This document shows positions 1 to 64,000 of a DNA stretch of 64,000 nucleotides, piece after piece. The notes under the pieces were generated by a model. The model searched no databases. It saw only the letters and a program-made list of their open reading frames with translations, and had not been told where the DNA came from. Within the stretch, counting starts at the first letter, position 1. The number at the start of each line of letters is the position of its first letter. The DNA is from Escherichia coli (GTDB lineage Bacteria > Pseudomonadota > Gammaproteobacteria > Enterobacterales > Enterobacteriaceae): the NCBI RefSeq assembly GCF_050920415.1, contig NZ_CP169309.1. One strand, written 5' to 3'. The position numbers and the translations under genes are program-made.

Positions 1-64
1 GCAGGCCGAACAGCTGGGGTGGGTGGAGACTCGCCCCATCAGGAATATTCAAGAGGTATAACAA

Positions 65-541
<477 letters not shown>

Positions 542-582
542 GAATTACCCAATACTCAAGATGTTGATGTATTGTAAAGAAA

Positions 583-612
583 GGAAAAAGGCCGCTATGC
601 GGCCTTTTATCA
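583..612. terminator. GC hairpin flanked by A/T runs between convergent greA and yhbY, probable bidirectional rho-independent terminator
   Basis: aaaaaggccgctatgcggccttttat inverted repeat. Confidence 0.6.
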
Positions 613-696
613 ACGAACAGAGCGTGGCATTTTGCTCTCCTGCCTGCGGAAAACCCCTCGTTTTACACAGCAAATGTGTGTAACTTTAGGATAATC

Positions 697-990
697 TTAG
701 CGCGGCAGCGAGATTTTACGTTCTTTAGTTGGGCGATAAAGCACCAGCGTTTTACCGATGACCTGTACATTACAGGCGCCGGTTTCGCGCACGATAGCTT
801 CCACGATCAAGGTTTTAGTTTCGCGATCTTCGGTGGCGATTTTCACCTTGATGAGTTCATGGTGCTCTAACGCTTGTTCAATCTCGGCCAGTACCCCTTC
901 GGTCAAACCATTACTGCCAAGCAGAACAACTGGCTTGAGCGGATGTGCCAGACCTTTCAGGTGCTGTTTTTGTTTAGTACTCAGATTCAT
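697..990 (-). CDS. yhbY: ribosome assembly RNA-binding protein YhbY (CRS1/YhbY domain)
   Basis: 97-aa ORF MNLSTKQKQHLKGLAHPLKPVVLLGSNGLTEG... Confidence 0.9.
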   Translation of the reverse strand: MNLSTKQKQHLKGLAHPLKPVVLLGSNGLTEGVLAEIEQALEHHELIKVKIATEDRETKTLIVEAIVRETGACNVQVIGKTLVLYRPTKERKISLPR

Positions 991-1013
991 CGTATTTTTT
1001 GCTTACGTTGGGA

Positions 1014-1041
1014 TTGAAAACGGGTCATTCTACCGCCATCT
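1014..1041 (+). promoter_or_regulatory. candidate sigma-32 heat-shock promoter of rlmE-ftsH
   Basis: TTGAAAA at 1014-1020 followed after about 12 nt by CCGCCATCT, resembling the sigma-32 consensus TTGAAA-N13-15-CCCCATNT; the operon is known to be heat-shock controlled. Confidence 0.4.
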
Positions 1042-1115
1042 CCCATATATCACCAAATAGGCGCGTAAAAATTTACGCAATTGGTTACGATGAGTTATCC
1101 CCATGGGAAAGTTAA

Positions 1116-1745
1116 ATGACAGGTAAGAAGCGTTCTGCCAGCTCCAGCCGCTGGCTTCAGGAACACTTTAGCGATAAATATGTTCAACAGGCACAGAAAA
1201 AGGGGTTACGTTCCCGTGCCTGGTTTAAACTTGATGAAATACAGCAAAGTGACAAACTCTTTAAACCGGGAATGACGGTTGTCGACCTTGGTGCTGCTCC
1301 GGGTGGTTGGTCACAATATGTGGTCACCCAAATTGGCGGCAAAGGCCGCATCATCGCTTGCGATCTTTTACCTATGGATCCTATCGTTGGTGTGGACTTT
1401 CTTCAGGGCGATTTTCGTGATGAACTGGTGATGAAAGCACTGCTGGAGCGCGTTGGCGACAGCAAAGTCCAGGTTGTCATGTCCGATATGGCACCAAACA
1501 TGAGCGGAACACCGGCGGTGGATATCCCCCGTGCCATGTATCTGGTGGAACTGGCGTTAGAAATGTGTCGTGATGTATTAGCGCCAGGTGGCAGTTTTGT
1601 AGTGAAGGTGTTCCAGGGCGAAGGTTTCGATGAGTATCTAAGGGAAATTCGCTCCCTGTTTACGAAGGTCAAAGTTCGTAAGCCGGACTCTTCTCGTGCA
1701 CGTTCGCGGGAAGTGTATATTGTAGCGACCGGGCGTAAACCCTAA
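1116..1745 (+). CDS. rlmE: 23S rRNA U2552 2'-O-methyltransferase RlmE (FtsJ/RrmJ)
   Basis: 209-aa ORF with SAM-binding motif [13 protein letters not shown]. Confidence 0.95.
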
Positions 1746-1844
1746 CCGGGAGATTTCAGACGAAAGTTTGAAAGATGCTGGATATAGAGTATCCTGACGC
1801 TGTTTTTAACACAGTTGTAATAAGAGGTTAATCCCTTGAGTGAC

Positions 1845-3779
1845 ATGGCGAAAAACCTAATACTCTGGCTGGTCATTGCCGTTGTGCTGATGTCAGTATT
1901 CCAGAGCTTTGGGCCCAGCGAGTCTAATGGCCGTAAGGTGGATTACTCTACCTTCCTACAAGAGGTCAATAACGACCAGGTTCGTGAAGCGCGTATCAAC
2001 GGACGTGAAATCAACGTTACCAAGAAAGATAGTAACCGTTATACCACTTACATTCCGGTTCAGGATCCGAAATTACTGGATAACCTGTTGACCAAGAACG
2101 TCAAGGTTGTCGGTGAACCGCCTGAAGAACCAAGCCTGCTGGCTTCTATCTTCATCTCCTGGTTCCCGATGCTGTTGCTGATTGGTGTCTGGATCTTCTT
2201 CATGCGTCAAATGCAGGGCGGCGGTGGCAAAGGTGCCATGTCGTTCGGTAAGAGCAAAGCGCGCATGCTGACGGAAGATCAGATCAAAACGACCTTTGCT
2301 GACGTTGCGGGCTGCGACGAAGCAAAAGAAGAAGTTGCTGAACTGGTTGAGTATCTGCGCGAGCCGAGCCGCTTCCAGAAACTCGGCGGTAAGATCCCGA
2401 AAGGCGTCCTGATGGTCGGTCCTCCGGGTACCGGTAAAACGCTGCTGGCGAAAGCGATTGCAGGCGAAGCGAAAGTTCCGTTCTTTACTATCTCCGGTTC
2501 TGACTTCGTAGAAATGTTCGTCGGTGTGGGTGCATCCCGTGTTCGTGACATGTTCGAACAGGCGAAGAAAGCGGCTCCGTGCATCATCTTTATCGATGAA
2601 ATCGACGCCGTAGGCCGCCAGCGTGGCGCAGGTCTGGGCGGTGGTCACGATGAACGTGAACAGACTCTGAACCAGATGCTGGTTGAGATGGATGGCTTCG
2701 AAGGTAACGAAGGTATCATCGTTATCGCTGCGACTAACCGTCCGGACGTTCTCGACCCGGCGCTGCTGCGTCCTGGCCGTTTCGACCGTCAGGTTGTGGT
2801 TGGCTTGCCAGATGTTCGCGGCCGTGAGCAGATTCTGAAAGTTCACATGCGTCGCGTACCATTGGCACCCGATATCGACGCGGCAATCATTGCCCGTGGT
2901 ACTCCTGGTTTCTCCGGTGCTGACCTGGCGAACCTGGTGAACGAAGCGGCACTGTTCGCTGCTCGTGGCAACAAACGTGTTGTGTCGATGGTTGAGTTCG
3001 AGAAAGCGAAAGACAAAATCATGATGGGTGCGGAACGTCGCTCCATGGTGATGACGGAAGCGCAAAAAGAATCGACTGCTTACCACGAAGCAGGTCACGC
3101 GATTATCGGTCGCCTGGTGCCGGAACACGATCCGGTGCACAAAGTAACGATTATCCCGCGCGGTCGTGCGCTGGGTGTGACCTTCTTCTTGCCTGAGGGC
3201 GACGCAATCAGCGCCAGCCGTCAGAAACTGGAAAGCCAGATTTCTACGCTGTACGGCGGTCGTCTGGCTGAAGAGATCATCTACGGGCCGGAACATGTTT
3301 CTACCGGGGCGTCCAACGATATTAAAGTTGCGACCAACCTGGCGCGTAACATGGTTACCCAGTGGGGCTTCTCTGAGAAACTCGGTCCGCTGCTGTATGC
3401 GGAAGAAGAAGGTGAAGTGTTCCTCGGTCGTAGCGTAGCGAAAGCGAAACATATGTCCGATGAAACGGCACGCATCATCGACCAGGAAGTGAAAGCACTG
3501 ATCGAGCGTAACTATAATCGTGCGCGTCAGCTTCTGACCGACAACATGGATATTCTGCATGCGATGAAAGATGCTCTCATGAAATATGAGACTATCGACG
3601 CACCGCAGATTGATGACCTGATGGCACGTCGCGATGTACGTCCGCCAGCGGGCTGGGAAGAACCAGGCGCTTCTAACAATTCTGGCGACAATGGTAGTCC
3701 AAAGGCTCCGCGTCCGGTTGATGAACCGCGTACGCCGAACCCGGGTAACACCATGTCAGAGCAGTTAGGCGACAAGTAA
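1845..3779 (+). CDS. ftsH: ATP-dependent zinc metalloprotease FtsH
   Basis: 644 aa from [10 protein letters not shown]; Walker [12 protein letters not shown] region, HEAGH zinc motif; track ORF starts 9 nt upstream at TTG. Confidence 0.95.
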
Positions 3780-3810
3780 GTTCCCGCATTAGATGACTGT
3801 ATTTGTACTG

Positions 3811-3844
3811 AAAACCCCGGGGCGTGCTCCGGGGTTTTTTCTTA
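3811..3844 (+). terminator. rho-independent terminator downstream of ftsH
   Basis: aaaaccccggggcgtgctccggggtttttt hairpin plus U tract. Confidence 0.7.
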
Positions 3845-3868
3845 TCAATTCATACCAGGGATAACATC

Positions 3869-4717
3869 ATGAAACTCTTTGCCCAGGGCACTTCACTGGA
3901 CCTTAGCCATCCTCACGTAATGGGGATCCTCAACGTTACGCCTGATTCCTTTTCGGATGGCGGCACGCATAACTCGCTGATAGATGCGGTGAAACATGCG
4001 AATCTGATGATTAACGCTGGCGCGACGATCATTGACGTTGGTGGCGAGTCCACGCGCCCAGGGGCGGCGGAAGTTAGCGTTGAAGAAGAGTTGCAACGTG
4101 TTATTCCTGTGGTTGAGGCAATTGCTCAACGCTTCGAAGTCTGGATCTCGGTAGATACTTCCAAACCAGAAGTCATCCGTGAGTCAGCGAAAGTTGGTGC
4201 TCACATTATTAACGATATTCGCTCCCTTTCCGAACCTGGCGCTCTGGAAGCTGCTGCAGAAACCGGTTTGCCAGTTTGCCTGATGCATATGCAGGGAAAT
4301 CCAAAAACCATGCAGGAAGCCCCGAAGTATGACGATGTCTTTGCGGAAGTGAATCGCTACTTTATTGAGCAAATAGCACGTTGCGAGCAGGCGGGTATCG
4401 CAAAAGAGAAATTGTTGCTCGACCCCGGATTCGGTTTCGGTAAAAATCTCTCCCATAACTATTCATTACTGGCGCGCCTGGCTGAATTTCACCATTTCAA
4501 CCTGCCGCTGTTGGTGGGTATGTCACGAAAATCGATGATTGGGCAATTGCTGAACGTGGGGCCGTCCGAGCGCCTGAGCGGTAGTTTGGCCTGTGCGGTC
4601 ATTGCCGCAATGCAAGGTGCGCACATCATTCGTGTTCATGACGTCAAAGAAACCGTAGAAGCGATGCGGGTGGTGGAAGCCACTCTGTCTGCAAAGGAAA
4701 ACAAACGCTATGAGTAA
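3869..4717 (+). CDS. folP: dihydropteroate synthase
   Basis: 282 aa from [32 protein letters not shown]. Confidence 0.95.
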
Positions 4718-6047
4718 TCGTAAATATTTCGGTACCGATGGGATTCGTGGTCGTGTAGGGGATGCGCCGATCACCCCTGATTTTGTACTTAAGTTGGGTT
4801 GGGCCGCCGGTAAAGTGCTGGCGCGCCACGGCTCGCGTAAGATCATTATTGGTAAAGACACGCGTATTTCTGGCTATATGCTGGAGTCAGCACTGGAAGC
4901 GGGTCTGGCGGCTGCGGGCCTTTCCGCACTCTTTACAGGCCCGATGCCTACACCTGCCGTGGCTTATCTGACGCGTACCTTCCGCGCAGAGGCCGGGATT
5001 GTAATTTCTGCATCGCATAACCCATTCTACGATAACGGCATTAAATTCTTTTCTATTGACGGTACTAAGCTGCCGGATGCAGTTGAAGAAGCCATCGAAG
5101 CGGAAATGGAAAAAGAGATCAGCTGTGTTGATTCGGCAGAACTGGGTAAAGCCAGCCGTATCGTTGATGCTGCGGGTCGCTATATCGAGTTTTGCAAAGC
5201 CACGTTCCCGAACGAACTTAGCCTCAGTGAACTGAAGATTGTGGTGGATTGCGCAAATGGCGCGACTTATCACATCGCGCCGAACGTGCTGCGTGAATTG
5301 GGGGCGAACGTTATCGCTATCGGTTGTGAGCCGAACGGCGTAAACATCAATGCCGAAGTGGGGGCAACTGATGTTCGTGCGTTACAGGCGCGCGTACTGG
5401 CTGAAAAAGCAGATCTTGGTATCGCCTTTGACGGTGACGGCGACCGTGTGATTATGGTTGACCATGAAGGCAATAAAGTCGATGGCGACCAGATTATGTA
5501 TATCATCGCGCGCGAAGGTCTGCGTCAGGGCCAACTGCGTGGTGGCGCGGTGGGTACATTGATGAGCAACATGGGGCTGGAACTGGCGCTGAAACAGTTA
5601 GGAATTCCATTTGCGCGCGCGAAAGTGGGTGACCGCTACGTACTGGAAAAAATGCAGGAGAAAGGCTGGCGTATCGGTGCAGAGAACTCTGGTCATGTGA
5701 TCCTGCTGGATAAAACCACAACCGGTGACGGCATCGTTGCTGGTTTGCAGGTGCTGGCGGCGATGGCGCGTAACCATATGAGCCTGCACGATCTTTGCAG
5801 CGGCATGAAAATGTTCCCGCAGATTCTGGTTAACGTGCGTTACACCGCAGGTAGTGGCGATCCGCTGGAGCATGAATCAGTCAAAGCCGTGACCGCAGAA
5901 GTTGAAGCGGCGCTGGGCAGCCGCGGACGTGTGCTGTTGCGTAAATCCGGCACCGAGCCATTAATTCGCGTGATGGTGGAAGGCGAAGACGAAGCGCAGG
6001 TGACTGAATTTGCACACCGCATCGCTGATGCAGTAAAAGCCGTTTAA
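4710..6047 (+). CDS. glmM: phosphoglucosamine mutase
   Basis: 445-aa ORF with active-site region [10 protein letters not shown]; overlaps folP stop by 8 nt. Confidence 0.95.
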
Positions 6048-6065
6048 AACAGTAGAAGGCTGGCT

Positions 6066-6092
6066 AAAAAGGCGGCGATTGTCGCCTTTTTT
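6066..6092 (+). terminator. rho-independent terminator after glmM
   Basis: aaaaaggcggcgattgtcgccttttttc. Confidence 0.7.
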
Positions 6093-6274
6093 CTCAGCGA
6101 ACACATCGGTTTTGCTGTTTTTTTCCGCAGTTGATACAATGCGATAAAATTGCCCTTGCGAAGGTCATTCGCTTTGGTTAGTATTCACACCCGCTTCAGT
6201 GGGAAAGATTAAAAACTCCCGCTTTATTGGTTGAAGCATTGGTACGCGGCAACTCCGCAAGGAACAGGTTGATT

Positions 6275-6607
6275 ATGTACGAAGCTCTTTTAGTAGTTTT
6301 CCTTATTGTGGCAATTGGCCTTGTTGGTCTGATCATGCTGCAGCAAGGTAAAGGCGCTGATATGGGAGCCTCCTTCGGAGCAGGCGCTTCCGCTACGCTG
6401 TTTGGTTCAAGTGGTTCTGGTAACTTCATGACCCGCATGACGGCGCTGCTGGCAACGTTATTCTTCATCATCAGTCTGGTGCTGGGTAACATCAATAGCA
6501 ACAAAACCAATAAAGGTAGTGAATGGGAAAACCTGAGTGCGCCGGCCAAAACCGAACAAACTCAGCCAGCTGCTCCGGCTAAGCCGACCAGCGATATCCC
6601 GAACTAA
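6275..6607 (+). CDS. secG: preprotein translocase subunit SecG
   Basis: 110 aa from MYEALLVVFLIVAIGLVGLIMLQQGKGADMGASFG. Confidence 0.95.
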   Translation: MYEALLVVFLIVAIGLVGLIMLQQGKGADMGASFGAGASATLFGSSGSGNFMTRMTALLATLFFIISLVLGNINSNKTNKGSEWENLSAPAKTEQTQPAAPAKPTSDIPN

Positions 6608-6621
6608 AAAGTAGTATCCGT

Positions 6622-6708
6622 GCCGAGGTGGTGGAATTGGTAGACACGCTACCTTGAGGTGGTAGTGCCCAATAGGGCTTACGGGTTCAAGTCCCGTCCT
6701 CGGTACCA
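6622..6708 (+). tRNA. leuU: tRNA-Leu (anticodon GAG)
   Basis: GCCGAGGTGGTGGAATTGGTAGACACGCTACCTTGAGGTGGTAG...GGTTCAAGTCCCGTCCTCGGTACCA, 87 nt with long variable arm and encoded CCA. Confidence 0.95.
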
Positions 6709-6721
6709 AATTCCAGAAAAG

Positions 6722-6746
6722 AGACGCTGAAAAGCGTCTTTTTTCG
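6722..6746 (+). terminator. rho-independent terminator after leuU
   Basis: agacgctgaaaagcgtcttttttcg. Confidence 0.75.
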
Positions 6747-7164
6747 TTTTGGTCCTGGTCTGAGGAATGGTTGTCAGGTATCTGTATCTCGTCCAGTTGC
6801 TTTACTCGTAGCTGGTTCTTTGAAACGATGGTGCCGGTACGCCTTAGTTATAAACTTTTCCCTACTGCTGACATAATTGGCACTTTATTGTGTCAACTCC
6901 AGTTCCGGTACGAATACGGATATGTTTACTTCTCGATAAACCATCCTGCTCCTGTCAGTATAACTACTGATGGCTACGTTCTGCGTAATGTTTAGAGACG
7001 CATTGATAATGTTATTTAATTACTGAGAACAATGGCCGCATCATTTAAAAAGAAAAAACTAACAGTGTTTCGGTCTGATATGGATCAGCGTTGAAAAACA
7101 TGTCTGATATAAAATTGAACATTGTTGATAATTGTTTATATTGGTTGTGAACTTGGATTTCTGG

Positions 7165-8037
7165 ATGACAGTATTCAACAAATTTGTTAGAAGTTTTAAA
7201 TCTCATTGGTTGTTGTATCTTTGTGTTATTGTTTTTGGTATTACGAACTTAGTCGCCTCTTCCGGAGCGCATATGGTTCAGCGATTGCTGTTCTTCGTTC
7301 TGACCATCCTGGTTGTTAAACGTATATCATCCCTTCCGCTTCGCCTGCTTGTTGCCGCATCATTTGTGTTACTGACAGCGGCAGACATGAGTATTAGCCT
7401 CTATTCATGGTGTACCTTTGGTACAACTTTCAATGATGGATTTGCGATTAGTGTGCTGCAGAGTGATCCGGATGAAGTTGTCAAAATGCTGGGGATGTAT
7501 ATCCCTTATCTATGTGCTTTTGCCTTTTTATCCCTTCTTTTTTTGGCAGTAATAATAAAATATGATGTTTCCTTGCCGACGAAAAAAGTGACAGGAATAT
7601 TATTGCTGATTGTCATTTCGGGCAGTTTATTTTCCGCTTGTCAATTTGCTTATAAAGATGCAAAAAATAAAAAAGCGTTCAGTCCATATATACTAGCGTC
7701 GCGATTTGCTACCTATACACCGTTTTTCAATCTCAATTATTTTGCTTTAGCAGCGAAAGAGCATCAAAGATTACTCTCAATTGCAAACACGGTGCCGAAT
7801 TTTCAATTATCAGTCAGGGATACAGGTATTGATACCTACGTGTTGATTGTGGGGGAGTCTGTACGTGTCGACAATATGTCTTTGTATGGATATACACGCT
7901 CTACGACACCGCAAGTCGAAGCACAAAGAAAACAGATCAAACTGTTTAATCAAGCAATAAGCGGTGCACCTTACACTGCGCTGTCGGTTCCCCTTTCTTT
8001 AACTGCTGATTCTGTTTTGAGTCATGACATTCATAAT
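7165..8037 (+). pseudogene. yhbX: yhbX 5' fragment (EptA/sulfatase-family phosphoethanolamine-transferase-like inner membrane protein), interrupted by IS insertion
   Basis: N-terminal membrane domain ORF (MTVFNKFVRSFKSHWLLYL...) that runs straight into the IS left end and stops 4 codons inside it. Confidence 0.85.
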
Positions 8038-8138
8038 TGTCAGCGCCAATGATATAAGACAGTAATTCACCATTTGGATTGTCCGCTCCACCCAACATGT
8101 TGTTTCCTTAAGGTTCCTACACCACAAAGGGAACACTC

Positions 8139-10104
<1,966 letters not shown>

Positions 10105-10161
10105 TGACCAATAGCGGACATTAAAAATGGCGAAAAACGGCCAATAATCTTGGCGTTGACA

Positions 10162-10918
10162 TAATTACCCGGACAACATTATTAATATGGCTAATCAAGC
10201 AGGATTTCAGACTTTCTGGCTAAGCTCGCAATCCGCTTTTCGGCAGAATGGTACAGCAGTTACCAGTATCGCCATGCGCGCCATGGAAACAGTCTATGTC
10301 AGAGGATTTGATGAATTGTTGTTGCCGCATTTATCGCAAGCGTTACAGCAAAAGACGCAGCAAAAGAAACTGATTGTTCTTCATTTAAATGGAAGCCATG
10401 AACCGGCTTGTAGCGCCTATCCGCAATCCAGCGCCGTGTTTCAACCACAGGACGATCAGGATGCCTGCTATGACAACTCCATTCATTACACAGATAGTTT
10501 GCTAGGTCAGGTTTTTGAATTATTAAAAGATCGCCGAGCCTCGGTCATGTATTTTGCCGACCATGGCCTGGAACGCGACCCGACGAAGAAGAACATTTAT
10601 TTTCATGGAGGCAGGGAGGCCAGCCAGCAGGCATATCATGTTCCGATGTTTATCTGGTATAGCCCCGTTCTTGGGGATGGCGTGGATCGCACAACGGAAA
10701 ACGATATCTTTTCCACTGCTTACAATAATTACCTTATTAATGCGTGGATGGGGGTAACAAAGCCGGAACAGCCGCAAACGCTGGAGGAAGTGATTGCACA
10801 CTATAAAGGAGATTCACGGGTTGTAGATGCAAACCATGATGTTTTCGATTTTGTGATGCTAAGAAAGGAGTTTACTGAGGATAAGCAAGGTAACCCCACC
10901 CCTGAAGGGCAGGGTTGA
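10162..10918 (+). pseudogene. yhbX: yhbX 3' fragment (sulfatase-like catalytic domain)
   Basis: Continues the 5' fragment in frame once the IS and one TAAT copy are removed (...SHDIHN/YPDNIINMANQAGFQTFWLSS...). Confidence 0.85.
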
Positions 10919-10925
10919 TGTCGAA

Positions 10926-12284
<1,359 letters not shown>

Positions 12285-12320
12285 TTAATTAACTGATGAT
12301 GAGCCTGGATTTCCGCTCTC

Positions 12321-12359
12321 ACTGAATTTTTATGCAAAATAAATGAGTTTTCATTTAAT
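12321..12359 (-). promoter_or_regulatory. tandem ARG boxes (ArgR operator) in argG control region
   Basis: acTGAATttttATgCAaa then 3 bp then aaTGAgTtttcATTtAat; fits the 18-bp ARG box consensus and the usual 3-bp spacing. Confidence 0.6.
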
Positions 12360-12494
12360 CATCTTTTATCGGTGACAGGAAGAGTTTAGTGTGTTTTTTG
12401 TAAAATAATGCGCTTAAGGAGGAGCAGTAGAGGGCAAAAGTATTCGACAAACGAAAGTGAACTGGATATTCATTCACGCGATTAGCAATAAATG

Positions 12495-12524
12495 TTGACA
12501 AAATGTGGCGTGGATCACTATAAT
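12495..12524 (+). promoter_or_regulatory. sigma-70 promoter upstream of metY
   Basis: TTGACA - 18 bp - TATAAT; a second possible promoter (TTGCAT-17-TAGAAT) lies at about 12573-12601. Confidence 0.55.
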
Positions 12525-12616
12525 GCCTGCAGATTTTACGTCCCGTCTCGGTACACCAAATCCCAGCAGTGTTTGCATTTTTTACCCAAAACGAGTAGAA
12601 TTTGCCACGTTTCAGG

Positions 12617-12693
<77 letters not shown>

Positions 12694-12815
12694 CTTTCCC
12701 TTAGAGTCCTTTTTCAAATATACTGTGAAGACTTCGGCCTTCGTAGTGGGATTTGAAAAAATCCTTCTGGAAAGTGCTCCAGACCGCAGTTGCGGTTATA
12801 GGGTTCAGTTATATA

Positions 12816-12885
12816 AAGCCCCGATTTATCGGGGTTTTTTGTTATCTGACTACAGAATAACTGGGCTTTAGGCCCTTTTTTTATG
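12816..12885 (+). terminator. two tandem hairpin-U tract terminators/attenuators between metY and rimP
   Basis: aaagccccgatttatcggggttttttg and gggctttaggcccttttttt. Confidence 0.65.
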
Positions 12886-12899
12886 TCTTGGGGGTGGGC

Positions 12900-13352
12900 T
12901 TGTCCACATTAGAGCAAAAATTAACAGAGATGATTACTGCGCCAGTTGAGGCCCTGGGTTTTGAACTGGTTGGCATCGAGTTTATTCGCGGTCGCACATC
13001 CACACTGCGCATCTATATTGATAGTGAAGATGGCATCAATGTTGATGATTGTGCTGATGTGAGCCACCAGGTAAGTGCTGTGCTGGATGTCGAAGATCCC
13101 ATCACCGTTGCTTATAACCTGGAAGTCTCCTCACCGGGTCTCGATCGCCCACTGTTCACGGCTGAACACTACGCCCGTTTCGTCGGAGAAGAGGTGACTC
13201 TGGTTCTCCGTATGGCGGTACAAAACCGTCGTAAATGGCAGGGCGTTATCAAAGCGGTAGACGGTGAAATGATCACAGTTACCGTCGAAGGTAAAGATGA
13301 AGTGTTCGCGCTGAGTAATATCCAGAAGGCGAACCTGGTTCCCCACTTTTAA
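12900..13352 (+). CDS. rimP: ribosome maturation factor RimP
   Basis: 150 aa from a TTG start ([28 protein letters not shown]...). Confidence 0.9.
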
Positions 13353-13379
13353 TAGTCTGGATGAGGTGAAAAGCCCGCG

Positions 13380-14867
<1,488 letters not shown>

Positions 14868-14891
14868 TAAACTGTAGCAGGAAGGAACAGC

Positions 14892-17564
14892 ATGACAGAT
14901 GTAACGATTAAAACGCTGGCCGCAGAGCGACAGACCTCCGTGGAACGCCTGGTACAGCAATTTGCTGATGCAGGTATCCGGAAGTCTGCTGACGACTCTG
15001 TGTCCGCACAAGAGAAACAGACTTTAATTGACCACCTGAATCAGAAAAATTCAGGCCCGGACAAATTAACGCTGCAACGTAAAACCCGCAGCACCCTTAA
15101 CATTCCTGGTACCGGTGGAAAAAGCAAATCGGTACAAATCGAAGTCCGCAAGAAACGCACCTTTGTGAAACGCGATCCGCAAGAGGCTGAACGCCTTGCT
15201 GCGGAAGAGCAGGCGCAGCGTGAAGCGGAAGAGCAAGCCCGTCGTGAGGCAGAAGAATCGGCCAAACGCGAGGCGCAACAAAAAGCTGAACGTGAGGCCG
15301 CAGAACAAGCTAAGCGTGAAGCCGCTGAACAAGCGAAACGTGAAGCTGCGGAAAAAGACAAAGTGAGCAATCAACAAGACGATATGACTAAAAACGCCCA
15401 GGCTGAAAAAGCCCGCCGTGAGCAGGAAGCTGCAGAGCTCAAGCGTAAAGCTGAAGAAGAAGCGCGTCGTAAACTCGAAGAAGAAGCACGTCGCGTTGCT
15501 GAAGAAGCACGTCGTATGGCGGAAGAAAACAAATGGACTGATAACGCGGAACCGACTGAAGATTCCAGCGATTATCACGTTACTACTTCTCAACATGCTC
15601 GCCAGGCAGAAGACGAAAGCGATCGTGAAGTCGAAGGCGGCCGTGGCCGTGGTCGTAACGCGAAAGCAGCGCGTCCGAAGAAAGGCAACAAACACTCTGA
15701 ATCAAAAGCTGATCGTGAAGAAGCACGCGCAGCAGTACGTGGCGGTAAAGGCGGAAAACGTAAAGGTTCTTCGCTGCAGCAAGGCTTCCAGAAGCCAGCT
15801 CAGGCCGTTAACCGTGACGTTGTGATTGGCGAAACCATCACCGTTGGTGAACTGGCGAACAAGATGGCGGTTAAAGGTTCTCAGGTCATCAAAGCGATGA
15901 TGAAACTGGGCGCAATGGCAACCATCAACCAGGTTATCGATCAGGAAACCGCACAGCTGGTTGCTGAAGAGATGGGCCACAAGGTTATCCTGCGTCGTGA
16001 AAACGAGCTGGAAGAAGCGGTAATGAGCGACCGTGACACAGGTGCTGCGGCTGAACCGCGCGCGCCGGTTGTGACCATCATGGGTCACGTTGACCACGGT
16101 AAAACCTCTTTGCTGGACTACATTCGTTCAACGAAAGTGGCCTCTGGCGAAGCGGGCGGCATTACCCAGCACATTGGTGCATACCACGTTGAAACTGAAA
16201 ACGGCATGATCACCTTCCTGGACACCCCGGGGCACGCCGCGTTTACTTCAATGCGTGCACGTGGTGCGCAGGCAACGGACATCGTAGTCCTGGTTGTTGC
16301 TGCCGACGACGGCGTAATGCCGCAGACCATCGAAGCAATTCAGCACGCGAAAGCGGCAGGCGTGCCGGTTGTGGTTGCAGTGAACAAGATCGACAAACCA
16401 GAAGCCGATCCAGATCGCGTTAAGAACGAACTCTCCCAGTACGGCATCCTGCCGGAAGAGTGGGGCGGTGAAAGCCAGTTCGTACACGTGTCTGCGAAAG
16501 CAGGTACCGGTATCGATGAACTGCTGGACGCTATCCTGTTGCAGGCAGAAGTTCTGGAACTGAAAGCGGTACGTAAAGGTATGGCGAGCGGTGCGGTTAT
16601 CGAATCCTTCCTCGATAAAGGTCGTGGTCCGGTTGCTACCGTTCTGGTACGTGAAGGTACTCTGCACAAGGGCGACATCGTTCTGTGTGGTTTCGAATAC
16701 GGTCGTGTTCGCGCAATGCGTAACGAAATGGGTCAGGAAGTGCTGGAAGCAGGTCCGTCCATTCCAGTTGAAATCCTTGGCTTGTCCGGTGTTCCGGCAG
16801 CGGGTGACGAAGTTACCGTAGTGCGTGACGAGAAGAAAGCACGTGAAGTTGCACTGTATCGTCAGGGCAAATTCCGTGAAGTTAAACTGGCACGTCAGCA
16901 GAAATCGAAACTCGAGAACATGTTCGCTAACATGACCGAAGGCGAAGTTCACGAAGTGAACATCGTTCTGAAGGCAGACGTTCAGGGTTCCGTGGAAGCG
17001 ATCTCCGACTCCTTGCTGAAACTGTCTACTGACGAAGTTAAAGTGAAGATCATCGGTTCTGGCGTAGGTGGTATCACCGAAACCGACGCTACCCTGGCTG
17101 CGGCGTCCAACGCCATCCTGGTTGGTTTCAACGTACGTGCTGATGCCTCTGCACGTAAAGTGATTGAAGCGGAAAGCCTGGATCTGCGTTACTACTCCGT
17201 CATCTATAACCTGATCGACGAAGTGAAAGCGGCGATGAGCGGTATGCTGTCTCCGGAACTGAAACAGCAGATTATCGGTCTGGCGGAAGTTCGTGATGTG
17301 TTCAAATCACCGAAATTTGGTGCCATCGCAGGTTGTATGGTTACTGAAGGTGTGGTTAAACGTCACAATCCGATCCGCGTTCTGCGCGACAACGTGGTTA
17401 TCTACGAAGGCGAGCTGGAGTCCCTGCGCCGCTTCAAAGATGACGTTAACGAAGTCCGTAACGGTATGGAATGTGGTATCGGCGTTAAGAACTACAACGA
17501 CGTCCGCACTGGCGATGTGATCGAAGTATTCGAAATCATCGAGATCCAACGTACCATCGCTTAA
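14892..17564 (+). CDS. infB: translation initiation factor IF-2
   Basis: 890-aa ORF with charged repeat-rich N-terminal region and GTPase domain ([21 protein letters not shown]). Confidence 0.95.
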
Positions 17565-17581
17565 GGTTTTTAGGGTTCTAT

Positions 17582-17650
17582 GCGGGATAAGGCGTTTACG
17601 CCGCATCCGGCATGGATTGCCTGATGCGACGCTGGCGCGTCTTATCAGGC
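17582..17650. repeat. REP (repetitive extragenic palindromic) elements
   Basis: gcgggataaggcgtttacgccgcatccggca and gcctgatgcgacgctggcgcgtcttatcaggc. Confidence 0.8.
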
Positions 17651-17685
17651 TACGTGAACAGCCCTTCTAACTGAAATTAATTTTA

Positions 17686-17712
17686 AAAAGGGGCTAACAG
17701 CCCCTTTTTTGT
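17686..17712 (+). terminator. hairpin-U tract (attenuator/terminator) upstream of rbfA
   Basis: aaaaaggggctaacagccccttttttg. Confidence 0.6.
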
Positions 17713-17726
17713 CAGGAGAATTTATT

Positions 17727-18128
17727 ATGGCGAAAGAATTTGGTCGCCCGCAGCGCGTAGCGCAGGAAATGCAAAAAGAGATCGCTCTCATCCTGCAACG
17801 CGAAATTAAAGATCCTCGTCTGGGCATGATGACCACCGTTTCCGGTGTCGAAATGTCTCGTGACCTGGCGTATGCAAAAGTATATGTGACGTTCCTTAAC
17901 GACAAAGATGAAGACGCGGTTAAAGCGGGCATCAAAGCGTTGCAGGAAGCTTCTGGTTTCATCCGCAGCCTGCTGGGGAAAGCGATGCGCCTGCGTATCG
18001 TGCCGGAACTGACCTTCTTCTACGACAACTCTCTGGTTGAAGGGATGCGCATGTCAAACCTGGTGACCAGCGTGGTCAAACATGACGAAGAACGTCGTGT
18101 TAACCCGGACGACAGCAAGGAGGACTAA
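17727..18128 (+). CDS. rbfA: ribosome-binding factor A
   Basis: 133 aa from [33 protein letters not shown]. Confidence 0.95.
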
Positions 18129-19072
18129 TGAGTCGTCCTCGTCGTCGCGGTCGCGACATTAACGGCGTTTTGTTGCTGGATAAACCGCAGGGGATGTCCA
18201 GCAACGATGCGCTGCAAAAAGTGAAACGGATTTATAACGCCAACCGTGCCGGGCATACCGGTGCGCTGGACCCGCTGGCGACCGGCATGCTGCCGATTTG
18301 CCTCGGGGAAGCCACCAAGTTTTCCCAGTATCTGCTGGACTCTGACAAACGCTATCGGGTGATTGCGCGTCTTGGACAGCGTACCGATACTTCTGATGCC
18401 GACGGACAAATCGTTGAAGAACGTCCGGTAACCTTTAGTGCAGAGCAACTGGCGGCGGCACTGGATACTTTCCGTGGTGATATCGAACAGATCCCATCGA
18501 TGTATTCAGCACTGAAATACCAGGGCAAAAAACTGTACGAATATGCGCGTCAGGGAATTGAAGTCCCGCGTGAAGCACGCCCGATTACCGTTTATGAATT
18601 GCTGTTTATTCGCCACGAAGGCAATGAACTGGAGCTGGAAATTCACTGCTCAAAAGGCACCTATATCCGCACTATCATTGACGATCTCGGCGAAAAACTC
18701 GGCTGTGGCGCGCATGTTATTTACCTGCGTCGCCTGGCTGTAAGTAAATATCCGGTTGAACGGATGGTGACTCTGGAACATCTGCGTGAACTGGTTGAGC
18801 AAGCCGAGCAGCAGGATATTCCGGCAGCGAAGTTACTTGATCCATTACTGATGCCAATGGACAGTCCAGCTTCGGACTATCCGGTGGTGAATCTTCCGTT
18901 AACGTCTTCTGTTTACTTCAAAAATGGTAACCCGGTTCGTACATCCGGTGCGCCGCTGGAAGGACTGGTTCGCGTTACAGAAGGTGAGAATGGCAAGTTT
19001 ATCGGTATGGGCGAAATTGACGATGAAGGCCGCGTTGCGCCTCGTCGCCTGGTGGTTGAATACCCGGCGTAA
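18128..19072 (+). CDS. truB: tRNA pseudouridine(55) synthase
   Basis: 314-aa ORF with catalytic motif [12 protein letters not shown]; start overlaps rbfA stop. Confidence 0.95.
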
Positions 19073-19124
19073 TGTTAACCGTCTTGCGATAACAAGTCGC
19101 TACGAGTAGAATACTGCCGCTTAA

Positions 19125-19490
<366 letters not shown>

Positions 19491-19506
19491 TTCTTGCGAG
19501 TTTCAG

Positions 19507-19534
19507 AAAAGGGGCCTGAGTGGCCCCTTTTTTC
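19507..19534 (+). terminator. rpsO rho-independent terminator
   Basis: aaaaggggcctgagtggccccttttttc. Confidence 0.8.
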
Positions 19535-19735
19535 AAACTGACGGCAGCAATTCACTGGAAACTAATGTATTGTTGCTATGAATGATCTTCCGTTGCAGAG
19601 GTTCGCGCGGCTAATGAGAGGCTTTACCCACATTGGGCTGGGTTAGGGTTGTCATTAGTCGCGAGGATGCGCAGAAGATCGGGTATTAACACCAGTGCCG
19701 TAAGGTGCTGTCTAAGAAAGAGAAAGGATATTACA

Positions 19736-21871
19736 TTGCTTAATCCGATCGTTCGTAAATTCCAGTACGGCCAACACACCGTGACTCTGGAAACCGGCAT
19801 GATGGCTCGTCAGGCTACTGCCGCTGTTATGGTTAGCATGGATGACACCGCGGTATTCGTTACCGTTGTTGGTCAGAAAAAAGCCAAACCAGGTCAGGAC
19901 TTCTTCCCGCTGACCGTTAACTATCAGGAGCGTACCTACGCTGCTGGTCGTATCCCGGGTAGCTTCTTCCGTCGTGAAGGCCGCCCAAGCGAAGGTGAAA
20001 CGCTGATCGCGCGTCTGATTGACCGCCCTATTCGCCCGCTGTTCCCGGAAGGCTTCGTCAACGAAGTTCAGGTTATCGCCACCGTGGTTTCTGTTAACCC
20101 GCAGGTTAACCCGGATATCGTTGCGATGATTGGTGCTTCCGCAGCACTTTCTCTGTCTGGTATTCCGTTCAATGGTCCGATTGGTGCTGCCCGCGTAGGT
20201 TACATCAATGACCAGTACGTACTGAACCCGACTCAGGACGAGCTGAAAGAGAGCAAACTGGACCTGGTTGTTGCCGGTACAGAAGCTGCCGTGCTGATGG
20301 TTGAATCTGAAGCTGAACTGCTGAGCGAAGACCAGATGCTGGGCGCAGTGGTGTTCGGTCATGAACAACAGCAGGTTGTTATTCAGAACATCAATGAACT
20401 GGTGAAAGAAGCCGGTAAACCGCGTTGGGATTGGCAGCCGGAGCCGGTAAACGAAGCGCTGAACGCGCGCGTTGCTGCGCTGGCTGAAGCTCGTCTGAGC
20501 GATGCTTATCGCATCACCGACAAACAAGAGCGTTATGCGCAGGTTGATGTCATCAAATCTGAAACCATCGCGACGCTGCTTGCTGAAGACGAAACCCTGG
20601 ACGAAAACGAACTGGGTGAAATTCTGCACGCTATCGAGAAAAATGTTGTTCGTAGCCGCGTACTGGCAGGCGAACCGCGTATCGACGGTCGTGAAAAAGA
20701 TATGATCCGTGGTCTGGATGTGCGTACTGGCGTGCTGCCGCGTACTCACGGTTCTGCGTTGTTCACCCGTGGTGAAACGCAGGCACTGGTTACCGCAACG
20801 CTGGGTACTGCACGTGACGCACAGGTTCTTGATGAACTGATGGGCGAACGTACTGACACCTTCCTGTTCCACTACAACTTCCCTCCGTATTCCGTAGGTG
20901 AAACTGGCATGGTCGGTTCTCCGAAGCGTCGTGAAATTGGTCACGGTCGTCTGGCGAAGCGCGGCGTGCTGGCAGTAATGCCGGATATGGACAAATTCCC
21001 GTACACCGTACGTGTAGTGTCTGAAATTACCGAATCCAACGGTTCTTCTTCTATGGCTTCCGTGTGCGGTGCGTCTCTGGCGCTGATGGACGCAGGTGTG
21101 CCAATCAAAGCTGCTGTTGCGGGTATCGCAATGGGTCTGGTGAAAGAAGGCGACAACTACGTTGTACTGTCTGACATTTTGGGCGACGAAGATCACCTGG
21201 GCGATATGGACTTCAAAGTTGCGGGTTCCCGCGACGGTATCTCTGCACTGCAGATGGATATCAAAATTGAAGGTATCACCAAAGAGATCATGCAGGTTGC
21301 GCTGAATCAAGCTAAAGGTGCGCGTCTGCATATCCTGGGCGTCATGGAGCAGGCGATCAACGCGCCGCGTGGTGATATCTCTGAGTTTGCACCGCGTATC
21401 CATACCATCAAGATCAATCCGGACAAGATCAAAGACGTTATCGGTAAAGGCGGTTCTGTTATCCGTGCCCTGACCGAAGAAACTGGCACCACCATCGAAA
21501 TCGAAGATGACGGTACTGTGAAGATCGCAGCGACCGACGGCGAGAAAGCGAAACACGCTATTCGTCGTATCGAAGAAATCACCGCAGAAATCGAAGTGGG
21601 TCGCGTCTACAATGGTAAAGTGACCCGTATCGTTGACTTTGGCGCGTTTGTTGCCATCGGCGGCGGTAAAGAAGGTCTGGTCCACATCTCTCAAATCGCC
21701 GACAAGCGTGTTGAGAAAGTGACCGACTACCTGCAGATGGGTCAGGAAGTACCGGTGAAAGTTCTGGAAGTCGATCGCCAGGGCCGTATCCGTCTGAGCA
21801 TTAAAGAAGCGACTGAGCAGTCTCAACCTGCTGCAGCACCGGAAGCTCCGGCTGCTGAACAGGGCGAGTAA
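19736..21871 (+). CDS. pnp: polynucleotide phosphorylase
   Basis: 711 aa from a TTG start ([26 protein letters not shown]...); RNase PH, KH and S1 domains. Confidence 0.95.
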
Positions 21872-21882
21872 GGTTGCCATTT

Positions 21883-21907
21883 GCCCTCCGCTGCGGCGGG
21901 GGGCTTT
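21883..21907 (+). terminator. terminator after pnp
   Basis: gccctccgctgcggcgggggggctttt. Confidence 0.6.
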
Positions 21908-21979
21908 TAACCGGGCAGGACGCCTTGTTAGCAACCGGGAACAGGACGTTCATTCAACCGTGGTCTTCGGGAGTGGGAA

Positions 21980-22864
21980 ATGAAGCCTTTTTTGCGCTGG
22001 TGTTTCGTTGCGACAGCACTTACGCTTGCAGGATGCAGTAATACTTCCTGGCGTAAAAGTGAAGTCCTCGCGGTACCATTGCAACCGACTTTGCAGCAGG
22101 AAGTGATTCTGGCACGTATGGAACAAATCCTTGCCAGTCGGGCTTTAACCGATGACGAACGCGCACAGCTTTTATATGAGCGCGGAGTGTTGTATGATAG
22201 TCTCGGTCTGAGGGCATTAGCGCGTAACGATTTTTCGCAAGCGCTGGCAATCCGACCGGATATGCCTGAAGTATTCAATTACTTAGGCATATATTTAACG
22301 CAGGCAGGCAATTTTGATGCTGCCTATGAAGCGTTTGATTCTGTACTTGAGCTTGATCCAACTTACAACTACGCGCACTTGAATCGCGGGATCGCATTAT
22401 ATTACGGCGGTCGTGACAAGTTAGCGCAAGATGATCTGCTGGCGTTTTATCAAGACGATCCCAATGATCCTTTCCGTAGTCTGTGGCTTTATCTCGCCGA
22501 GCAGAAGCTCGATGAGAAGCAGGCTAAAGAAGTGTTAAAACAGCACTTCGAAAAATCGGATAAGGAGCAGTGGGGATGGAACATTGTCGAGTTCTACCTG
22601 GGCAACATTAGCGAACAAACGTTAATGGAAAGGCTCAAGGCGGACGCAACGGATAACACCTCGCTCGCTGAGCATCTCAGTGAAACCAACTTCTATTTAG
22701 GTAAGTACTACCTAAGTCTGGGGGATTTGGACAGCGCCACGGCACTGTTCAAACTGGCGGTTGCCAACAACGTTCATAACTTTGTTGAGCACCGATACGC
22801 ATTGTTGGAATTATCGCTCCTGGGCCAGGACCAAGATGACCTGGCAGAATCGGACCAGCAATAG
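21980..22864 (+). CDS. nlpI: TPR-repeat lipoprotein NlpI
   Basis: 294-aa ORF with lipobox LTLAGC near the N-terminus. Confidence 0.95.
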
Positions 22865-23043
22865 CTGACGTACACATCAGCCCGTAATCTTTTTTGATTG
22901 CCATCACCTTAACGGGTGAGGGCGTTGTTGTTCGTTAATACACCTACTTTGAGCCGGTTCACACTTTTCAATGAAAATTGCTGATCAATTTCATGATGAG
23001 TTATGTAGACTGGCCGCCATTAATTTTGAGGCACACGTACTAC

Positions 23044-24933
23044 ATGGCTGAATTCGAAACCACTTTTGCAGATCTGGGCCTGAAGGCTCCTATCCTTGAA
23101 GCCCTTAACGATCTGGGTTACGAAAAACCATCTCCAATTCAGGCAGAGTGTATTCCACATCTGCTGAATGGCCGCGACGTTCTGGGTATGGCCCAGACGG
23201 GGAGCGGAAAAACTGCAGCATTCTCTTTACCTCTGCTGCAAAATCTTGATCCTGAGCTGAAAGCACCACAGATTCTGGTGCTGGCACCGACCCGCGAACT
23301 GGCGGTACAGGTTGCTGAGGCAATGACGGATTTCTCTAAACACATGCGCGGCGTAAACGTGGTTGCCCTGTACGGCGGCCAGCGTTATGACGTGCAATTA
23401 CGCGCCCTGCGTCAGGGGCCGCAGATCGTTGTCGGTACTCCTGGCCGTCTGCTGGATCACCTGAAACGTGGCACTCTGGACCTCTCTAAACTGAGCGGTC
23501 TGGTTCTGGATGAAGCTGACGAAATGCTGCGCATGGGCTTCATCGAAGACGTTGAAACCATTATGGCGCAGATCCCGGAAGGTCATCAGACCGCTCTGTT
23601 CTCTGCAACTATGCCGGAAGCGATTCGTCGCATTACCCGCCGCTTTATGAAAGAGCCGCAGGAAGTACGCATTCAGTCCAGCGTGACTACCCGTCCTGAC
23701 ATCAGCCAGAGCTACTGGACTGTGTGGGGGATGCGTAAAAACGAAGCGCTGGTACGTTTCCTGGAAGCGGAAGATTTTGATGCGGCGATTATCTTCGTTC
23801 GTACTAAAAACGCGACTTTGGAAGTGGCAGAAGCTCTTGAGCGTAACGGCTACAACAGCGCTGCACTGAACGGTGACATGAACCAGGCGCTGCGTGAGCA
23901 GACTCTGGAACGCCTGAAAGATGGTCGTCTGGATATCCTGATTGCGACCGACGTTGCGGCCCGTGGCCTGGACGTTGAGCGTATCAGCCTGGTAGTTAAC
24001 TACGATATCCCGATGGATTCTGAGTCTTACGTTCACCGTATTGGTCGTACCGGCCGTGCGGGGCGTGCTGGTCGCGCACTGCTGTTCGTTGAGAACCGCG
24101 AGCGTCGTCTGCTGCGCAACATTGAACGCACTATGAAGCTGACCATTCCGGAAGTAGAACTGCCGAACGCAGAGCTGCTGGGCAAACGCCGTCTGGAAAA
24201 ATTCGCCGCTAAAGTACAGCAGCAGCTGGAAAGCAGCGATCTGGATCAATACCGTGCACTGCTGAGCAAAATTCAGCCGACTGCAGAAGGTGAAGAGCTG
24301 GATCTCGAAACTCTGGCAGCCGCACTGCTGAAAATGGCACAGGGTGAACGTACTCTGATCGTGCCGCCAGATGCGCCGATGCGTCCGAAACGTGAATTCC
24401 GTGACCGTGATGACCGTGGTCCGCGCGATCGTAACGACCGTGGCCCGCGTGGCGGCCGTGAAGATCGTCCGCGTCGTGAACGTCGTGATGTTGGCGATAT
24501 GCAGCTGTACCGTATTGAAGTGGGCCGCGATGATGGTGTTGAAGTTCGTCATATCGTTGGCGCGATTGCTAACGAAGGCGACATCAGCAGCCGTTACATC
24601 GGTAACATCAAGCTGTTTGCTTCTCACTCCACCATCGAACTGCCGAAAGGTATGCCGGGTGAAGTGCTGCAACACTTTACGCGTACTCGCATTCTCAACA
24701 AGCCGATGAACATGCAGCTGCTGGGCGATGCACAGCCGCATACTGGTGGTGAGCGTCGTGGTGGTGGTCGTGGTTTCGGTGGCGAACGTCGTGAAGGCGG
24801 TCGTAACTTCAGCGGTGAGCGCCGTGAAGGTGGTCGTGGTGATGGTCGTCGTTTCAGCGGCGAACGTCGTGAAGGCCGCGCGCCGCGTCGTGATGACTCT
24901 ACTGGTCGTCGTCGTTTCGGTGGTGATGCGTAA
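23044..24933 (+). CDS. deaD: cold-shock DEAD-box RNA helicase DeaD (CsdA)
   Basis: 629 aa from [21 protein letters not shown]; motifs [25 protein letters not shown]; RG/RGG-rich C-terminal tail. Confidence 0.95.
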
Positions 24934-24972
24934 TTCGCTGACCCGCAGAACTCTGCCGTAAAGTAAAATATA

Positions 24973-25004
24973 CAGCCCCGATTTTAACAATCGGGGCTTT
25001 TTTT
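24973..25004 (+). terminator. deaD rho-independent terminator
   Basis: cagccccgattttaacaatcggggcttttttt. Confidence 0.8.
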
Positions 25005-25013
25005 CTGTCTTTT

Positions 25014-25033
25014 GTACTCGTGTACTGGTACAG
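25014..25033 (+). promoter_or_regulatory. candidate TrpR operator in mtr promoter
   Basis: GTACTCGTGTACTGGTACAG resembles the trp operator GTACTAGTTAACTAGTAC; mtr is a known TrpR/TyrR target. Confidence 0.5.
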
Positions 25034-25084
25034 TGCAATGCATAACAACGCAGTCGCACTATTTTTCACTGGAGAGAAGCCCTC

Positions 25085-26329
25085 ATGGCAACACTAACCA
25101 CCACCCAAACGTCACCGTCGCTGCTTGGCGGCGTGGTGATTATCGGCGGCACCATTATTGGCGCAGGGATGTTTTCTCTGCCTGTGGTCATGTCCGGGGC
25201 GTGGTTCTTCTGGTCAATGGCGGCGCTGATCTTTACCTGGTTCTGTATGCTGCATTCCGGCTTGATGATTCTGGAAGCTAACCTGAATTATCGAATCGGT
25301 TCGAGTTTTGACACCATAACCAAAGATTTGCTAGGCAAAGGCTGGAACGTGGTCAACGGCATTTCCATTGCCTTTGTGCTCTACATCCTGACTTACGCCT
25401 ATATTTCTGCCAGCGGTTCGATTCTGCATCACACCTTCGCGGAGATGTCGCTGAATGTTCCGGCACGAGCTGCAGGTTTTGGTTTTGCGCTACTGGTGGC
25501 GTTTGTGGTGTGGTTGAGCACCAAAGCCGTCAGCCGGATGACGGCGATTGTGCTGGGGGCGAAAGTTATTACCTTCTTCCTCACTTTCGGCAGTTTGCTG
25601 GGGCATGTGCAGCCTGCGACATTGTTTAACGTCGCGGAAAGCAATGCGTCTTATGCACCGTATCTGTTGATGACCCTGCCGTTCTGTCTGGCCTCATTTG
25701 GTTATCACGGTAACGTGCCGAGCCTGATGAAGTATTATGGCAAAGATCCGAAAACTATCGTGAAATGCCTGGTCTACGGTACGCTGATGGCGCTGGCGCT
25801 GTATACCATCTGGTTGCTGGCGACGATGGGCAACATCCCTCGTCCGGAGTTTATCGGCATCGCCGAGAAGGGCGGTAATATTGATGTGCTGGTACAGGCG
25901 TTAAGCGGCGTGCTGAACAGTCGTAGTCTGGATCTGCTACTGGTCGTGTTCTCAAACTTTGCGGTAGCGAGTTCGTTCCTCGGCGTAACGCTGGGTTTGT
26001 TTGACTATCTGGCAGATCTGTTTGGTTTTGACGACTCTGCCCTGGGCCGCTTTAAAACGGCGTTGCTGACCTTTGCACCGCCTGTCGTGGGTGGCCTGCT
26101 GTTCCCGAACGGATTCCTGTACGCTATTGGTTATGCTGGCTTAGCGGCTACCATCTGGGCGGCAATTGTTCCGGCGCTGTTGGCCCGCGCATCGCGTAAA
26201 CGCTTTGGCAGCCCGAAATTCCGTGTCTGGGGCGGCAAGCCGATGATTGCACTGATTCTGGTGTTTGGCGTTGGCAACGCACTGGTGCATATTTTATCGA
26301 GCTTTAATTTGCTGCCGGTGTATCAGTAA
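25085..26329 (+). CDS. mtr: tryptophan-specific permease Mtr
   Basis: 414-aa polytopic membrane [36 protein letters not shown]... Confidence 0.93.
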
Positions 26330-26332
26330 TCA

Positions 26333-26436
26333 GCGGTGCCTTATCCGACATTTCTGCTGCCTACACAATGCCTGATGTGCTTCGCTTATCAGGCCTAGGT
26401 AGGACAGCGTTGCCAGCTCGGATAAGGCTTCCCACG
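26333..26436. repeat. REP elements
   Basis: gcctgatgtgcttcgcttatcaggcctag and ggataagg palindromic units. Confidence 0.75.
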
Positions 26437-26446
26437 TTAAAACACA

Positions 26447-27454
26447 CTATCCCAGTAACTCTTCCTTAACATCCATCGCCAGCTCAAACGAATGCAGGCG
26501 CGCCTGGTGATCGAAAATCTGCCCGTTAACCATAATCTCATCCGCGTCGGTTTCGCGCAGGATCGACTGCAAACCATGACGCACTTTCGCTTTATCACCC
26601 ACCAGCGACATATTCAGCGCCTGCTGCACGCCATACTGCTCAGACGGTGACCAGAACTGATCCATATTTTGAATCGGTGGCGGCAGTTGCCCGGTTTCAC
26701 CGCGGCGCAGCTTCACAAAGGCTTGCTGCATTGAGGTAAACAGAAATTCAGCGTCGCGGTTGCTGTCGGCGGCGATAATATTGATGCACACCATCGCGTA
26801 CGGTTTCTCCAGCCGCGCTGACGGTTTGAAGTTACTGCGATAAAGATGCAGCGCCTGGAACAGCATATCCGGTGCGAAGTGTGAGGCAAACGCGAACGGC
26901 AGACCAAGCTGCGCCGCCAGTTGTGCACTGTAAAGACTGGAGCCTAATAACCACACGGGGATTTTCTCGCCATAGCCCGGTACAGGGCGCACATGCGGAT
27001 TGGGATCACGGGCGTCAAACCAGTCCACCAGCTCCGCGACATCGCGGGGGAAATTATCAATATCGCCGCTCATATGGCGACGTAGTGCCATCATTGTCCG
27101 TTGGTCACTACCTGGCGCACGACCCAGCCCCAAATCGATTCGCCCCGGATAGAGCGTATTGAGCGTACCGAACTGTTCGGCAATCACCAACGGTGAGTGG
27201 TTTGGTAACATCACGCCGCCAGACCCCAGATGCAGCGTGGTGGTATTTGCCGCCAGATAGCCAATCAATACTGATGTTGCAGCACTGGCAATGCCAGTCA
27301 TATTGTGGTGTTCCGCCAGCCAGTAGCGATGATAGCCGCGCTTTTCAGCCAGACGGGCGAGGTCGAGAGAGTGGGAGAACGCTTCTCGCGCTGAAGAACC
27401 TTCGGGGATGGGGGCCAGATCGAGTAGCGAAAACGCAATGGTTTTATCAGTCAT
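26447..27454 (-). CDS. yhbW: luciferase-like flavin-dependent monooxygenase family protein YhbW
   Basis: 335-aa [53 protein letters not shown]... Confidence 0.85.
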
Positions 27455-27534
27455 AACAGCTCACTTTGTTACCGATTAATCTTTAATACTGCATTAAAGG
27501 GTAGTTAAAGTTGTTAACAAAGTGAGCTATTTGC

Positions 27535-28413
27535 TTAGGCTTGCAGTTCCAGCCCAGCCAGCCGTCTCCAGTAGCCATTACAGTCGCTGTTTGCCGTCAA
27601 CGGGAGTGGTGCAGCGCCATTTTCATTAGCGCGGAAGGCGTCGAGCATCGCGAAAGTGTCAGTACCCTGCGGTGACAGGCGGACCACATCAACCAGCCCC
27701 TGCATGGATGCCAGCTCGTTACCGAGGTTGTACACGTAGCCGCTCATGGTCTGAATGCCATTGAGCACAAACACTTGTTGGTTTTCCTGCGACAGCACGT
27801 TGCGCCCGTTCGGATACTTAATGCAGCAGGTTTCACACTCATCTTTTGGGCGGTCTTCCGAACGCGCGGTAAAGCAGCGGGCGGAGTAGGCCAGCGGCAG
27901 ATGACCGTAGCTCAAGACTTCCACTTCAAACTGGTTGCGAATGCCCAGCTCATCGCACTGATTAAGCAGATTCACCAGCCAGTCGCGGGAAAGTTCCACC
28001 GGCATACACCAGCGCATCATTCCCTGTTTGAGCAATATTTTCAGCGTCACCGCGTTGTAGCAGTTCAGAGCGTGTCCGGCGACGAACGGCAGTTTGCGCT
28101 CAGCGCACATATTCACCACGCCGAGATCGCTGGCTTCAATCAGAAACTCACCGTTCTCAACATAGCGTTTCAGTTCGCCCAGTTCGGAGGATGCCTGCAC
28201 CAGCGCCAGCGTGGAGAGCACAATCTGCTTGCCACTTCCGGCGAGCGATTTTGCCATCTCCAGCCAGTCGCCAACTTTGGTTGCCCGGCGTTTGCTACAG
28301 ACCGCTTCACCGAGATAAATCACGTCTGCGCTGCTGGCGGCGGCCTGCTGATAAAAATCTTCCAGCGTCTCTTTTGGCCAGTACCACAGCACCGGCCCTA
28401 AGGAATATTTCAT
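27535..28413 (-). CDS. ubiV: U32-family protein UbiV (YhbV), O2-independent ubiquinone biosynthesis
   Basis: 292 aa from MKYSLGPVLWYWPKE; conserved cysteines (CxxxxxC...CC). Confidence 0.85.
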   Translation of the reverse strand: MKYSLGPVLWYWPKETLEDFYQQAAASSADVIYLGEAVCSKRRATKVGDWLEMAKSLAGSGKQIVLSTLALVQASSELGELKRYVENGEFLIEASDLGVVNMCAERKLPFVAGHALNCYNAVTLKILLKQGMMRWCMPVELSRDWLVNLLNQCDELGIRNQFEVEVLSYGHLPLAYSARCFTARSEDRPKDECETCCIKYPNGRNVLSQENQQVFVLNGIQTMSGYVYNLGNELASMQGLVDVVRLSPQGTDTFAMLDAFRANENGAAPLPLTANSDCNGYWRRLAGLELQA

Positions 28414-28421
28414 TACTTTTC

Positions 28422-29417
28422 TCACTGCCATTTACGGTGATACGCGCCAAGAGTGGTTTGTGTGCCTTCGGACATCGACCCGAGCGTCTCCATCCACGCG
28501 CTTTGCGGCACGAAGTTTTGCGGATCGGCCTTACAACGGTCGATAGCCTGACGCCAGACTTTCGCTACCTGGCTGACATACGCAGGGCTACGCTGGCGGC
28601 CTTCAATTTTCACCGAAGCGATATTCGCCGCCATTAACTCCGGCAGTAGCTCAAGGGTATTGAGACTGGTTGGTTCTTCCAGCGCATGATAGCGCTCGCC
28701 GTCCACCAGATAACGCCCTTTACACAGCGTCGGATAACCTGCGTTTTCGCCGTCCTGATAACGGTCGATCAGCACTTCGTTCAGGCGGGATTCCAGCCCC
28801 TGCGGCGTTTGCTGCCAGCGCACGAAACGGGCCGGAGAACATGCCCCCACGGTGTTGGGCGACTCACCCGTCAGATACGACGACAGATAGCAACGACCTT
28901 CCGACATAATGCACAGACTGCCGAAAGCGAACACTTCCAGCGGTACAGGCGTGACCCGCGCCAGTTGTTTCACCTGATGAATCGATAACACGCGCGGCAG
29001 CACCACGCGGGCAACGTCAAAATGGCGATGATAAAAGTGAATCGCCTCTTCATTGGTCGCCGAAGCCTGCACTGACACATGACGCTCAATATGCGGGTAT
29101 CGCTGGGCGGCGTACTCCAGCATGGCGAGGTCGGCGAGGATCAGCGCGTCGGCACCCAGCTGCGCCGCCATATCCACGGCGCGCTGCCAGCGGGCGTAAC
29201 CGTCCGGATGCGCAAAAGTGTTAATCGCGATGTGAAGTTTGCGGCGATGTTGATGGACAAAACTCACCGCTTCCTGCAATTTTTTCTCGGTAAAGTTAAG
29301 GCCGGCGAAGTGACGGGCATTGGTATCATCTTTTAGCCCGATATAAACAGCATCTGCGCCGTTTTCGATGGCCGCCTTAAGCGCCGGGAGATTTCCGGCA
29401 GGGCAGAGCAGCTCCAT
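28422..29417 (-). CDS. ubiU: U32-family protein UbiU (YhbU)
   Basis: 331 aa from MELLCPAGNLPALKAAIENGADAVYIG. Confidence 0.85.
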   Translation of the reverse strand: MELLCPAGNLPALKAAIENGADAVYIGLKDDTNARHFAGLNFTEKKLQEAVSFVHQHRRKLHIAINTFAHPDGYARWQRAVDMAAQLGADALILADLAMLEYAAQRYPHIERHVSVQASATNEEAIHFYHRHFDVARVVLPRVLSIHQVKQLARVTPVPLEVFAFGSLCIMSEGRCYLSSYLTGESPNTVGACSPARFVRWQQTPQGLESRLNEVLIDRYQDGENAGYPTLCKGRYLVDGERYHALEEPTSLNTLELLPELMAANIASVKIEGRQRSPAYVSQVAKVWRQAIDRCKADPQNFVPQSAWMETLGSMSEGTQTTLGAYHRKWQ

Positions 29418-29625
29418 AATTTTTCCTGAAGGGTGCGCTATCAAAACGCAAAAATGTTAACGAACTGGGATTTTAGTTAACCTTGCAGCGACAATTTTTG
29501 ATTTAAGGCAGTTAAAGTTGTATTGGTGGTAGCAGCAATTTCATATGGAATTGTTGATTTATACCGCTATGTTATTTTTCTGATATGGCAAAATAGGATG
29601 ATTGTTGAAACAGGGAGTAAAACTC

Positions 29626-30150
29626 GTGTTGGATAAACTGCGTTCCCGTATTGTGCATTTGGGGCCATCTCTGTTGAGTGTACCGGTAAAACTGACGCCA
29701 TTTGCGCTAAAACGCCAGGTTCTTGAGCAGGTCTTAAGCTGGCAATTCCGCCAGGCGCTGGATGATGGCGAGCTGGAGTTTCTTGAAGGCCGCTGGTTAA
29801 GTATTCATGTGCGTGATATTGACCTGCAATGGTTTACCTCGGTGGTGAATGGCAAACTGGTCGTTAGCCAGAACGCGCAAGCTGATGTGAGTTTTAGTGC
29901 CGACGCCAGCGATCTTCTGATGATTGCGGCGCGTAAACAAGATCCGGACACGCTCTTCTTCCAACGTCGGCTGGTGATTGAAGGCGATACGGAGCTGGGG
30001 TTATATGTGAAAAACCTGATGGACGCCATTGAATTGGAGCAAATGCCGAAAGCCTTACGCATGATGCTGCTGCAACTGGCGGATTTTGTTGAGGCGGGAA
30101 TGAAAACCGCGCCTGAAACCAAACAGACATCGGTAGGTGAACCATGCTAA
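29626..30150 (+). CDS. ubiT: SCP2-domain lipid-binding protein UbiT (YhbT)
   Basis: 174 aa from a GTG start (MLDKLRSRIVHLGPSLLSVP...), divergent from ubiUV. Confidence 0.8.
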   Translation: MLDKLRSRIVHLGPSLLSVPVKLTPFALKRQVLEQVLSWQFRQALDDGELEFLEGRWLSIHVRDIDLQWFTSVVNGKLVVSQNAQADVSFSADASDLLMIAARKQDPDTLFFQRRLVIEGDTELGLYVKNLMDAIELEQMPKALRMMLLQLADFVEAGMKTAPETKQTSVGEPC

Positions 30151-30647
30151 TTCGAGTAGAAATTCCCATTGATGCGCCGGGTATTGATGCCCTGCTGCGT
30201 CGTTCATTCGAAAGCGATGCGGAAGCGAAGCTGGTTCACGATCTGCGTGAAGATGGCTTTCTGACGCTGGGGCTGGTGGCGACAGATGACGAAGGTCAGG
30301 TCATTGGCTATGTGGCATTTAGTCCGGTTGATGTGCAGGGCGAAGACCTGCAATGGGTCGGCATGGCACCGCTGGCGGTAGATGAAAAATACCGTGGACA
30401 GGGGCTGGCACGCCAACTGGTCTATGAAGGACTCGATTCGCTTAATGAGTTCGGCTATGCCGCAGTGGTGACGCTGGGCGATCCGGCGCTGTACAGCCGT
30501 TTCGGCTTTGAACTGGCGGCGCATCACGATCTGCGTTGTCGTTGGCCGGGCACTGAAAGCGCCTTCCAGGTACATCGTTTAGCGGATGATGCGCTGAACG
30601 GCGTAACCGGTCTGGTTGAGTATCACGAACACTTCAATCGCTTTTAA
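30144..30647 (+). CDS. yhbS: GNAT-family N-acetyltransferase YhbS
   Basis: 167-aa ORF with acetyl-CoA binding motif [10 protein letters not shown]. Confidence 0.85.
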
Positions 30648-30936
30648 TCTCCGGGGTTTGCAGGCTGCTCAACAGTTCTGCAAACCCTGCGCCTTCCGCT
30701 ACCAGACGCTCTTTTTGCCGTTTGGTCAGTTGCTTGATGCGATATTCCATCCGTAACGCCAGCGAGCGGTCGCCCACTGGCGCGGAAAACGCCAGCGTCA
30801 GTTCTCCTTTCCCGCGCAGTGCTTTCGCCCCTTTTCCGCTTTGGTGCTGCTGATAGCGGCGTTCAACATCCGTGGTGATCCCGGTATAAAGCTTATTGTC
30901 GGCGGTACGGATCAAGTAAAGAAACCAGGGTGTCAT
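30634..30936 (-). CDS. yhbQ: GIY-YIG domain protein YhbQ
   Basis: 100 aa from [31 protein letters not shown]. Confidence 0.85.
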
Positions 30937-30986
30937 CGTCTGCGTCACATGTTAAGGTCAGGCCCACAGTATAAAAGAGAACAGCT

Positions 30987-31409
30987 ATGGAAACACTCAC
31001 CGCCATCAGCCGTTGGCTGGCAAAACAACATGTTGTCACCTGGTGTGTGCAGCAGGAAGGGGAATTGTGGTGCGCCAATGCCTTTTATCTTTTTGATGCA
31101 CAGAAAGTTGCCTTCTACATTTTGACGGAGGAAAAAACGCGTCACGCGCAGATGAGTGGGCCGCAGGCGGCAGTTGCTGGAACGGTAAACGGTCAGCCGA
31201 AAACGGTAGCGTTAATTCGCGGTGTGCAGTTTAAAGGTGAGATCCGCAGACTGGAAGGTGAGGAAAGCGACCTTGCGCGCAAGGCGTATAATCGTCGCTT
31301 TCCGGTTGCCAGAATGCTGTCGGCGCCGGTGTGGGAAATCCGGCTTGATGAAATCAAATTCACTGACAACACGCTGGGCTTTGGTAAAAAAATGATTTGG
31401 CTACGTAGC

Positions 31410-31430
<21 letters not shown>
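30987..31430 (+). CDS. yhbP: pyridoxamine 5'-phosphate oxidase-like protein YhbP
   Basis: 147-aa [37 protein letters not shown]... Confidence 0.85.
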
Positions 31431-31966
<536 letters not shown>

Positions 31967-31967
31967 T

Positions 31968-32018
<51 letters not shown>

Positions 32019-32045
32019 GGGAGCGCAAGGCAGACAATTCTGTAA

Positions 32046-32691
<646 letters not shown>

Positions 32692-32763
32692 TTATTCCCA
32701 AGAATTGATAGTGAGTGTAATATTCACGCGCTCAATTATCATAACTAATTCCTGGGGAATGCT

Positions 32764-33804
32764 ATGACTGGTCAGTCTTCATCTCAGGCGGCAACGCCCA
32801 TTCAGTGGTGGAAACCCGCGCTTTTCTTTCTCGTTGTCATTGCTGGTCTCTGGTATGTGAAATGGCAACCTTACTACGGCAAAGCGTTTACCGCCGCCGA
32901 AACTCACAACATCGGTAAATCAATACTCTCACAGGCGGATGCTAATCCGTGGCAGGCGGCGTTGGATTACGCGATGATCTATTTCCTCGCGGTATGGAAA
33001 GCGGCGGTGCTGGGAGTGATCCTCGGGTCGTTGATTCAGGTGCTGATCCCTCGTGACTGGCTGCTGCGTACGCTTGGGCAATCGCGCTTTCGCGGCACGC
33101 TGCTGGGAACGCTGTTTTCGCTGCCGGGCATGATGTGTACTTGCTGTGCGGCACCGGTCGCGGCGGGGATGCGTCGCCAACAGGTGTCGATGGGCGGGGC
33201 GCTGGCATTCTGGATGGGCAATCCGTTGTTAAATCCGGCGACGCTGGTGTTTATGGGTTTTGTCCTCGGCTGGGGCTTTGCGGCGATTCGTCTGGTGGCG
33301 GGACTGGTGATGGTGTTGCTGATTGCGACCCTGGTGCAAAAATGGGTGCGTGAAACACCGCAAACACAGGCACCGGTCGAAATTGATATGCCGGAAGTGC
33401 AGGGCGGATTCTTTAGCCGCTGGGGTAGGGCGCTATGGACGCTTTTCTGGAGTACGATCCCGGTATATATCCTTGCCGTACTGGCGTTGGGTGCCGCTCG
33501 CGTCTGGTTATTCCCCCATGCCGATGGTGCTGTCGATAACAGCCTGATGTGGGTGATTGCGATGGCGGTAGCGGGATGCTTGTTTGTCATTCCCACGGCA
33601 GCAGAAATTCCGATTGTACAAACGATGATGCTGGCAGGTATGGGAACCGCTCCGGCGCTGGCATTGTTGATGACGCTTCCTGCTGTAAGTTTGCCGTCGC
33701 TGATAATGTTGCGTAAAGCGTTCCCGGCGAAAGCCTTATGGCTGACGGGTGCGATGGTGGCGGTGTCTGGTGTGATTGTCGGCGGGCTGGCGCTGTTGTT
33801 CTGA
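32764..33804 (+). CDS. yraQ: permease-family inner membrane protein YraQ
   Basis: 346-aa polytopic membrane ORF with CxxCC motif (MCTCCAAPVAAGM). Confidence 0.85.
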   Translation: MTGQSSSQAATPIQWWKPALFFLVVIAGLWYVKWQPYYGKAFTAAETHNIGKSILSQADANPWQAALDYAMIYFLAVWKAAVLGVILGSLIQVLIPRDWLLRTLGQSRFRGTLLGTLFSLPGMMCTCCAAPVAAGMRRQQVSMGGALAFWMGNPLLNPATLVFMGFVLGWGFAAIRLVAGLVMVLLIATLVQKWVRETPQTQAPVEIDMPEVQGGFFSRWGRALWTLFWSTIPVYILAVLALGAARVWLFPHADGAVDNSLMWVIAMAVAGCLFVIPTAAEIPIVQTMMLAGMGTAPALALLMTLPAVSLPSLIMLRKAFPAKALWLTGAMVAVSGVIVGGLALLF

Positions 33805-33816
33805 TTTGAGGGAAAA

Positions 33817-33998
33817 CATGTCGGATGCGGCGTAAACGCCTTATCCGACCTACGGTTTGCATCGTTGCAGGCCTGATAAGACGCGGCAAGCGTCGCATCA
33901 GGCAACGGCAGTCGGATGCGGCGCAGGCGCCTTATCCGACCTACGGTTTGTGTCGTGTAGGCCTGATAAGACGCGGCAAGCGTCGCATCAGGCATTAC
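33817..33998. repeat. BIME/REP cluster (about 4 REP units)
   Basis: Alternating gtcggatgcggcg...cgccttatccgac and gcctgataagacgcggcaagcgtcgcatcaggc palindromes. Confidence 0.9.
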
Positions 33999-34007
33999 AA
34001 GGTGCTG

Positions 34008-34583
34008 CTATTTAATAAACGTAAACGCTGTGGTTACACGTTTTACGCCGCTCACCCGACTGGCAATATCTGCCGCCGCTTTCGCTTCACGTTCAGTCAC
34101 CAGCCCCATCAGGAACACTTCACCGTTTTCGGTGGTCACTTTCACGTTGGACGATTTCACCAGGTCGCTGGTTAAGAGCTGCGAACGCACTTTGGTGGTG
34201 ATCCACGTATCGTTAGACGCTTCGCCCAGACCAATCGGCTGGCCCTGACGAATCTCGTTATACACTTCGTTGGCACCGTCTACGCCCATAGCAATCTGTT
34301 TGGCGCGAGCCGAAAGTTCAGCGTTTGGTGACTGCCCAACCAGCAGCACTTTGCCCTGATAGGCCGTTACATTAATGCGTGCTTCTTTCTTGATTTGTTC
34401 GTCTTTCGACAATGCGCTGTTCACGCGCACTTCCAGGGTTCCATCATCCACCTGGGTGCCGACACTGCGTGGGTCAGTTGCGGCTTTTGTACCCACAGCC
34501 GCGGTGCCCACTACGGCGGCAGCAACGCAACCTTGCAACAGCAGTGCGGAAATAAGGACTGCGATTGGCGATAATGCCTTCAT
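34008..34583 (-). CDS. dolP: BON-domain outer membrane lipoprotein DolP (YraP)
   Basis: 191-aa ORF with signal peptide and lipobox LLQGC. Confidence 0.9.
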   Translation of the reverse strand: MKALSPIAVLISALLLQGCVAAAVVGTAAVGTKAATDPRSVGTQVDDGTLEVRVNSALSKDEQIKKEARINVTAYQGKVLLVGQSPNAELSARAKQIAMGVDGANEVYNEIRQGQPIGLGEASNDTWITTKVRSQLLTSDLVKSSNVKVTTENGEVFLMGLVTEREAKAAADIASRVSGVKRVTTAFTFIK

Positions 34584-34592
34584 GTATTCTCC

Positions 34593-35183
34593 TTAAACAT
34601 CCTGGTGAGGGAAAAGCGTGTTATCGATCAGATCGCACAAGCAATTTACCGTCAGCATATGCATTTCCTGAATGCGAGCACTACGATGCGAAGGAATGCG
34701 GATCTCCACATCCTGTGGCCCTAACAACCCTGCAAGTTCACCGCCGTCATAGCCAGTCAATGCCACAATGGTCATATCACGCGTAACAGCAGCTTCTACT
34801 GCTTTTACGATATCGCGGCTGTTGCCACGGGTGGAAATGGCTAACAACACATCTCCCGCATGCCCCAGCGCCCGCACTTGTTTTGCATACACTTCATCAT
34901 GTAAGCGATCGTTGGCAATCGCCGTTAAGACAACATTATCAGTATTTAGTGCAATGGCAGGTAAGCTGGGCCGCTCCGTTTCGAATCGGTTGATCATGCT
35001 GGCAGCAAAATGCTGTGCATTGGCAGCGGAAGTTCCATTACCACAACAGAGGATTTTGTTGCCATTGAGCAGAGACTGAACCAGCGTCATGGCTGCACGG
35101 GAGATGGCATCCGGAAGCGCCTCTGCTGCCGCAATTTGAGTTTGAATGCTTTCAGTGAAGCAAGCTTTAATTCGTTCTTGCAC
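34593..35183 (-). CDS. diaA: DnaA initiator-associating protein DiaA (SIS domain)
   Basis: 196-aa [53 protein letters not shown]... Confidence 0.92.
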
Positions 35184-35202
35184 GCTAATCCTTAAACCTT
35201 AA

Positions 35203-35598
35203 TTATGAGTGGTCATTAAAGGCATCCTTAATCCACTCAACTTCATTCCCGGTGAAGGCTACCACATCGAACCGGCAATCCACAGTATCAAAACTCCCAT
35301 TATGACGCGCGAGCCACAAGCGGGCAGTCTGTAATAATTTGTGTTGTTTGCTGCGGGTCACACTGGCTGCCGCACCACCGTAAAGGGCTGAGCGGCGGTA
35401 ACGCACCTCGACAAAAACGGTGGTCCTGCCTTCACGCATTATCAGATCGATCTCGCCGCCACGCTCGTTCACGTTAGCGGCGACAAACCGCAGTCCTTTG
35501 CTCTCCAGCCAGCGACGCGCTTGTGCCTCCCACGCATCGCCGGTCTGTTTAGTGGTTAACTGGCGGGGACTACCTGACCTTGTTGGTACTGTAGCCAT
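35203..35598 (-). CDS. yraN: UPF0102 family protein YraN
   Basis: 131-aa ORF; 5' end overlaps the 3' end of lpoA. Confidence 0.85.
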
Positions 35599-37592
35599 GA
35601 TAACTTCCTGTTAATTACGCAATCCGGGTTAGCCGTCAGACTTCCGGTATTACCGTTGATTTCGAAACCCTGAACCTGGCGCATCTGTGAGAAATGATTT
35701 GCCAACGACCAGGCATCAACGCCCATCGCATACATGCGAGCCAGCGAATAATCGTTATTCACCGCACTGAGCGCCTGCTGCATTAATGGCAGATTACCGC
35801 CCGCCAGCATCGGGATTTCGCTATATTGCAAACCTTCCATTTCCAGACGGAAATCCGGACCCGCGGTGCCTTGTGCGCTTCGGGAGCTTGCGTACAGCGT
35901 TGCACCGCTCTGGCTACCGTTACGCATGGCGATCATCGGTTTGATAAAAGCGATTTCACCCGGCGTTGCCACAATGTACACCGCATCGACACGACCGCCA
36001 TTATTGGTGAACTGGTCATCGGTTGGCGTGGTTTGCAGCGTTGGATTGTTGGTCGTCATGCCGGAGTCGGTTGTTTCTCTGGGAGTAATCGGGCTACCGG
36101 TTAAAGCGATACCAGAACCACCGTTAACTCCCGCGCGTAATTCGCTGGTGGAACCAAATTTTTGTTGCAGAACGGTGCCGCCGCCCAGCTTCTGCCACTC
36201 TTGCGCAAACGCATTGGCTACGCGATCGCCCAGCGAACTGCGAGGGATCAGCACCAGTGGCGCTTGTTTACCCTGGTCACGAATATGACGCGCTGCATCG
36301 CGCGCTTCGTCTTCCGGTGAAAGCGCGAAGTAACAAATATTGACGCGGTTTTCGATATTTTCTGGCTGGTTCAGTGCCAGCACGTTCAGCGGGGTGTTGC
36401 TTTTCAGTAACTCTTCAACGTTATTTTTCAGCAACGGACCGACCACAATACTCGCGCCATCCTGCTGAACCTGGTTGAGGATCTGGCTAAGCGGTTGTGA
36501 TGAGGTATCATAAATTTTCAGCTCTGCGGATGGATTCGCGGGGGCGCTTACCGCCGCAGTGTTTGCCGCCGGGGCGCTTACAGGCACTGGTTGAGCCGCG
36601 GTTTCTTCGCCTGTCAGATCGCTAACCGAGGCTTGTGCCGGGCTGGCAACGCCGTCAACAGTTTGCTGCTGGGGTTGTTCTGCAACGTCTGCGATTGGTG
36701 CGGCAGTTGCCTGTGCCGCCACTGGCTGAGTGCCGATATTTTTCGCCGCTTCAAAGCCTTGCTGAATAGTGCGGCCAAATACCGCTGCCTGGCCATTCAG
36801 TGGCAACAGCAGGGCTATTTTGTTGGTTGACGCTGGTTTAAATGCTTTTACGTTTACCAACTGCGTAGGCAGCATTTTCGCGCCCGGGTTGTTCGGATAA
36901 CGTTTCTGCCAGTCGGCGATCCCAGCTTTCATCATGTCGGGATCGTTACGGTTATCAAACCAGACGCGCTGCAGATCAAGCCAGCCTTGCAGAATATTTT
37001 CGTCGGCGTTGATCACCAGCGTATTCGCCTGGTCCTGAGTCATGGAGGAGAGTGCCTGCCATGTAGCATCAATATTCTGTTGCTTTTCTTTCGCGCCGAG
37101 CAGGGGTTCCTGAGCAATTAAGGCGCGCAGTAAATCAATGGAAGGACGCCCCTGACTGGCATCGATTTTTGCCTGCCAGTAACGCGCCTGCTGGTTTTGA
37201 TCTAAATCGGCAGGTGTGATTTTCGCCAGCAGGGTTTGTGCGCCAGCAAAATCTTTCTGCGCCAGCTTAATTTCTACTGCCAGAAGAGTTTTCTCGCGAC
37301 GCTGGTAATCGTTCAGTTCCTGCGGCAGCTGGTTAAACAGCTCCACCGCCTGCCCGGTTTTACCTTCTTTCACCAGTGCACGAATGGCGAGTAATTGCCA
37401 GTTGATCCTGGTATCATCAGCGCTTTGCTGCATCTGCTGAAGATAAAAGGCAGAATCAGCCTGCGCCGTGCCCTGCATATAGGCAGTGGACTGATCGGGA
37501 GTATGGGTGCCACAACCGGCGAAAATCAGGGCTGCCAGAACAACAGGCAGACAACGCGCGGCTTTCAAACGAGAAAATGTTGAGGGTACCAT
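35556..37592 (-). CDS. lpoA: penicillin-binding protein 1A activator LpoA
   Basis: 678 aa from [27 protein letters not shown] (lipobox); TPR-like N-terminal domain, Q/P/A-rich linker. Confidence 0.92.
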
Positions 37593-37656
37593 AATGTATC
37601 CAGTGATATTTTTTTTACGCAATGCTCAATATTAAATCGGCAATACGGACGACACA

Positions 37657-38520
37657 ATGAAACAACACCAATCGGCGGATAATTCTCAGGGCCAGCTTTA
37701 CATTGTACCGACGCCAATCGGCAATCTGGCAGATATCACCCAGCGTGCGTTGGAGGTTTTACAGGCCGTTGATCTGATTGCCGCCGAGGATACGCGTCAT
37801 ACCGGTTTACTGCTGCAACATTTTGGAATTAACGCCAGGTTGTTCGCCTTGCACGACCATAACGAACAACAGAAAGCCGAAACGTTACTGGCGAAGCTGC
37901 AGGAAGGGCAAAACATTGCGCTGGTGTCCGATGCCGGAACGCCACTGATTAACGATCCCGGCTATCATCTGGTGCGTACCTGCCGAGAAGCGGGGATTCG
38001 CGTGGTGCCACTACCGGGGCCGTGTGCTGCTATCACTGCATTAAGTGCTGCGGGTTTACCATCCGATCGTTTTTGTTATGAAGGCTTTTTACCTGCCAAA
38101 TCAAAAGGCCGCCGTGATGCGCTAAAAGCCATTGAAGCGGAGCCGCGCACGCTGATTTTTTATGAATCCACCCACCGTCTGTTAGATAGCCTGGAAGATA
38201 TCGTTGCTGTGCTGGGTGAGTCCCGTTACGTGGTGCTGGCGCGTGAGCTCACCAAAACCTGGGAAACCATTCACGGCGCGCCCGTTGGCGAGCTGCTGGC
38301 GTGGGTAAAAGAAGATGAAAACCGTCGCAAAGGCGAAATGGTGCTGATTGTTGAAGGCCATAAAGCGCAGGAAGAAGACTTACCCGCCGATGCCCTGCGC
38401 ACGCTGGCGCTGTTGCAGGCAGAACTGCCGCTGAAAAAAGCGGCGGCGCTGGCAGCAGAAATTCACGGCGTGAAGAAAAATGCGCTGTATAAGTATGCGC
38501 TGGAACAGCAGGGGGAGTGA
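37657..38520 (+). CDS. rsmI: 16S rRNA C1402 2'-O-methyltransferase RsmI
   Basis: 287-aa ORF with tetrapyrrole-methylase fold motifs ([10 protein letters not shown]). Confidence 0.92.
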
Positions 38521-38569
38521 TTACAGGCGTCGCAGCAAGAATAGAGCTGCAACGCCTACACCGGGCGAT

Positions 38570-39337
38570 TTAACGACGACACATCTCATCAATCATGCAT
38601 GTGAAATAGTTATGCAGCCATAAAAACGAAGCCGGGATAGCGGTAGAGACTTTAGCCGTGAGAAAACGTTCTGTCGCATCCTGCTTTCCTTCGCCAGTTA
38701 TCAGTAACAAAACTTCGCGGGCATTGAGAATATCCTTCAGGCCTAAAGTGATCCCACGAGTCACGGGACGGCCCGCGGTTTTTAACATCTCATGTTGTTG
38801 CGTTCTGGTATCAAGCTGGCTGATATGGCTTGCTGGTTGCAGACTTTCTCCCGGTTCGTTCAGCCCAAGATGGCCGTTTTTTCCCAATCCGAGAACGCAT
38901 AAATCCAGACCGCCTTTGCGCGCAATCAGGTTCGTTACCCGTTCGCACTCTGTCTCATTTATCTCTTCAGAGCGAAAGCTGATGAGCTGGTCTTCACGTA
39001 GCCCCAGCGGCTGCACGATATGCTGTTGAAGGAAAGTTTCGCAGGTGCCAGGCATTGTTAATGGCAGATCCACCCATTCGTCGAGCTTCACGAAGGTTAG
39101 TTGGCTGACATCAACCTGCTGCTGGTGGATTTTTTCTACCAGATAATGATACGTCAGTAATGGTGTGGCTCCGGTCGCCAGGCAAATCACGGCATCCGGT
39201 TTGCTACGGATCACGGCCAATAAATATTCGCTGGCACGTTCACTTAACGCCGTATAGTTTTCAACTTGTTGAAGGGTTTGCACAGGATGAAATTCCTTTA
39301 GTAAAGAGGCACCACCAGACGCAGTGCCTCGTTCCAT
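38570..39337 (-). CDS. agaI: galactosamine-6-phosphate deaminase/isomerase AgaI (NagB family)
   Basis: 255-aa ORF, NagB-like; true start may be a few codons downstream. Confidence 0.85.
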   Translation of the reverse strand: MERGTASGGASLLKEFHPVQTLQQVENYTALSERASEYLLAVIRSKPDAVICLATGATPLLTYHYLVEKIHQQQVDVSQLTFVKLDEWVDLPLTMPGTCETFLQQHIVQPLGLREDQLISFRSEEINETECERVTNLIARKGGLDLCVLGLGKNGHLGLNEPGESLQPASHISQLDTRTQQHEMLKTAGRPVTRGITLGLKDILNAREVLLLITGEGKQDATERFLTAKVSTAIPASFLWLHNYFTCMIDEMCRR

Positions 39338-40129
39338 TTACAAAATGCCGAATGCGGAACAAACAATAGAGAGCACAAAAGTCACGCCGATTAACAGCAC
39401 CGGATGCGCTTTTTTCACCCGCAGGAAGTAATACATCAACAGGGTGTAGGCCATCGGTAAAATGTTCGGGAAGACTTTATCGAAGAAATCCTGCTGCAGC
39501 GCGACGCTGTGGGTACTGTCGATGGCAAACGATGTCACCACGTTAATATGCACATACGAAGCGATCAGCCCGCCGATTACCGTGATCCCGAGGATGGTTG
39601 CCGAACGAGCAATCATCTGCGAGTTCTCTCGCACTTTATCGATCGCCTTCACGCCGACTGAATAACCGACGTGGGTCCAGCCGACGCGCAGGAAGAAGAT
39701 AAGCAGGTAAACGGCGAAAAATAGAATCGGCCCCAGCAGGTTTCCCTGACTGGCAAACGATGAGCAAATCCCCGCCATAATCGGCAACAAAGTAAACCAG
39801 AAAATCGCATCACCAATCCCGGCGATTGGGCCAAACAGCGCCACTTTGAGGCCTTTAATGGTGTCGCGGTTTTCTCCTTTTTCTTCCATCGAAATTAATA
39901 ACCCCATCAGGAATCCGACCAGATTCGGGTGAGTATTAATAAATTCGAGGTTATCTTTCATCGCCGCGCTTAGGCCCGGTTTGTCGTCCTTATAAATCTT
40001 TTTCAGGAGCGGCAACATCGCCCAGGTAAAACCGCCCGCCTGCATCCTTTCGTAGTTAAAGCTCGCTTGCAGGAGTGACGAACGAAAGCCCAGACGGGTG
40101 ATATCTTTTTTACTGATTTCAGATCCCAT
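39338..40129 (-). CDS. agaD: PTS mannose-family IID component (galactosamine-specific)
   Basis: 263 aa from MGSEISKKDITRLGFRSSLLQASFNYERMQA. Confidence 0.88.
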   Translation of the reverse strand: MGSEISKKDITRLGFRSSLLQASFNYERMQAGGFTWAMLPLLKKIYKDDKPGLSAAMKDNLEFINTHPNLVGFLMGLLISMEEKGENRDTIKGLKVALFGPIAGIGDAIFWFTLLPIMAGICSSFASQGNLLGPILFFAVYLLIFFLRVGWTHVGYSVGVKAIDKVRENSQMIARSATILGITVIGGLIASYVHINVVTSFAIDSTHSVALQQDFFDKVFPNILPMAYTLLMYYFLRVKKAHPVLLIGVTFVLSIVCSAFGIL

Positions 40130-40922
40130 TGCTGTAGTCCTCTTCTTCATTTTTACTGGCAACGGGCTGCGGTTGCGCTTGCTGCCGGGATTTCGCATTG
40201 AAAAACTCATACACCGCAAAGCCTGCGCCCAGTACGGCAACCGGCAACAGGTTGCTGACCTGGATGTAGCAAACAAACAGGAAACCGGCGATCAGGTAAG
40301 GGATATATTGCGCTTTGAACATTACGCGCAGCAGCAAGCCAAAACCAACGGCAGGCAGAATGCCGCCAGCCACTTCAAAGCCGTGGGTCAGCCAGGCGGG
40401 CATCGCTTTCACCAGCGCCTGCATCGCCCCTTGCGCCAGGTAAGTACAGAGGAAAGCAATCACCGCATACGCTGAAGCGACGATGAGCATCGTTGTCCAG
40501 TTAAGTCGGGAAAACGCTGCTGTATCCGCCTCTTTCGCACAATTATCAGCTTTGGTCATAAATAATGAGAATGCCGAATAGAAGAACAGAATGACGTACT
40601 GCATTAACAAACTAAACGGCAGACCAAGGCCAATTGCCGTTTTGGCATCGACGCCCGTAGACCATGCAATGACGGTAGTCATCAGACCCGCCATAATTGG
40701 GTTGGGCGGCTGTACACCACCTGCGGGGGTTAATCCGGCGAAAGCCAGTTCTGTTAGGCCACCGGTAATTAAGCCAGTCTGAATATCACCGAGAATAGCA
40801 CCTGTAAGGGTACAAACGATTATCGGGCGGAATAAAAATAAGGCTTCCAGCCAAAAATCAATCCCCAGAACGAAAACTAACGCCGCCAGGGATAATCCCT
40901 GAATTAGGGTTATTTCATGCAT
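40119..40922 (-). CDS. agaC: PTS mannose-family IIC component (galactosamine-specific)
   Basis: 267-aa membrane ORF MHEITLIQGLSLAALVFVLG... Confidence 0.88.
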   Translation of the reverse strand: MHEITLIQGLSLAALVFVLGIDFWLEALFLFRPIIVCTLTGAILGDIQTGLITGGLTELAFAGLTPAGGVQPPNPIMAGLMTTVIAWSTGVDAKTAIGLGLPFSLLMQYVILFFYSAFSLFMTKADNCAKEADTAAFSRLNWTTMLIVASAYAVIAFLCTYLAQGAMQALVKAMPAWLTHGFEVAGGILPAVGFGLLLRVMFKAQYIPYLIAGFLFVCYIQVSNLLPVAVLGAGFAVYEFFNAKSRQQAQPQPVASKNEEEDYSNGI

Positions 40923-40960
40923 TTTTATTACCTCAAACCAGTATTAAGGCGATTTTAAAT

Positions 40961-41437
40961 TTAGTCAGGGATTTGTTCTTTTTGATCGCCGGGGACGTCC
41001 TGAATAAAAATATTCACACCGCGTTGTTTAATAAAGCGTAAGTCCGTGAGATCCTGGTCATCGACATAAACTTTACTGCTGATTTGCTTTTTACCTTCCG
41101 AGAAATGCATATTGCCGACGTTGACATCTTTCAGGTCAATGCCACCTTCTATCAATTTACGTACCGTTTGTGGCGTACGGCAAATCAGGAAGATCTTCTG
41201 ATGCGGTGCAGCTTTGCCGATGACGTTAATGGTTTTTTCGATAGTAAAGAAACGAATGCCAAAGCCGTAGGTTTCCGCGGTAATACCCATTAATTTCTGT
41301 TGAATATCATCGTTAGCGACAACATCATCCACGACCACCAGCAGATTTGCACCGATGGTAGATGTCCAGGTCACACCAACCTGACCGTGAACCAGACGGT
41401 TATCAATACGGGTTAAGAGAATATTTGGACTGCTCAT
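40961..41437 (-). CDS. agaB: PTS mannose-family IIB component
   Basis: 158-aa ORF with phosphohistidine motif RIDNRLVHGQV. Confidence 0.88.
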   Translation of the reverse strand: MSSPNILLTRIDNRLVHGQVGVTWTSTIGANLLVVVDDVVANDDIQQKLMGITAETYGFGIRFFTIEKTINVIGKAAPHQKIFLICRTPQTVRKLIEGGIDLKDVNVGNMHFSEGKKQISSKVYVDDQDLTDLRFIKQRGVNIFIQDVPGDQKEQIPD

Positions 41438-41603
41438 TGTGTAATCCTCACCATAAAGTTGAATAATATAATTTTTTTAAATATATTATTGTTGCGATAT
41501 TTTACTGATGTATTTATTAAGGTTTAGTTATCTCCTTTACCATTAAGGCACTCCCCGATATTAATCGGGAAGTACATTGGGATAAATCATAAAAAACTAA
41601 TGA

Positions 41604-42476
<873 letters not shown>

Positions 42477-43631
42477 TTATGCCTGCCACGGATGAATGAT
42501 TACGCCTTGCACCACGCGGTTAACGGTGCCGCTGGCTGATGGGGTATCCGGCGTATTGCCCATGTGCAGCGATTGCATCAGTGCAAATGTCTGGGCGTAC
42601 ATCAGGAAGCAAAATGCCTGCTCAACGTCGATAAAGTGACGGGACGGCGGCAGGATGATATGTGGACCGGCGGTAATAACGTCGTTGCTTTCCGCGGCGA
42701 TAGCGATTACGCGCATTGCCTGGTTGTCACGGCGGAGTTCTGCCAGCAGATCAAGATCATACTGACGCGTATAGGGGTGGCTGGAGACAAACACCACCAC
42801 CAGCGTTTCGTCATCGACCAGTGATTTAGGCCCATGACGGAATCCGGTCGGGGAATCATAAAAGGCCGCCAGTTTACCCGCCGTTAGTTCAAGCACTTTC
42901 AGCGCCGACTCGCGTGCTGCACCCTGTAATCCACCACTGCCGAGATAAACGATCCGTTTCCACGGTGCGTAACCAAACACACCTTCGCTGAAATCGCCCA
43001 GTGAGGTCAGGATCGCCTGGCAACGATCCGCTACGTCGCGGAAGGTCTGGCTATTGATTGTCTCAGGTGCGAAAACCGCGAGGCAGCTGGCCATCATAGT
43101 GGTAATGCTGCTTGTCATCGCAAAGCCGCGATCGTGCGTTTCTGCGGGCATCAGCAGGGCAAACGCGTTGTCGCTGTTGATCGCGTTTTGGTAAAGAGCG
43201 CCCGCTTCGTTGCAGGTGATCGGCAGGTGATAGCATTCCGGTACAAACTGATTCGCCAGTTCCACGGCGGCGACGCTTTCCGGGCTGTTGCCGGATCGAC
43301 CGAAGGAGATCATCAGCAGCGGATGAGCTGGATTCAGGTAGTCCATCGGATTGGTGACCAGATCGGTGGTTGGTACGGCGCTGAAGTTTTTACCGGTATG
43401 GCTGGCGAGCCACGGCGCGATGATGTCACCGATAAATGCCGAGGTTCCGGCTCCGGTCAGGATGATCCGCAGATTCTCTTTGCGCAGTAACGGTTCAAGG
43501 AAGTTATTGAGCGCGGAACGTAGCGCGTCGATGTTGGTGAGTGAACGGATCCATGCGCGAGGCTGATGGCGGATCTCTTCTTCAGTCCATGTGCCGGTGG
43601 TGGCGGCCGCTGGGGTGTAATTTTCTGGCAT
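42477..43631 (-). CDS. agaS: SIS-domain sugar isomerase/deaminase AgaS
   Basis: 384-aa ORF with tandem SIS domains. Confidence 0.9.
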   Translation of the reverse strand: MPENYTPAAATTGTWTEEEIRHQPRAWIRSLTNIDALRSALNNFLEPLLRKENLRIILTGAGTSAFIGDIIAPWLASHTGKNFSAVPTTDLVTNPMDYLNPAHPLLMISFGRSGNSPESVAAVELANQFVPECYHLPITCNEAGALYQNAINSDNAFALLMPAETHDRGFAMTSSITTMMASCLAVFAPETINSQTFRDVADRCQAILTSLGDFSEGVFGYAPWKRIVYLGSGGLQGAARESALKVLELTAGKLAAFYDSPTGFRHGPKSLVDDETLVVVFVSSHPYTRQYDLDLLAELRRDNQAMRVIAIAAESNDVITAGPHIILPPSRHFIDVEQAFCFLMYAQTFALMQSLHMGNTPDTPSASGTVNRVVQGVIIHPWQA

Positions 43632-43679
43632 AACTCAATCCTTAGTCTGATGAACTTGACTTCCGGCATTGCAGGTTTC

Positions 43680-43800
43680 GCTTGCCTTTCGTTTCATTTC
43701 ACTTGGTGATTCGTTTCGTTGATTAAAATCTATAGAAAAGAAATCGAAAGTTCAATGGAGAAAAAAGAAATAAAACGAAATTTGTGATCGTTGAAAGAAA
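43680..43800 (-). promoter_or_regulatory. agaS promoter region with AgaR (DeoR-family) operator repeats
   Basis: CTTTCGTTTCATTTCACTTGG plus further TTCGTTTCGTT and AAACGAAAT repeats, matching the published AgaR operator pattern TTTCRTTTYRTTTY. Confidence 0.6.
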
Positions 43801-43982
43801 AGACAAGGGAAGATTAAAGGATTGCGTGATGACGTCGCTATGTGTACCGATTGCTGGAAGCGGCGTACCGTTAGAGCGGATAAGACGCGCCAGCGTCGCA
43901 TTCGACACCACTGCACAGATTAAAACGAAAGAAAAAGAAAGGCCTTACGGGGGAAGTGAAGGCCCAATAAAGGAGCAAATCA

Positions 43983-45116
43983 TCAAAACGAAGCTAATTG
44001 ACCCTGAATCCAGATTTGTTGCACATGCAGTCCGCTATCCAGCGCAACGACGCTGGCGCGTTTGCCCGGTTTAAGTGATCCCAAAACACCATCAACACCC
44101 AGCATTCGCGCCGGATGCAGCGACGCCATATGGATGGCTTCCGCTGGCGTTACGCCCGTCAGCTCGACCATATTGCGAACAGCCGCATCAACAGACAGCG
44201 TACTGCCCGCCAGTCCACCGGACGCGGTACGGACAACGCCGTCGTGCATCTGCACCTCTTCACCACATAACGTATAGCGACCATCCGGCATCCCGGCTGC
44301 CTGCATCGCGTCGGTGATGAGCACGATTCTCTCTTTCGCACAGCAACAACACAGCGACATCGCCGCCGGATGTACATGATGACCATCGGCTATCAGTTCC
44401 AGCCAGGCGCGCTTGTCCGTTAATCCTGCGCCAACCATTCCCGGTTCGCGGTGATGTAAACCTGTCATCCCGTTATAGCAATGCACCAGGCCGTCGGCAC
44501 CAGCGTCAAACGCGGCGCGGGTTTGTTGCCAGGTTGCTGCGCTATGTCCCAGCATTACCCGCACGTTCTGCTGTTTAAGATGACGAATGGCTTGTAACGC
44601 GCCCGTTTTTTCCGGTGCCAGCGCCACCACGCGCAAGGTATGCCGTGAAACAGCAATCAATTGATCCAGCTCGGCAATTTCCAGCTCGCGAAACAGCTCC
44701 GGCGGATGTGCGCCTTTATTCTGCGGCGTGAAGTACGGTCCTTCGAGATAACTCCCCAGCACTTGCGCACCAGGTCCACCGCGCTGGCAGCGTAGAGCAA
44801 TACGTTCCAGCGCCGCATGAATGGTATTAAGCGGCGCGGTTACGGTAGTCGGCAACCAACTGCCGACACCTTCCCGTGCCTTGTGCATTGCCAGCTTGTC
44901 GAGCACATCCGGCGCGTCATCCATAACATCAACGCCCGCACCACCGTGTACATGGGTATCGATATAAGCGGGGCAGAGCAGTTCCGCATCGCGTTCAGCC
45001 ACGCCCACTGGAATCGGTTCGATTGCTGCAATTACACCGTCAGCAATATGCAACTGATGATCATCAAGCCAGCCCTCCTCAGTCAGCAGCCTTCTGGCGC
45101 GCAGAACGTGTGTCAT
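43983..45116 (-). CDS. agaA: N-acetylgalactosamine-6-phosphate deacetylase AgaA (full length)
   Basis: 377 aa from MTHVLRARRLL; NagA-like amidohydrolase. Confidence 0.9.
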   Translation of the reverse strand: MTHVLRARRLLTEEGWLDDHQLHIADGVIAAIEPIPVGVAERDAELLCPAYIDTHVHGGAGVDVMDDAPDVLDKLAMHKAREGVGSWLPTTVTAPLNTIHAALERIALRCQRGGPGAQVLGSYLEGPYFTPQNKGAHPPELFRELEIAELDQLIAVSRHTLRVVALAPEKTGALQAIRHLKQQNVRVMLGHSAATWQQTRAAFDAGADGLVHCYNGMTGLHHREPGMVGAGLTDKRAWLELIADGHHVHPAAMSLCCCCAKERIVLITDAMQAAGMPDGRYTLCGEEVQMHDGVVRTASGGLAGSTLSVDAAVRNMVELTGVTPAEAIHMASLHPARMLGVDGVLGSLKPGKRASVVALDSGLHVQQIWIQGQLASF

Positions 45117-45547
45117 ATTCCTTCCTCGACCGGACATTCTTCATGGCAGCGGCCTAACTCGTCCACCAGACTGGTCAGCCCACGGTGTCCACTCTCCAGC
45201 GCCTGTACACGGAATTCTTCACCGCTTAACCCTTCGCGCTCCAGCACCATTTCCAGTAACAGTTGCAAATTGGTGCCGGTGATCACTTCATAGCCCGGTT
45301 TTTGCATCGCCAGCGTTGAAGCCACGCGAAACGGTGTGCCGCCCAGCAAATCTGTCAGAAAAACAATGCCGTCTTCACAATCCAGTTTGGCAATGGCTTC
45401 TTCAAGCTGCGATGTAAGCAGCGCAGTGCTTGAGGTTTCCGGAAAATCAATGGCGATAAACTGCGACTGCTCGCCGAGGATTTGCTTCATTGCTTTTTCC
45501 ATGCCGCTGGCAAATCCGCCATGCCCTGTCAAAATAATACTTAACAT
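45113..45547 (-). CDS. agaF: PTS mannose-family IIA component
   Basis: 144-aa ORF MLSIILTGHGGFASGMEKAMKQILGEQ... Confidence 0.88.
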   Translation of the reverse strand: MLSIILTGHGGFASGMEKAMKQILGEQSQFIAIDFPETSSTALLTSQLEEAIAKLDCEDGIVFLTDLLGGTPFRVASTLAMQKPGYEVITGTNLQLLLEMVLEREGLSGEEFRVQALESGHRGLTSLVDELGRCHEECPVEEGI

Positions 45548-45564
45548 CTAATACCTCATTGTAT

Positions 45565-46449
45565 TTAAAGGAAATGACAGAATTTACCGACGATGCCAAG
45601 AACCACGGTAACCGCAATCAGGCGCAGCGGACTCCAGCCGCGGCGTACCAGCCAGAACATGGTCAGGGTGTAGACCAGCGGTAAGAAGGCAGGCATCAGT
45701 TTGTCGATAACGTCAGCCTGCAGCTTAACCACTGCGTCGCCCGCCGTGATTTCCAGCGTGGTGCTTAAACGAACATAGGTTGCCACCAGCGCGCCGATCA
45801 CCGTCATCCCAACGATAGACGCTGCATGGCCGACTTTTTTGGTATTCGCTTTAATGAGTGGGATCGCCGCCACGCCCATGCGGTAAGCATAATGCGCCAG
45901 ACCAAAACGCAGCCCCAGGTGTACCACGTTGAACAGCACAATAAAGACGACTGCGCCAAGAATAGAGCCTTGCAATGCCAGACTGGCACCAATCCCGCCA
46001 CAAATCGGCAGTAACGTTAGCCAGAACATGGCATCGCCAATCCCGCCGAGCGGCGCACCGACGGCAATTTTGGTGCTCTGAATACTGTTAACGTCCTGCT
46101 TAGAACGCTCCATCGCGAGGATAATGCCAATAACAAACGTCACCAGAAATGGATGGGTATTGAAGAAACCCATATGTCCCTTCATGGCGCGCGCCAGGTC
46201 GCGTTTATTAGTGTGGATCTTTTTCAGAGCAGGCAGCAGACCGTACAACCAGCCGGAAGCCTGCATACGCTCGTAGTTAAAAGACGCTTGTAACAGCATG
46301 GAACGCCAGGCGACGCGGTTGATATCTTTTTTTGTTAGCTCCGCGCCAATGCTCTGATCTTCGTATACGTTTTCATTGACGCCTGTCAGTAGTGTCTCTT
46401 CATTTTCGCTGACGTTCGGCAGGGTGGTTTGATTAGATGCCATCTTCAA
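45565..46449 (-). CDS. agaE: PTS mannose-family IID component (N-acetylgalactosamine-specific)
   Basis: about 292-aa ORF, paralogous to agaD. Confidence 0.88.
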   Translation of the reverse strand: MKMASNQTTLPNVSENEETLLTGVNENVYEDQSIGAELTKKDINRVAWRSMLLQASFNYERMQASGWLYGLLPALKKIHTNKRDLARAMKGHMGFFNTHPFLVTFVIGIILAMERSKQDVNSIQSTKIAVGAPLGGIGDAMFWLTLLPICGGIGASLALQGSILGAVVFIVLFNVVHLGLRFGLAHYAYRMGVAAIPLIKANTKKVGHAASIVGMTVIGALVATYVRLSTTLEITAGDAVVKLQADVIDKLMPAFLPLVYTLTMFWLVRRGWSPLRLIAVTVVLGIVGKFCHFL

Positions 46450-47212
46450 ATTCCTCTTTCTGTGCCGCAGGTTGAGTCGGTTCAGGAGATTTACGCAGCA
46501 GGTCGATCAGCGCCATCGCCAGCGCGGCGGCAGCAATAGCCAGCACCGGTAACTTGAGCCAGGCGGCGGCAACGAAGCCCAGGATGAAGTAGGGGATATA
46601 GACGTTTTTCATCATGATTTTCAGCAGCACGGCAAAACCGATTGCTGGCATGATGCCGCCCGCGACGCCAAGGCCGTCGATTAACCGTTGCGGCAGGACA
46701 TCAATGATGGTTTTTGCATGCTCCGCGCCGAAGTAGATAGGCAGGAAAGCGCAGAGAAAATAGAACGTGCCGAGTGCCAGCAATGCCAGATAGTTCACGC
46801 GTTCAATGCCGCGAGTATCGGCGTTCTCCGCCATCCGGTCGCAGCGGGACATCACGCCAGACATCACCGAGAACAGGAAGGTAATCCCCATCTGTACTGC
46901 GACAGCGAAAGGTACGGCGACACCGACCGCGACATCCGGTTTCACACCAGTAGTAATGGCAAATGCCGTGCCGACGATAGTTCCGATAATCACGTTAGGC
47001 GGCTGTGCGCCCGCCAGTGGTGCCAGCCCCATCCACACCAGTTCCAGCGTACCGCCGGTTAAAATACCGGTATGCAGATCGCCAAGCACCAACCCAACTA
47101 ACGGGCCGAGGACCACCGGGCGGTGCATATGGGTCAAGCCGTTAAACATATCCAGGCCAGCGATAAAGGCGATAATGCCCAACGCAAATGCCTGCAACAG
47201 ACTGATTTCCAT
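46433..47212 (-). CDS. agaW: PTS mannose-family IIC component (N-acetylgalactosamine-specific), full length
   Basis: 259-aa membrane ORF, paralogous to agaC. Confidence 0.88.
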   Translation of the reverse strand: MEISLLQAFALGIIAFIAGLDMFNGLTHMHRPVVLGPLVGLVLGDLHTGILTGGTLELVWMGLAPLAGAQPPNVIIGTIVGTAFAITTGVKPDVAVGVAVPFAVAVQMGITFLFSVMSGVMSRCDRMAENADTRGIERVNYLALLALGTFYFLCAFLPIYFGAEHAKTIIDVLPQRLIDGLGVAGGIMPAIGFAVLLKIMMKNVYIPYFILGFVAAAWLKLPVLAIAAAALAMALIDLLRKSPEPTQPAAQKEEFEDGI

Positions 47213-47222
47213 AATGAATCCC

Positions 47223-47696
47223 TCAAAGTAATTTAAAGAGGTCCACAGCAGGTTCTGTCGGAACGCCCTGAACGAAGCATTCCACCCCAGCGGCTTTCAG
47301 GCCGTTAAATGCCGCGATATCGCTCGCATCCACAGAAACCGTTTTGGCAATTTGCTGCTTGCCATTGGCATAGTGCATGTTGCCAACGTTAATGCGACTC
47401 ACCGGGACCCCACCTTTAACCAGCGTCAGGAAATCGGCAGGTGTTTTACAAACCAGCAGAATTTTCTGCCGATCGGCGGCGCGGTGGATGTTGTCGATCA
47501 CTTTTTGCAGCGTCCAGAAACGTACGGCGATCCCTTCTGCCAGTACCATTTCCATCAGGTTTTGTTGTACCGGATCTTCGGCAACCTCGTCATTGGCTAC
47601 CAGCACCAGATTTGCCCCCGCGAATCCGACCCACTGAACGCCGACCTGACCGTGAATCAAGCGTTCATCAATCCGGCTTAAAACAATATTTGGCAT
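47223..47696 (-). CDS. agaV: PTS mannose-family IIB component
   Basis: 157 aa from MPNIVLSRIDERLIHGQV. Confidence 0.88.
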   Translation of the reverse strand: MPNIVLSRIDERLIHGQVGVQWVGFAGANLVLVANDEVAEDPVQQNLMEMVLAEGIAVRFWTLQKVIDNIHRAADRQKILLVCKTPADFLTLVKGGVPVSRINVGNMHYANGKQQIAKTVSVDASDIAAFNGLKAAGVECFVQGVPTEPAVDLFKLL

Positions 47697-47718
47697 AGCG
47701 TGTTCCTCTTTGTTTTGC

Positions 47719-48999
47719 TTATTGGCCTTCACAGGCTGTGTGGTACTGCGCCAGGATGTCCTGAATATGGTTGATAATGAGTTCCCGTGGCGTTGGCTGC
47801 AGCTCGCCGGAGCGAACTTTCACGTATTGCAGCGGCAGGTACTGACTGATGAGCGGCAGCGGAATCGGTGAATCCGCCAGATTACGAACCAGATGAGCGA
47901 AAGCGTCATCAATCTGGCTGTCCGGCCAGTAATAGCGCACGCGATCCGAGTAGCTATAACCACGCGCCAGGCGACGTGCGTTGCCGTCACCGTGGTAGTG
48001 GCTTTGCCAGTATTCCGGGCGGTCGAGCATCACGTTTTCCAGTACCTGACGCAGACCGGAACAGGCTTTCGCTGGCACCAGTTCTTCTTCAATCGCTGCC
48101 AGTGAAAACAGTGCTTCACGCAGGGCGAAGGTCAGCGCTGGGCCAACTTTCAGAATGGAAAAGTGGTCAATCACCAGCTGGCGCAGCGATTGCGGCGTTT
48201 GATAATCGGTAGAGTGCGCTTCGAAAATCAGCGTTTCGTAGTTTTCGACCATCTGGCTTAAGGCGGTCGCTTTAGCTGGCTGATAATCAATAACGTTGGT
48301 GTGATCGAATTCGACGCCGGGTTGTACCACCAGAGCAATGATGCGTGGCCAGATGGCATTCAGACCTTGCTTTTCAAAGGCGTGACGATGGGCTTCCAGC
48401 GTGGCGCGGGCGGCATCCGGCGTGGTGACCGCCAGCTCGCTTAAGGTTTCATGCGCGCCGCCAGGTACCGGCACTTCGGTACCAATGACATAGACCAGAT
48501 CGGCTTCGCCAAAGTGTTCACGGCAGGTTTCTTCCGCGACTTTAGCCAGTCGGGCGGCGCGTTCAGCCACGATGTCATCGGTTAAGGGAACCGGATCGTC
48601 CTGACAGGACATGCTGCAATCAAGGTGAATTTTTTTGAATCCTGCCGCCACGTAGCTTTTAATCAAATCATCGGCATTGGCCATCGCCTGAGCTGCAGGC
48701 AGGTTTTGCCAGCGGTTTGGCCCCAGATGATCACCACCCAGAATCAACGCGTCTTGTGGGAAATTCAATGAGTCGGCGAGCTGACAAACAAAGCCGCGAA
48801 AATCGGCGGGTGTCATTCCGGTATAACCGCCGAACTGGTCCACCTGATTGGATGTCGCTTCAATCAGTAACGGTGTTTGGTTTGCACTGGCGTAGCGGAT
48901 TGCAGCTTCCAGCACCAGCGGGTGTGCGGAACAAACGGCATAAATCCCATTTGTTTTGCCCTCTTTGTGCTGCCTCACCATTTCTGTCAGATGTTTCAC
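47719..48999 (-). CDS. kbaZ: tagatose-bisphosphate aldolase non-catalytic subunit KbaZ (AgaZ)
   Basis: 426 aa from a GTG start ([28 protein letters not shown]...). Confidence 0.9.
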
Positions 49000-49029
49000 T
49001 TTCCTCTCCAGTTCAGATTGCTGCGATAT

Positions 49030-49247
49030 TAATCTTTCGTTTTGTTTCAGTTGATACTGCGTCATGGTGAGATAAAAATAAAACGAAAGATAATAGTTTT
49101 CTGATCTGATTCACAAAAGAAACATAATGAAAGTCACTGAAACGAGAGTAGCTTGCGTCAATGGGCAAGGTGGGCTTGCATTTGCTCAATAGAAAGGCGT
49201 TAATAGACAAAACGAAATGAAACGAAAGTTTTACGAAAGGACTTACT
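49030..49247. promoter_or_regulatory. divergent kbaZ / agaR control region with AgaR operator repeats
   Basis: CTTTCGTTTTGTTTCAG (49034-49050), AAAACGAAAG (49077-49089), AAAACGAAATGAAACGAAAGTTTTACGAAAGG (49208-49240). Confidence 0.65.
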
Positions 49248-50057
49248 ATGAGTAATACCGACGCTTCAGGCGAGAAGCGAGTGACAGGCACCAGCGAGCG
49301 ACGAGAACAAATCATTCAGCGCCTGCGACAGCAAGGGAGTGTGCAGGTTAACGATCTGTCGGCATTGTATGGCGTATCTACTGTGACGATCCGCAACGAT
49401 CTGGCGTTTCTGGAAAAGCAGGGGATCGCTGTGCGGGCCTATGGCGGCGCGTTGATCTGCGATAGCACGACGCCGTCAGTCGAGCCATCAGTGGAAGATA
49501 AAAGCGCGCTGAACACTGCGATGAAACGCAGCGTTGCGAAAGCTGCCGTTGAGTTGATTCAGCCAGGTCATCGGGTGATCCTCGATTCCGGGACCACCAC
49601 TTTTGAGATTGCTCGTCTGATGCGCAAGCACACTGACGTAATTGCGATGACCAATGGTATGAACGTAGCCAATGCACTGCTGGAAGCAGAAGGCGTTGAA
49701 CTTCTTATGACCGGCGGGCATCTGCGGCGTCAGTCGCAATCTTTTTACGGCGATCAGGCTGAACAATCGCTACAAAATTACCACTTTGATATGCTTTTTC
49801 TCGGCGTAGATGCGATCGATCTGGAGCGCGGCGTCAGCACGCATAATGAAGATGAAGCCCGTTTAAACCGTCGGATGTGCGAAGTTGCGGAACGGATCAT
49901 TGTGGTCACCGATTCCAGTAAGTTCAACCGTTCCAGTTTACATAAGATCATTGATACTCAACGTATCGACATGATCATTGTTGATGAAGGCATTCCTGCG
50001 GATAGTCTGGAAGGACTGCGAAAGGCTGGGGTTGAAGTGATTCTGGTCGGGGAGTGA
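49248..50057 (+). CDS. agaR: DeoR-family transcriptional repressor AgaR
   Basis: 269-aa ORF with N-terminal HTH and DeoR C-terminal domain. Confidence 0.92.
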
Positions 50058-50111
50058 GAAAGGGGGCCCGCTGGTCAACACCAATGTGTTCGGCGGGCAT
50101 TGTGAACACCA

Positions 50112-50576
50112 TCAATGGTTTTCTTCTGTCTCTTGGGTGAGGCTTTCCCAGCCGGCAGGAGGATGTCCTCTTTTTAACATTTTACTGAATACGGTATAGG
50201 CATCTGTTTTTTTACCGTAGGTGCGCAGCGTGTTTTCATCGTTCATCCATCCCAGAATGATGACTTTCTCTTTTTCACTGTAACGAAAGAAGAGACGATA
50301 GCGACCAGCACCAAATTTTACCCGTGACCAGTCTTTATTTTTCCCAGAGCCTAACGACTTGCCATGACGGAATGCCGGTGATGATGGATTGACCGTGATA
50401 TGCTCCTCAATCACTTTATGGACCACCGCCAATAACTTTGTGGCAGCTTTTCTCTGATAATTTTCAGGATCTTTTCCCTTTAATGCCTCGACTTCGGCAA
50501 CTAAAGCATCGTAGGTTTCCTGAAAACAGGGATGAGCATATAGCGCCCAACCATTAACCCTTTGTGGAAAATCCAT
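50112..50576 (-). CDS. yhaV: type II toxin YhaV (ribosome-dependent mRNA interferase)
   Basis: 154-aa ORF MDFPQRVNGWALYAHPCFQETYDALVAEVEALKGKDPEN... Confidence 0.9.
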   Translation of the reverse strand: MDFPQRVNGWALYAHPCFQETYDALVAEVEALKGKDPENYQRKAATKLLAVVHKVIEEHITVNPSSPAFRHGKSLGSGKNKDWSRVKFGAGRYRLFFRYSEKEKVIILGWMNDENTLRTYGKKTDAYTVFSKMLKRGHPPAGWESLTQETEENH

Positions 50577-50911
50577 TATTCGTCGTCGCCAATCTCATCG
50601 TCAATGTTGACGTCCATGCCAGCGACAAGTTTCTTTCCTTGTTGAATGTCGAATGGACGAGTTTTTTGCGGGTTATTCTGGATATCTGCATCCAGAAAAC
50701 GCAAAAATGCATTCATAGTATGATCCTCCTGTTCATCTCCCAGTCGGCACATAAATACTTGCCCACCAGGCAGAATTTCGTAATGAATGCTGTCCAGGCC
50801 TGGCTTCAGTTTTAAGGCCTCACGCACTGGCGCGGGGATAGTTGTTTGTCCGCGTATCGTGACCTTTGATTCAGTGGTCAGTACAGCGTTAGAGCGAGCA
50901 TTAGCGGGCAT
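50576..50911 (-). CDS. prlF: antitoxin PrlF (SohA), AbrB/SpoVT-type
   Basis: 111-aa ORF with acidic C-terminus; stop overlaps yhaV start by 1 nt. Confidence 0.9.
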   Translation of the reverse strand: MPANARSNAVLTTESKVTIRGQTTIPAPVREALKLKPGLDSIHYEILPGGQVFMCRLGDEQEDHTMNAFLRFLDADIQNNPQKTRPFDIQQGKKLVAGMDVNIDDEIGDDE

Positions 50912-51059
50912 TATTTACTGTCCTTTTACAGCCTGTTTTCTGCTCAAATTATAAGCTTGAACTAAGGTAATGCAAATGCATTATTAATGGATGTGTGGAC
51001 TTTAAACAATAAAAACATGGCACTAAGGCCATGTTTTGCGAGGGACGTTCCAAAAGAAA

Positions 51060-52631
51060 TCAAGTCACCGGTGCCGGGTTAAACACCGCCAGCTGGTTAT
51101 GCAGTCCCCATTGATCTGAGAAGGTTTTCTTCTTCCCGCTGGCGACGTCGAGAATAAAATGGAACAATTTCCAGCCCACCTCTTCAATAGTTTCTTCGCC
51201 GGTAGCGATGGTGCCCGCATTAATATCCATTAAATCAAACCAGCGGTTCGCCAGCTCGGTGCGGGTCGCCATTTTAATGACGGGTACCGCCATCAGGCCG
51301 TACGGCGTACCACGGCCGGTCGTAAACACTTGCACGGTAATCCCCGAAGCCACCTGTTGCGTGCCACAGACAAAATCGCTGGCTGGCGTCGCAGCGTAAA
51401 TTAATCCGCGTTTAGTCGGGCGTTGACCGGGCGACAGCACTTCAACAATTGCACTTTTACCCGATTTAGCAATGGAGCCGAGCGCTTTCTCCACCACATT
51501 TGCCAGACCGCCTTTCTTGTTGCCCGGCGAAGGGTTGGCGCTGCGGTCGGTTTTTCCCATATTGAGATAGTTATCGTACCACTCCATCTCCTCCAGCAGC
51601 CGTTTGCCGACCTCTTCGTTCACTGCGCGCGGCGTCAGCAGATGGATCGCGTCACGCACTTCTGTGACTTCCGAGAACATCACCGTTGCACCGCAGCGCA
51701 CCAGTAGATCAGATGCATAACCCACGGCTGGATTTGCCGTTACGCCAGAAAACGCATCGCTGCCACCGCACTGCATGCCGACAACCAGTTCTGAAGCCGG
51801 ACAGGTTTCTCGCTGACGTTGATTCAGTTTTTGTAGATGGCGTTCGGCGACCTGCAAAATATCCTCGACCATGGACTGAAAACCGACATGCTTTTCATCC
51901 TGCAAACTGACAATGCTGGCGCTTTCTACTGGAATAGCTTGCACATCATCCGTTCCAGTCAGCAGGCGTTCAGGCTGCAACTTTTCACAACCCAGACCAA
52001 TCACCATTACTTCGCCGCCAAAGTTAGGGTTCAGCGAAATATTGTGAATGGTACGAATAGGCACAACTGCCGCCGGTGCGTTAATCGCCACGCCACAACC
52101 GTACAAATGATTCAGCCCCACCACGCCATCGACGTTCGGGTATTTCGGTAGCAGATCGCGTTCAATGATTTTTACTACATAGTCCACCACGCCTGCCACA
52201 CAGTGGACGCTGGTGGTGATGCCGAGCAGGTTTTTGGTGCCCACGCTGCCATCGGCATTGCGATAGCCCTCAAAGGTGTATCCTTCCAGTGGCGGTAAGG
52301 GGGCCGGGACTTTAGTTGCCAGTGGCAGCGTGTGTAACGGTGGCGCTTCCGGTAGTACAACCATTGATTCGTCGATCCAGCTTCCGCGTGGGATTGCGCG
52401 CACGGCGTAACCAATCACTTCACCATAACGAATAATTTCACCATTAGCCGGAATGTCCAGCAATGCGACTTTATGCCCCTGGGGAATATGTTCAATTAAT
52501 TCCAGCCCATCCGGAAAACGCGTTCCTGCTTTCAGGCCATTATCATTAACAATAATTGCCACATTATCTGTGTCGTGAACTTTTATATAAAACGCAGTTG
52601 GCGTTTCTTGTCTGATTTCGATGTTGGCCAT
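51060..52631 (-). CDS. garD: galactarate dehydratase
   Basis: 523-aa [40 protein letters not shown]... Confidence 0.93.
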
Positions 52632-53005
52632 TGTGCAATATTCTCCAGCCAGGGGTTATTAAAATGAGGACCTGGTCTCATTTAAAAATAAATGACTTCA
52701 TTGGGTGAAATAAGAATGTCAGGAGTTTAAACGCAGAAATGTGATCAATGTCAATCATTTCAGGGATTGCAGTGCCGCCCGGCAGGGTAAAGAGCAAATC
52801 TGTGCTTTAGCGCGCAACCTTATGTGCATATGCTCAAAATAATATTTAAATAGTAATAATTAAATTAGCATTTGCACAATGATTATTATTCTCTCGCTGC
52901 TTATACTAATTCCTGAGTTCATTGTCGTAACGGCATAAATAAAACTCATAAATAACACCTTCCCCATAATAATAAAAATCAGCATAAGTACCCGAGGTAA
53001 ATAAA

Positions 53006-54340
53006 ATGATTCTGGACACCGTTGACGTAAAAAAGAAAGGCGTGCATACCCGCTATTTAATATTACTGATTATTTTTATTGTTACCGCCGTTAACTACGC
53101 CGATCGTGCAACGCTGTCTATTGCTGGTACCGAAGTGGCAAAAGAGTTGCAGTTAAGTGCGGTTTCGATGGGTTACATCTTTTCTGCTTTTGGCTGGGCC
53201 TACTTGCTGATGCAAATCCCCGGCGGCTGGCTGCTTGATAAGTTTGGCTCGAAAAAAGTTTACACCTACAGCCTCTTTTTCTGGTCGCTATTCACCTTCC
53301 TGCAAGGCTTTGTTGATATGTTCCCGCTGGCCTGGGCAGGGATCTCCATGTTCTTTATGCGCTTTATGCTCGGCTTCTCGGAAGCGCCATCATTCCCGGC
53401 GAACGCCCGTATTGTCGCCGCCTGGTTCCCGACGAAAGAACGTGGTACTGCCTCCGCCATCTTTAACTCGGCGCAATATTTCTCGCTGGCGCTCTTTTCG
53501 CCTCTGCTTGGCTGGCTGACTTTCGCCTGGGGATGGGAGCACGTCTTTACCGTTATGGGGGTGATTGGTTTTGTGCTGACGGCGCTGTGGATCAAGTTGA
53601 TTCATAACCCGACAGATCACCCACGTATGTCTGCGGAAGAGCTGAAGTTTATATCTGAAAATGGCGCGGTGGTCGATATGGACCACAAAAAGCCGGGCAG
53701 CGCGGCAGCAAGCGGTCCCAAACTGCATTACATCAAGCAATTGCTCTCTAACCGCATGATGTTGGGCGTATTTTTCGGACAATATTTTATCAACACCATC
53801 ACCTGGTTCTTCCTCACCTGGTTCCCGATTTATCTGGTGCAGGAAAAAGGCATGTCGATTCTGAAAGTGGGTCTGGTCGCCTCGATTCCGGCACTGTGTG
53901 GTTTTGCGGGCGGCGTGCTGGGAGGTATCTTCTCGGATTATCTGATCAAACGCGGTTTGTCCCTGACCCTGGCACGTAAGCTACCGATTGTGCTGGGAAT
54001 GTTGCTGGCTTCCACCATCATCTTATGTAACTACACCAATAACACCACGCTGGTGGTCATGCTGATGGCGCTGGCCTTCTTTGGCAAAGGATTTGGCGCG
54101 CTGGGCTGGCCGGTGATTTCTGACACCGCGCCGAAAGAGATAGTTGGCCTCTGCGGCGGCGTCTTTAACGTCTTTGGAAATGTTGCCTCCATTGTCACTC
54201 CACTGGTGATTGGCTACCTGGTAAGTGAACTGAACTCCTTCAATGCAGCACTGGTTTTCGTGGGATGTTCAGCGCTGATGGCGATGGTCTGCTACCTCTT
54301 CGTAGTTGGCGACATTAAACGTATGGAATTGCAGAAATAA
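53006..54340 (+). CDS. garP: galactarate/glucarate MFS transporter
   Basis: 444-aa MFS ORF. Confidence 0.9.
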   Translation: MILDTVDVKKKGVHTRYLILLIIFIVTAVNYADRATLSIAGTEVAKELQLSAVSMGYIFSAFGWAYLLMQIPGGWLLDKFGSKKVYTYSLFFWSLFTFLQGFVDMFPLAWAGISMFFMRFMLGFSEAPSFPANARIVAAWFPTKERGTASAIFNSAQYFSLALFSPLLGWLTFAWGWEHVFTVMGVIGFVLTALWIKLIHNPTDHPRMSAEELKFISENGAVVDMDHKKPGSAAASGPKLHYIKQLLSNRMMLGVFFGQYFINTITWFFLTWFPIYLVQEKGMSILKVGLVASIPALCGFAGGVLGGIFSDYLIKRGLSLTLARKLPIVLGMLLASTIILCNYTNNTTLVVMLMALAFFGKGFGALGWPVISDTAPKEIVGLCGGVFNVFGNVASIVTPLVIGYLVSELNSFNAALVFVGCSALMAMVCYLFVVGDIKRMELQK

Positions 54341-54355
54341 GCAAAGGTATAAGCG

Positions 54356-55126
54356 ATGAATAACGATGTTTTCCCGAATAAATTCAAAGCCGCACTGGCT
54401 GCGAAACAGGTACAAATTGGTTGCTGGTCAGCACTCTCTAACCCGATTAGCACTGAAGTTCTTGGTTTGGCTGGGTTTGACTGGCTGGTGCTGGATGGCG
54501 AACATGCGCCAAACGATATCTCCACGTTTATTCCGCAGTTAATGGCCCTGAAAGGCAGCGCCAGCGCGCCAGTAGTGCGAGTGCCGACCAACGAGCCGGT
54601 AATTATAAAGCGTCTTCTGGATATCGGTTTCTATAACTTCCTGATTCCTTTTGTAGAAACAAAAGAGGAAGCAGAGCAGGCGGTGGCATCAACCCGTTAT
54701 CCACCGGAAGGCATTCGCGGCGTCTCCGTTTCTCACCGCGCCAATATGTTTGGCACCGTGGCGGATTATTTCGCTCAGTCGAACAAGAACATCACCATTC
54801 TGGTCCAGATAGAAAGTCAGCAGGGCGTAGATAACGTCGATGCCATTGCCGCTACCGAAGGTGTAGACGGTATCTTCGTCGGCCCCAGCGATCTGGCTGC
54901 GGCATTAGGCCATCTCGGCAATGCCTCGCACCCGGATGTACAAAAAGCAATCCAGCATATTTTTAACCGTGCCAGTGCGCACGGCAAACCCAGCGGTATC
55001 CTCGCGCCGGTCGAAGCCGATGCGCGTCGTTATCTGGAATGGGGCGCGACGTTTGTGGCTGTCGGCAGCGATCTCGGCGTCTTCCGCTCTGCCACTCAGA
55101 AACTGGCTGATACCTTTAAAAAATAA
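54356..55126 (+). CDS. garL: 5-keto-4-deoxy-D-glucarate aldolase
   Basis: 256-aa [36 protein letters not shown]... Confidence 0.93.
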
Positions 55127-55161
55127 CCACCACCGCAACAAGAGAGATGATTGATATGACT

Positions 55162-56046
55162 ATGAAAGTTGGTTTTATTGGCCTGGGGATTATGGGTAAA
55201 CCAATGAGTAAAAACCTTCTGAAAGCAGGTTACTCGCTGGTGGTTGCTGACCGTAACCCAGAAGCTATTGCTGACGTGATTGCAGCAGGTGCAGAAACAG
55301 CTTCTACGGCTAAAGCGATCGCTGAACAGTGCGACGTCATCATAACCATGCTGCCAAACTCCCCTCATGTGAAAGAGGTGGCGCTGGGTGAGAATGGCAT
55401 TATTGAAGGCGCGAAGCCAGGTACGGTATTGATCGATATGAGTTCTATTGCACCGCTGGCAAGCCGTGAAATAAGCGAAGCGCTGAAAGCGAAAGGCATT
55501 GATATGCTGGACGCCCCGGTGAGCGGCGGTGAACCGAAAGCCATCGACGGTACGCTGTCAGTGATGGTGGGCGGCGACAAGGCTATTTTCGACAAATACT
55601 ATGATTTGATGAAAGCGATGGCGGGTTCCGTGGTGCATACCGGGGAAATCGGTGCAGGTAACGTCACCAAACTGGCAAATCAGGTCATTGTGGCGCTGAA
55701 TATTGCCGCGATGTCAGAAGCGTTAACGCTGGCAACCAAAGCGGGCGTTAACCCGGATCTGGTGTATCAGGCAATTCGCGGTGGACTGGCGGGCAGTACC
55801 GTGCTGGATGCCAAAGCGCCGATGGTGATGGACCGCAACTTCAAGCCGGGCTTCCGTATTGATCTGCATATTAAGGATCTGGCAAATGCGCTGGATACTT
55901 CCCACGGCGTCGGCGCGCAACTGCCGCTCACAGCTGCGGTTATGGAGATGATGCAGGCACTGCGTGCCGATGGTTTAGGAACGGCGGATCATAGCGCCCT
56001 GGCGTGCTACTACGAAAAACTGGCGAAAGTCGAAGTTACTCGCTAA
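55162..56046 (+). CDS. garR: tartronate semialdehyde reductase
   Basis: 294 aa from MTMKVGFIGLGIMGKPM (NAD-binding GxGxxG). Confidence 0.93.
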   Translation: MKVGFIGLGIMGKPMSKNLLKAGYSLVVADRNPEAIADVIAAGAETASTAKAIAEQCDVIITMLPNSPHVKEVALGENGIIEGAKPGTVLIDMSSIAPLASREISEALKAKGIDMLDAPVSGGEPKAIDGTLSVMVGGDKAIFDKYYDLMKAMAGSVVHTGEIGAGNVTKLANQVIVALNIAAMSEALTLATKAGVNPDLVYQAIRGGLAGSTVLDAKAPMVMDRNFKPGFRIDLHIKDLANALDTSHGVGAQLPLTAAVMEMMQALRADGLGTADHSALACYYEKLAKVEVTR

Positions 56047-56142
56047 TGACGTCGTGCCCGGATGGCGTATTGCAATCCGGGCCTGGAATCCAGGCCGAAT
56101 AAGAGAAACGCCCTCCGGCGTCATGTGGTAACAGGCATAGGT

Positions 56143-57288
56143 ATGAAAATCGTAATCGCCCCAGACTCTTATAAAGAAAGTTTATCTGCCAGCGAGGTTG
56201 CGCAGGCCATAGAAAAAGGATTTCGGGAAATTTTTCCTGATGCACAGTATGTTTCCGTTCCGGTTGCCGACGGTGGTGAAGGAACGGTGGAAGCCATGAT
56301 TGCAGCCACCCAGGGGGCTGAACGTCACGCCTGGGTTACAGGGCCGCTGGGCGAGAAAGTGAATGCCAGTTGGGGGATCTCCGGCGATGGCAAAACCGCG
56401 TTTATCGAAATGGCGGCGGCCAGTGGGCTGGAACTGGTACCTGCGGAAAAACGCGATCCACTTGTGACCACTTCACGCGGTACTGGCGAGTTAATCCTGC
56501 AGGCGCTGGAGAGCGGCGCGACAAACATTATTATCGGCATTGGCGGCAGCGCCACCAACGACGGCGGCGCAGGCATGGTGCAGGCGCTGGGGGCGAAATT
56601 ATGCGATGCCAACGGCAATGAAATTGGTTTTGGCGGCGGTAGCCTTAATACTCTGAATGATATTGATATTTCCGGCCTCGATCCGCGCTTAAAAGATTGT
56701 GCTATTCGCGTCGCTTGTGATGTCACCAATCCGCTGGTGGGCGATAACGGCGCATCGCACATCTTTGGCCCACAAAAGGGAGCCAGTGAAGCGATGATTG
56801 TCGAGCTGGACAATAACCTCTCTCACTATGCCGATGTCATTAAAAAAGCGCTGCATGTTGATGTGAAAGATGTCCCCGGCGCAGGAGCTGCGGGCGGTAT
56901 GGGCGCGGCGCTGATGGCGTTTCTTGGTGCGGAACTGAAAAGTGGTATTGAAATCGTCACGACGGCGCTGAATCTGGAGGAACATATTCACGATTGTACG
57001 CTGGTGATCACCGGTGAAGGGCGTATTGACAGCCAGAGTATACACGGCAAGGTTCCGATTGGCGTCGCAAACGTGGCGAAAAAGTACCATAAACCGGTGA
57101 TTGGCATTGCGGGTAGCCTGACCAATGATGTTGGCGTTGTACATCAGCATGGCATTGATGCGGTCTTCAGCGTATTGACCAGTATTGGTACGTTGGACGA
57201 AGCATTCCGCGGGGCTTATGACAATATTTACCGTGCTTCACGTAATATCGCCGCGACACTGGCGATTGGAATGCGCAACGCGGGGTGA
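56143..57288 (+). CDS. garK: glycerate 2-kinase
   Basis: 381 aa from MKIVIAPDSYKESLSASEVAQAIEKGF. Confidence 0.9.
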   Translation: MKIVIAPDSYKESLSASEVAQAIEKGFREIFPDAQYVSVPVADGGEGTVEAMIAATQGAERHAWVTGPLGEKVNASWGISGDGKTAFIEMAAASGLELVPAEKRDPLVTTSRGTGELILQALESGATNIIIGIGGSATNDGGAGMVQALGAKLCDANGNEIGFGGGSLNTLNDIDISGLDPRLKDCAIRVACDVTNPLVGDNGASHIFGPQKGASEAMIVELDNNLSHYADVIKKALHVDVKDVPGAGAAGGMGAALMAFLGAELKSGIEIVTTALNLEEHIHDCTLVITGEGRIDSQSIHGKVPIGVANVAKKYHKPVIGIAGSLTNDVGVVHQHGIDAVFSVLTSIGTLDEAFRGAYDNIYRASRNIAATLAIGMRNAG

Positions 57289-57313
57289 CAAGGGCGCGCA
57301 AACCCTCTATACT
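57285..57313 (+). promoter_or_regulatory. rnpB promoter
   Basis: GTGACA - 17 bp - TATACT, with the -10 ending 7 nt before the mature 5' end; overlaps the garK stop codon. Confidence 0.6.
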
Positions 57314-57320
57314 GCGCGCC

Positions 57321-57697
<377 letters not shown>

Positions 57698-57704
57698 CTT
57701 CAAC

Positions 57705-57742
57705 GAAAACCCGCCAGTGCAAACTGGCGGGTTTTTGCTTTT
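57705..57742 (+). terminator. rnpB rho-independent terminator
   Basis: aaacccgccagtgcaaactggcgggtttttgctttt. Confidence 0.85.
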
Positions 57743-57968
57743 GAGGAGGGTGGTCGGAAAGATGAACGTCTTATCTGGCCTACAAAACAACGAAAATTTA
57801 ATATATTGCACAGAGGAAATGTAGGCCTGATAAGCGTAGCGCCTCAGGCAATTTTGTGTTTATCATCAGTCTCGAACCTGCTTCGGCAAGCTTTTACTTT
57901 TGGTGCAGACGGAAAGATGAACGAGTATCTAAGCTATTAATAATAGACTTTGCAAGAAATCATTACAT

Positions 57969-59138
57969 TTATATTTCATTTAAAAGATCGTAATCATACG
58001 TATATTCTTTGCTAATAAAACGACACTCGTTGAAGCTAAATTCATCGTCTGAAAAGGAATTGTCAACAGAATCTCTCTCTTCCTCCAGGCTATTATCTGA
58101 AAGCAAGTCGTTTGAGTTAGTGTAATCTAGGTTGTAATCGACAGTATAATTAATTTCTGGATCGGTTTGGTAATCATTTTTTTTGACGCAATCATATTCT
58201 TCAATAATTTTGTCGATATAATCATATGCTTTTTCTAATGAGAAGTTTTTCATCTCTGGTAATTTAACTTTGCTCAAATAATTATTAATTTTTGAGGAAT
58301 TTTTATATATGCTTTTTGTTAATTCTTTTTCTAATTTGTCTGTTATATTTGCTGTTGGTATGGATTTTATAATCGCATATCTCATGATTTTTAATTGATC
58401 TTCGGTTAAATCTCCAAGCTCATTTAAACAACTTTCGACAAAGTTGATTTTTTCTCTGGAATAATCATCGCTGATACTTGTTAACGCTGGGGTGATTTTT
58501 AATAAAGAATTCCATGAGATAGTACCATTGTGTGTCGAACGCATAAAATTTATATTGTACATATTGGTTTTAGTAAACTTTGTTGCAAACAATGTAAAGG
58601 GATCTAAAGTCGCGTAAGCCATATGTTTATTTGAAAAATCATAACCAGTTAAATCGACGTTATGCAAGTCCAGATAGGATAAATCTATTACGTCGCCTGC
58701 TCCAGAGCTAAAGATTACATTTAGTCTTCTGATTTCATTATAAATTTCCTTTAATGAACAATTTATGTTCATGATGTCTGTTGAAATTTTTTTGTTATTT
58801 AACGGTTCACAAATTATAAGTTCGCAAGTATTGTCTGATCGTTGCGTTATTTGGGCATTATAACCTAAAAAGTCTATGCGAAGAGACGAGTTATTATAAA
58901 GTATTACATTTTTTAAGTATGCTAATTCTTGTTGAAAATCACCATCGATAATACATGTTCCACCTGGTTGCAACGCGCAGATTAACGTGAGCATTTGATT
59001 AGAAGTCTGTTTTAGTTTTACTACACCTGGTGCTAGTGCTTTGAGGTCATTTATTATGGGGGTTTCAGGAATGTCATTCATTTTTATACGTACTAAATCA
59101 TTACCTAAGTCATTACCTATTGATGAAACCGGGAACAT
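57969..59138 (-). CDS. yhaC: uncharacterised protein YhaC (pentapeptide-repeat region, acidic C-terminus), AT-rich
   Basis: 389-aa ORF MFPVSSIGNDLGNDLVRIKMNDIPETPIINDLKA...; codon usage atypical for the neighbourhood. Confidence 0.75.
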   Translation of the reverse strand: MFPVSSIGNDLGNDLVRIKMNDIPETPIINDLKALAPGVVKLKQTSNQMLTLICALQPGGTCIIDGDFQQELAYLKNVILYNNSSLRIDFLGYNAQITQRSDNTCELIICEPLNNKKISTDIMNINCSLKEIYNEIRRLNVIFSSGAGDVIDLSYLDLHNVDLTGYDFSNKHMAYATLDPFTLFATKFTKTNMYNINFMRSTHNGTISWNSLLKITPALTSISDDYSREKINFVESCLNELGDLTEDQLKIMRYAIIKSIPTANITDKLEKELTKSIYKNSSKINNYLSKVKLPEMKNFSLEKAYDYIDKIIEEYDCVKKNDYQTDPEINYTVDYNLDYTNSNDLLSDNSLEEERDSVDNSFSDDEFSFNECRFISKEYTYDYDLLNEI

Positions 59139-59159
59139 TATTTTATCCTTTTTAAATAA

Positions 59160-59720
59160 TCAATGAGAATCATGATTAAAATGATCTGGTGAAAAAAAGA
59201 GAATTTGCCAACAATCTGAAACATTGTCAGTTTTATTAAAATGATTAAATTCCGTTAAGATAACTTCTTTTTGCGTGAACTTTGCGCAAAACTTAAAAAT
59301 TGTCTCCTTGATACACTCCAGATCTTTTCTATTGATGGCTGAACAAGTACATTTTTCGCCAAAAGGTGAAAATGTGCCTACATCTAAAGTTTGTATTATA
59401 TAATCATCATTTACTCCTGTAGAAATATCTATGATGAATGGACTTCTATTTTCCGGTTGGATTCGGATCATTACAGAAGAAACATCACCTTTATAGACAT
59501 TCAATGCAGTAATCGCAGATAATATTCTCCGCAATTCATTGCTTATGCTGTAAATTTCATTAACGTCATTTGTCGATATAATCTCGGCAAATTTTATTTT
59601 TACCTTCCAATAATCAATGTTTCTATTATAAGTGTTAACAGTTTCGTACATTGGTGGTATCGAAGGGGGTAAAAAATGTGAAACCGAATAACCTTTCATT
59701 GATGCCTGCCTTGTCTTCAT
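59160..59720 (-). CDS. yhaB: uncharacterised protein YhaB, AT-rich
   Basis: about 186-aa ORF (track ORF 189 aa); start assigned to MKTRQASMKGYSV. Confidence 0.65.
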   Translation of the reverse strand: MKTRQASMKGYSVSHFLPPSIPPMYETVNTYNRNIDYWKVKIKFAEIISTNDVNEIYSISNELRRILSAITALNVYKGDVSSVMIRIQPENRSPFIIDISTGVNDDYIIQTLDVGTFSPFGEKCTCSAINRKDLECIKETIFKFCAKFTQKEVILTEFNHFNKTDNVSDCWQILFFSPDHFNHDSH

Positions 59721-59937
59721 GACAAACAATAATCAATGCTTATTTTCCTTGCACGGTTCGCTCACAACTATCAAAAAACGCTCAATTACCCGGCATTACA
59801 GTCAACGAAGCAAAATTCTGTGGTCTACAACGATGTAAAGCACAACGAAAATCCTCCTTGTTCTCTTATTCTGATCGTATAGCGATGAACATCAATTATT
59901 CGTTTTGTGATCCTCAACACAAAATGCTATTTAGTAA

Positions 59938-60312
59938 CTATGGTGACAGTAGAAACGAGGGGAAACGATTGCATTCACAAAATGACGTCCTGTAAGAAGG
60001 GTGAAAGTTGATGTTAATCAATTGTTCGAGATGATCAATATCTGTATTCGAAATTTTAAAACATTGATAAAATAAATGTTTGCCCTCCAACAAATAGCGA
60101 GAAAAAATGTGACGTGCCGCATTATTTATCGCTGAAAATGATTTATTTATAATAAAATTTGATAACTTGCTCATAAAATTTAACTCAAAATTTGCCTGGT
60201 AATTATCCGCTAATTGCTTGAAATATGGTCGCGGCTGCTTTTTTTTATTAACCACATAACGAATGATGTTATCGCCATAAAATATGGTTATCCCTGTCAT
60301 TTTTTTTGACAA
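59938..60312 (-). CDS. tdcR: putative tdc operon regulator TdcR-like small protein
   Basis: 124-aa AT-rich ORF divergent from tdcA at the position where tdcR is expected; exact start uncertain. Confidence 0.55.
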   Translation of the reverse strand: MSKKMTGITIFYGDNIIRYVVNKKKQPRPYFKQLADNYQANFELNFMSKLSNFIINKSFSAINNAARHIFSRYLLEGKHLFYQCFKISNTDIDHLEQLININFHPSYRTSFCECNRFPSFLLSP

Positions 60313-60488
60313 AAATCAGGGTTTATGCTGATTTATATACTTTAACTTATTGATATATAAAAGAATTTAATTGATACAGTGATATCCAGAAAAGTATTGA
60401 AAGTTAATTTGTGAGTGGTCGCACATATCCTGTTCATTTCATTTTGATACACTTCATGCCGTCAATGAGGTTATTAACGTAGGTAGTT

Positions 60489-61427
60489 ATGAGCACTATT
60501 CTTCTTCCGAAAACGCAGCATCTGGTAGTCTTTCAGGAAGTCATTAGAAGTGGCTCTATCGGCTCGGCTGCAAAAGAATTAGGGTTAACTCAACCCGCCG
60601 TCAGTAAAATCATTAACGATATTGAAGACTATTTTGGTGTGGAATTAGTGGTGCGGAAAAATACCGGTGTAACATTAACACCTGCCGGTCAATTGTTACT
60701 CTCCCGTTCCGAATCCATTACCCGTGAAATGAAAAATATGGTTAATGAGATAAGCGGTATGTCTTCTGAGGCGGTGGTGGAAGTCTCATTCGGTTTTCCT
60801 TCATTGATTGGTTTTACTTTTATGTCCGGGATGATCAACAAGTTCAAAGAGGTGTTTCCGAAAGCGCAGGTTTCTATGTATGAAGCGCAACTGTCTTCGT
60901 TCTTACCGGCAATCCGCGACGGTCGACTGGATTTTGCGATTGGTACGTTAAGCGCAGAAATGAAGCTTCAGGATTTACATGTTGAGCCGCTGTTCGAGTC
61001 CGAGTTTGTGTTGGTAGCCAGTAAGTCCCGAACATGCACCGGCACCACCACGCTGGAGTCGTTGAAGAACGAACAGTGGGTGTTGCCACAAACCAATATG
61101 GGGTACTACAGCGAGCTGCTCACCACGTTACAAAGAAATGGCATCAGTATTGAAAACATCGTTAAAACCGACTCAGTTGTGACAATTTATAATCTTGTTC
61201 TCAATGCTGATTTCTTAACTGTAATTCCTTGTGATATGACATCACCTTTTGGTTCAAATCAATTTATTACTATTCCGGTTGAAGAAACATTACCTGTGGC
61301 ACAATATGCCGCGGTATGGTCGAAAAATTATCGTATTAAAAAAGCAGCATCGGTTTTGGTGGAATTAGCCAAAGAGTATTCATCTTATAATGGGTGTAGA
61401 CGAAGGCAATTAATTGAAGTTGGTTAG
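60489..61427 (+). CDS. tdcA: LysR-type transcriptional activator TdcA
   Basis: 312-aa ORF with N-terminal HTH (SIGSAAKELGLTQPAVSKIINDIE). Confidence 0.93.
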   Translation: MSTILLPKTQHLVVFQEVIRSGSIGSAAKELGLTQPAVSKIINDIEDYFGVELVVRKNTGVTLTPAGQLLLSRSESITREMKNMVNEISGMSSEAVVEVSFGFPSLIGFTFMSGMINKFKEVFPKAQVSMYEAQLSSFLPAIRDGRLDFAIGTLSAEMKLQDLHVEPLFESEFVLVASKSRTCTGTTTLESLKNEQWVLPQTNMGYYSELLTTLQRNGISIENIVKTDSVVTIYNLVLNADFLTVIPCDMTSPFGSNQFITIPVEETLPVAQYAAVWSKNYRIKKAASVLVELAKEYSSYNGCRRRQLIEVG

Positions 61428-61525
61428 TTATTTGTTTTTATTTAAACATAAATAATCCACCTGTCTGTTTTGCAGGTGTCGGTTACGGTTACCTACATAT
61501 TTAATTCAGGCTAAGAGGTTTTATA

Positions 61526-62515
61526 ATGCATATTACATACGATCTCCCGGTTGCTATTGATGACATCATTGAAGCAAAACAACGACTGGCTGGGCGAATT
61601 TATAAAACAGGCATGCCTCGCTCCAACTATTTTAGTGAACGTTGCAAAGGTGAAATATTCCTCAAATTCGAAAACATGCAGCGTACCGGTTCATTTAAAA
61701 TTCGTGGCGCATTTAATAAATTAAGTTCACTGACCGATGCGGAAAAACGTAAAGGTGTAGTGGCCTGCTCTGCGGGCAACCATGCGCAAGGGGTCTCGCT
61801 CTCCTGCGCGATGCTGGGTATCGACGGTAAAGTGGTGATGCCAAAAGGCGCGCCGAAATCCAAAGTAGCGGCAACGTGCGACTACTCCGCTGAAGTTGTT
61901 CTGCACGGCGACAACTTTAACGACACTATCGCTAAAGTGAGCGAAATTGTCGAAACGGAAGGCCGTATTTTTATCCCACCTTATGATGATCCGAAAGTGA
62001 TTGCCGGTCAGGGAACGATTGGCCTGGAAATTATGGAAGATCTCTATGATGTCGATAATGTGATTGTGCCAATTGGCGGTGGCGGTTTAATTGCTGGTAT
62101 TGCGGTAGCGATTAAATCAATTAACCCGACTATTCGTGTTATTGGCGTACAGTCAGAAAACGTTCACGGCATGGCGGCTTCTTTCCACTCCGGAGAAATA
62201 ACCACGCACCGAACTACCGGCACCCTGGCGGATGGTTGTGATGTCGCCCGCCCGGGTAATTTAACTTACGAAATCGTTCGTGAATTAGTCGATGACATCG
62301 TGCTGGTCAGCGAAGACGAAATCAGAAACAGTATGATTGCCTTAATTCAGCGCAATAAAGTCGTCACCGAAGGCGCAGGCGCTCTGGCATGTGCTGCATT
62401 ATTAAGCGGTAAATTAGACCAATATATTCAAAACAGAAAAACCGTCAGTATTATTTCCGGCGGCAATATCGATCTTTCTCGCGTCTCTCAAATCACCGGT
62501 TTCGTTGACGCTTAA
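61526..62515 (+). CDS. tdcB: catabolic threonine dehydratase (PLP-dependent)
   Basis: 329-aa ORF with PLP lysine motif (SFKIRGA). Confidence 0.95.
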
Positions 62516-62533
62516 TTAATTCGTTGAGGATAG

Positions 62534-63868
<1,335 letters not shown>

Positions 63869-63893
63869 TCCGTAACTCAGGATGAGAAAAGAG

Positions 63894-64000
63894 ATGAATG
63901 AATTTCCGGTTGTTTTGGTTATTAACTGTGGTTCGTCTTCGATTAAGTTTTCCGTGCTCGATGCCAGCGACTGTGAAGTATTAATGTCAGGTATTGCCGA
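63894..64000 (+). CDS. tdcD: propionate/acetate kinase TdcD, 5' partial (runs off window end)
   Basis: [35 protein letters not shown]..., acetate-kinase family N-terminus. Confidence 0.85.

Follow-up and report, generated by a model that had tools for sequence, protein, structure and literature searches.

The 64-kb stretch of Escherichia coli DNA analyzed in this study (hereafter, the window) carries the chromosomal prlF-yhaV (sohA-yhaV) type II toxin-antitoxin operon in an intact and probably functional form, working by the mechanism proposed below; I put the probability of this reading at about 95%. The operon consists of two minus-strand ORFs starting with ATG. These are prlF (sohA), encoding the 111-residue antitoxin PrlF (50576-50911), and yhaV, encoding the 154-residue toxin YhaV, a predicted ribonuclease of the RelE/ParE superfamily (50112-50576). 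The left neighbor is agaR (49248-50057, plus strand), identified by the NCBIfam AgaR equivalog NF040755 with 465 bits, and the right neighbor is garD for galactarate dehydratase (51060-52631, minus strand), identified by TIGR03248 with 940 bits. In K-12 MG1655 the gene order is garP, garD, prlF, yhaV, agaR, and kbaZ, and a synteny comparison revealed a like arrangement in the window. Thus, the location given in the initial annotation, between agaR and garD as in K-12, is correct, and this placement makes the pair orthologous to b3129-b3130. The DNA from 50000 to 51100 is 100% identical to that of E. coli MFDS1022581, in which the gene order is also alike and the two genes bear the RefSeq labels prlF and yhaV. 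These names, together with the Pfam and NCBIfam family matches described below, bear out the view that this is a known system.

The two genes are arranged bicistronically with the antitoxin gene first. On the minus strand, the junction reads GACGAATAATGGAT, which can be parsed as GACGAA-TAATG-GAT; the TAA of prlF and the ATG of yhaV share a single nucleotide, base 50576, within the TAATG motif (50574-50578). Both the ORF list and the junction sequence agree with the protein lengths and the one-nucleotide overlap recorded initially. It is likely, judging from the sequence, that the TAATG overlap is the site of translational coupling of yhaV to prlF. Two opposite-strand ORFs within the cassette, of 83 residues (50564-50815) and 55 residues (50787-50954), were taken as shadow ORFs.

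The initial annotation had called the pair intact and named alignment to the K-12 proteins as the check, with a frameshift or premature stop codon as the result that would overturn the claim. In BLASTP comparisons, PrlF is identical to its K-12 counterpart at 108 of 111 residues (97%), with the substitutions H8N, Q39L, and N88D, and YhaV at 149 of 154 residues (97%), with the substitutions T31A, D142G, T145S, R148Q, and T153N; both alignments are gapless. At the DNA level, a 1021-nt alignment to K-12 running from the garD stop codon to the agaR stop codon contains no indel, no frameshift, and no premature stop codon, and the claim of intactness stands. The eight substitutions all lie outside the invariant and nearly invariant columns of the PrlF and YhaV family alignments that I made. 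Five base changes lie upstream of the ORFs, two of them between the Shine-Dalgarno-like sequence and the ATG of prlF (50912 and 50916) and three upstream of the palindrome discussed below (50992, 50996, and 50999). All the differences from K-12 are ordinary allelic variation. Since the 1021-nt alignment is without an indel, the prlF gene of the window does not have the 7-bp duplication that characterizes prlF1, by which PrlF is truncated and Lon activated (PMC12107188, PMC7781912). The K-12 system itself (b3129-b3130; Schmidt et al. 2007, J Mol Biol 372:894, via PMC7781912) has the same locus, protein lengths, TAATG overlap, promoter, and palindrome.

Family assignment of the antitoxin is firm. 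PrlF matches the Pfam family PF15937 (PrlF_antitoxin) with 139.6 bits against a cut-off of 32, over profile positions 1-99 of 99, and the NCBIfam equivalog NF007429 with 167.6 bits against a cut-off of 125. The protein has an N-terminal AbrB/SpoVT-type DNA-binding domain (approximately residues 14-57), a helical middle part, and a C-terminal tail that ends in DVNIDDEIGDDE; 7 of its final 12 residues are D or E, so the antitoxin C-terminus is strongly acidic, as had been noted. The invariant columns of the family alignment (T18, Q22, T24, P26, R30, L33, D63, L70, L73, and D76) are all untouched by the substitutions. A search of the PDB with the single PrlF sequence found no relative of solved structure. 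In a profile made from 15 PrlF sequences, positions 6-49 matched AbrB-family regulators (E = 4.9e-5) and SpoVT (7e-4), the matches spanning E = 5e-5 to 2e-3. TIGR01439 scored 26.4 bits on PrlF, slightly below its cut-off of 28.3. The AlphaFold2 model of PrlF is moderately confident, with a pLDDT of 74.6 overall and 87-89 over residues 11-50. Over the N-terminal domain, the model can be superposed on SpoVT, AbrB, Abh, and MazE with an rmsd of 1.5-2.6 Å; the Foldseek E-values are weak (0.06-1), the domain being short, while the TM-scores relative to the target are 0.63-0.75 for domain-sized AbrB, Abh, and MazE chains. The profile and the model together argue for a swapped-hairpin N-terminal domain of the AbrB/SpoVT type in PrlF.

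YhaV matches the Pfam family PF11663 (Toxin_YhaV) with 179.5 bits against a cut-off of 35, over profile positions 1-137 of 138. Among 1.84 billion representative proteins, 966 clusters of the YhaV family were found at E <= 0.001, and 60 diverse homologues from this search, 34-56% identical, were aligned. The six invariant columns of this alignment (P64, R94, F96, W110, N112, and R118) are all present in the window protein, and so are the nearly invariant ones, which include W10, G72, W83, R85, K87, L95, F97, D113, D125, Y127, F130, P140, and L146. An AlphaFold2 model built from the 61-sequence alignment has a mean pLDDT of 96.2 and a pTM of 0.90. The top 42 or so Foldseek matches of this model in the PDB are all toxins of the RelE/ParE superfamily (PfiT, HigB2, E. 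coli RelE, M. tuberculosis RelE1 and RelE2, YoeB, and ParE), with TM-scores of up to 0.76 relative to the smaller targets. The model thus indicates that YhaV adopts the RelE/ParE (BECR) ribonuclease fold. Searches of the PDB with the YhaV sequence and with its profile returned no solved-structure relative. ThreeFoil, Zuotin, and Cse2, which appeared in the single-protein and YhaV-profile sequence searches, were dismissed as chance matches. Only the fold comparison and the PrlF profile, not the single-sequence PDB searches, were informative about the folds. PDB entry 2KHE is called a 'YhaV monomer' in PMC7781912, while the fold search lists it as Thermus thermophilus RelE. For specialists, it may be useful to know that sequence searches find no PDB structure of PrlF or YhaV and that 2KHE is mislabeled in the review.

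These fold and profile results agree with published descriptions, in which an AbrB/MazE-like antitoxin has a RelE-like toxin as its partner (PMC7781912, PMC3021852, PMC11980606), a 'hybrid' pairing that has already been noted (PMC3021852, PMC5408214). With RelBE, HigBA, and YoeB-YefM, which are ribosome-dependent mRNA interferase systems of the RelE superfamily, the pair has in common the toxin fold of the YhaV model, the antitoxin-first gene order, and probably autoregulation. However, YhaV is about 60 residues longer than the RelE core of about 90 residues, has additional helices, and matches no PDB chain in sequence, and PrlF is of the AbrB/SpoVT type, while RelB is an RHH protein and HigA an HTH protein. 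MazE, the AbrB-superfamily antitoxin of MazEF, shares the N-terminal swapped-hairpin DNA-binding domain with PrlF, but its partner toxin MazF has the MazF/CcdB fold, whereas YhaV has the RelE fold.

The 148-nt spacer upstream of prlF (50912-51059) is AT-rich and contains several candidate control elements, all on the minus strand. A consensus scan (10/12) predicted a sigma-70 promoter at 50948-50976, with a -35 hexamer TTTGCA (50976-50971), a 17-nt spacer, and a -10 hexamer TATAAT (50953-50948); its sequence is identical in K-12 and in E. albertii. A Shine-Dalgarno-like AAGGA (50915-50922), in the sequence context GTAAAAGGACAGTAAATAATG, probably serves prlF from 9 nt upstream of its ATG. The initial annotation had pointed to the region 50912-51000 as the place to look for a promoter palindrome, and one was found there, at 50968-50983, identical to that of K-12. 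This palindrome, TAATGCATTTGCATTA, is a perfect 7+2+7 repeat, with the arms TAATGCA and TGCATTA around a central TT, and it lies over the -35 hexamer and occurs once in the 64-kb window. The 75-bp stretch that includes it (50917-50991) is base-for-base as in K-12. In K-12, PrlF-YhaV is reported to bind a palindrome within the promoter of prlF (PMC7781912, citing Schmidt et al. 2007); the papers found that mention this palindromic operator do not give its sequence. I infer that the palindrome at 50968-50983 may be the operator. An arm of at least 7 arises in 5.9% of shuffles of the spacer, and the palindrome is not significant alone. No comparable palindrome was found upstream of the approximately 45%-identical plasmid homologues at three loci (L004-L006), whose sequences are highly diverged; the operator thus gains no support from conservation among these plasmid-borne homologues. 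The E. albertii spacer is 100% identical throughout and is therefore uninformative on selective constraint of the palindrome.

On the upstream side, a terminator scan found an intrinsic terminator of garD at 51012-51037, with a 10-bp stem (AAAACATGGC/GCCATGTTTT) followed by a T-run. This predicted terminator would separate the toxin-antitoxin operon from garD transcription. On the downstream side, the scan found no intrinsic terminator after yhaV; a hairpin in the 54-bp yhaV-agaR spacer (z = -1.58) is no better than those of shuffled sequences.

A mechanism can be proposed from these elements. The sigma-70 promoter upstream of prlF would give rise to a bicistronic mRNA, on which translation of yhaV would be coupled to that of prlF via the TAATG overlap. 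PrlF would dimerize through its N-terminal AbrB/SpoVT swapped-hairpin domain, and its C-terminal part would bind and neutralize YhaV, the RelE-fold ribonuclease. The PrlF-YhaV complex would sit on the palindromic operator over the promoter and repress its own transcription. When the labile PrlF is depleted, free YhaV would cut mRNA on the ribosome, leading to translation and growth arrest. In K-12, YhaV is a growth-inhibiting ribonuclease that carries out translation-dependent, frame-biased mRNA cleavage with a preference for G after the cut (PMC8546651, PMC11980606). In an earlier study, YhaV was active in vitro independently of the ribosome (PMC5408214), and the literature is divided on its need for the ribosome (PMC8546651, Table 1). 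K-12 PrlF neutralizes YhaV by forming a PrlF2-YhaV4 complex, which shows cooperative binding to the promoter (PMC7781912), and both the toxicity by RNA cleavage and the neutralization by direct binding are documented for K-12 (PMC7781912, PMC8546651, PMC5408214). Overproduced or mutant PrlF raises Lon activity (PMC12107188). By analogy, the window allele should behave as the K-12 allele does, and YhaV toxicity and its neutralization by PrlF would hold for it as well.

Is the pair intact in sequence and yet decayed or domesticated, with a harmless toxin and with only a regulatory role of PrlF (autorepression and the Lon effect) that matters? Five substitutions distinguish YhaV from the K-12 protein and four of them lie within the final 13 residues, the prlF1 phenotypes act through Lon rather than through YhaV toxicity (PMC12107188, PMC5408214), and the locus is dispensable, as judged from the roughly 5% of complete E. 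coli genomes without a match and from its deletion in strain HH97 (see below). However, all the invariant and nearly invariant residues are kept, including R85, K87, R94, and R118, and the substitutions are at variable positions. Moreover, the DNA alignment shows 8 synonymous and 5 non-synonymous differences from K-12 in yhaV, which fits constraint, and the same allele is common to many genomes at 98-100%. A harmless toxin thus seems very improbable. It is more improbable still, and hardly worth retaining, that the likeness of the two ORFs to PrlF and YhaV is a coincidence or that they were mis-called and that the region is something else; this idea is already refuted by the Pfam E-values of 4e-41 and 4e-53 for the pair, the 97% full-length identity, and the conserved synteny. 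A functional prlF-yhaV operon is thus the reading that I retain.

How widespread is the cassette? Of 5426 complete E. coli genomes, 5161 give a match to the 800-bp cassette; in 5136 genomes this match extends over 80% or more of its length with 97-100% identity, almost always as a single copy. The window-like allele (at least 99% identity) was found in 1338 complete E. coli genomes. In the remaining 5% or so of the genomes the cassette is unmatched. In one strain, HH97 (NZ_CP116409.1), a deletion took yhaV, the greater part of prlF, and the agaR 3′ end; the 96 nt left from the 5′ end of prlF (3469-3564 of the retrieved locus) are annotated as a partial hypothetical protein. Because of the unmatched genomes and the HH97 deletion, the prlF-yhaV module can be regarded as dispensable. 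One 'plasmid' copy in PLSDB (NZ_MG591698.1, 353 kb, labeled as a non-mobilizable E. coli plasmid) was considered and rejected as evidence of mobility; it contains garP-garD-prlF-yhaV-agaR-kbaZ in the chromosomal order. This entry is probably a mislabeled chromosomal segment and is not to be counted as plasmid-borne prlF-yhaV.

Outside the chromosomal locus, family members with about 45% identity were found on conjugative plasmids from Enterobacter, Citrobacter, E. marmotae, and Pantoea, as well as on plasmids of the Roseobacter group and Bradyrhizobium. The Enterobacter, Citrobacter, E. marmotae, and Pantoea pairs belong to the same families and have the same gene order as the window pair. In contrast to the window pair, the genes of the plasmid pairs are about 20 nt apart and do not overlap, and they lack an equivalent upstream palindrome. 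I also scanned genome contigs of other species with a degenerate nucleotide pattern based on two conserved motifs of YhaV, which yielded 55 loci, a sample that is not a census. According to my own ORF-calling script, a same-strand ORF ends at the toxin start in 52 of the 54 usable loci. About 40-45 of these 52 ORFs are PrlF-like, and the commonest junction is a 1-nt overlap. The only Escherichia returned by the scan was E. albertii; the E. coli representative is missing, though K-12 fits the pattern, and this representative either differs in these codons or is without the cassette. Another group that was observed in the scan consists of 28 loci in 28 beta- and gammaproteobacterial species (L011, L013, L017, L018, L020, L023, L025, L031, L032, L038-L041, L043-L045, L047, L049-L052, L054, L056-L060, and L062), whose YhaV-family toxins are at least 90% identical to one another and have matching PrlF-like antitoxins. 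The host species include members of Pseudomonas, Stutzerimonas, Acidovorax, Thiobacillus, Nitrosomonas, Azoarcus, Luteimonas, and Kerstersia. Such similarity across hosts implies that a PrlF/YhaV variant may be carried by a broad-host-range mobile element.

The only close orthologue retrieved from outside E. coli is that of the E. albertii type strain NBRC 107761, and its similarity to the window is uneven. The flanking genes kbaZ, agaR, garD, and garP are 88-92% identical, while within the cassette yhaV is 98.5%, prlF 99.4%, and the prlF-garD spacer 100% identical (approximately 99.5% with the promoter). In an approximately 870-bp tract comprising the promoter, prlF, and the 5′ three-quarters of yhaV (window 50194-51062; positions 2582-3450 of the E. 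albertii sequence), there are 4 mismatches in 869 positions, in contrast to 285 in 2515 (11.3%) in the flanking agaR and garD; the binomial probability of this contrast is 2.7e-39. In the same tract, K-12 differs from the window at 17 of 869 positions and is thus farther from the window than E. albertii is. Therefore, the E. albertii allele nests within the diversity of E. coli. The pattern suggests that E. coli and E. albertii recently exchanged a tract hardly larger than the toxin-antitoxin cassette, and it seems somewhat more probable than not that homologous recombination carries prlF-yhaV from one Escherichia species to another as a unit of its own. No paper on an exchange of prlF-yhaV between E. 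coli and E. albertii was found in the literature.

Some other features of the window were observed beside the operon. K-12 lacks a segment of about 2.3 kb that lies at 44541-46837 of the window and is part of the aga (N-acetylgalactosamine) cluster, and its agaW and agaA bear pseudogene annotations. The strain of the window thus appears to have a complete agaVWEF-agaA region. Elsewhere in the window, matches above the Rfam gathering thresholds were found for RNase P RNA (rnpB), the SraG sRNA, the S15 leader, the rimP leader, two naRNA4 (REP-like) elements, and two tRNAs, their spans being 57321-57697, 19506-19677, 19163-19277, 12782-12882, 17581-17651, 33870-33941, 6622-6705, and 12617-12690.

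PrlF-YhaV has been a known and characterized type II module of E. coli since 2007, and the copy in the window is an ordinary allele in its usual place. What chromosomal toxin-antitoxin modules do in the physiology of the cell is disputed. The finding has little import beyond correct annotation, but the record of an intact pair serves toxin-antitoxin inventories, and it aids the reading of prlF mutations such as the Lon-activating 7-bp duplication, which is recurrent in evolution experiments and absent here. If the exchange with E. albertii is true, it could reflect either selfish spread or selective replacement of toxin-antitoxin alleles at a fixed chromosomal site.

Follow-up and report, generated by a model that had tools for sequence, protein, structure and literature searches.

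The locus examined here lies within a 64-kb window of Escherichia coli DNA, the window being the whole stretch that was analysed (64,000 nucleotides), and consists of two divergently oriented transcription units and the spacer that separates them. On the minus strand, garD (51060-52631) is a 523-aa ORF that was identified as galactarate dehydratase by the TIGR03248 profile (940 bits against a cut-off of 731 bits). On the plus strand, garP (53006-54340) is a 444-aa ORF matched by NCBIfam as an MFS transporter of the galactonate/glucarate type, and it is followed by three further plus-strand ORFs that correspond to garL, garR and garK according to NCBIfam. Delimited by the ORF list and the NCBIfam matches, the spacer between garD and garP extends from 52632 to 53005. 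An earlier note on this DNA had described it as a 370-bp AT-rich spacer flanked by divergent garD and garPLRK. The divergent arrangement is supported by the ORF list, by NCBIfam and by the RefSeq annotation of one 100%-identical strain (garD, garP, garL, garR, garK and rnpB), and the spacer is indeed AT-rich, having a GC content of 0.353 versus 0.507 for the whole window, while its length has to be corrected to 374 bp.

In the surroundings of the spacer, the mechanical ORFs of garK (56062-57288, 408 aa) and garR (55147-56046, 299 aa) exceed the annotated or profile-supported lengths, with the NCBIfam match of garK beginning at residue 28 and RefSeq placing the starts at ~56143 for garK and ~55156 for garR. 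The RNase P RNA gene rnpB (~57321-57697, plus strand) lies 33 bp 3' of garK on the same strand as garPLRK, as annotated by RefSeq in the identical strain. Directly downstream of garD is the prlF-yhaV type II toxin-antitoxin pair (50112-50911, minus strand), in which PrlF was confirmed by NCBIfam and YhaV, for which NCBIfam gave no match, takes its name from the RefSeq annotation only.

The garD-garP spacer is core E. coli DNA: megablast matched the locus in 5,424 of 5,426 complete E. coli genomes, and the match spans at least 80% of the query in 5,394 of the 5,426. About 30 of the 5,424 lack most of the garD-garP region. One example is E. coli PEC41 (NZ_CM168023.1, locus L086), a strain that lacks garD, the entire spacer and the upstream genes up to a truncated fimbrial usher gene, and in which an IS1A element adjoins a 5'-truncated garP (2790-3602 of that locus). 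Identity of at least 99% over 52400-53300 was found in only 30 of the 5,425 matching E. coli records, most of which show 98-98.7%, indicating that the lineage of the window is sparsely sampled. Compared with K-12 MG1655, the spacer carries eight differences (52783, 52785, 52793, 52856, 52894, 52914, 52929 and 52941; 98% identity), and none of the eight falls in any of the predicted operator boxes, the CRP site or the −10 elements described below.

To place individual elements, GTDB species genomes were scanned with GarD, yielding 80 loci, 41 of which carry a full-length garP divergently upstream of garD. The footprint alignment comprises these 41 species spacers plus the window (n=42), all from Enterobacteriaceae, so that relatedness among the 42 species makes the conservation percentages given here overstate the number of independent observations. 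Spacer length ranges from 370 to 525 bp among species, with all variation confined to the two leaders. The conserved blocks consist of both Shine-Dalgarno regions, an 18-nt block at 52706-52723, the half-sites of a CRP site, three stretches at 52801-11, 52823-33 and 52868-81, and the hexamer TATACT at 52902-07. Given that these discrete conserved blocks stand amid freely varying sequence in 42 species, the low GC content is not mere intergenic composition.

The CRP site is the experimentally best-supported site of the spacer. In K-12, the sequence aaTGTGAtcaatgTCAATcat, whose centre is position 3275166 in the spacer of garP and garD, has been reported to bind CRP in vitro with a Kd of 1.9 nM by Footprint-seq (PMC12871828, Table 1), and the window carries an identical site at 52738-52758, with a 16-mer core at 52740-52755. 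In addition, an ETEC study reported a CRP ChIP-seq peak at garP/garD and proposed TGTGATCAATGTCAAT and TGTGCTTTAGCGCGCA as its candidate sites (PMC4287617). A CRP matrix was built from 39 other Footprint-seq validated sites, whose own scores range from 9.8 to 22.1 bits, and this independent matrix gave 15.1 bits to 52738-57. The half-sites are conserved across the 42 species. The same matrix also gave two strong matches elsewhere in the window. One is TTTGTGATCCTCAACACAAA at 59904-59923 (17.4 bits), which is the yhaB site for which the Footprint-seq preprint gives a Kd of 3.8 nM (PMC12871828), and the other is TTTCTGATCTGATTCACAAA at 49098-49117 (14.6 bits), located in the divergent spacer between kbaZ and agaR.

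Three further conserved stretches fit a 14-bp imperfect palindrome, TGnGC-N4-GCACA, with centres at 52807.5, 52829.5 and 52871.5 that are 22 and 42 bp apart. The GCACA half of each box is always on the side of the gene to which the box points. Two of the boxes read in the garD sense on the minus strand: the proximal box, CGCGC-TAAA-GCACA (52801-52814, 15.0 bits), is conserved in position in all species, and the distal box, TGAGC-ATAT-GCACA (52823-52836, 24.4 bits), is nearly invariant in 41 species. The third, termed the garP box, reads TTAGC-ATTT-GCACA on the plus strand (52865-52878, 19.7 bits), and GCATTTGCACAATG in its region is identical to a sequence upstream of K-12 cdaR. The sequence string that the earlier note had quoted was located at 52847-52890, so that it includes one putative operator box. 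The scores come from a 20-mer matrix of 16 bits built from garD-garP spacers only. Across the 64-kb window it gave four matches that reach 15 bits or more, three of which fall within the spacer, the distal box being the best. The sole such match outside the spacer, GATGGCGCTGCTGCACATTG at 11363-11382 (minus strand, 15.3 bits), lies inside a 447-aa ORF (10926-12269, minus strand). We also considered TTGCACAATG at 52629-52638 (minus strand), in which a strong box half plus ATG overlies the garD start codon and which repeats 52872-52881 perfectly in inverted orientation. It is probably a chance occurrence, because the full-box score is 5.7 bits and G52635 and A52638 are Escherichia-specific.

Promoter regions that had not contributed to the matrix show the box in a fixed register relative to a −10-like hexamer. 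Upstream of K-12 cdaR, exactly 20 nt separate the end of the top match (19.5 bits) from TATGCT; upstream of K-12 gudP, the top match is weak (9.2 bits) and ends exactly 20 nt before TATACT, and each of these two upstream regions holds only one TATRCT hexamer. In 29 distant Enterobacterales loci that were likewise outside the matrix, TAT[AGT][ACT]T was found at offset 20 for 21 of 58 unique matches of at least 12 bits, with 0-3 hexamers at every remaining offset between 14 and 26. Furthermore, a box followed by N20 and TATGCT or TATTCT precedes a CdaR-family gene beside garD in Serratia (L077) and in a second locus (L052), and both of the encoded regulators carry the Diacid_rec, GGDEF_2 and HTH_30 (PucR-type HTH) domains. 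In response to glucarate, CdaR has been shown to activate both PgudP and cdaR itself (PMC4551912, PMC7544201). Because the box is common to garP, gudP, cdaR and cdaR-like genes, as would be the case for an autoregulated CdaR, we infer that TGnGC-N4-GCACA is the CdaR operator. The three boxes match the motif found at the cdaR and gudP promoters, which agrees with the earlier expectation of CdaR (SdaR) sites in this spacer. A literature search for published CdaR-DNA footprint, ChIP, SELEX or genome-wide binding data found none.

One could argue that the AT-richness is merely intergenic or reflects H-NS binding, and that the motifs are by-products of shared ancestry, given that GC content is low across most of the spacer and that the species compared are all Enterobacteriaceae. 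However, conservation is block-wise, with invariant hexamers and boxes standing beside segments that are fixed in length and fully divergent in sequence, the matrix predicts the right register at unlinked loci and in other Enterobacterales families, and CRP binding has been measured experimentally (PMC4287617, PMC12871828). This explanation is already contradicted by the independent-locus tests, and we give it almost no weight.

A second alternative concerns the identity of the boxes, which might be auxiliary, low-affinity CRP sites of the form TGTGC-N4-GC, with CdaR binding elsewhere in the spacer. The boxes have TGTG in common with CRP half-sites, the second candidate CRP site proposed under the ETEC garP/garD peak, TGTGCTTTAGCGCGCA, corresponds to 52801-52816 (PMC4287617), and the CRP matrix gives the distal box 9.2 bits, slightly less than the weakest validated site (9.8 bits). 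By contrast, the proximal box reaches only 4.9 bits with that matrix and the garP box is absent among its top matches, while the table of novel CRP sites obtained by Footprint-seq lists only one site in the spacer with a Kd of 10 nM or less (PMC12871828). In the boxes, the half-sites stand 4 bp apart instead of 6, and TGTG is invariably followed by C. The box stands in the same register to the −10 element before cdaR, gudP and garP, it precedes CdaR-family genes in three lineages, and K-12 cdaR has a separate true CRP-like site. The CRP-matrix scores, the 4-bp half-site spacing, the invariant C and this separate site led us to treat the boxes as a distinct motif, and their being CRP sites appears very unlikely. 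The CRP-like site in question, TGTGAACTTCACCACA (558-573 of the K-12 cdaR locus, L004), is located upstream of the cdaR box at a distance of 39 bp, or about −81.5 relative to the start predicted for cdaR; should it serve as a CRP site, cdaR itself would combine CRP and CdaR control.

With the boxes read as CdaR operators, a garP promoter can be predicted immediately downstream of the garP box. Its −10 element, TATACT (52902-52907, plus strand), agrees with the consensus at five of six positions, is 100% conserved in the 42 species and lies 17 bp after a predicted −35 element, aTGAtt (52879-52884, plus strand), which is weak (3/6) and abuts the garP box. Within this −35, the T and G do not vary among the 42 species, and the base before them is a purine (A or G) in every case. 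TATACT lies exactly 20 nt after the garP box plus RTG, the same register as at K-12 cdaR (TATGCT) and gudP (TATACT). Taking the hexamer as −12 to −7, garP transcription is predicted to start at ~52914 (52913-52915), relative to which the garP box is centred at about −42.5 and the other two boxes at about −84.5 and −106.5. A strict scan for sigma-70 promoter and terminator consensus found neither a promoter nor a terminator within the spacer. This result and the weak −35 fit activator-dependent promoters.

The predicted garP 5' leader (52914-53005, plus strand) is about 92 nt long and carries the Shine-Dalgarno sequence GAGG at 52994-52997, outside of which it is poorly conserved and indel-rich. 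A 41-aa ORF at 52860-52985 (minus strand) was rejected as a gene, as it sits in this non-conserved, indel-rich leader. On the other side, the predicted garD 5' leader (52632-52705, minus strand) is about 75 nt long, with the Shine-Dalgarno sequence GGAG (CTCC on the plus strand, 52643-52646). That sequence and its adjoining bases are 90-100% conserved in the 42 species, and the remaining leader varies in length. We also considered a cis-regulatory leader RNA or riboswitch. No Rfam match was found in the spacer at E <= 1, neither leader folds beyond shuffled sequence (z = −0.02 for garP and +0.99 for garD), and both leaders are indel-rich. There is no RNA element in the spacer, and this candidate was dismissed.

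On the garD side, conservation in the spacer peaks at CCTGACATTCTT (52706-52723, garD strand), a block that contains an extended −10-like sequence, TGaCATTCT (52713-52721, minus strand), with CATTCT (52718→52713) as the predicted hexamer. Conservation along this hexamer is 100/100/100/70/90/100%, so that A2 and the final T are both 100% conserved. It is probably the garD core promoter, one that would lack a −35 element, with transcription starting at ~52706. With the hexamer at −12 to −7, the dyad of the CRP site (52747.5) falls exactly at −41.5 of this predicted start, and the two tandem boxes lie at about −101.5 and −123.5. Together with the garP −10, predicted −10 elements were found in either direction, in line with the earlier proposal that the spacer holds both promoters. 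That note had also considered the individual sites not definable by eye; they have now been placed by matrices and footprinting, and among them the high-affinity CRP site at 52740-52755 had been overlooked.

The same block admits a class I reading of the garD promoter, in which CTGACA (52722→52717, minus strand) would serve as the −35 element, transcription would start at ~52687 and CRP would be centred at about −60.5 to −61.5. CTGACA matches TTGACA at five of six positions and is almost invariant, and this arrangement puts CRP close to the canonical class I position. However, the sequence 16-18 bp after CTGACA contains no −10-like hexamer in E. coli (it reads GAAGTC), and the region downstream of CTGACA is poorly conserved across species, whereas the overlapping CATTCT keeps A2 and T6 in every species and places CRP exactly at −41.5. 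Because no conserved −10 follows CTGACA, we ranked the class I reading below the class II one and regard it as unlikely. A CdaR-dependent class II promoter for garD starting right after the proximal box was likewise rejected, as the expected −10 position reads CGGCAC.

The distant Enterobacterales offer a simpler version of the garD promoter. In Rahnella (L070, L071 and L073, ~2839-2890) and Sodalis (L069, 2862-2910), garD lies behind a single box followed by N20-21 and TATAAT or TATACT, and the same single-box promoter, N20-21 and TATAAT/TATACT, was found in Brenneria (L063, L065) and in an Enterobacterales MAG (L085, 2681-2730). The tandem-box plus CRP arrangement does not occur at these distant garD promoters. 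Given this simple single-box promoter, the tandem boxes and CRP site of Enterobacteriaceae look derived, a comparison suggesting that the garD promoter was reorganised while its regulator stayed the same.

The elements between the two promoters are held at fixed distances. In anchored, ungapped comparisons of start-to-start distances, the CRP 16-mer is 61 bp from the proximal box in 41 of 41 species, the proximal and distal boxes lie 22 bp apart in every species compared (41-42), the distal box is 42 bp from the garP box in 42 of 42 (one sequence having been re-anchored), and the garP box is 37 bp from TATACT, a distance invariant in 41-42 species. Every spacing from the predicted garD core promoter to the garP −10 is equal in the 42 Enterobacteriaceae species. 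Two intervening segments keep their length and not their sequence. The first is a GC-rich linker of 39 bp (52759-52797, 59% GC), fixed in length and free in sequence, in which three of the eight K-12 differences lie. A hairpin was looked for in it, and no consensus structure was found on either strand across species (mean z −0.5); we read it as a phasing linker. The second is a 22-bp AT tract (52840-52861, 5% GC) between the distal and garP boxes, fixed in length and loosely conserved in sequence, for which DNA bending, H-NS binding or a role as an UP-like element are candidate functions. Such strictly fixed spacing of elements implies one stereospecific protein-DNA assembly.

Taken together, we consider it probable that the spacer is a bidirectional control region for galactarate/glucarate/glycerate catabolism on which CdaR acts at three boxes along with CRP. 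In the mechanism that we propose, CdaR (SdaR, of the PucR family) would bind the three 14-bp palindromes TGnGC-N4-GCACA. At the rightmost box, which abuts the weak −35, it would act as a class II-type activator and drive garPLRK from TATACT. On the other side, CRP bound at 52740-52755 would sit at −41.5 of the garD promoter TGaCATTCT, and the two tandem CdaR boxes could serve garD as an upstream activating site, so that garD expression would depend on cAMP-CRP as well as on effector-bound CdaR. Such activation of garD from −101.5 and −123.5 is a mechanistic proposal. A more elaborate version, which we put forward tentatively and hold to be somewhat less probable than its opposite, views the indel-free block of ~200 bp (52706-52919) as a composite machine, in which a CdaR oligomer on three phased operators and a DNA-bending CRP dimer would fire the divergent promoters coordinately. 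In that version, garD of Enterobacteriaceae would have switched from a simple box-N20-TATAAT CdaR promoter, of the kind retained in Rahnella, Sodalis and Brenneria, to a CRP class II promoter with remote co-activation by CdaR.

These features place the region among known systems. Catabolism of galactarate and glucarate is CdaR-induced and subject to catabolite control. The promoters of garD, garPLRK, gudPXD and cdaR reportedly form the CdaR (SdaR) regulon, as described by Monterrubio et al. in 2000 in the Journal of Bacteriology. The window spacer is the garD/garPLRK member of this regulon of E. coli, with the same genes in the same organism, and garP has the box-N20-TATRCT signature in common with the regulon promoters of cdaR and gudP. 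There is no difference in kind, as the eight substitutions of the window allele lie outside the predicted sites. The predicted garD promoter resembles galP1, a class II CRP-dependent promoter with an extended −10, in having CRP at −41.5 of its predicted start, no good −35 and a TGn before the −10, but it differs from galP1 by two further activator boxes upstream at fixed distances. Divergent catabolic control regions of a related design are malEp-malKp (MalT and CRP) and araC-araBAD (AraC and CRP), where, as between garD and garP, divergent promoters share phased activator sites and CRP within a few hundred bp. The rigid garD-garP spacing, as in regions of this type, suggests a higher-order nucleoprotein complex, whereas the regulator at garD-garP differs from theirs in being of the PucR/CdaR type with Diacid_rec and HTH_30. 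A gamma-proteobacterial SdaR motif predicted by comparative genomics was published as a figure by Rodionov et al. in 2010 (PMC2996990), and it concerns the same regulator family and follows the same logic, being found in front of garK-type and gar/gud genes adjacent to sdaR.

The garD-garP control region is accordingly already-known E. coli biology, to which the present analysis adds a coordinate-level map and the rigid spacing. The nucleotide-level operator map itself is what we infer from sequence comparison, and it was not found in the accessible literature. Enterobacterial expansion in the gut during inflammation or upon antibiotic treatment is promoted in part by the gar/gud pathway, and biosensors for glucarate and glycerate make use of P_garP, P_gudP and CdaR. 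Among the CdaR-regulated promoters tested, P_garP was the most glycerate-responsive, with CdaR mediating the response in reporter assays, and has been put to biosensor use (bioRxiv 10.1101/2024.05.15.594374). The map opens no new biological question, and its base-level account of probable operators, CRP site and spacing could aid the design of minimal or tuned biosensor promoters. If the composite arrangement and the proposed switch of garD are true, the garD-garP region would document how the architecture of a promoter can turn over while its regulator is conserved.

Follow-up and report, generated by a model that had tools for sequence, protein, structure and literature searches.

The AT-rich DNA between rnpB and tdcA in the 64,000-nucleotide stretch of Escherichia coli DNA that we analyzed (the window) is probably a two-layer islet restricted to Escherichia, and its second layer is probably represented in this strain by a rare, ancient allele. 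Layer 1 (about 59,890-60,488) would comprise the tdc control region together with tdcR and a CRP box and be common to E. ruysiae and one cryptic-clade Escherichia, and layer 2 (about 57,900-59,890) would be the orphan operon yhaB-yhaC, which appears in E. coli/Shigella only and is bordered by the rnpB terminator on one side and the CRP box on the other. Both yhaB and yhaC are among the remaining genes without a function in the best-studied bacterium. Our analysis offers several handles on them, which include allele classes that seem older than the species split yet are under purifying selection, an empty site in a sister species, and, within YhaC, a predicted pentapeptide beta-helix and an acidic tail that ends in an invariant peptide. 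Should these readings fail, what is left is an islet already known, silent and dispensable, that sits in an unusual lineage.

Table 1. Features of the islet and its borders, in window coordinates.
Feature	Position	Strand	Description
rnpB (RNase P RNA)	57321..57697	+	Rfam RF00010, 319 bits; conserved left border of the islet
rnpB terminator hairpin	57695..57746	+	Inverted repeat; one copy here
rnpB-yhaC spacer, variable	57698..57968	.	271 bp here, 613 bp in K-12, 106 bp in O157; GC 0.417
yhaC, divergent allele	57969..59138	-	389 aa; RefSeq 'hypothetical protein'
YhaC acidic Tyr-rich tail	57972..58175	-	aa 322-389
YhaC pentapeptide-repeat segment	58539..58688	-	aa 151-200; wider repeat-like region aa ~140-215
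yhaB, divergent allele	59160..59699	-	179 aa; RefSeq CDS, 'hypothetical protein'
Invariant 39-nt block with CRP box	59893..59931	.	Core TGTGAtcctcaACACA, 59906-59921; directly downstream of tdcR
tdcR	59938..60174	-	78 aa; RefSeq CDS; NCBIfam NF008507
Perfect FNR consensus TTGAT-N4-ATCAA inside tdcR	60008..60021	.	From sequence and alignment
Divergent tdcR-tdcA control region	60175..60488	.	GC 0.306; AT-rich, mostly highly conserved

Composition and borders of the islet

The initial annotation had proposed an AT-rich islet between rnpB and tdcA, and the GC profile confirms that the drop in composition is real. The GC content of 57745-60488 is 0.324 (32.4%) compared with 0.515 for the rest of the window (50.7% for the whole window), and the lowest-GC stretch of 2744 bp anywhere in the window begins at 57757 (GC 0.323). 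The profile falls from 0.51-0.62 in garK and rnpB to 0.27-0.37 over ~57800-60450 and returns to 0.42-0.48 in tdcA/tdcB. Three ORFs, all on the minus strand, occupy the islet: yhaC (GC 0.311, GC3 0.287), yhaB (0.317, GC3 0.261) and tdcR (0.325).

The order and strands of garK-rnpB-yhaC-yhaB-tdcR-tdcA are identical in the window, K-12, O157, A31 and EC361, with tdcA starting at 60489 in the window. Divergence between alleles has sharp edges at ~57700 and ~60400, outside of which the flanks are 96-100% identical and inside of which identity is 62-92%. On the left, rnpB is 98-100% identical to that of other E. coli, and identity collapses directly downstream. K-12 carries 3.5 tandem copies, with a period of 113 bp, of the rnpB 3' end and terminator, whereas the window has one terminator unit and Tandem Repeats Finder, which reports the K-12 copies, detected no such array in it. 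The spacer that follows contains a candidate REP-like GC-rich palindrome near 57826-57850, noted by eye.

The closest known counterpart is yhaB-yhaC-tdcR of K-12 (b3119-b3121; NF007262 for YhaC, PF27690 for YhaB), which has the same position, gene order, low GC content and CRP and FNR boxes, and all three products are homologous over their full length. Nucleotide identity over yhaC-yhaB is 79%, and the proteins are 66% (YhaC) and 77% (YhaB) identical; relative to K-12, YhaC of the window has 6 fewer residues and its acidic tail differs, and TdcR is 6 aa longer.

Distribution and origin of the two layers

Full-length matches to YhaC and YhaB were E. coli/Shigella proteins only. A search of 1.84 billion representatives returned one full-length cluster, and the relatives found among 5.8 billion clusters were likewise from E. 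coli/Shigella only. Among GTDB representatives, yhaBC was present in no other species, as the two matches there were E. coli DNA mis-binned in MAGs, and our searches found no phage homologue. The yhaBC position is cleanly empty in E. ruysiae and in Escherichia sp. E4930, whereas deletion-type E. coli keep remnants.

High AT content, together with a narrow distribution and an empty site in a relative, fits horizontal acquisition. The old acquisition suggested in the initial annotation therefore stands as far as foreign origin is concerned but not as a single event, because the tdcR layer is older. Adjacency to an RNA gene, which had been taken as a further clue, does not help, as rnpB as a neighbor is by itself no argument for site-specific integration. 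We found no mobility signature: the islet has no integrase or IS ORFs and only short, chance-level repeats, and no target duplication occurs at the E. ruysiae junction. The islet shares AT-richness and narrow phylogenetic distribution with the H-NS-silenced xenogeneic islets and 'promoter islands' of K-12, but it lacks an integrase, a tRNA-type attachment site and flanking direct repeats.

Consistent with the suspected H-NS silencing, published ChIP data place H-NS over the tdcA/tdcR spacer ('K') and inside yhaC ('A') of K-12 (PMC3661553 Table 1), where the locus is predicted to be foreign by several methods and is H-NS-bound in all ChIP studies cited (PMC3661553). By analogy with K-12, H-NS probably coats the AT-rich islet of the window, which would be silent under laboratory conditions.

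Architecture of YhaC and YhaB

YhaC is an acidic protein (pI 4.6) that lacks a signal peptide and any transmembrane segment. The protein is homologous over its full length to NCBIfam NF007262 / PRK09716 (aa 1-389 on model positions 1-395 of 395, E 5.1e-175), and its score of 582.1 bits lies under the curated cut-off of 765, which is why RefSeq names it a hypothetical protein. The alignment identifies the gene as a divergent yhaC allele, although its product is no equivalog by NCBI's rule. YhaC of the window is 66% identical to the common YhaC and, with the whole query aligned, 59-67% identical to named YhaC proteins. These scores reveal an annotation gap, in which divergent YhaC alleles that fall under the family cut-off are labelled 'hypothetical'.

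As initially annotated, the three ORFs have no catalytic domain in Pfam, NCBIfam, PADLOC or PHROGs. YhaC does have a recognizable motif that the initial annotation missed, a run of pentapeptide repeats. Residues 151-200 form 10 consecutive pentads with L, F or M at the center (IDLSY LDLHN VDLTG YDFSN KHMAY ATLDP FTLFA TKFTK TNMYN INFMR), which conforms to the tandem A(D/N)LXX pattern with a hydrophobic center that YhaC shares with pentapeptide-repeat proteins (PF00805/PF13599; HetL, Np275/276, Qnr, MfpA, PipB/PipB2 and the SopA N-terminal domain). All distant matches of the YhaC profile (E 4e-9 to 1e-3) align to aa ~140-215 only, and each of the eight that were checked (all of them long except three) is a pentapeptide-repeat protein, with profile matches that are reciprocal. 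YhaC alone scores below the Pfam thresholds (Pentapeptide_4, E 0.77; Pentapeptide, E 7.4), and its repeat segment matches PDB 2j8k weakly. Unlike typical members of the group, YhaC has about 10-15 pentads (2.5-4 turns) inside an otherwise unrelated protein of 389 aa, and it is far from every family-specific NCBIfam cut-off. We rejected YhaC as a DNA mimic of the Qnr/MfpA kind, which are almost wholly ~8-10 beta-helix coils with family cut-offs of 240-500 bits, because no such model matched at E up to 1 and the repeats, at ~50-75 of 389 residues, are too short. Profile and sequence searches found no homology outside the repeats, and neither YhaC nor YhaB contains a nuclease, NTPase, transmembrane or other effector domain. 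The two AlphaFold models were unusable (pLDDT 34.8 and 37.2), and fold searches gave no significant match.

The acidic, Tyr/Asp-rich C-terminus described earlier is evident in the composition of aa 322-389 (D 18%, E 12%, Y 10%, net charge -17). In contrast, the Asn/Asp-rich N-terminal repeat described with it amounts to one GNDLGNDL duplication, which exists but is specific to this allele. Divergence within the locus peaks in the tail, with 62-68% nucleotide identity at 58000-58199, and the tail ends in an invariant peptide, Y-T-Y-x-Y-D-L-L-N-x-I-COOH (columns Y379 to I389). These last 11 residues of YhaC and aa 26-121 of YhaB are strongly conserved across alleles.

YhaB (pI 5.7) is 77% identical to the common YhaB. 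No NCBIfam model matches it; PF27690 is precomputed on a 99%-identical cluster and all relatives, and a direct Pfam scan returned no such family. Only 21 bp separate yhaB from yhaC, the next gene downstream on that strand, so a bicistronic operon is probable. The yhaC ATG has an AGGA Shine-Dalgarno sequence ahead of it, and the pair yhaB-yhaC has been classed as a young two-gene operon (PMC12218254).

A rare haplotype in one deep lineage

According to the initial annotation, the locus matches K-12 and is not new to this strain, which holds for gene order; the sequence, however, is a rare and highly divergent haplotype carried by 18 of the 5,426 complete E. coli genomes. Carriers are at least 98.8% identical over yhaC-yhaB, whereas the next best genome reaches 81.8% and K-12 79.3%. 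The islet diverges by 16-23% at the nucleotide level against a background of 3-5%. All carriers checked have ~99% identical flanks, which places them in one lineage, and the haplotype is, by this comparison, inherited together with its flanks in a single deep lineage. Because the two co-segregate, part of the rarity of the haplotype is the rarity of the lineage.

Age of the yhaBC alleles and selection

Synonymous divergence between this haplotype and other alleles is about 0.44-0.65 across yhaBC (yhaC, dS 0.60-0.65 and dN 0.19-0.20; yhaB, dS 0.44-0.52 and dN 0.12), compared with ~0.13 in the flanks. Inter-haplotype dS in yhaBC (0.52-0.65) also exceeds the divergence of the flanking genes between E. 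coli and E. ruysiae (0.37-0.40). Because the alleles are further apart than neighboring genes of the two species, the comparison indicates that this yhaBC allele is ancient, either as a long-maintained polymorphism or as a replacement from an unsampled donor. Two YhaC proteins (P0007 and P0021) are mosaics, and their alignments indicate that the common yhaBC types shuffle alleles.

In the folded parts of YhaC and YhaB, dN/dS is 0.15-0.25, which argues that these are real, constrained proteins, and by this measure yhaB and yhaC are under purifying selection and so functional when present. The ratio rises to ~0.6 in the YhaC tail. The whole-gene dN/dS of ~0.3 leaves pervasive positive selection unsupported. 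Although yhaC has been listed among the top 14 positively selected genes (PMC9110714), that signal may have been inflated by recombination.

Possible roles of YhaB-YhaC

From these properties, we infer that YhaC could be a soluble, acidic, non-enzymatic binding protein, in which an N-terminal alpha/beta region would be followed by a pentapeptide beta-helix of ~2.5 turns, a helical region and the hypervariable acidic tail. The invariant C-terminal peptide would serve as a docking peptide at the end of that tail, and YhaC would act jointly with YhaB, with which it has diverged in parallel and would be co-transcribed. Alleles so old and so numerous suggest that the proteins face a partner that changes, which might be a phage, a host factor, or a secretion or competition system. 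We put forward this binding or adaptor role, and the interpretation of the locus in terms of conflict, tentatively.

A stronger version of this proposal, which we consider doubtful, is that yhaB-yhaC is a long-term balanced polymorphism whose classes predate the E. coli-E. ruysiae split and are held by frequency-dependent selection at an unrecognized conflict interface, with YhaC as a pentapeptide-repeat adaptor that contacts a phage, host or secretion partner through its hypervariable tail and invariant C-terminal peptide. The hsd, rfb and fliC loci are hyper-polymorphic regions of the E. coli chromosome with old allele classes. Like them, yhaBC has sharp divergence borders within conserved flanks, discrete allele classes that predate the genome around them, and mosaic recombinants; unlike them, it encodes small cytoplasmic orphans with no evident surface exposure or restriction function.

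It is unlikely that the pair is an uncharacterized conflict module, that is, a phage defense/anti-defense or toxin-immunity pair in which YhaC mimics nucleic acid or docks to a phage or host protein and an arms race drives the alleles. Pentapeptide-repeat proteins include the DNA mimics Qnr and MfpA, and the net charge of -17 in the YhaC tail would suit such a role, as would an AT-rich cassette of two genes with ancient, numerous and recombining alleles and presence/absence polymorphism. The published selection signal of yhaC, among the strongest reported (PMC9110714), also points in this direction. However, PADLOC-DB v2, which we searched for known anti-phage defense components, held no family matching YhaC, YhaB or TdcR at E up to 1, and no PHROG match was meaningful. 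Furthermore, ~2.5 helix turns are far fewer than in Qnr or MfpA, no effector domain of the kinds named above is present, and whole-gene dN/dS is below 1.

Alternative explanations

An explanation that needs nothing special is that the strain belongs to a deep lineage and that mutation or drift is faster in the islet, being AT-rich, poorly expressed and H-NS-bound, than in the neighboring genes. Background divergence from K-12 is considerable to begin with (93.5-98.8% identity per kb; flank dS ~0.13), the 18 carriers are apparently one lineage, yhaC dS among common alleles is also 2-5 times flank dS, and the dN/dS of ~0.6 in the tail points to relaxed constraint there. We nevertheless regard this explanation as quite unlikely. 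The ratio of islet to flank synonymous divergence, for which 13 flanking genes were the reference, is 4.7 between the window and K-12 but 0.9 between the window and another carrier, with 11 synonymous differences where ~60 would be expected at the 4.7-fold rate, which indicates that the alleles are old and not fast-mutating. Similarly, EC361 and A31 are nearly identical in their flanks (dS 0-0.004) yet have a pS of 0.41 in the 3' third of yhaC, a pattern that takes allele exchange, and not a faster clock, to explain. The excess of inter-haplotype dS over the E. coli-E. ruysiae divergence of neighboring genes also favors an ancient allele.

A further proposal, which we find improbable, is that YhaC is a cryptic type III secretion effector resembling PipB/PipB2, with YhaB as its chaperone and delivery by LEE, ETT2 or another injectisome. 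The PipB model of NCBIfam matches YhaC weakly (E 0.015), with aa 151-202 aligned to PipB 159-210, so the repeats begin at a similar position in both, and the pentapeptide-repeat proteins matched by the YhaC profile also give strong scores with PipB/PipB2 and SopA-type models. Many effector loci likewise combine low GC, H-NS binding, the absence of a signal peptide, a Ser/Asn-rich N-terminus, a small upstream partner gene and allelic diversity. Against this, the PipB match (NF011744) covers the repeat segment only and, at 14.4 bits against a cut-off of 274, falls short of membership, PipB2 (NF011743) gave no match, and homology does not extend beyond the repeats. Searches detected no chaperone family similar to YhaB, which, with its pI of 5.7 and 179 aa, is not clearly chaperone-like, and the locus is present in K-12 and thousands of strains.

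Equally improbable is that the operon is a decaying, functionless remnant of an old acquisition kept nearly neutral by H-NS silencing, since, although ~1,086 genomes (about 20% of the 5,426) hold remnants only of yhaBC, which makes it dispensable, and the locus has seen IS1 and IS621 events, frameshifted YhaB C-termini among relatives and a yhaC pseudogene (L008), with no known phenotype and H-NS coating in K-12 (PMC3661553), both ORFs are intact in haplotypes dS ~0.6 apart, low dN/dS in folded regions and the conserved YhaB core and YhaC terminus persist, and neutral decay over such time depth would have destroyed the reading frames.

The tdcR layer

The inner edge of layer 1, as we propose it, is marked by the 39-nt CRP-box block, which is unchanged in six aligned haplotypes while the sequence on both sides varies. 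A CRP footprint has been reported at its K-12 counterpart (PMC12871828). The box is also present at the empty sites of E. ruysiae and Escherichia sp. E4930, and since its conservation extends to sites that lack yhaBC, it cannot be treated as an element of a yhaB promoter.

TdcR belongs to the transcriptional activator equivalog family NF008507 (146.9 bits, where 100 is the cut-off, aligned to model positions 1-72 of 72), and its length of 78 aa, compared with 72 aa in K-12, results from a different stop codon. Between the window and other E. coli, tdcR has a dN/dS of 0.85-1.08 and so gives no sign of purifying selection as a protein, in a test whose power is limited by the small size of the gene (72 codons). 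Values were dS 0 and dN 0.006-0.023 among other E. coli, and dS 0.14-0.19 and dN 0.11-0.14 against E. ruysiae (dN/dS about 1). These ratios raise doubt that tdcR works as a protein.

In the tdcR-tdcA control region, alignment columns 1-110 and 165-260 are near-invariant. A K-12 'promoter island' bound by H-NS lies within this region (PMC3661553); unlike the K-12 islands, this allele has promoter-like sites at no more than the number expected from composition (8 versus 13.7 +/- 4.3 in shuffled sequence). The FNR site inside tdcR matches the consensus perfectly in the window, whereas the homologous K-12 site has one mismatch, and an FNR ChIP target is listed beside yhaB in K-12 (PMC1802558).

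Composition and layout of the islet

Based on the initial annotation, the stretch between rnpB and tdcA (57745-60488) is an AT-rich islet that comprises yhaC, yhaB and a tdcR-like ORF, and the base composition bears this out. The GC content of the islet is 0.324 as compared with 0.515 elsewhere in the window, and at its length of 2,744 bp it is the stretch of lowest GC. A GC profile likewise showed values of 0.51-0.62 for garK and rnpB, a sharp drop to 0.27-0.37 across approximately 57,800-60,450, and 0.42-0.48 in tdcA/tdcB. The end of yhaB is separated from yhaC by a gap of 21 bp that contains an AGGA Shine-Dalgarno sequence. No convincing terminator was seen between the islet genes, and rnpB was the sole RNA family returned when the islet was scanned against Rfam with permissive settings.

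Features of the islet and its borders in the window
Feature	Position	Strand	Length	Remark
rnpB	57321-57697			Rfam
rnpB terminator hairpin	57695-57746			follows rnpB
yhaC-like ORF	57969-59138	minus	389 aa	
yhaB-like ORF	59160-59699	minus	179 aa	
CRP-type palindrome block	59893-59931		39 nt	invariant in six E. coli haplotypes (alignment)
tdcR	59938-60174	minus	78 aa	
FNR consensus, perfect, TTGATGTTAATCAA	60008-60021			inside tdcR; predicted from sequence
tdcA	start 60489			

The border with rnpB varies among strains. In K-12, a 113-bp unit consisting of the rnpB 3' end and terminator is present in 3.5 tandem copies (K-12 locus 1872-2264), as compared with one copy in the window (57698-57968), and rnpB-yhaC spacers of 106, 227, 271, 394 and 613 bp occur in different strains. 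IS elements have also remodeled the rnpB-tdc locus in some strains: IS1A adjoins rnpB in strain 23CRST030, which has lost tdcR, tdcA and most of tdcB and retains a 3' tdcB fragment, and an IS621 element sits between yhaC and yhaB in strain KSC207.

The window carries a rare allele of yhaBC

We next place the yhaB-yhaC gene pair (yhaBC) within a census of the yhaC-yhaB segment in 5,426 complete E. coli genomes. Only 18 genomes (the carriers) are at least 98.8% identical to the window; identity falls to 81.8% in the best genome outside this group and to 79.3% in K-12. Other full-length alleles occur in approximately 4,300 genomes, and approximately 1,086 genomes contain remnants only. In a 100-bp sliding comparison, identity was 62-92% within the islet versus 96-100% in the flanks, with sharp borders and a minimum at the 3' end of yhaC. 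Identity to the common forms is 66% for the YhaC protein and 77% for YhaB. RefSeq names both proteins of the window 'hypothetical protein', because YhaC, which matches the NCBIfam YhaC model from end to end (E 5e-175), scores 582 bits and the cut-off is 765. The initial annotation recognized the K-12 gene order and concluded that the islet was not new to this strain, which is correct for the locus but not for its sequence: the window islet is a known locus that carries an unusual, unnamed allele.

The source strain is from an E. coli lineage that is both deep and rare. Per kb, the window and K-12 are 93.5-98.8% identical (19000-64000 compared), and the 20 kb upstream (36000-56000) exceed 96.6% identity in only 13 of the 5,426 genomes. 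Flank dS between the window and K-12 is approximately 0.13. In all carriers checked, the flanks are approximately 99% identical on both sides, which indicates that the haplotype was inherited along with the lineage and led us to reject, for these carriers, its spread by recombination into unrelated backgrounds. Some carriers are missing from the top matches of the 20-kb comparison because their gene content upstream of garD differs. In carriers R32_14_1F and EC42405 (positions 1-4666), this region contains a chb-like PTS/6-phospho-beta-glucosidase cluster; prlF-yhaV and the aga genes occupy the position in the window and K-12. The garD gene itself (51001-52000) shows a dS of 0.12 relative to carrier 2013C-4282, with 96.4% identity in that kb, versus 0.005-0.03 for neighboring genes; this excess divergence is probably a recombination patch inside the lineage. 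GC content below 0.40 (500-bp scale) also occurs at 6671-8098, 41024-41941 and 52389-53335, the last of which lies upstream of garD, where K-12 and another carrier have the prlF-yhaV toxin-antitoxin pair.

The yhaBC alleles split before the neighboring genes of E. coli and E. ruysiae

Between the window and other alleles, dS is 0.60-0.65 for yhaC (dN 0.19-0.20) and 0.44-0.52 for yhaB (dN 0.12), as compared with 0.12-0.13 for garK and 0.07-0.10 for tdcA in the flanks. The flanks of E. coli and E. ruysiae, a species that lacks both yhaC and yhaB, differ by a dS of 0.37-0.40 (eight genes pooled). One explanation for this divergence is a fast local clock acting within a deep lineage, and the islet/flank dS ratio between the window and K-12 is 4.7 (13 flanking genes pooled). 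However, the ratio between the window and carrier 2013C-4282 is just 0.9, with 11 synonymous differences as compared with approximately 60 expected at a 4.7-fold rate, which indicates that the local clock is normal and that the allele split is deep. A fast clock is thus quite improbable. The split between yhaBC alleles is deeper than the divergence of the neighboring genes between E. coli and E. ruysiae, and the window yhaBC is a rare allele that is older than the surrounding genome.

The common yhaBC alleles show clear shuffling. Strains EC361 and A31 have a flank dS of 0-0.004, yet the 3' third of yhaC differs between them at a pS of 0.41, and the YhaC proteins P0007 and P0021 are mosaic. 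Across genomes, identity to the tail segment of K-12 ranges continuously over 88.7-100%, and the 18 carriers are outliers at 60-80%. In a published scan, yhaC was one of the 14 E. coli genes with the strongest signals of positive selection (PMC9110714). Our pairwise estimates gave a whole-gene dN/dS of approximately 0.3. The folded parts have values of 0.15-0.25, as compared with 0.55-0.67 for the first 45 residues and approximately 0.6 for the acidic tail of YhaC, a pattern that indicates purifying selection in which the tail changes fast, and not pervasive positive selection. Both genes are constrained as proteins, yet dispensable.

The islet consists of two layers restricted to Escherichia

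The distribution of the islet genes separates one layer, yhaBC, from an older layer that contains tdcR, and both are restricted to Escherichia. Among 5.8 billion clusters, no relatives of YhaC or YhaB were found outside E. coli/Shigella, and when 1.84 billion representatives were searched exhaustively with an HMM, one full-length cluster was recovered. A scan of GTDB species representatives, which used two peptide patterns that a very divergent orthologue could escape, revealed no genuine relative in other species; its only two matches were E. coli DNA mis-binned in Collinsella and Bacteroides MAGs. The contigs in question are 96% identical to A31 and 99.6% to K-12 over their full length, which marks them as contamination of public MAGs. 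A phage search gave no match, and of the plasmid matches, three were records of chromosome size and the fourth was a 354-kb record with the annotation 'YhaC family protein'.

TdcR is also present in E. ruysiae and Escherichia sp. E4930, where tdcR is followed by approximately 765 bp and then garK. BLAST detected no trace of yhaB or yhaC at this site, and the CRP box, approximately 64 bp downstream of tdcR, is where homology to E. coli restarts. In contrast to this state, which looks like an empty site, deletion-type E. coli (e.g., an O2:K1:H7 strain) retain parts of both genes (the final 44 nt of yhaC, 63 nt from its interior and ~100 nt from the start of yhaB), which indicates secondary loss. 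Signs of mobility (an integrase, an IS element or a target duplication) were not found at the window locus or the E. ruysiae junction.

YhaC contains pentapeptide repeats and has no assigned functional family

YhaC is a 44.6-kDa protein with a pI of 4.6 and no hydrophobic segment. Its distant profile matches align only to residues ~140-215, and all eight that were checked are pentapeptide-repeat proteins, five of which are long with multiple repeats. Consistent with these matches, residues 151-200 form an unbroken row of ten pentads with L, F or M at the center position (register read by eye). YhaC contains pentapeptide repeats, which, going by the known architecture of the family, would form approximately 2.5 turns of a quadrilateral beta-helix. 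The very acidic C-terminus described initially is apparent in the last 68 residues (net charge -17), which vary more than any other part of the protein and nonetheless close on the invariant peptide Y-T-Y-x-Y-D-L-L-N-x-I. In YhaB, the core (residues 26-121) is strongly conserved, with a dN/dS of 0.15, and the C-terminus is variable and frameshift-prone.

As the initial annotation had noted an absence of recognizable catalytic motifs, so Pfam, NCBIfam, PADLOC and PHROGs returned no functional family for either protein, and PDB sequence and profile searches gave only chance-level matches, including a lincosamide nucleotidyltransferase (E 0.09), plus weak pentapeptide proteins. The sole non-repeat match of the YhaC profile, between residues 33-142 (window ~58713-59042) and the N-terminal domain of FolD (methylenetetrahydrofolate dehydrogenase; PDB 5zf1; E 0.004), is probably due to chance. 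Structure prediction, proposed as a check, was run but uninformative: because both proteins are orphans, the alignments were shallow (18 sequences for YhaC, 7 for YhaB), and the resulting AlphaFold2 models, with pLDDT of 34.8 and 37.2, were unusable. When these models were compared with the PDB by Foldseek, nothing matched at an E-value of 0.001 or below and TM-scores were 0.23 or less, a result that we disregarded.

We tentatively suggest that YhaC could be a non-enzymatic binding or adaptor protein partnered with YhaB, and that the two might act at an interface that is subject to diversifying or balancing pressure. It is unlikely that yhaBC is a defence, anti-defence or toxin-immunity module. 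Least probable, to the same degree, are that YhaC is a PipB-like T3SS effector with a chaperone and that the pair is a decaying remnant. For a cytoplasmic orphan gene pair, the evolutionary pattern is striking; these findings define no new kind of system.

Regulatory elements and tdcR

The initial annotation considered H-NS silencing of the islet probable. H-NS binding is documented in the literature for the K-12 allele only, in which 'promoter islands' bound by H-NS include the spacer between tdcA and tdcR and 706 bp within yhaC, both predicted to be foreign by several methods (PMC3661553, Table 1). In the window allele, promoter-like sites are not enriched over shuffled sequence.

The CRP box has been footprinted in K-12 (PMC12871828). 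Its core is kept in E. ruysiae and E4930 despite the absence of yhaBC, which places it in the older layer and provides no evidence for a yhaB promoter; we therefore dropped the box as a yhaB promoter element. The palindrome block may possibly serve tdcR or tdc control. The FNR site in K-12 that is homologous to the predicted site in the window contains one mismatch, and the K-12 site at tdcR gave an FNR ChIP signal (PMC1802558). The locus tag Z4464 corresponds to tdcG.

For tdcR, dN approximates dS in every comparison, and neighboring genes have dN/dS below 0.1. Between the window and other E. coli, dS is 0.076 and dN is 0.063-0.084; among other E. coli, dS is 0 and dN is up to 0.023; and between E. 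ruysiae and K-12, both are 0.14. These values suggest that the tdcR ORF may not be constrained as a protein. Its stop codon is shifted in the window (78 aa versus 72 aa). Upstream, the reading frame stays open in K-12 (114 aa), and the window ORF reaches 124 aa when read from an upstream TTG.
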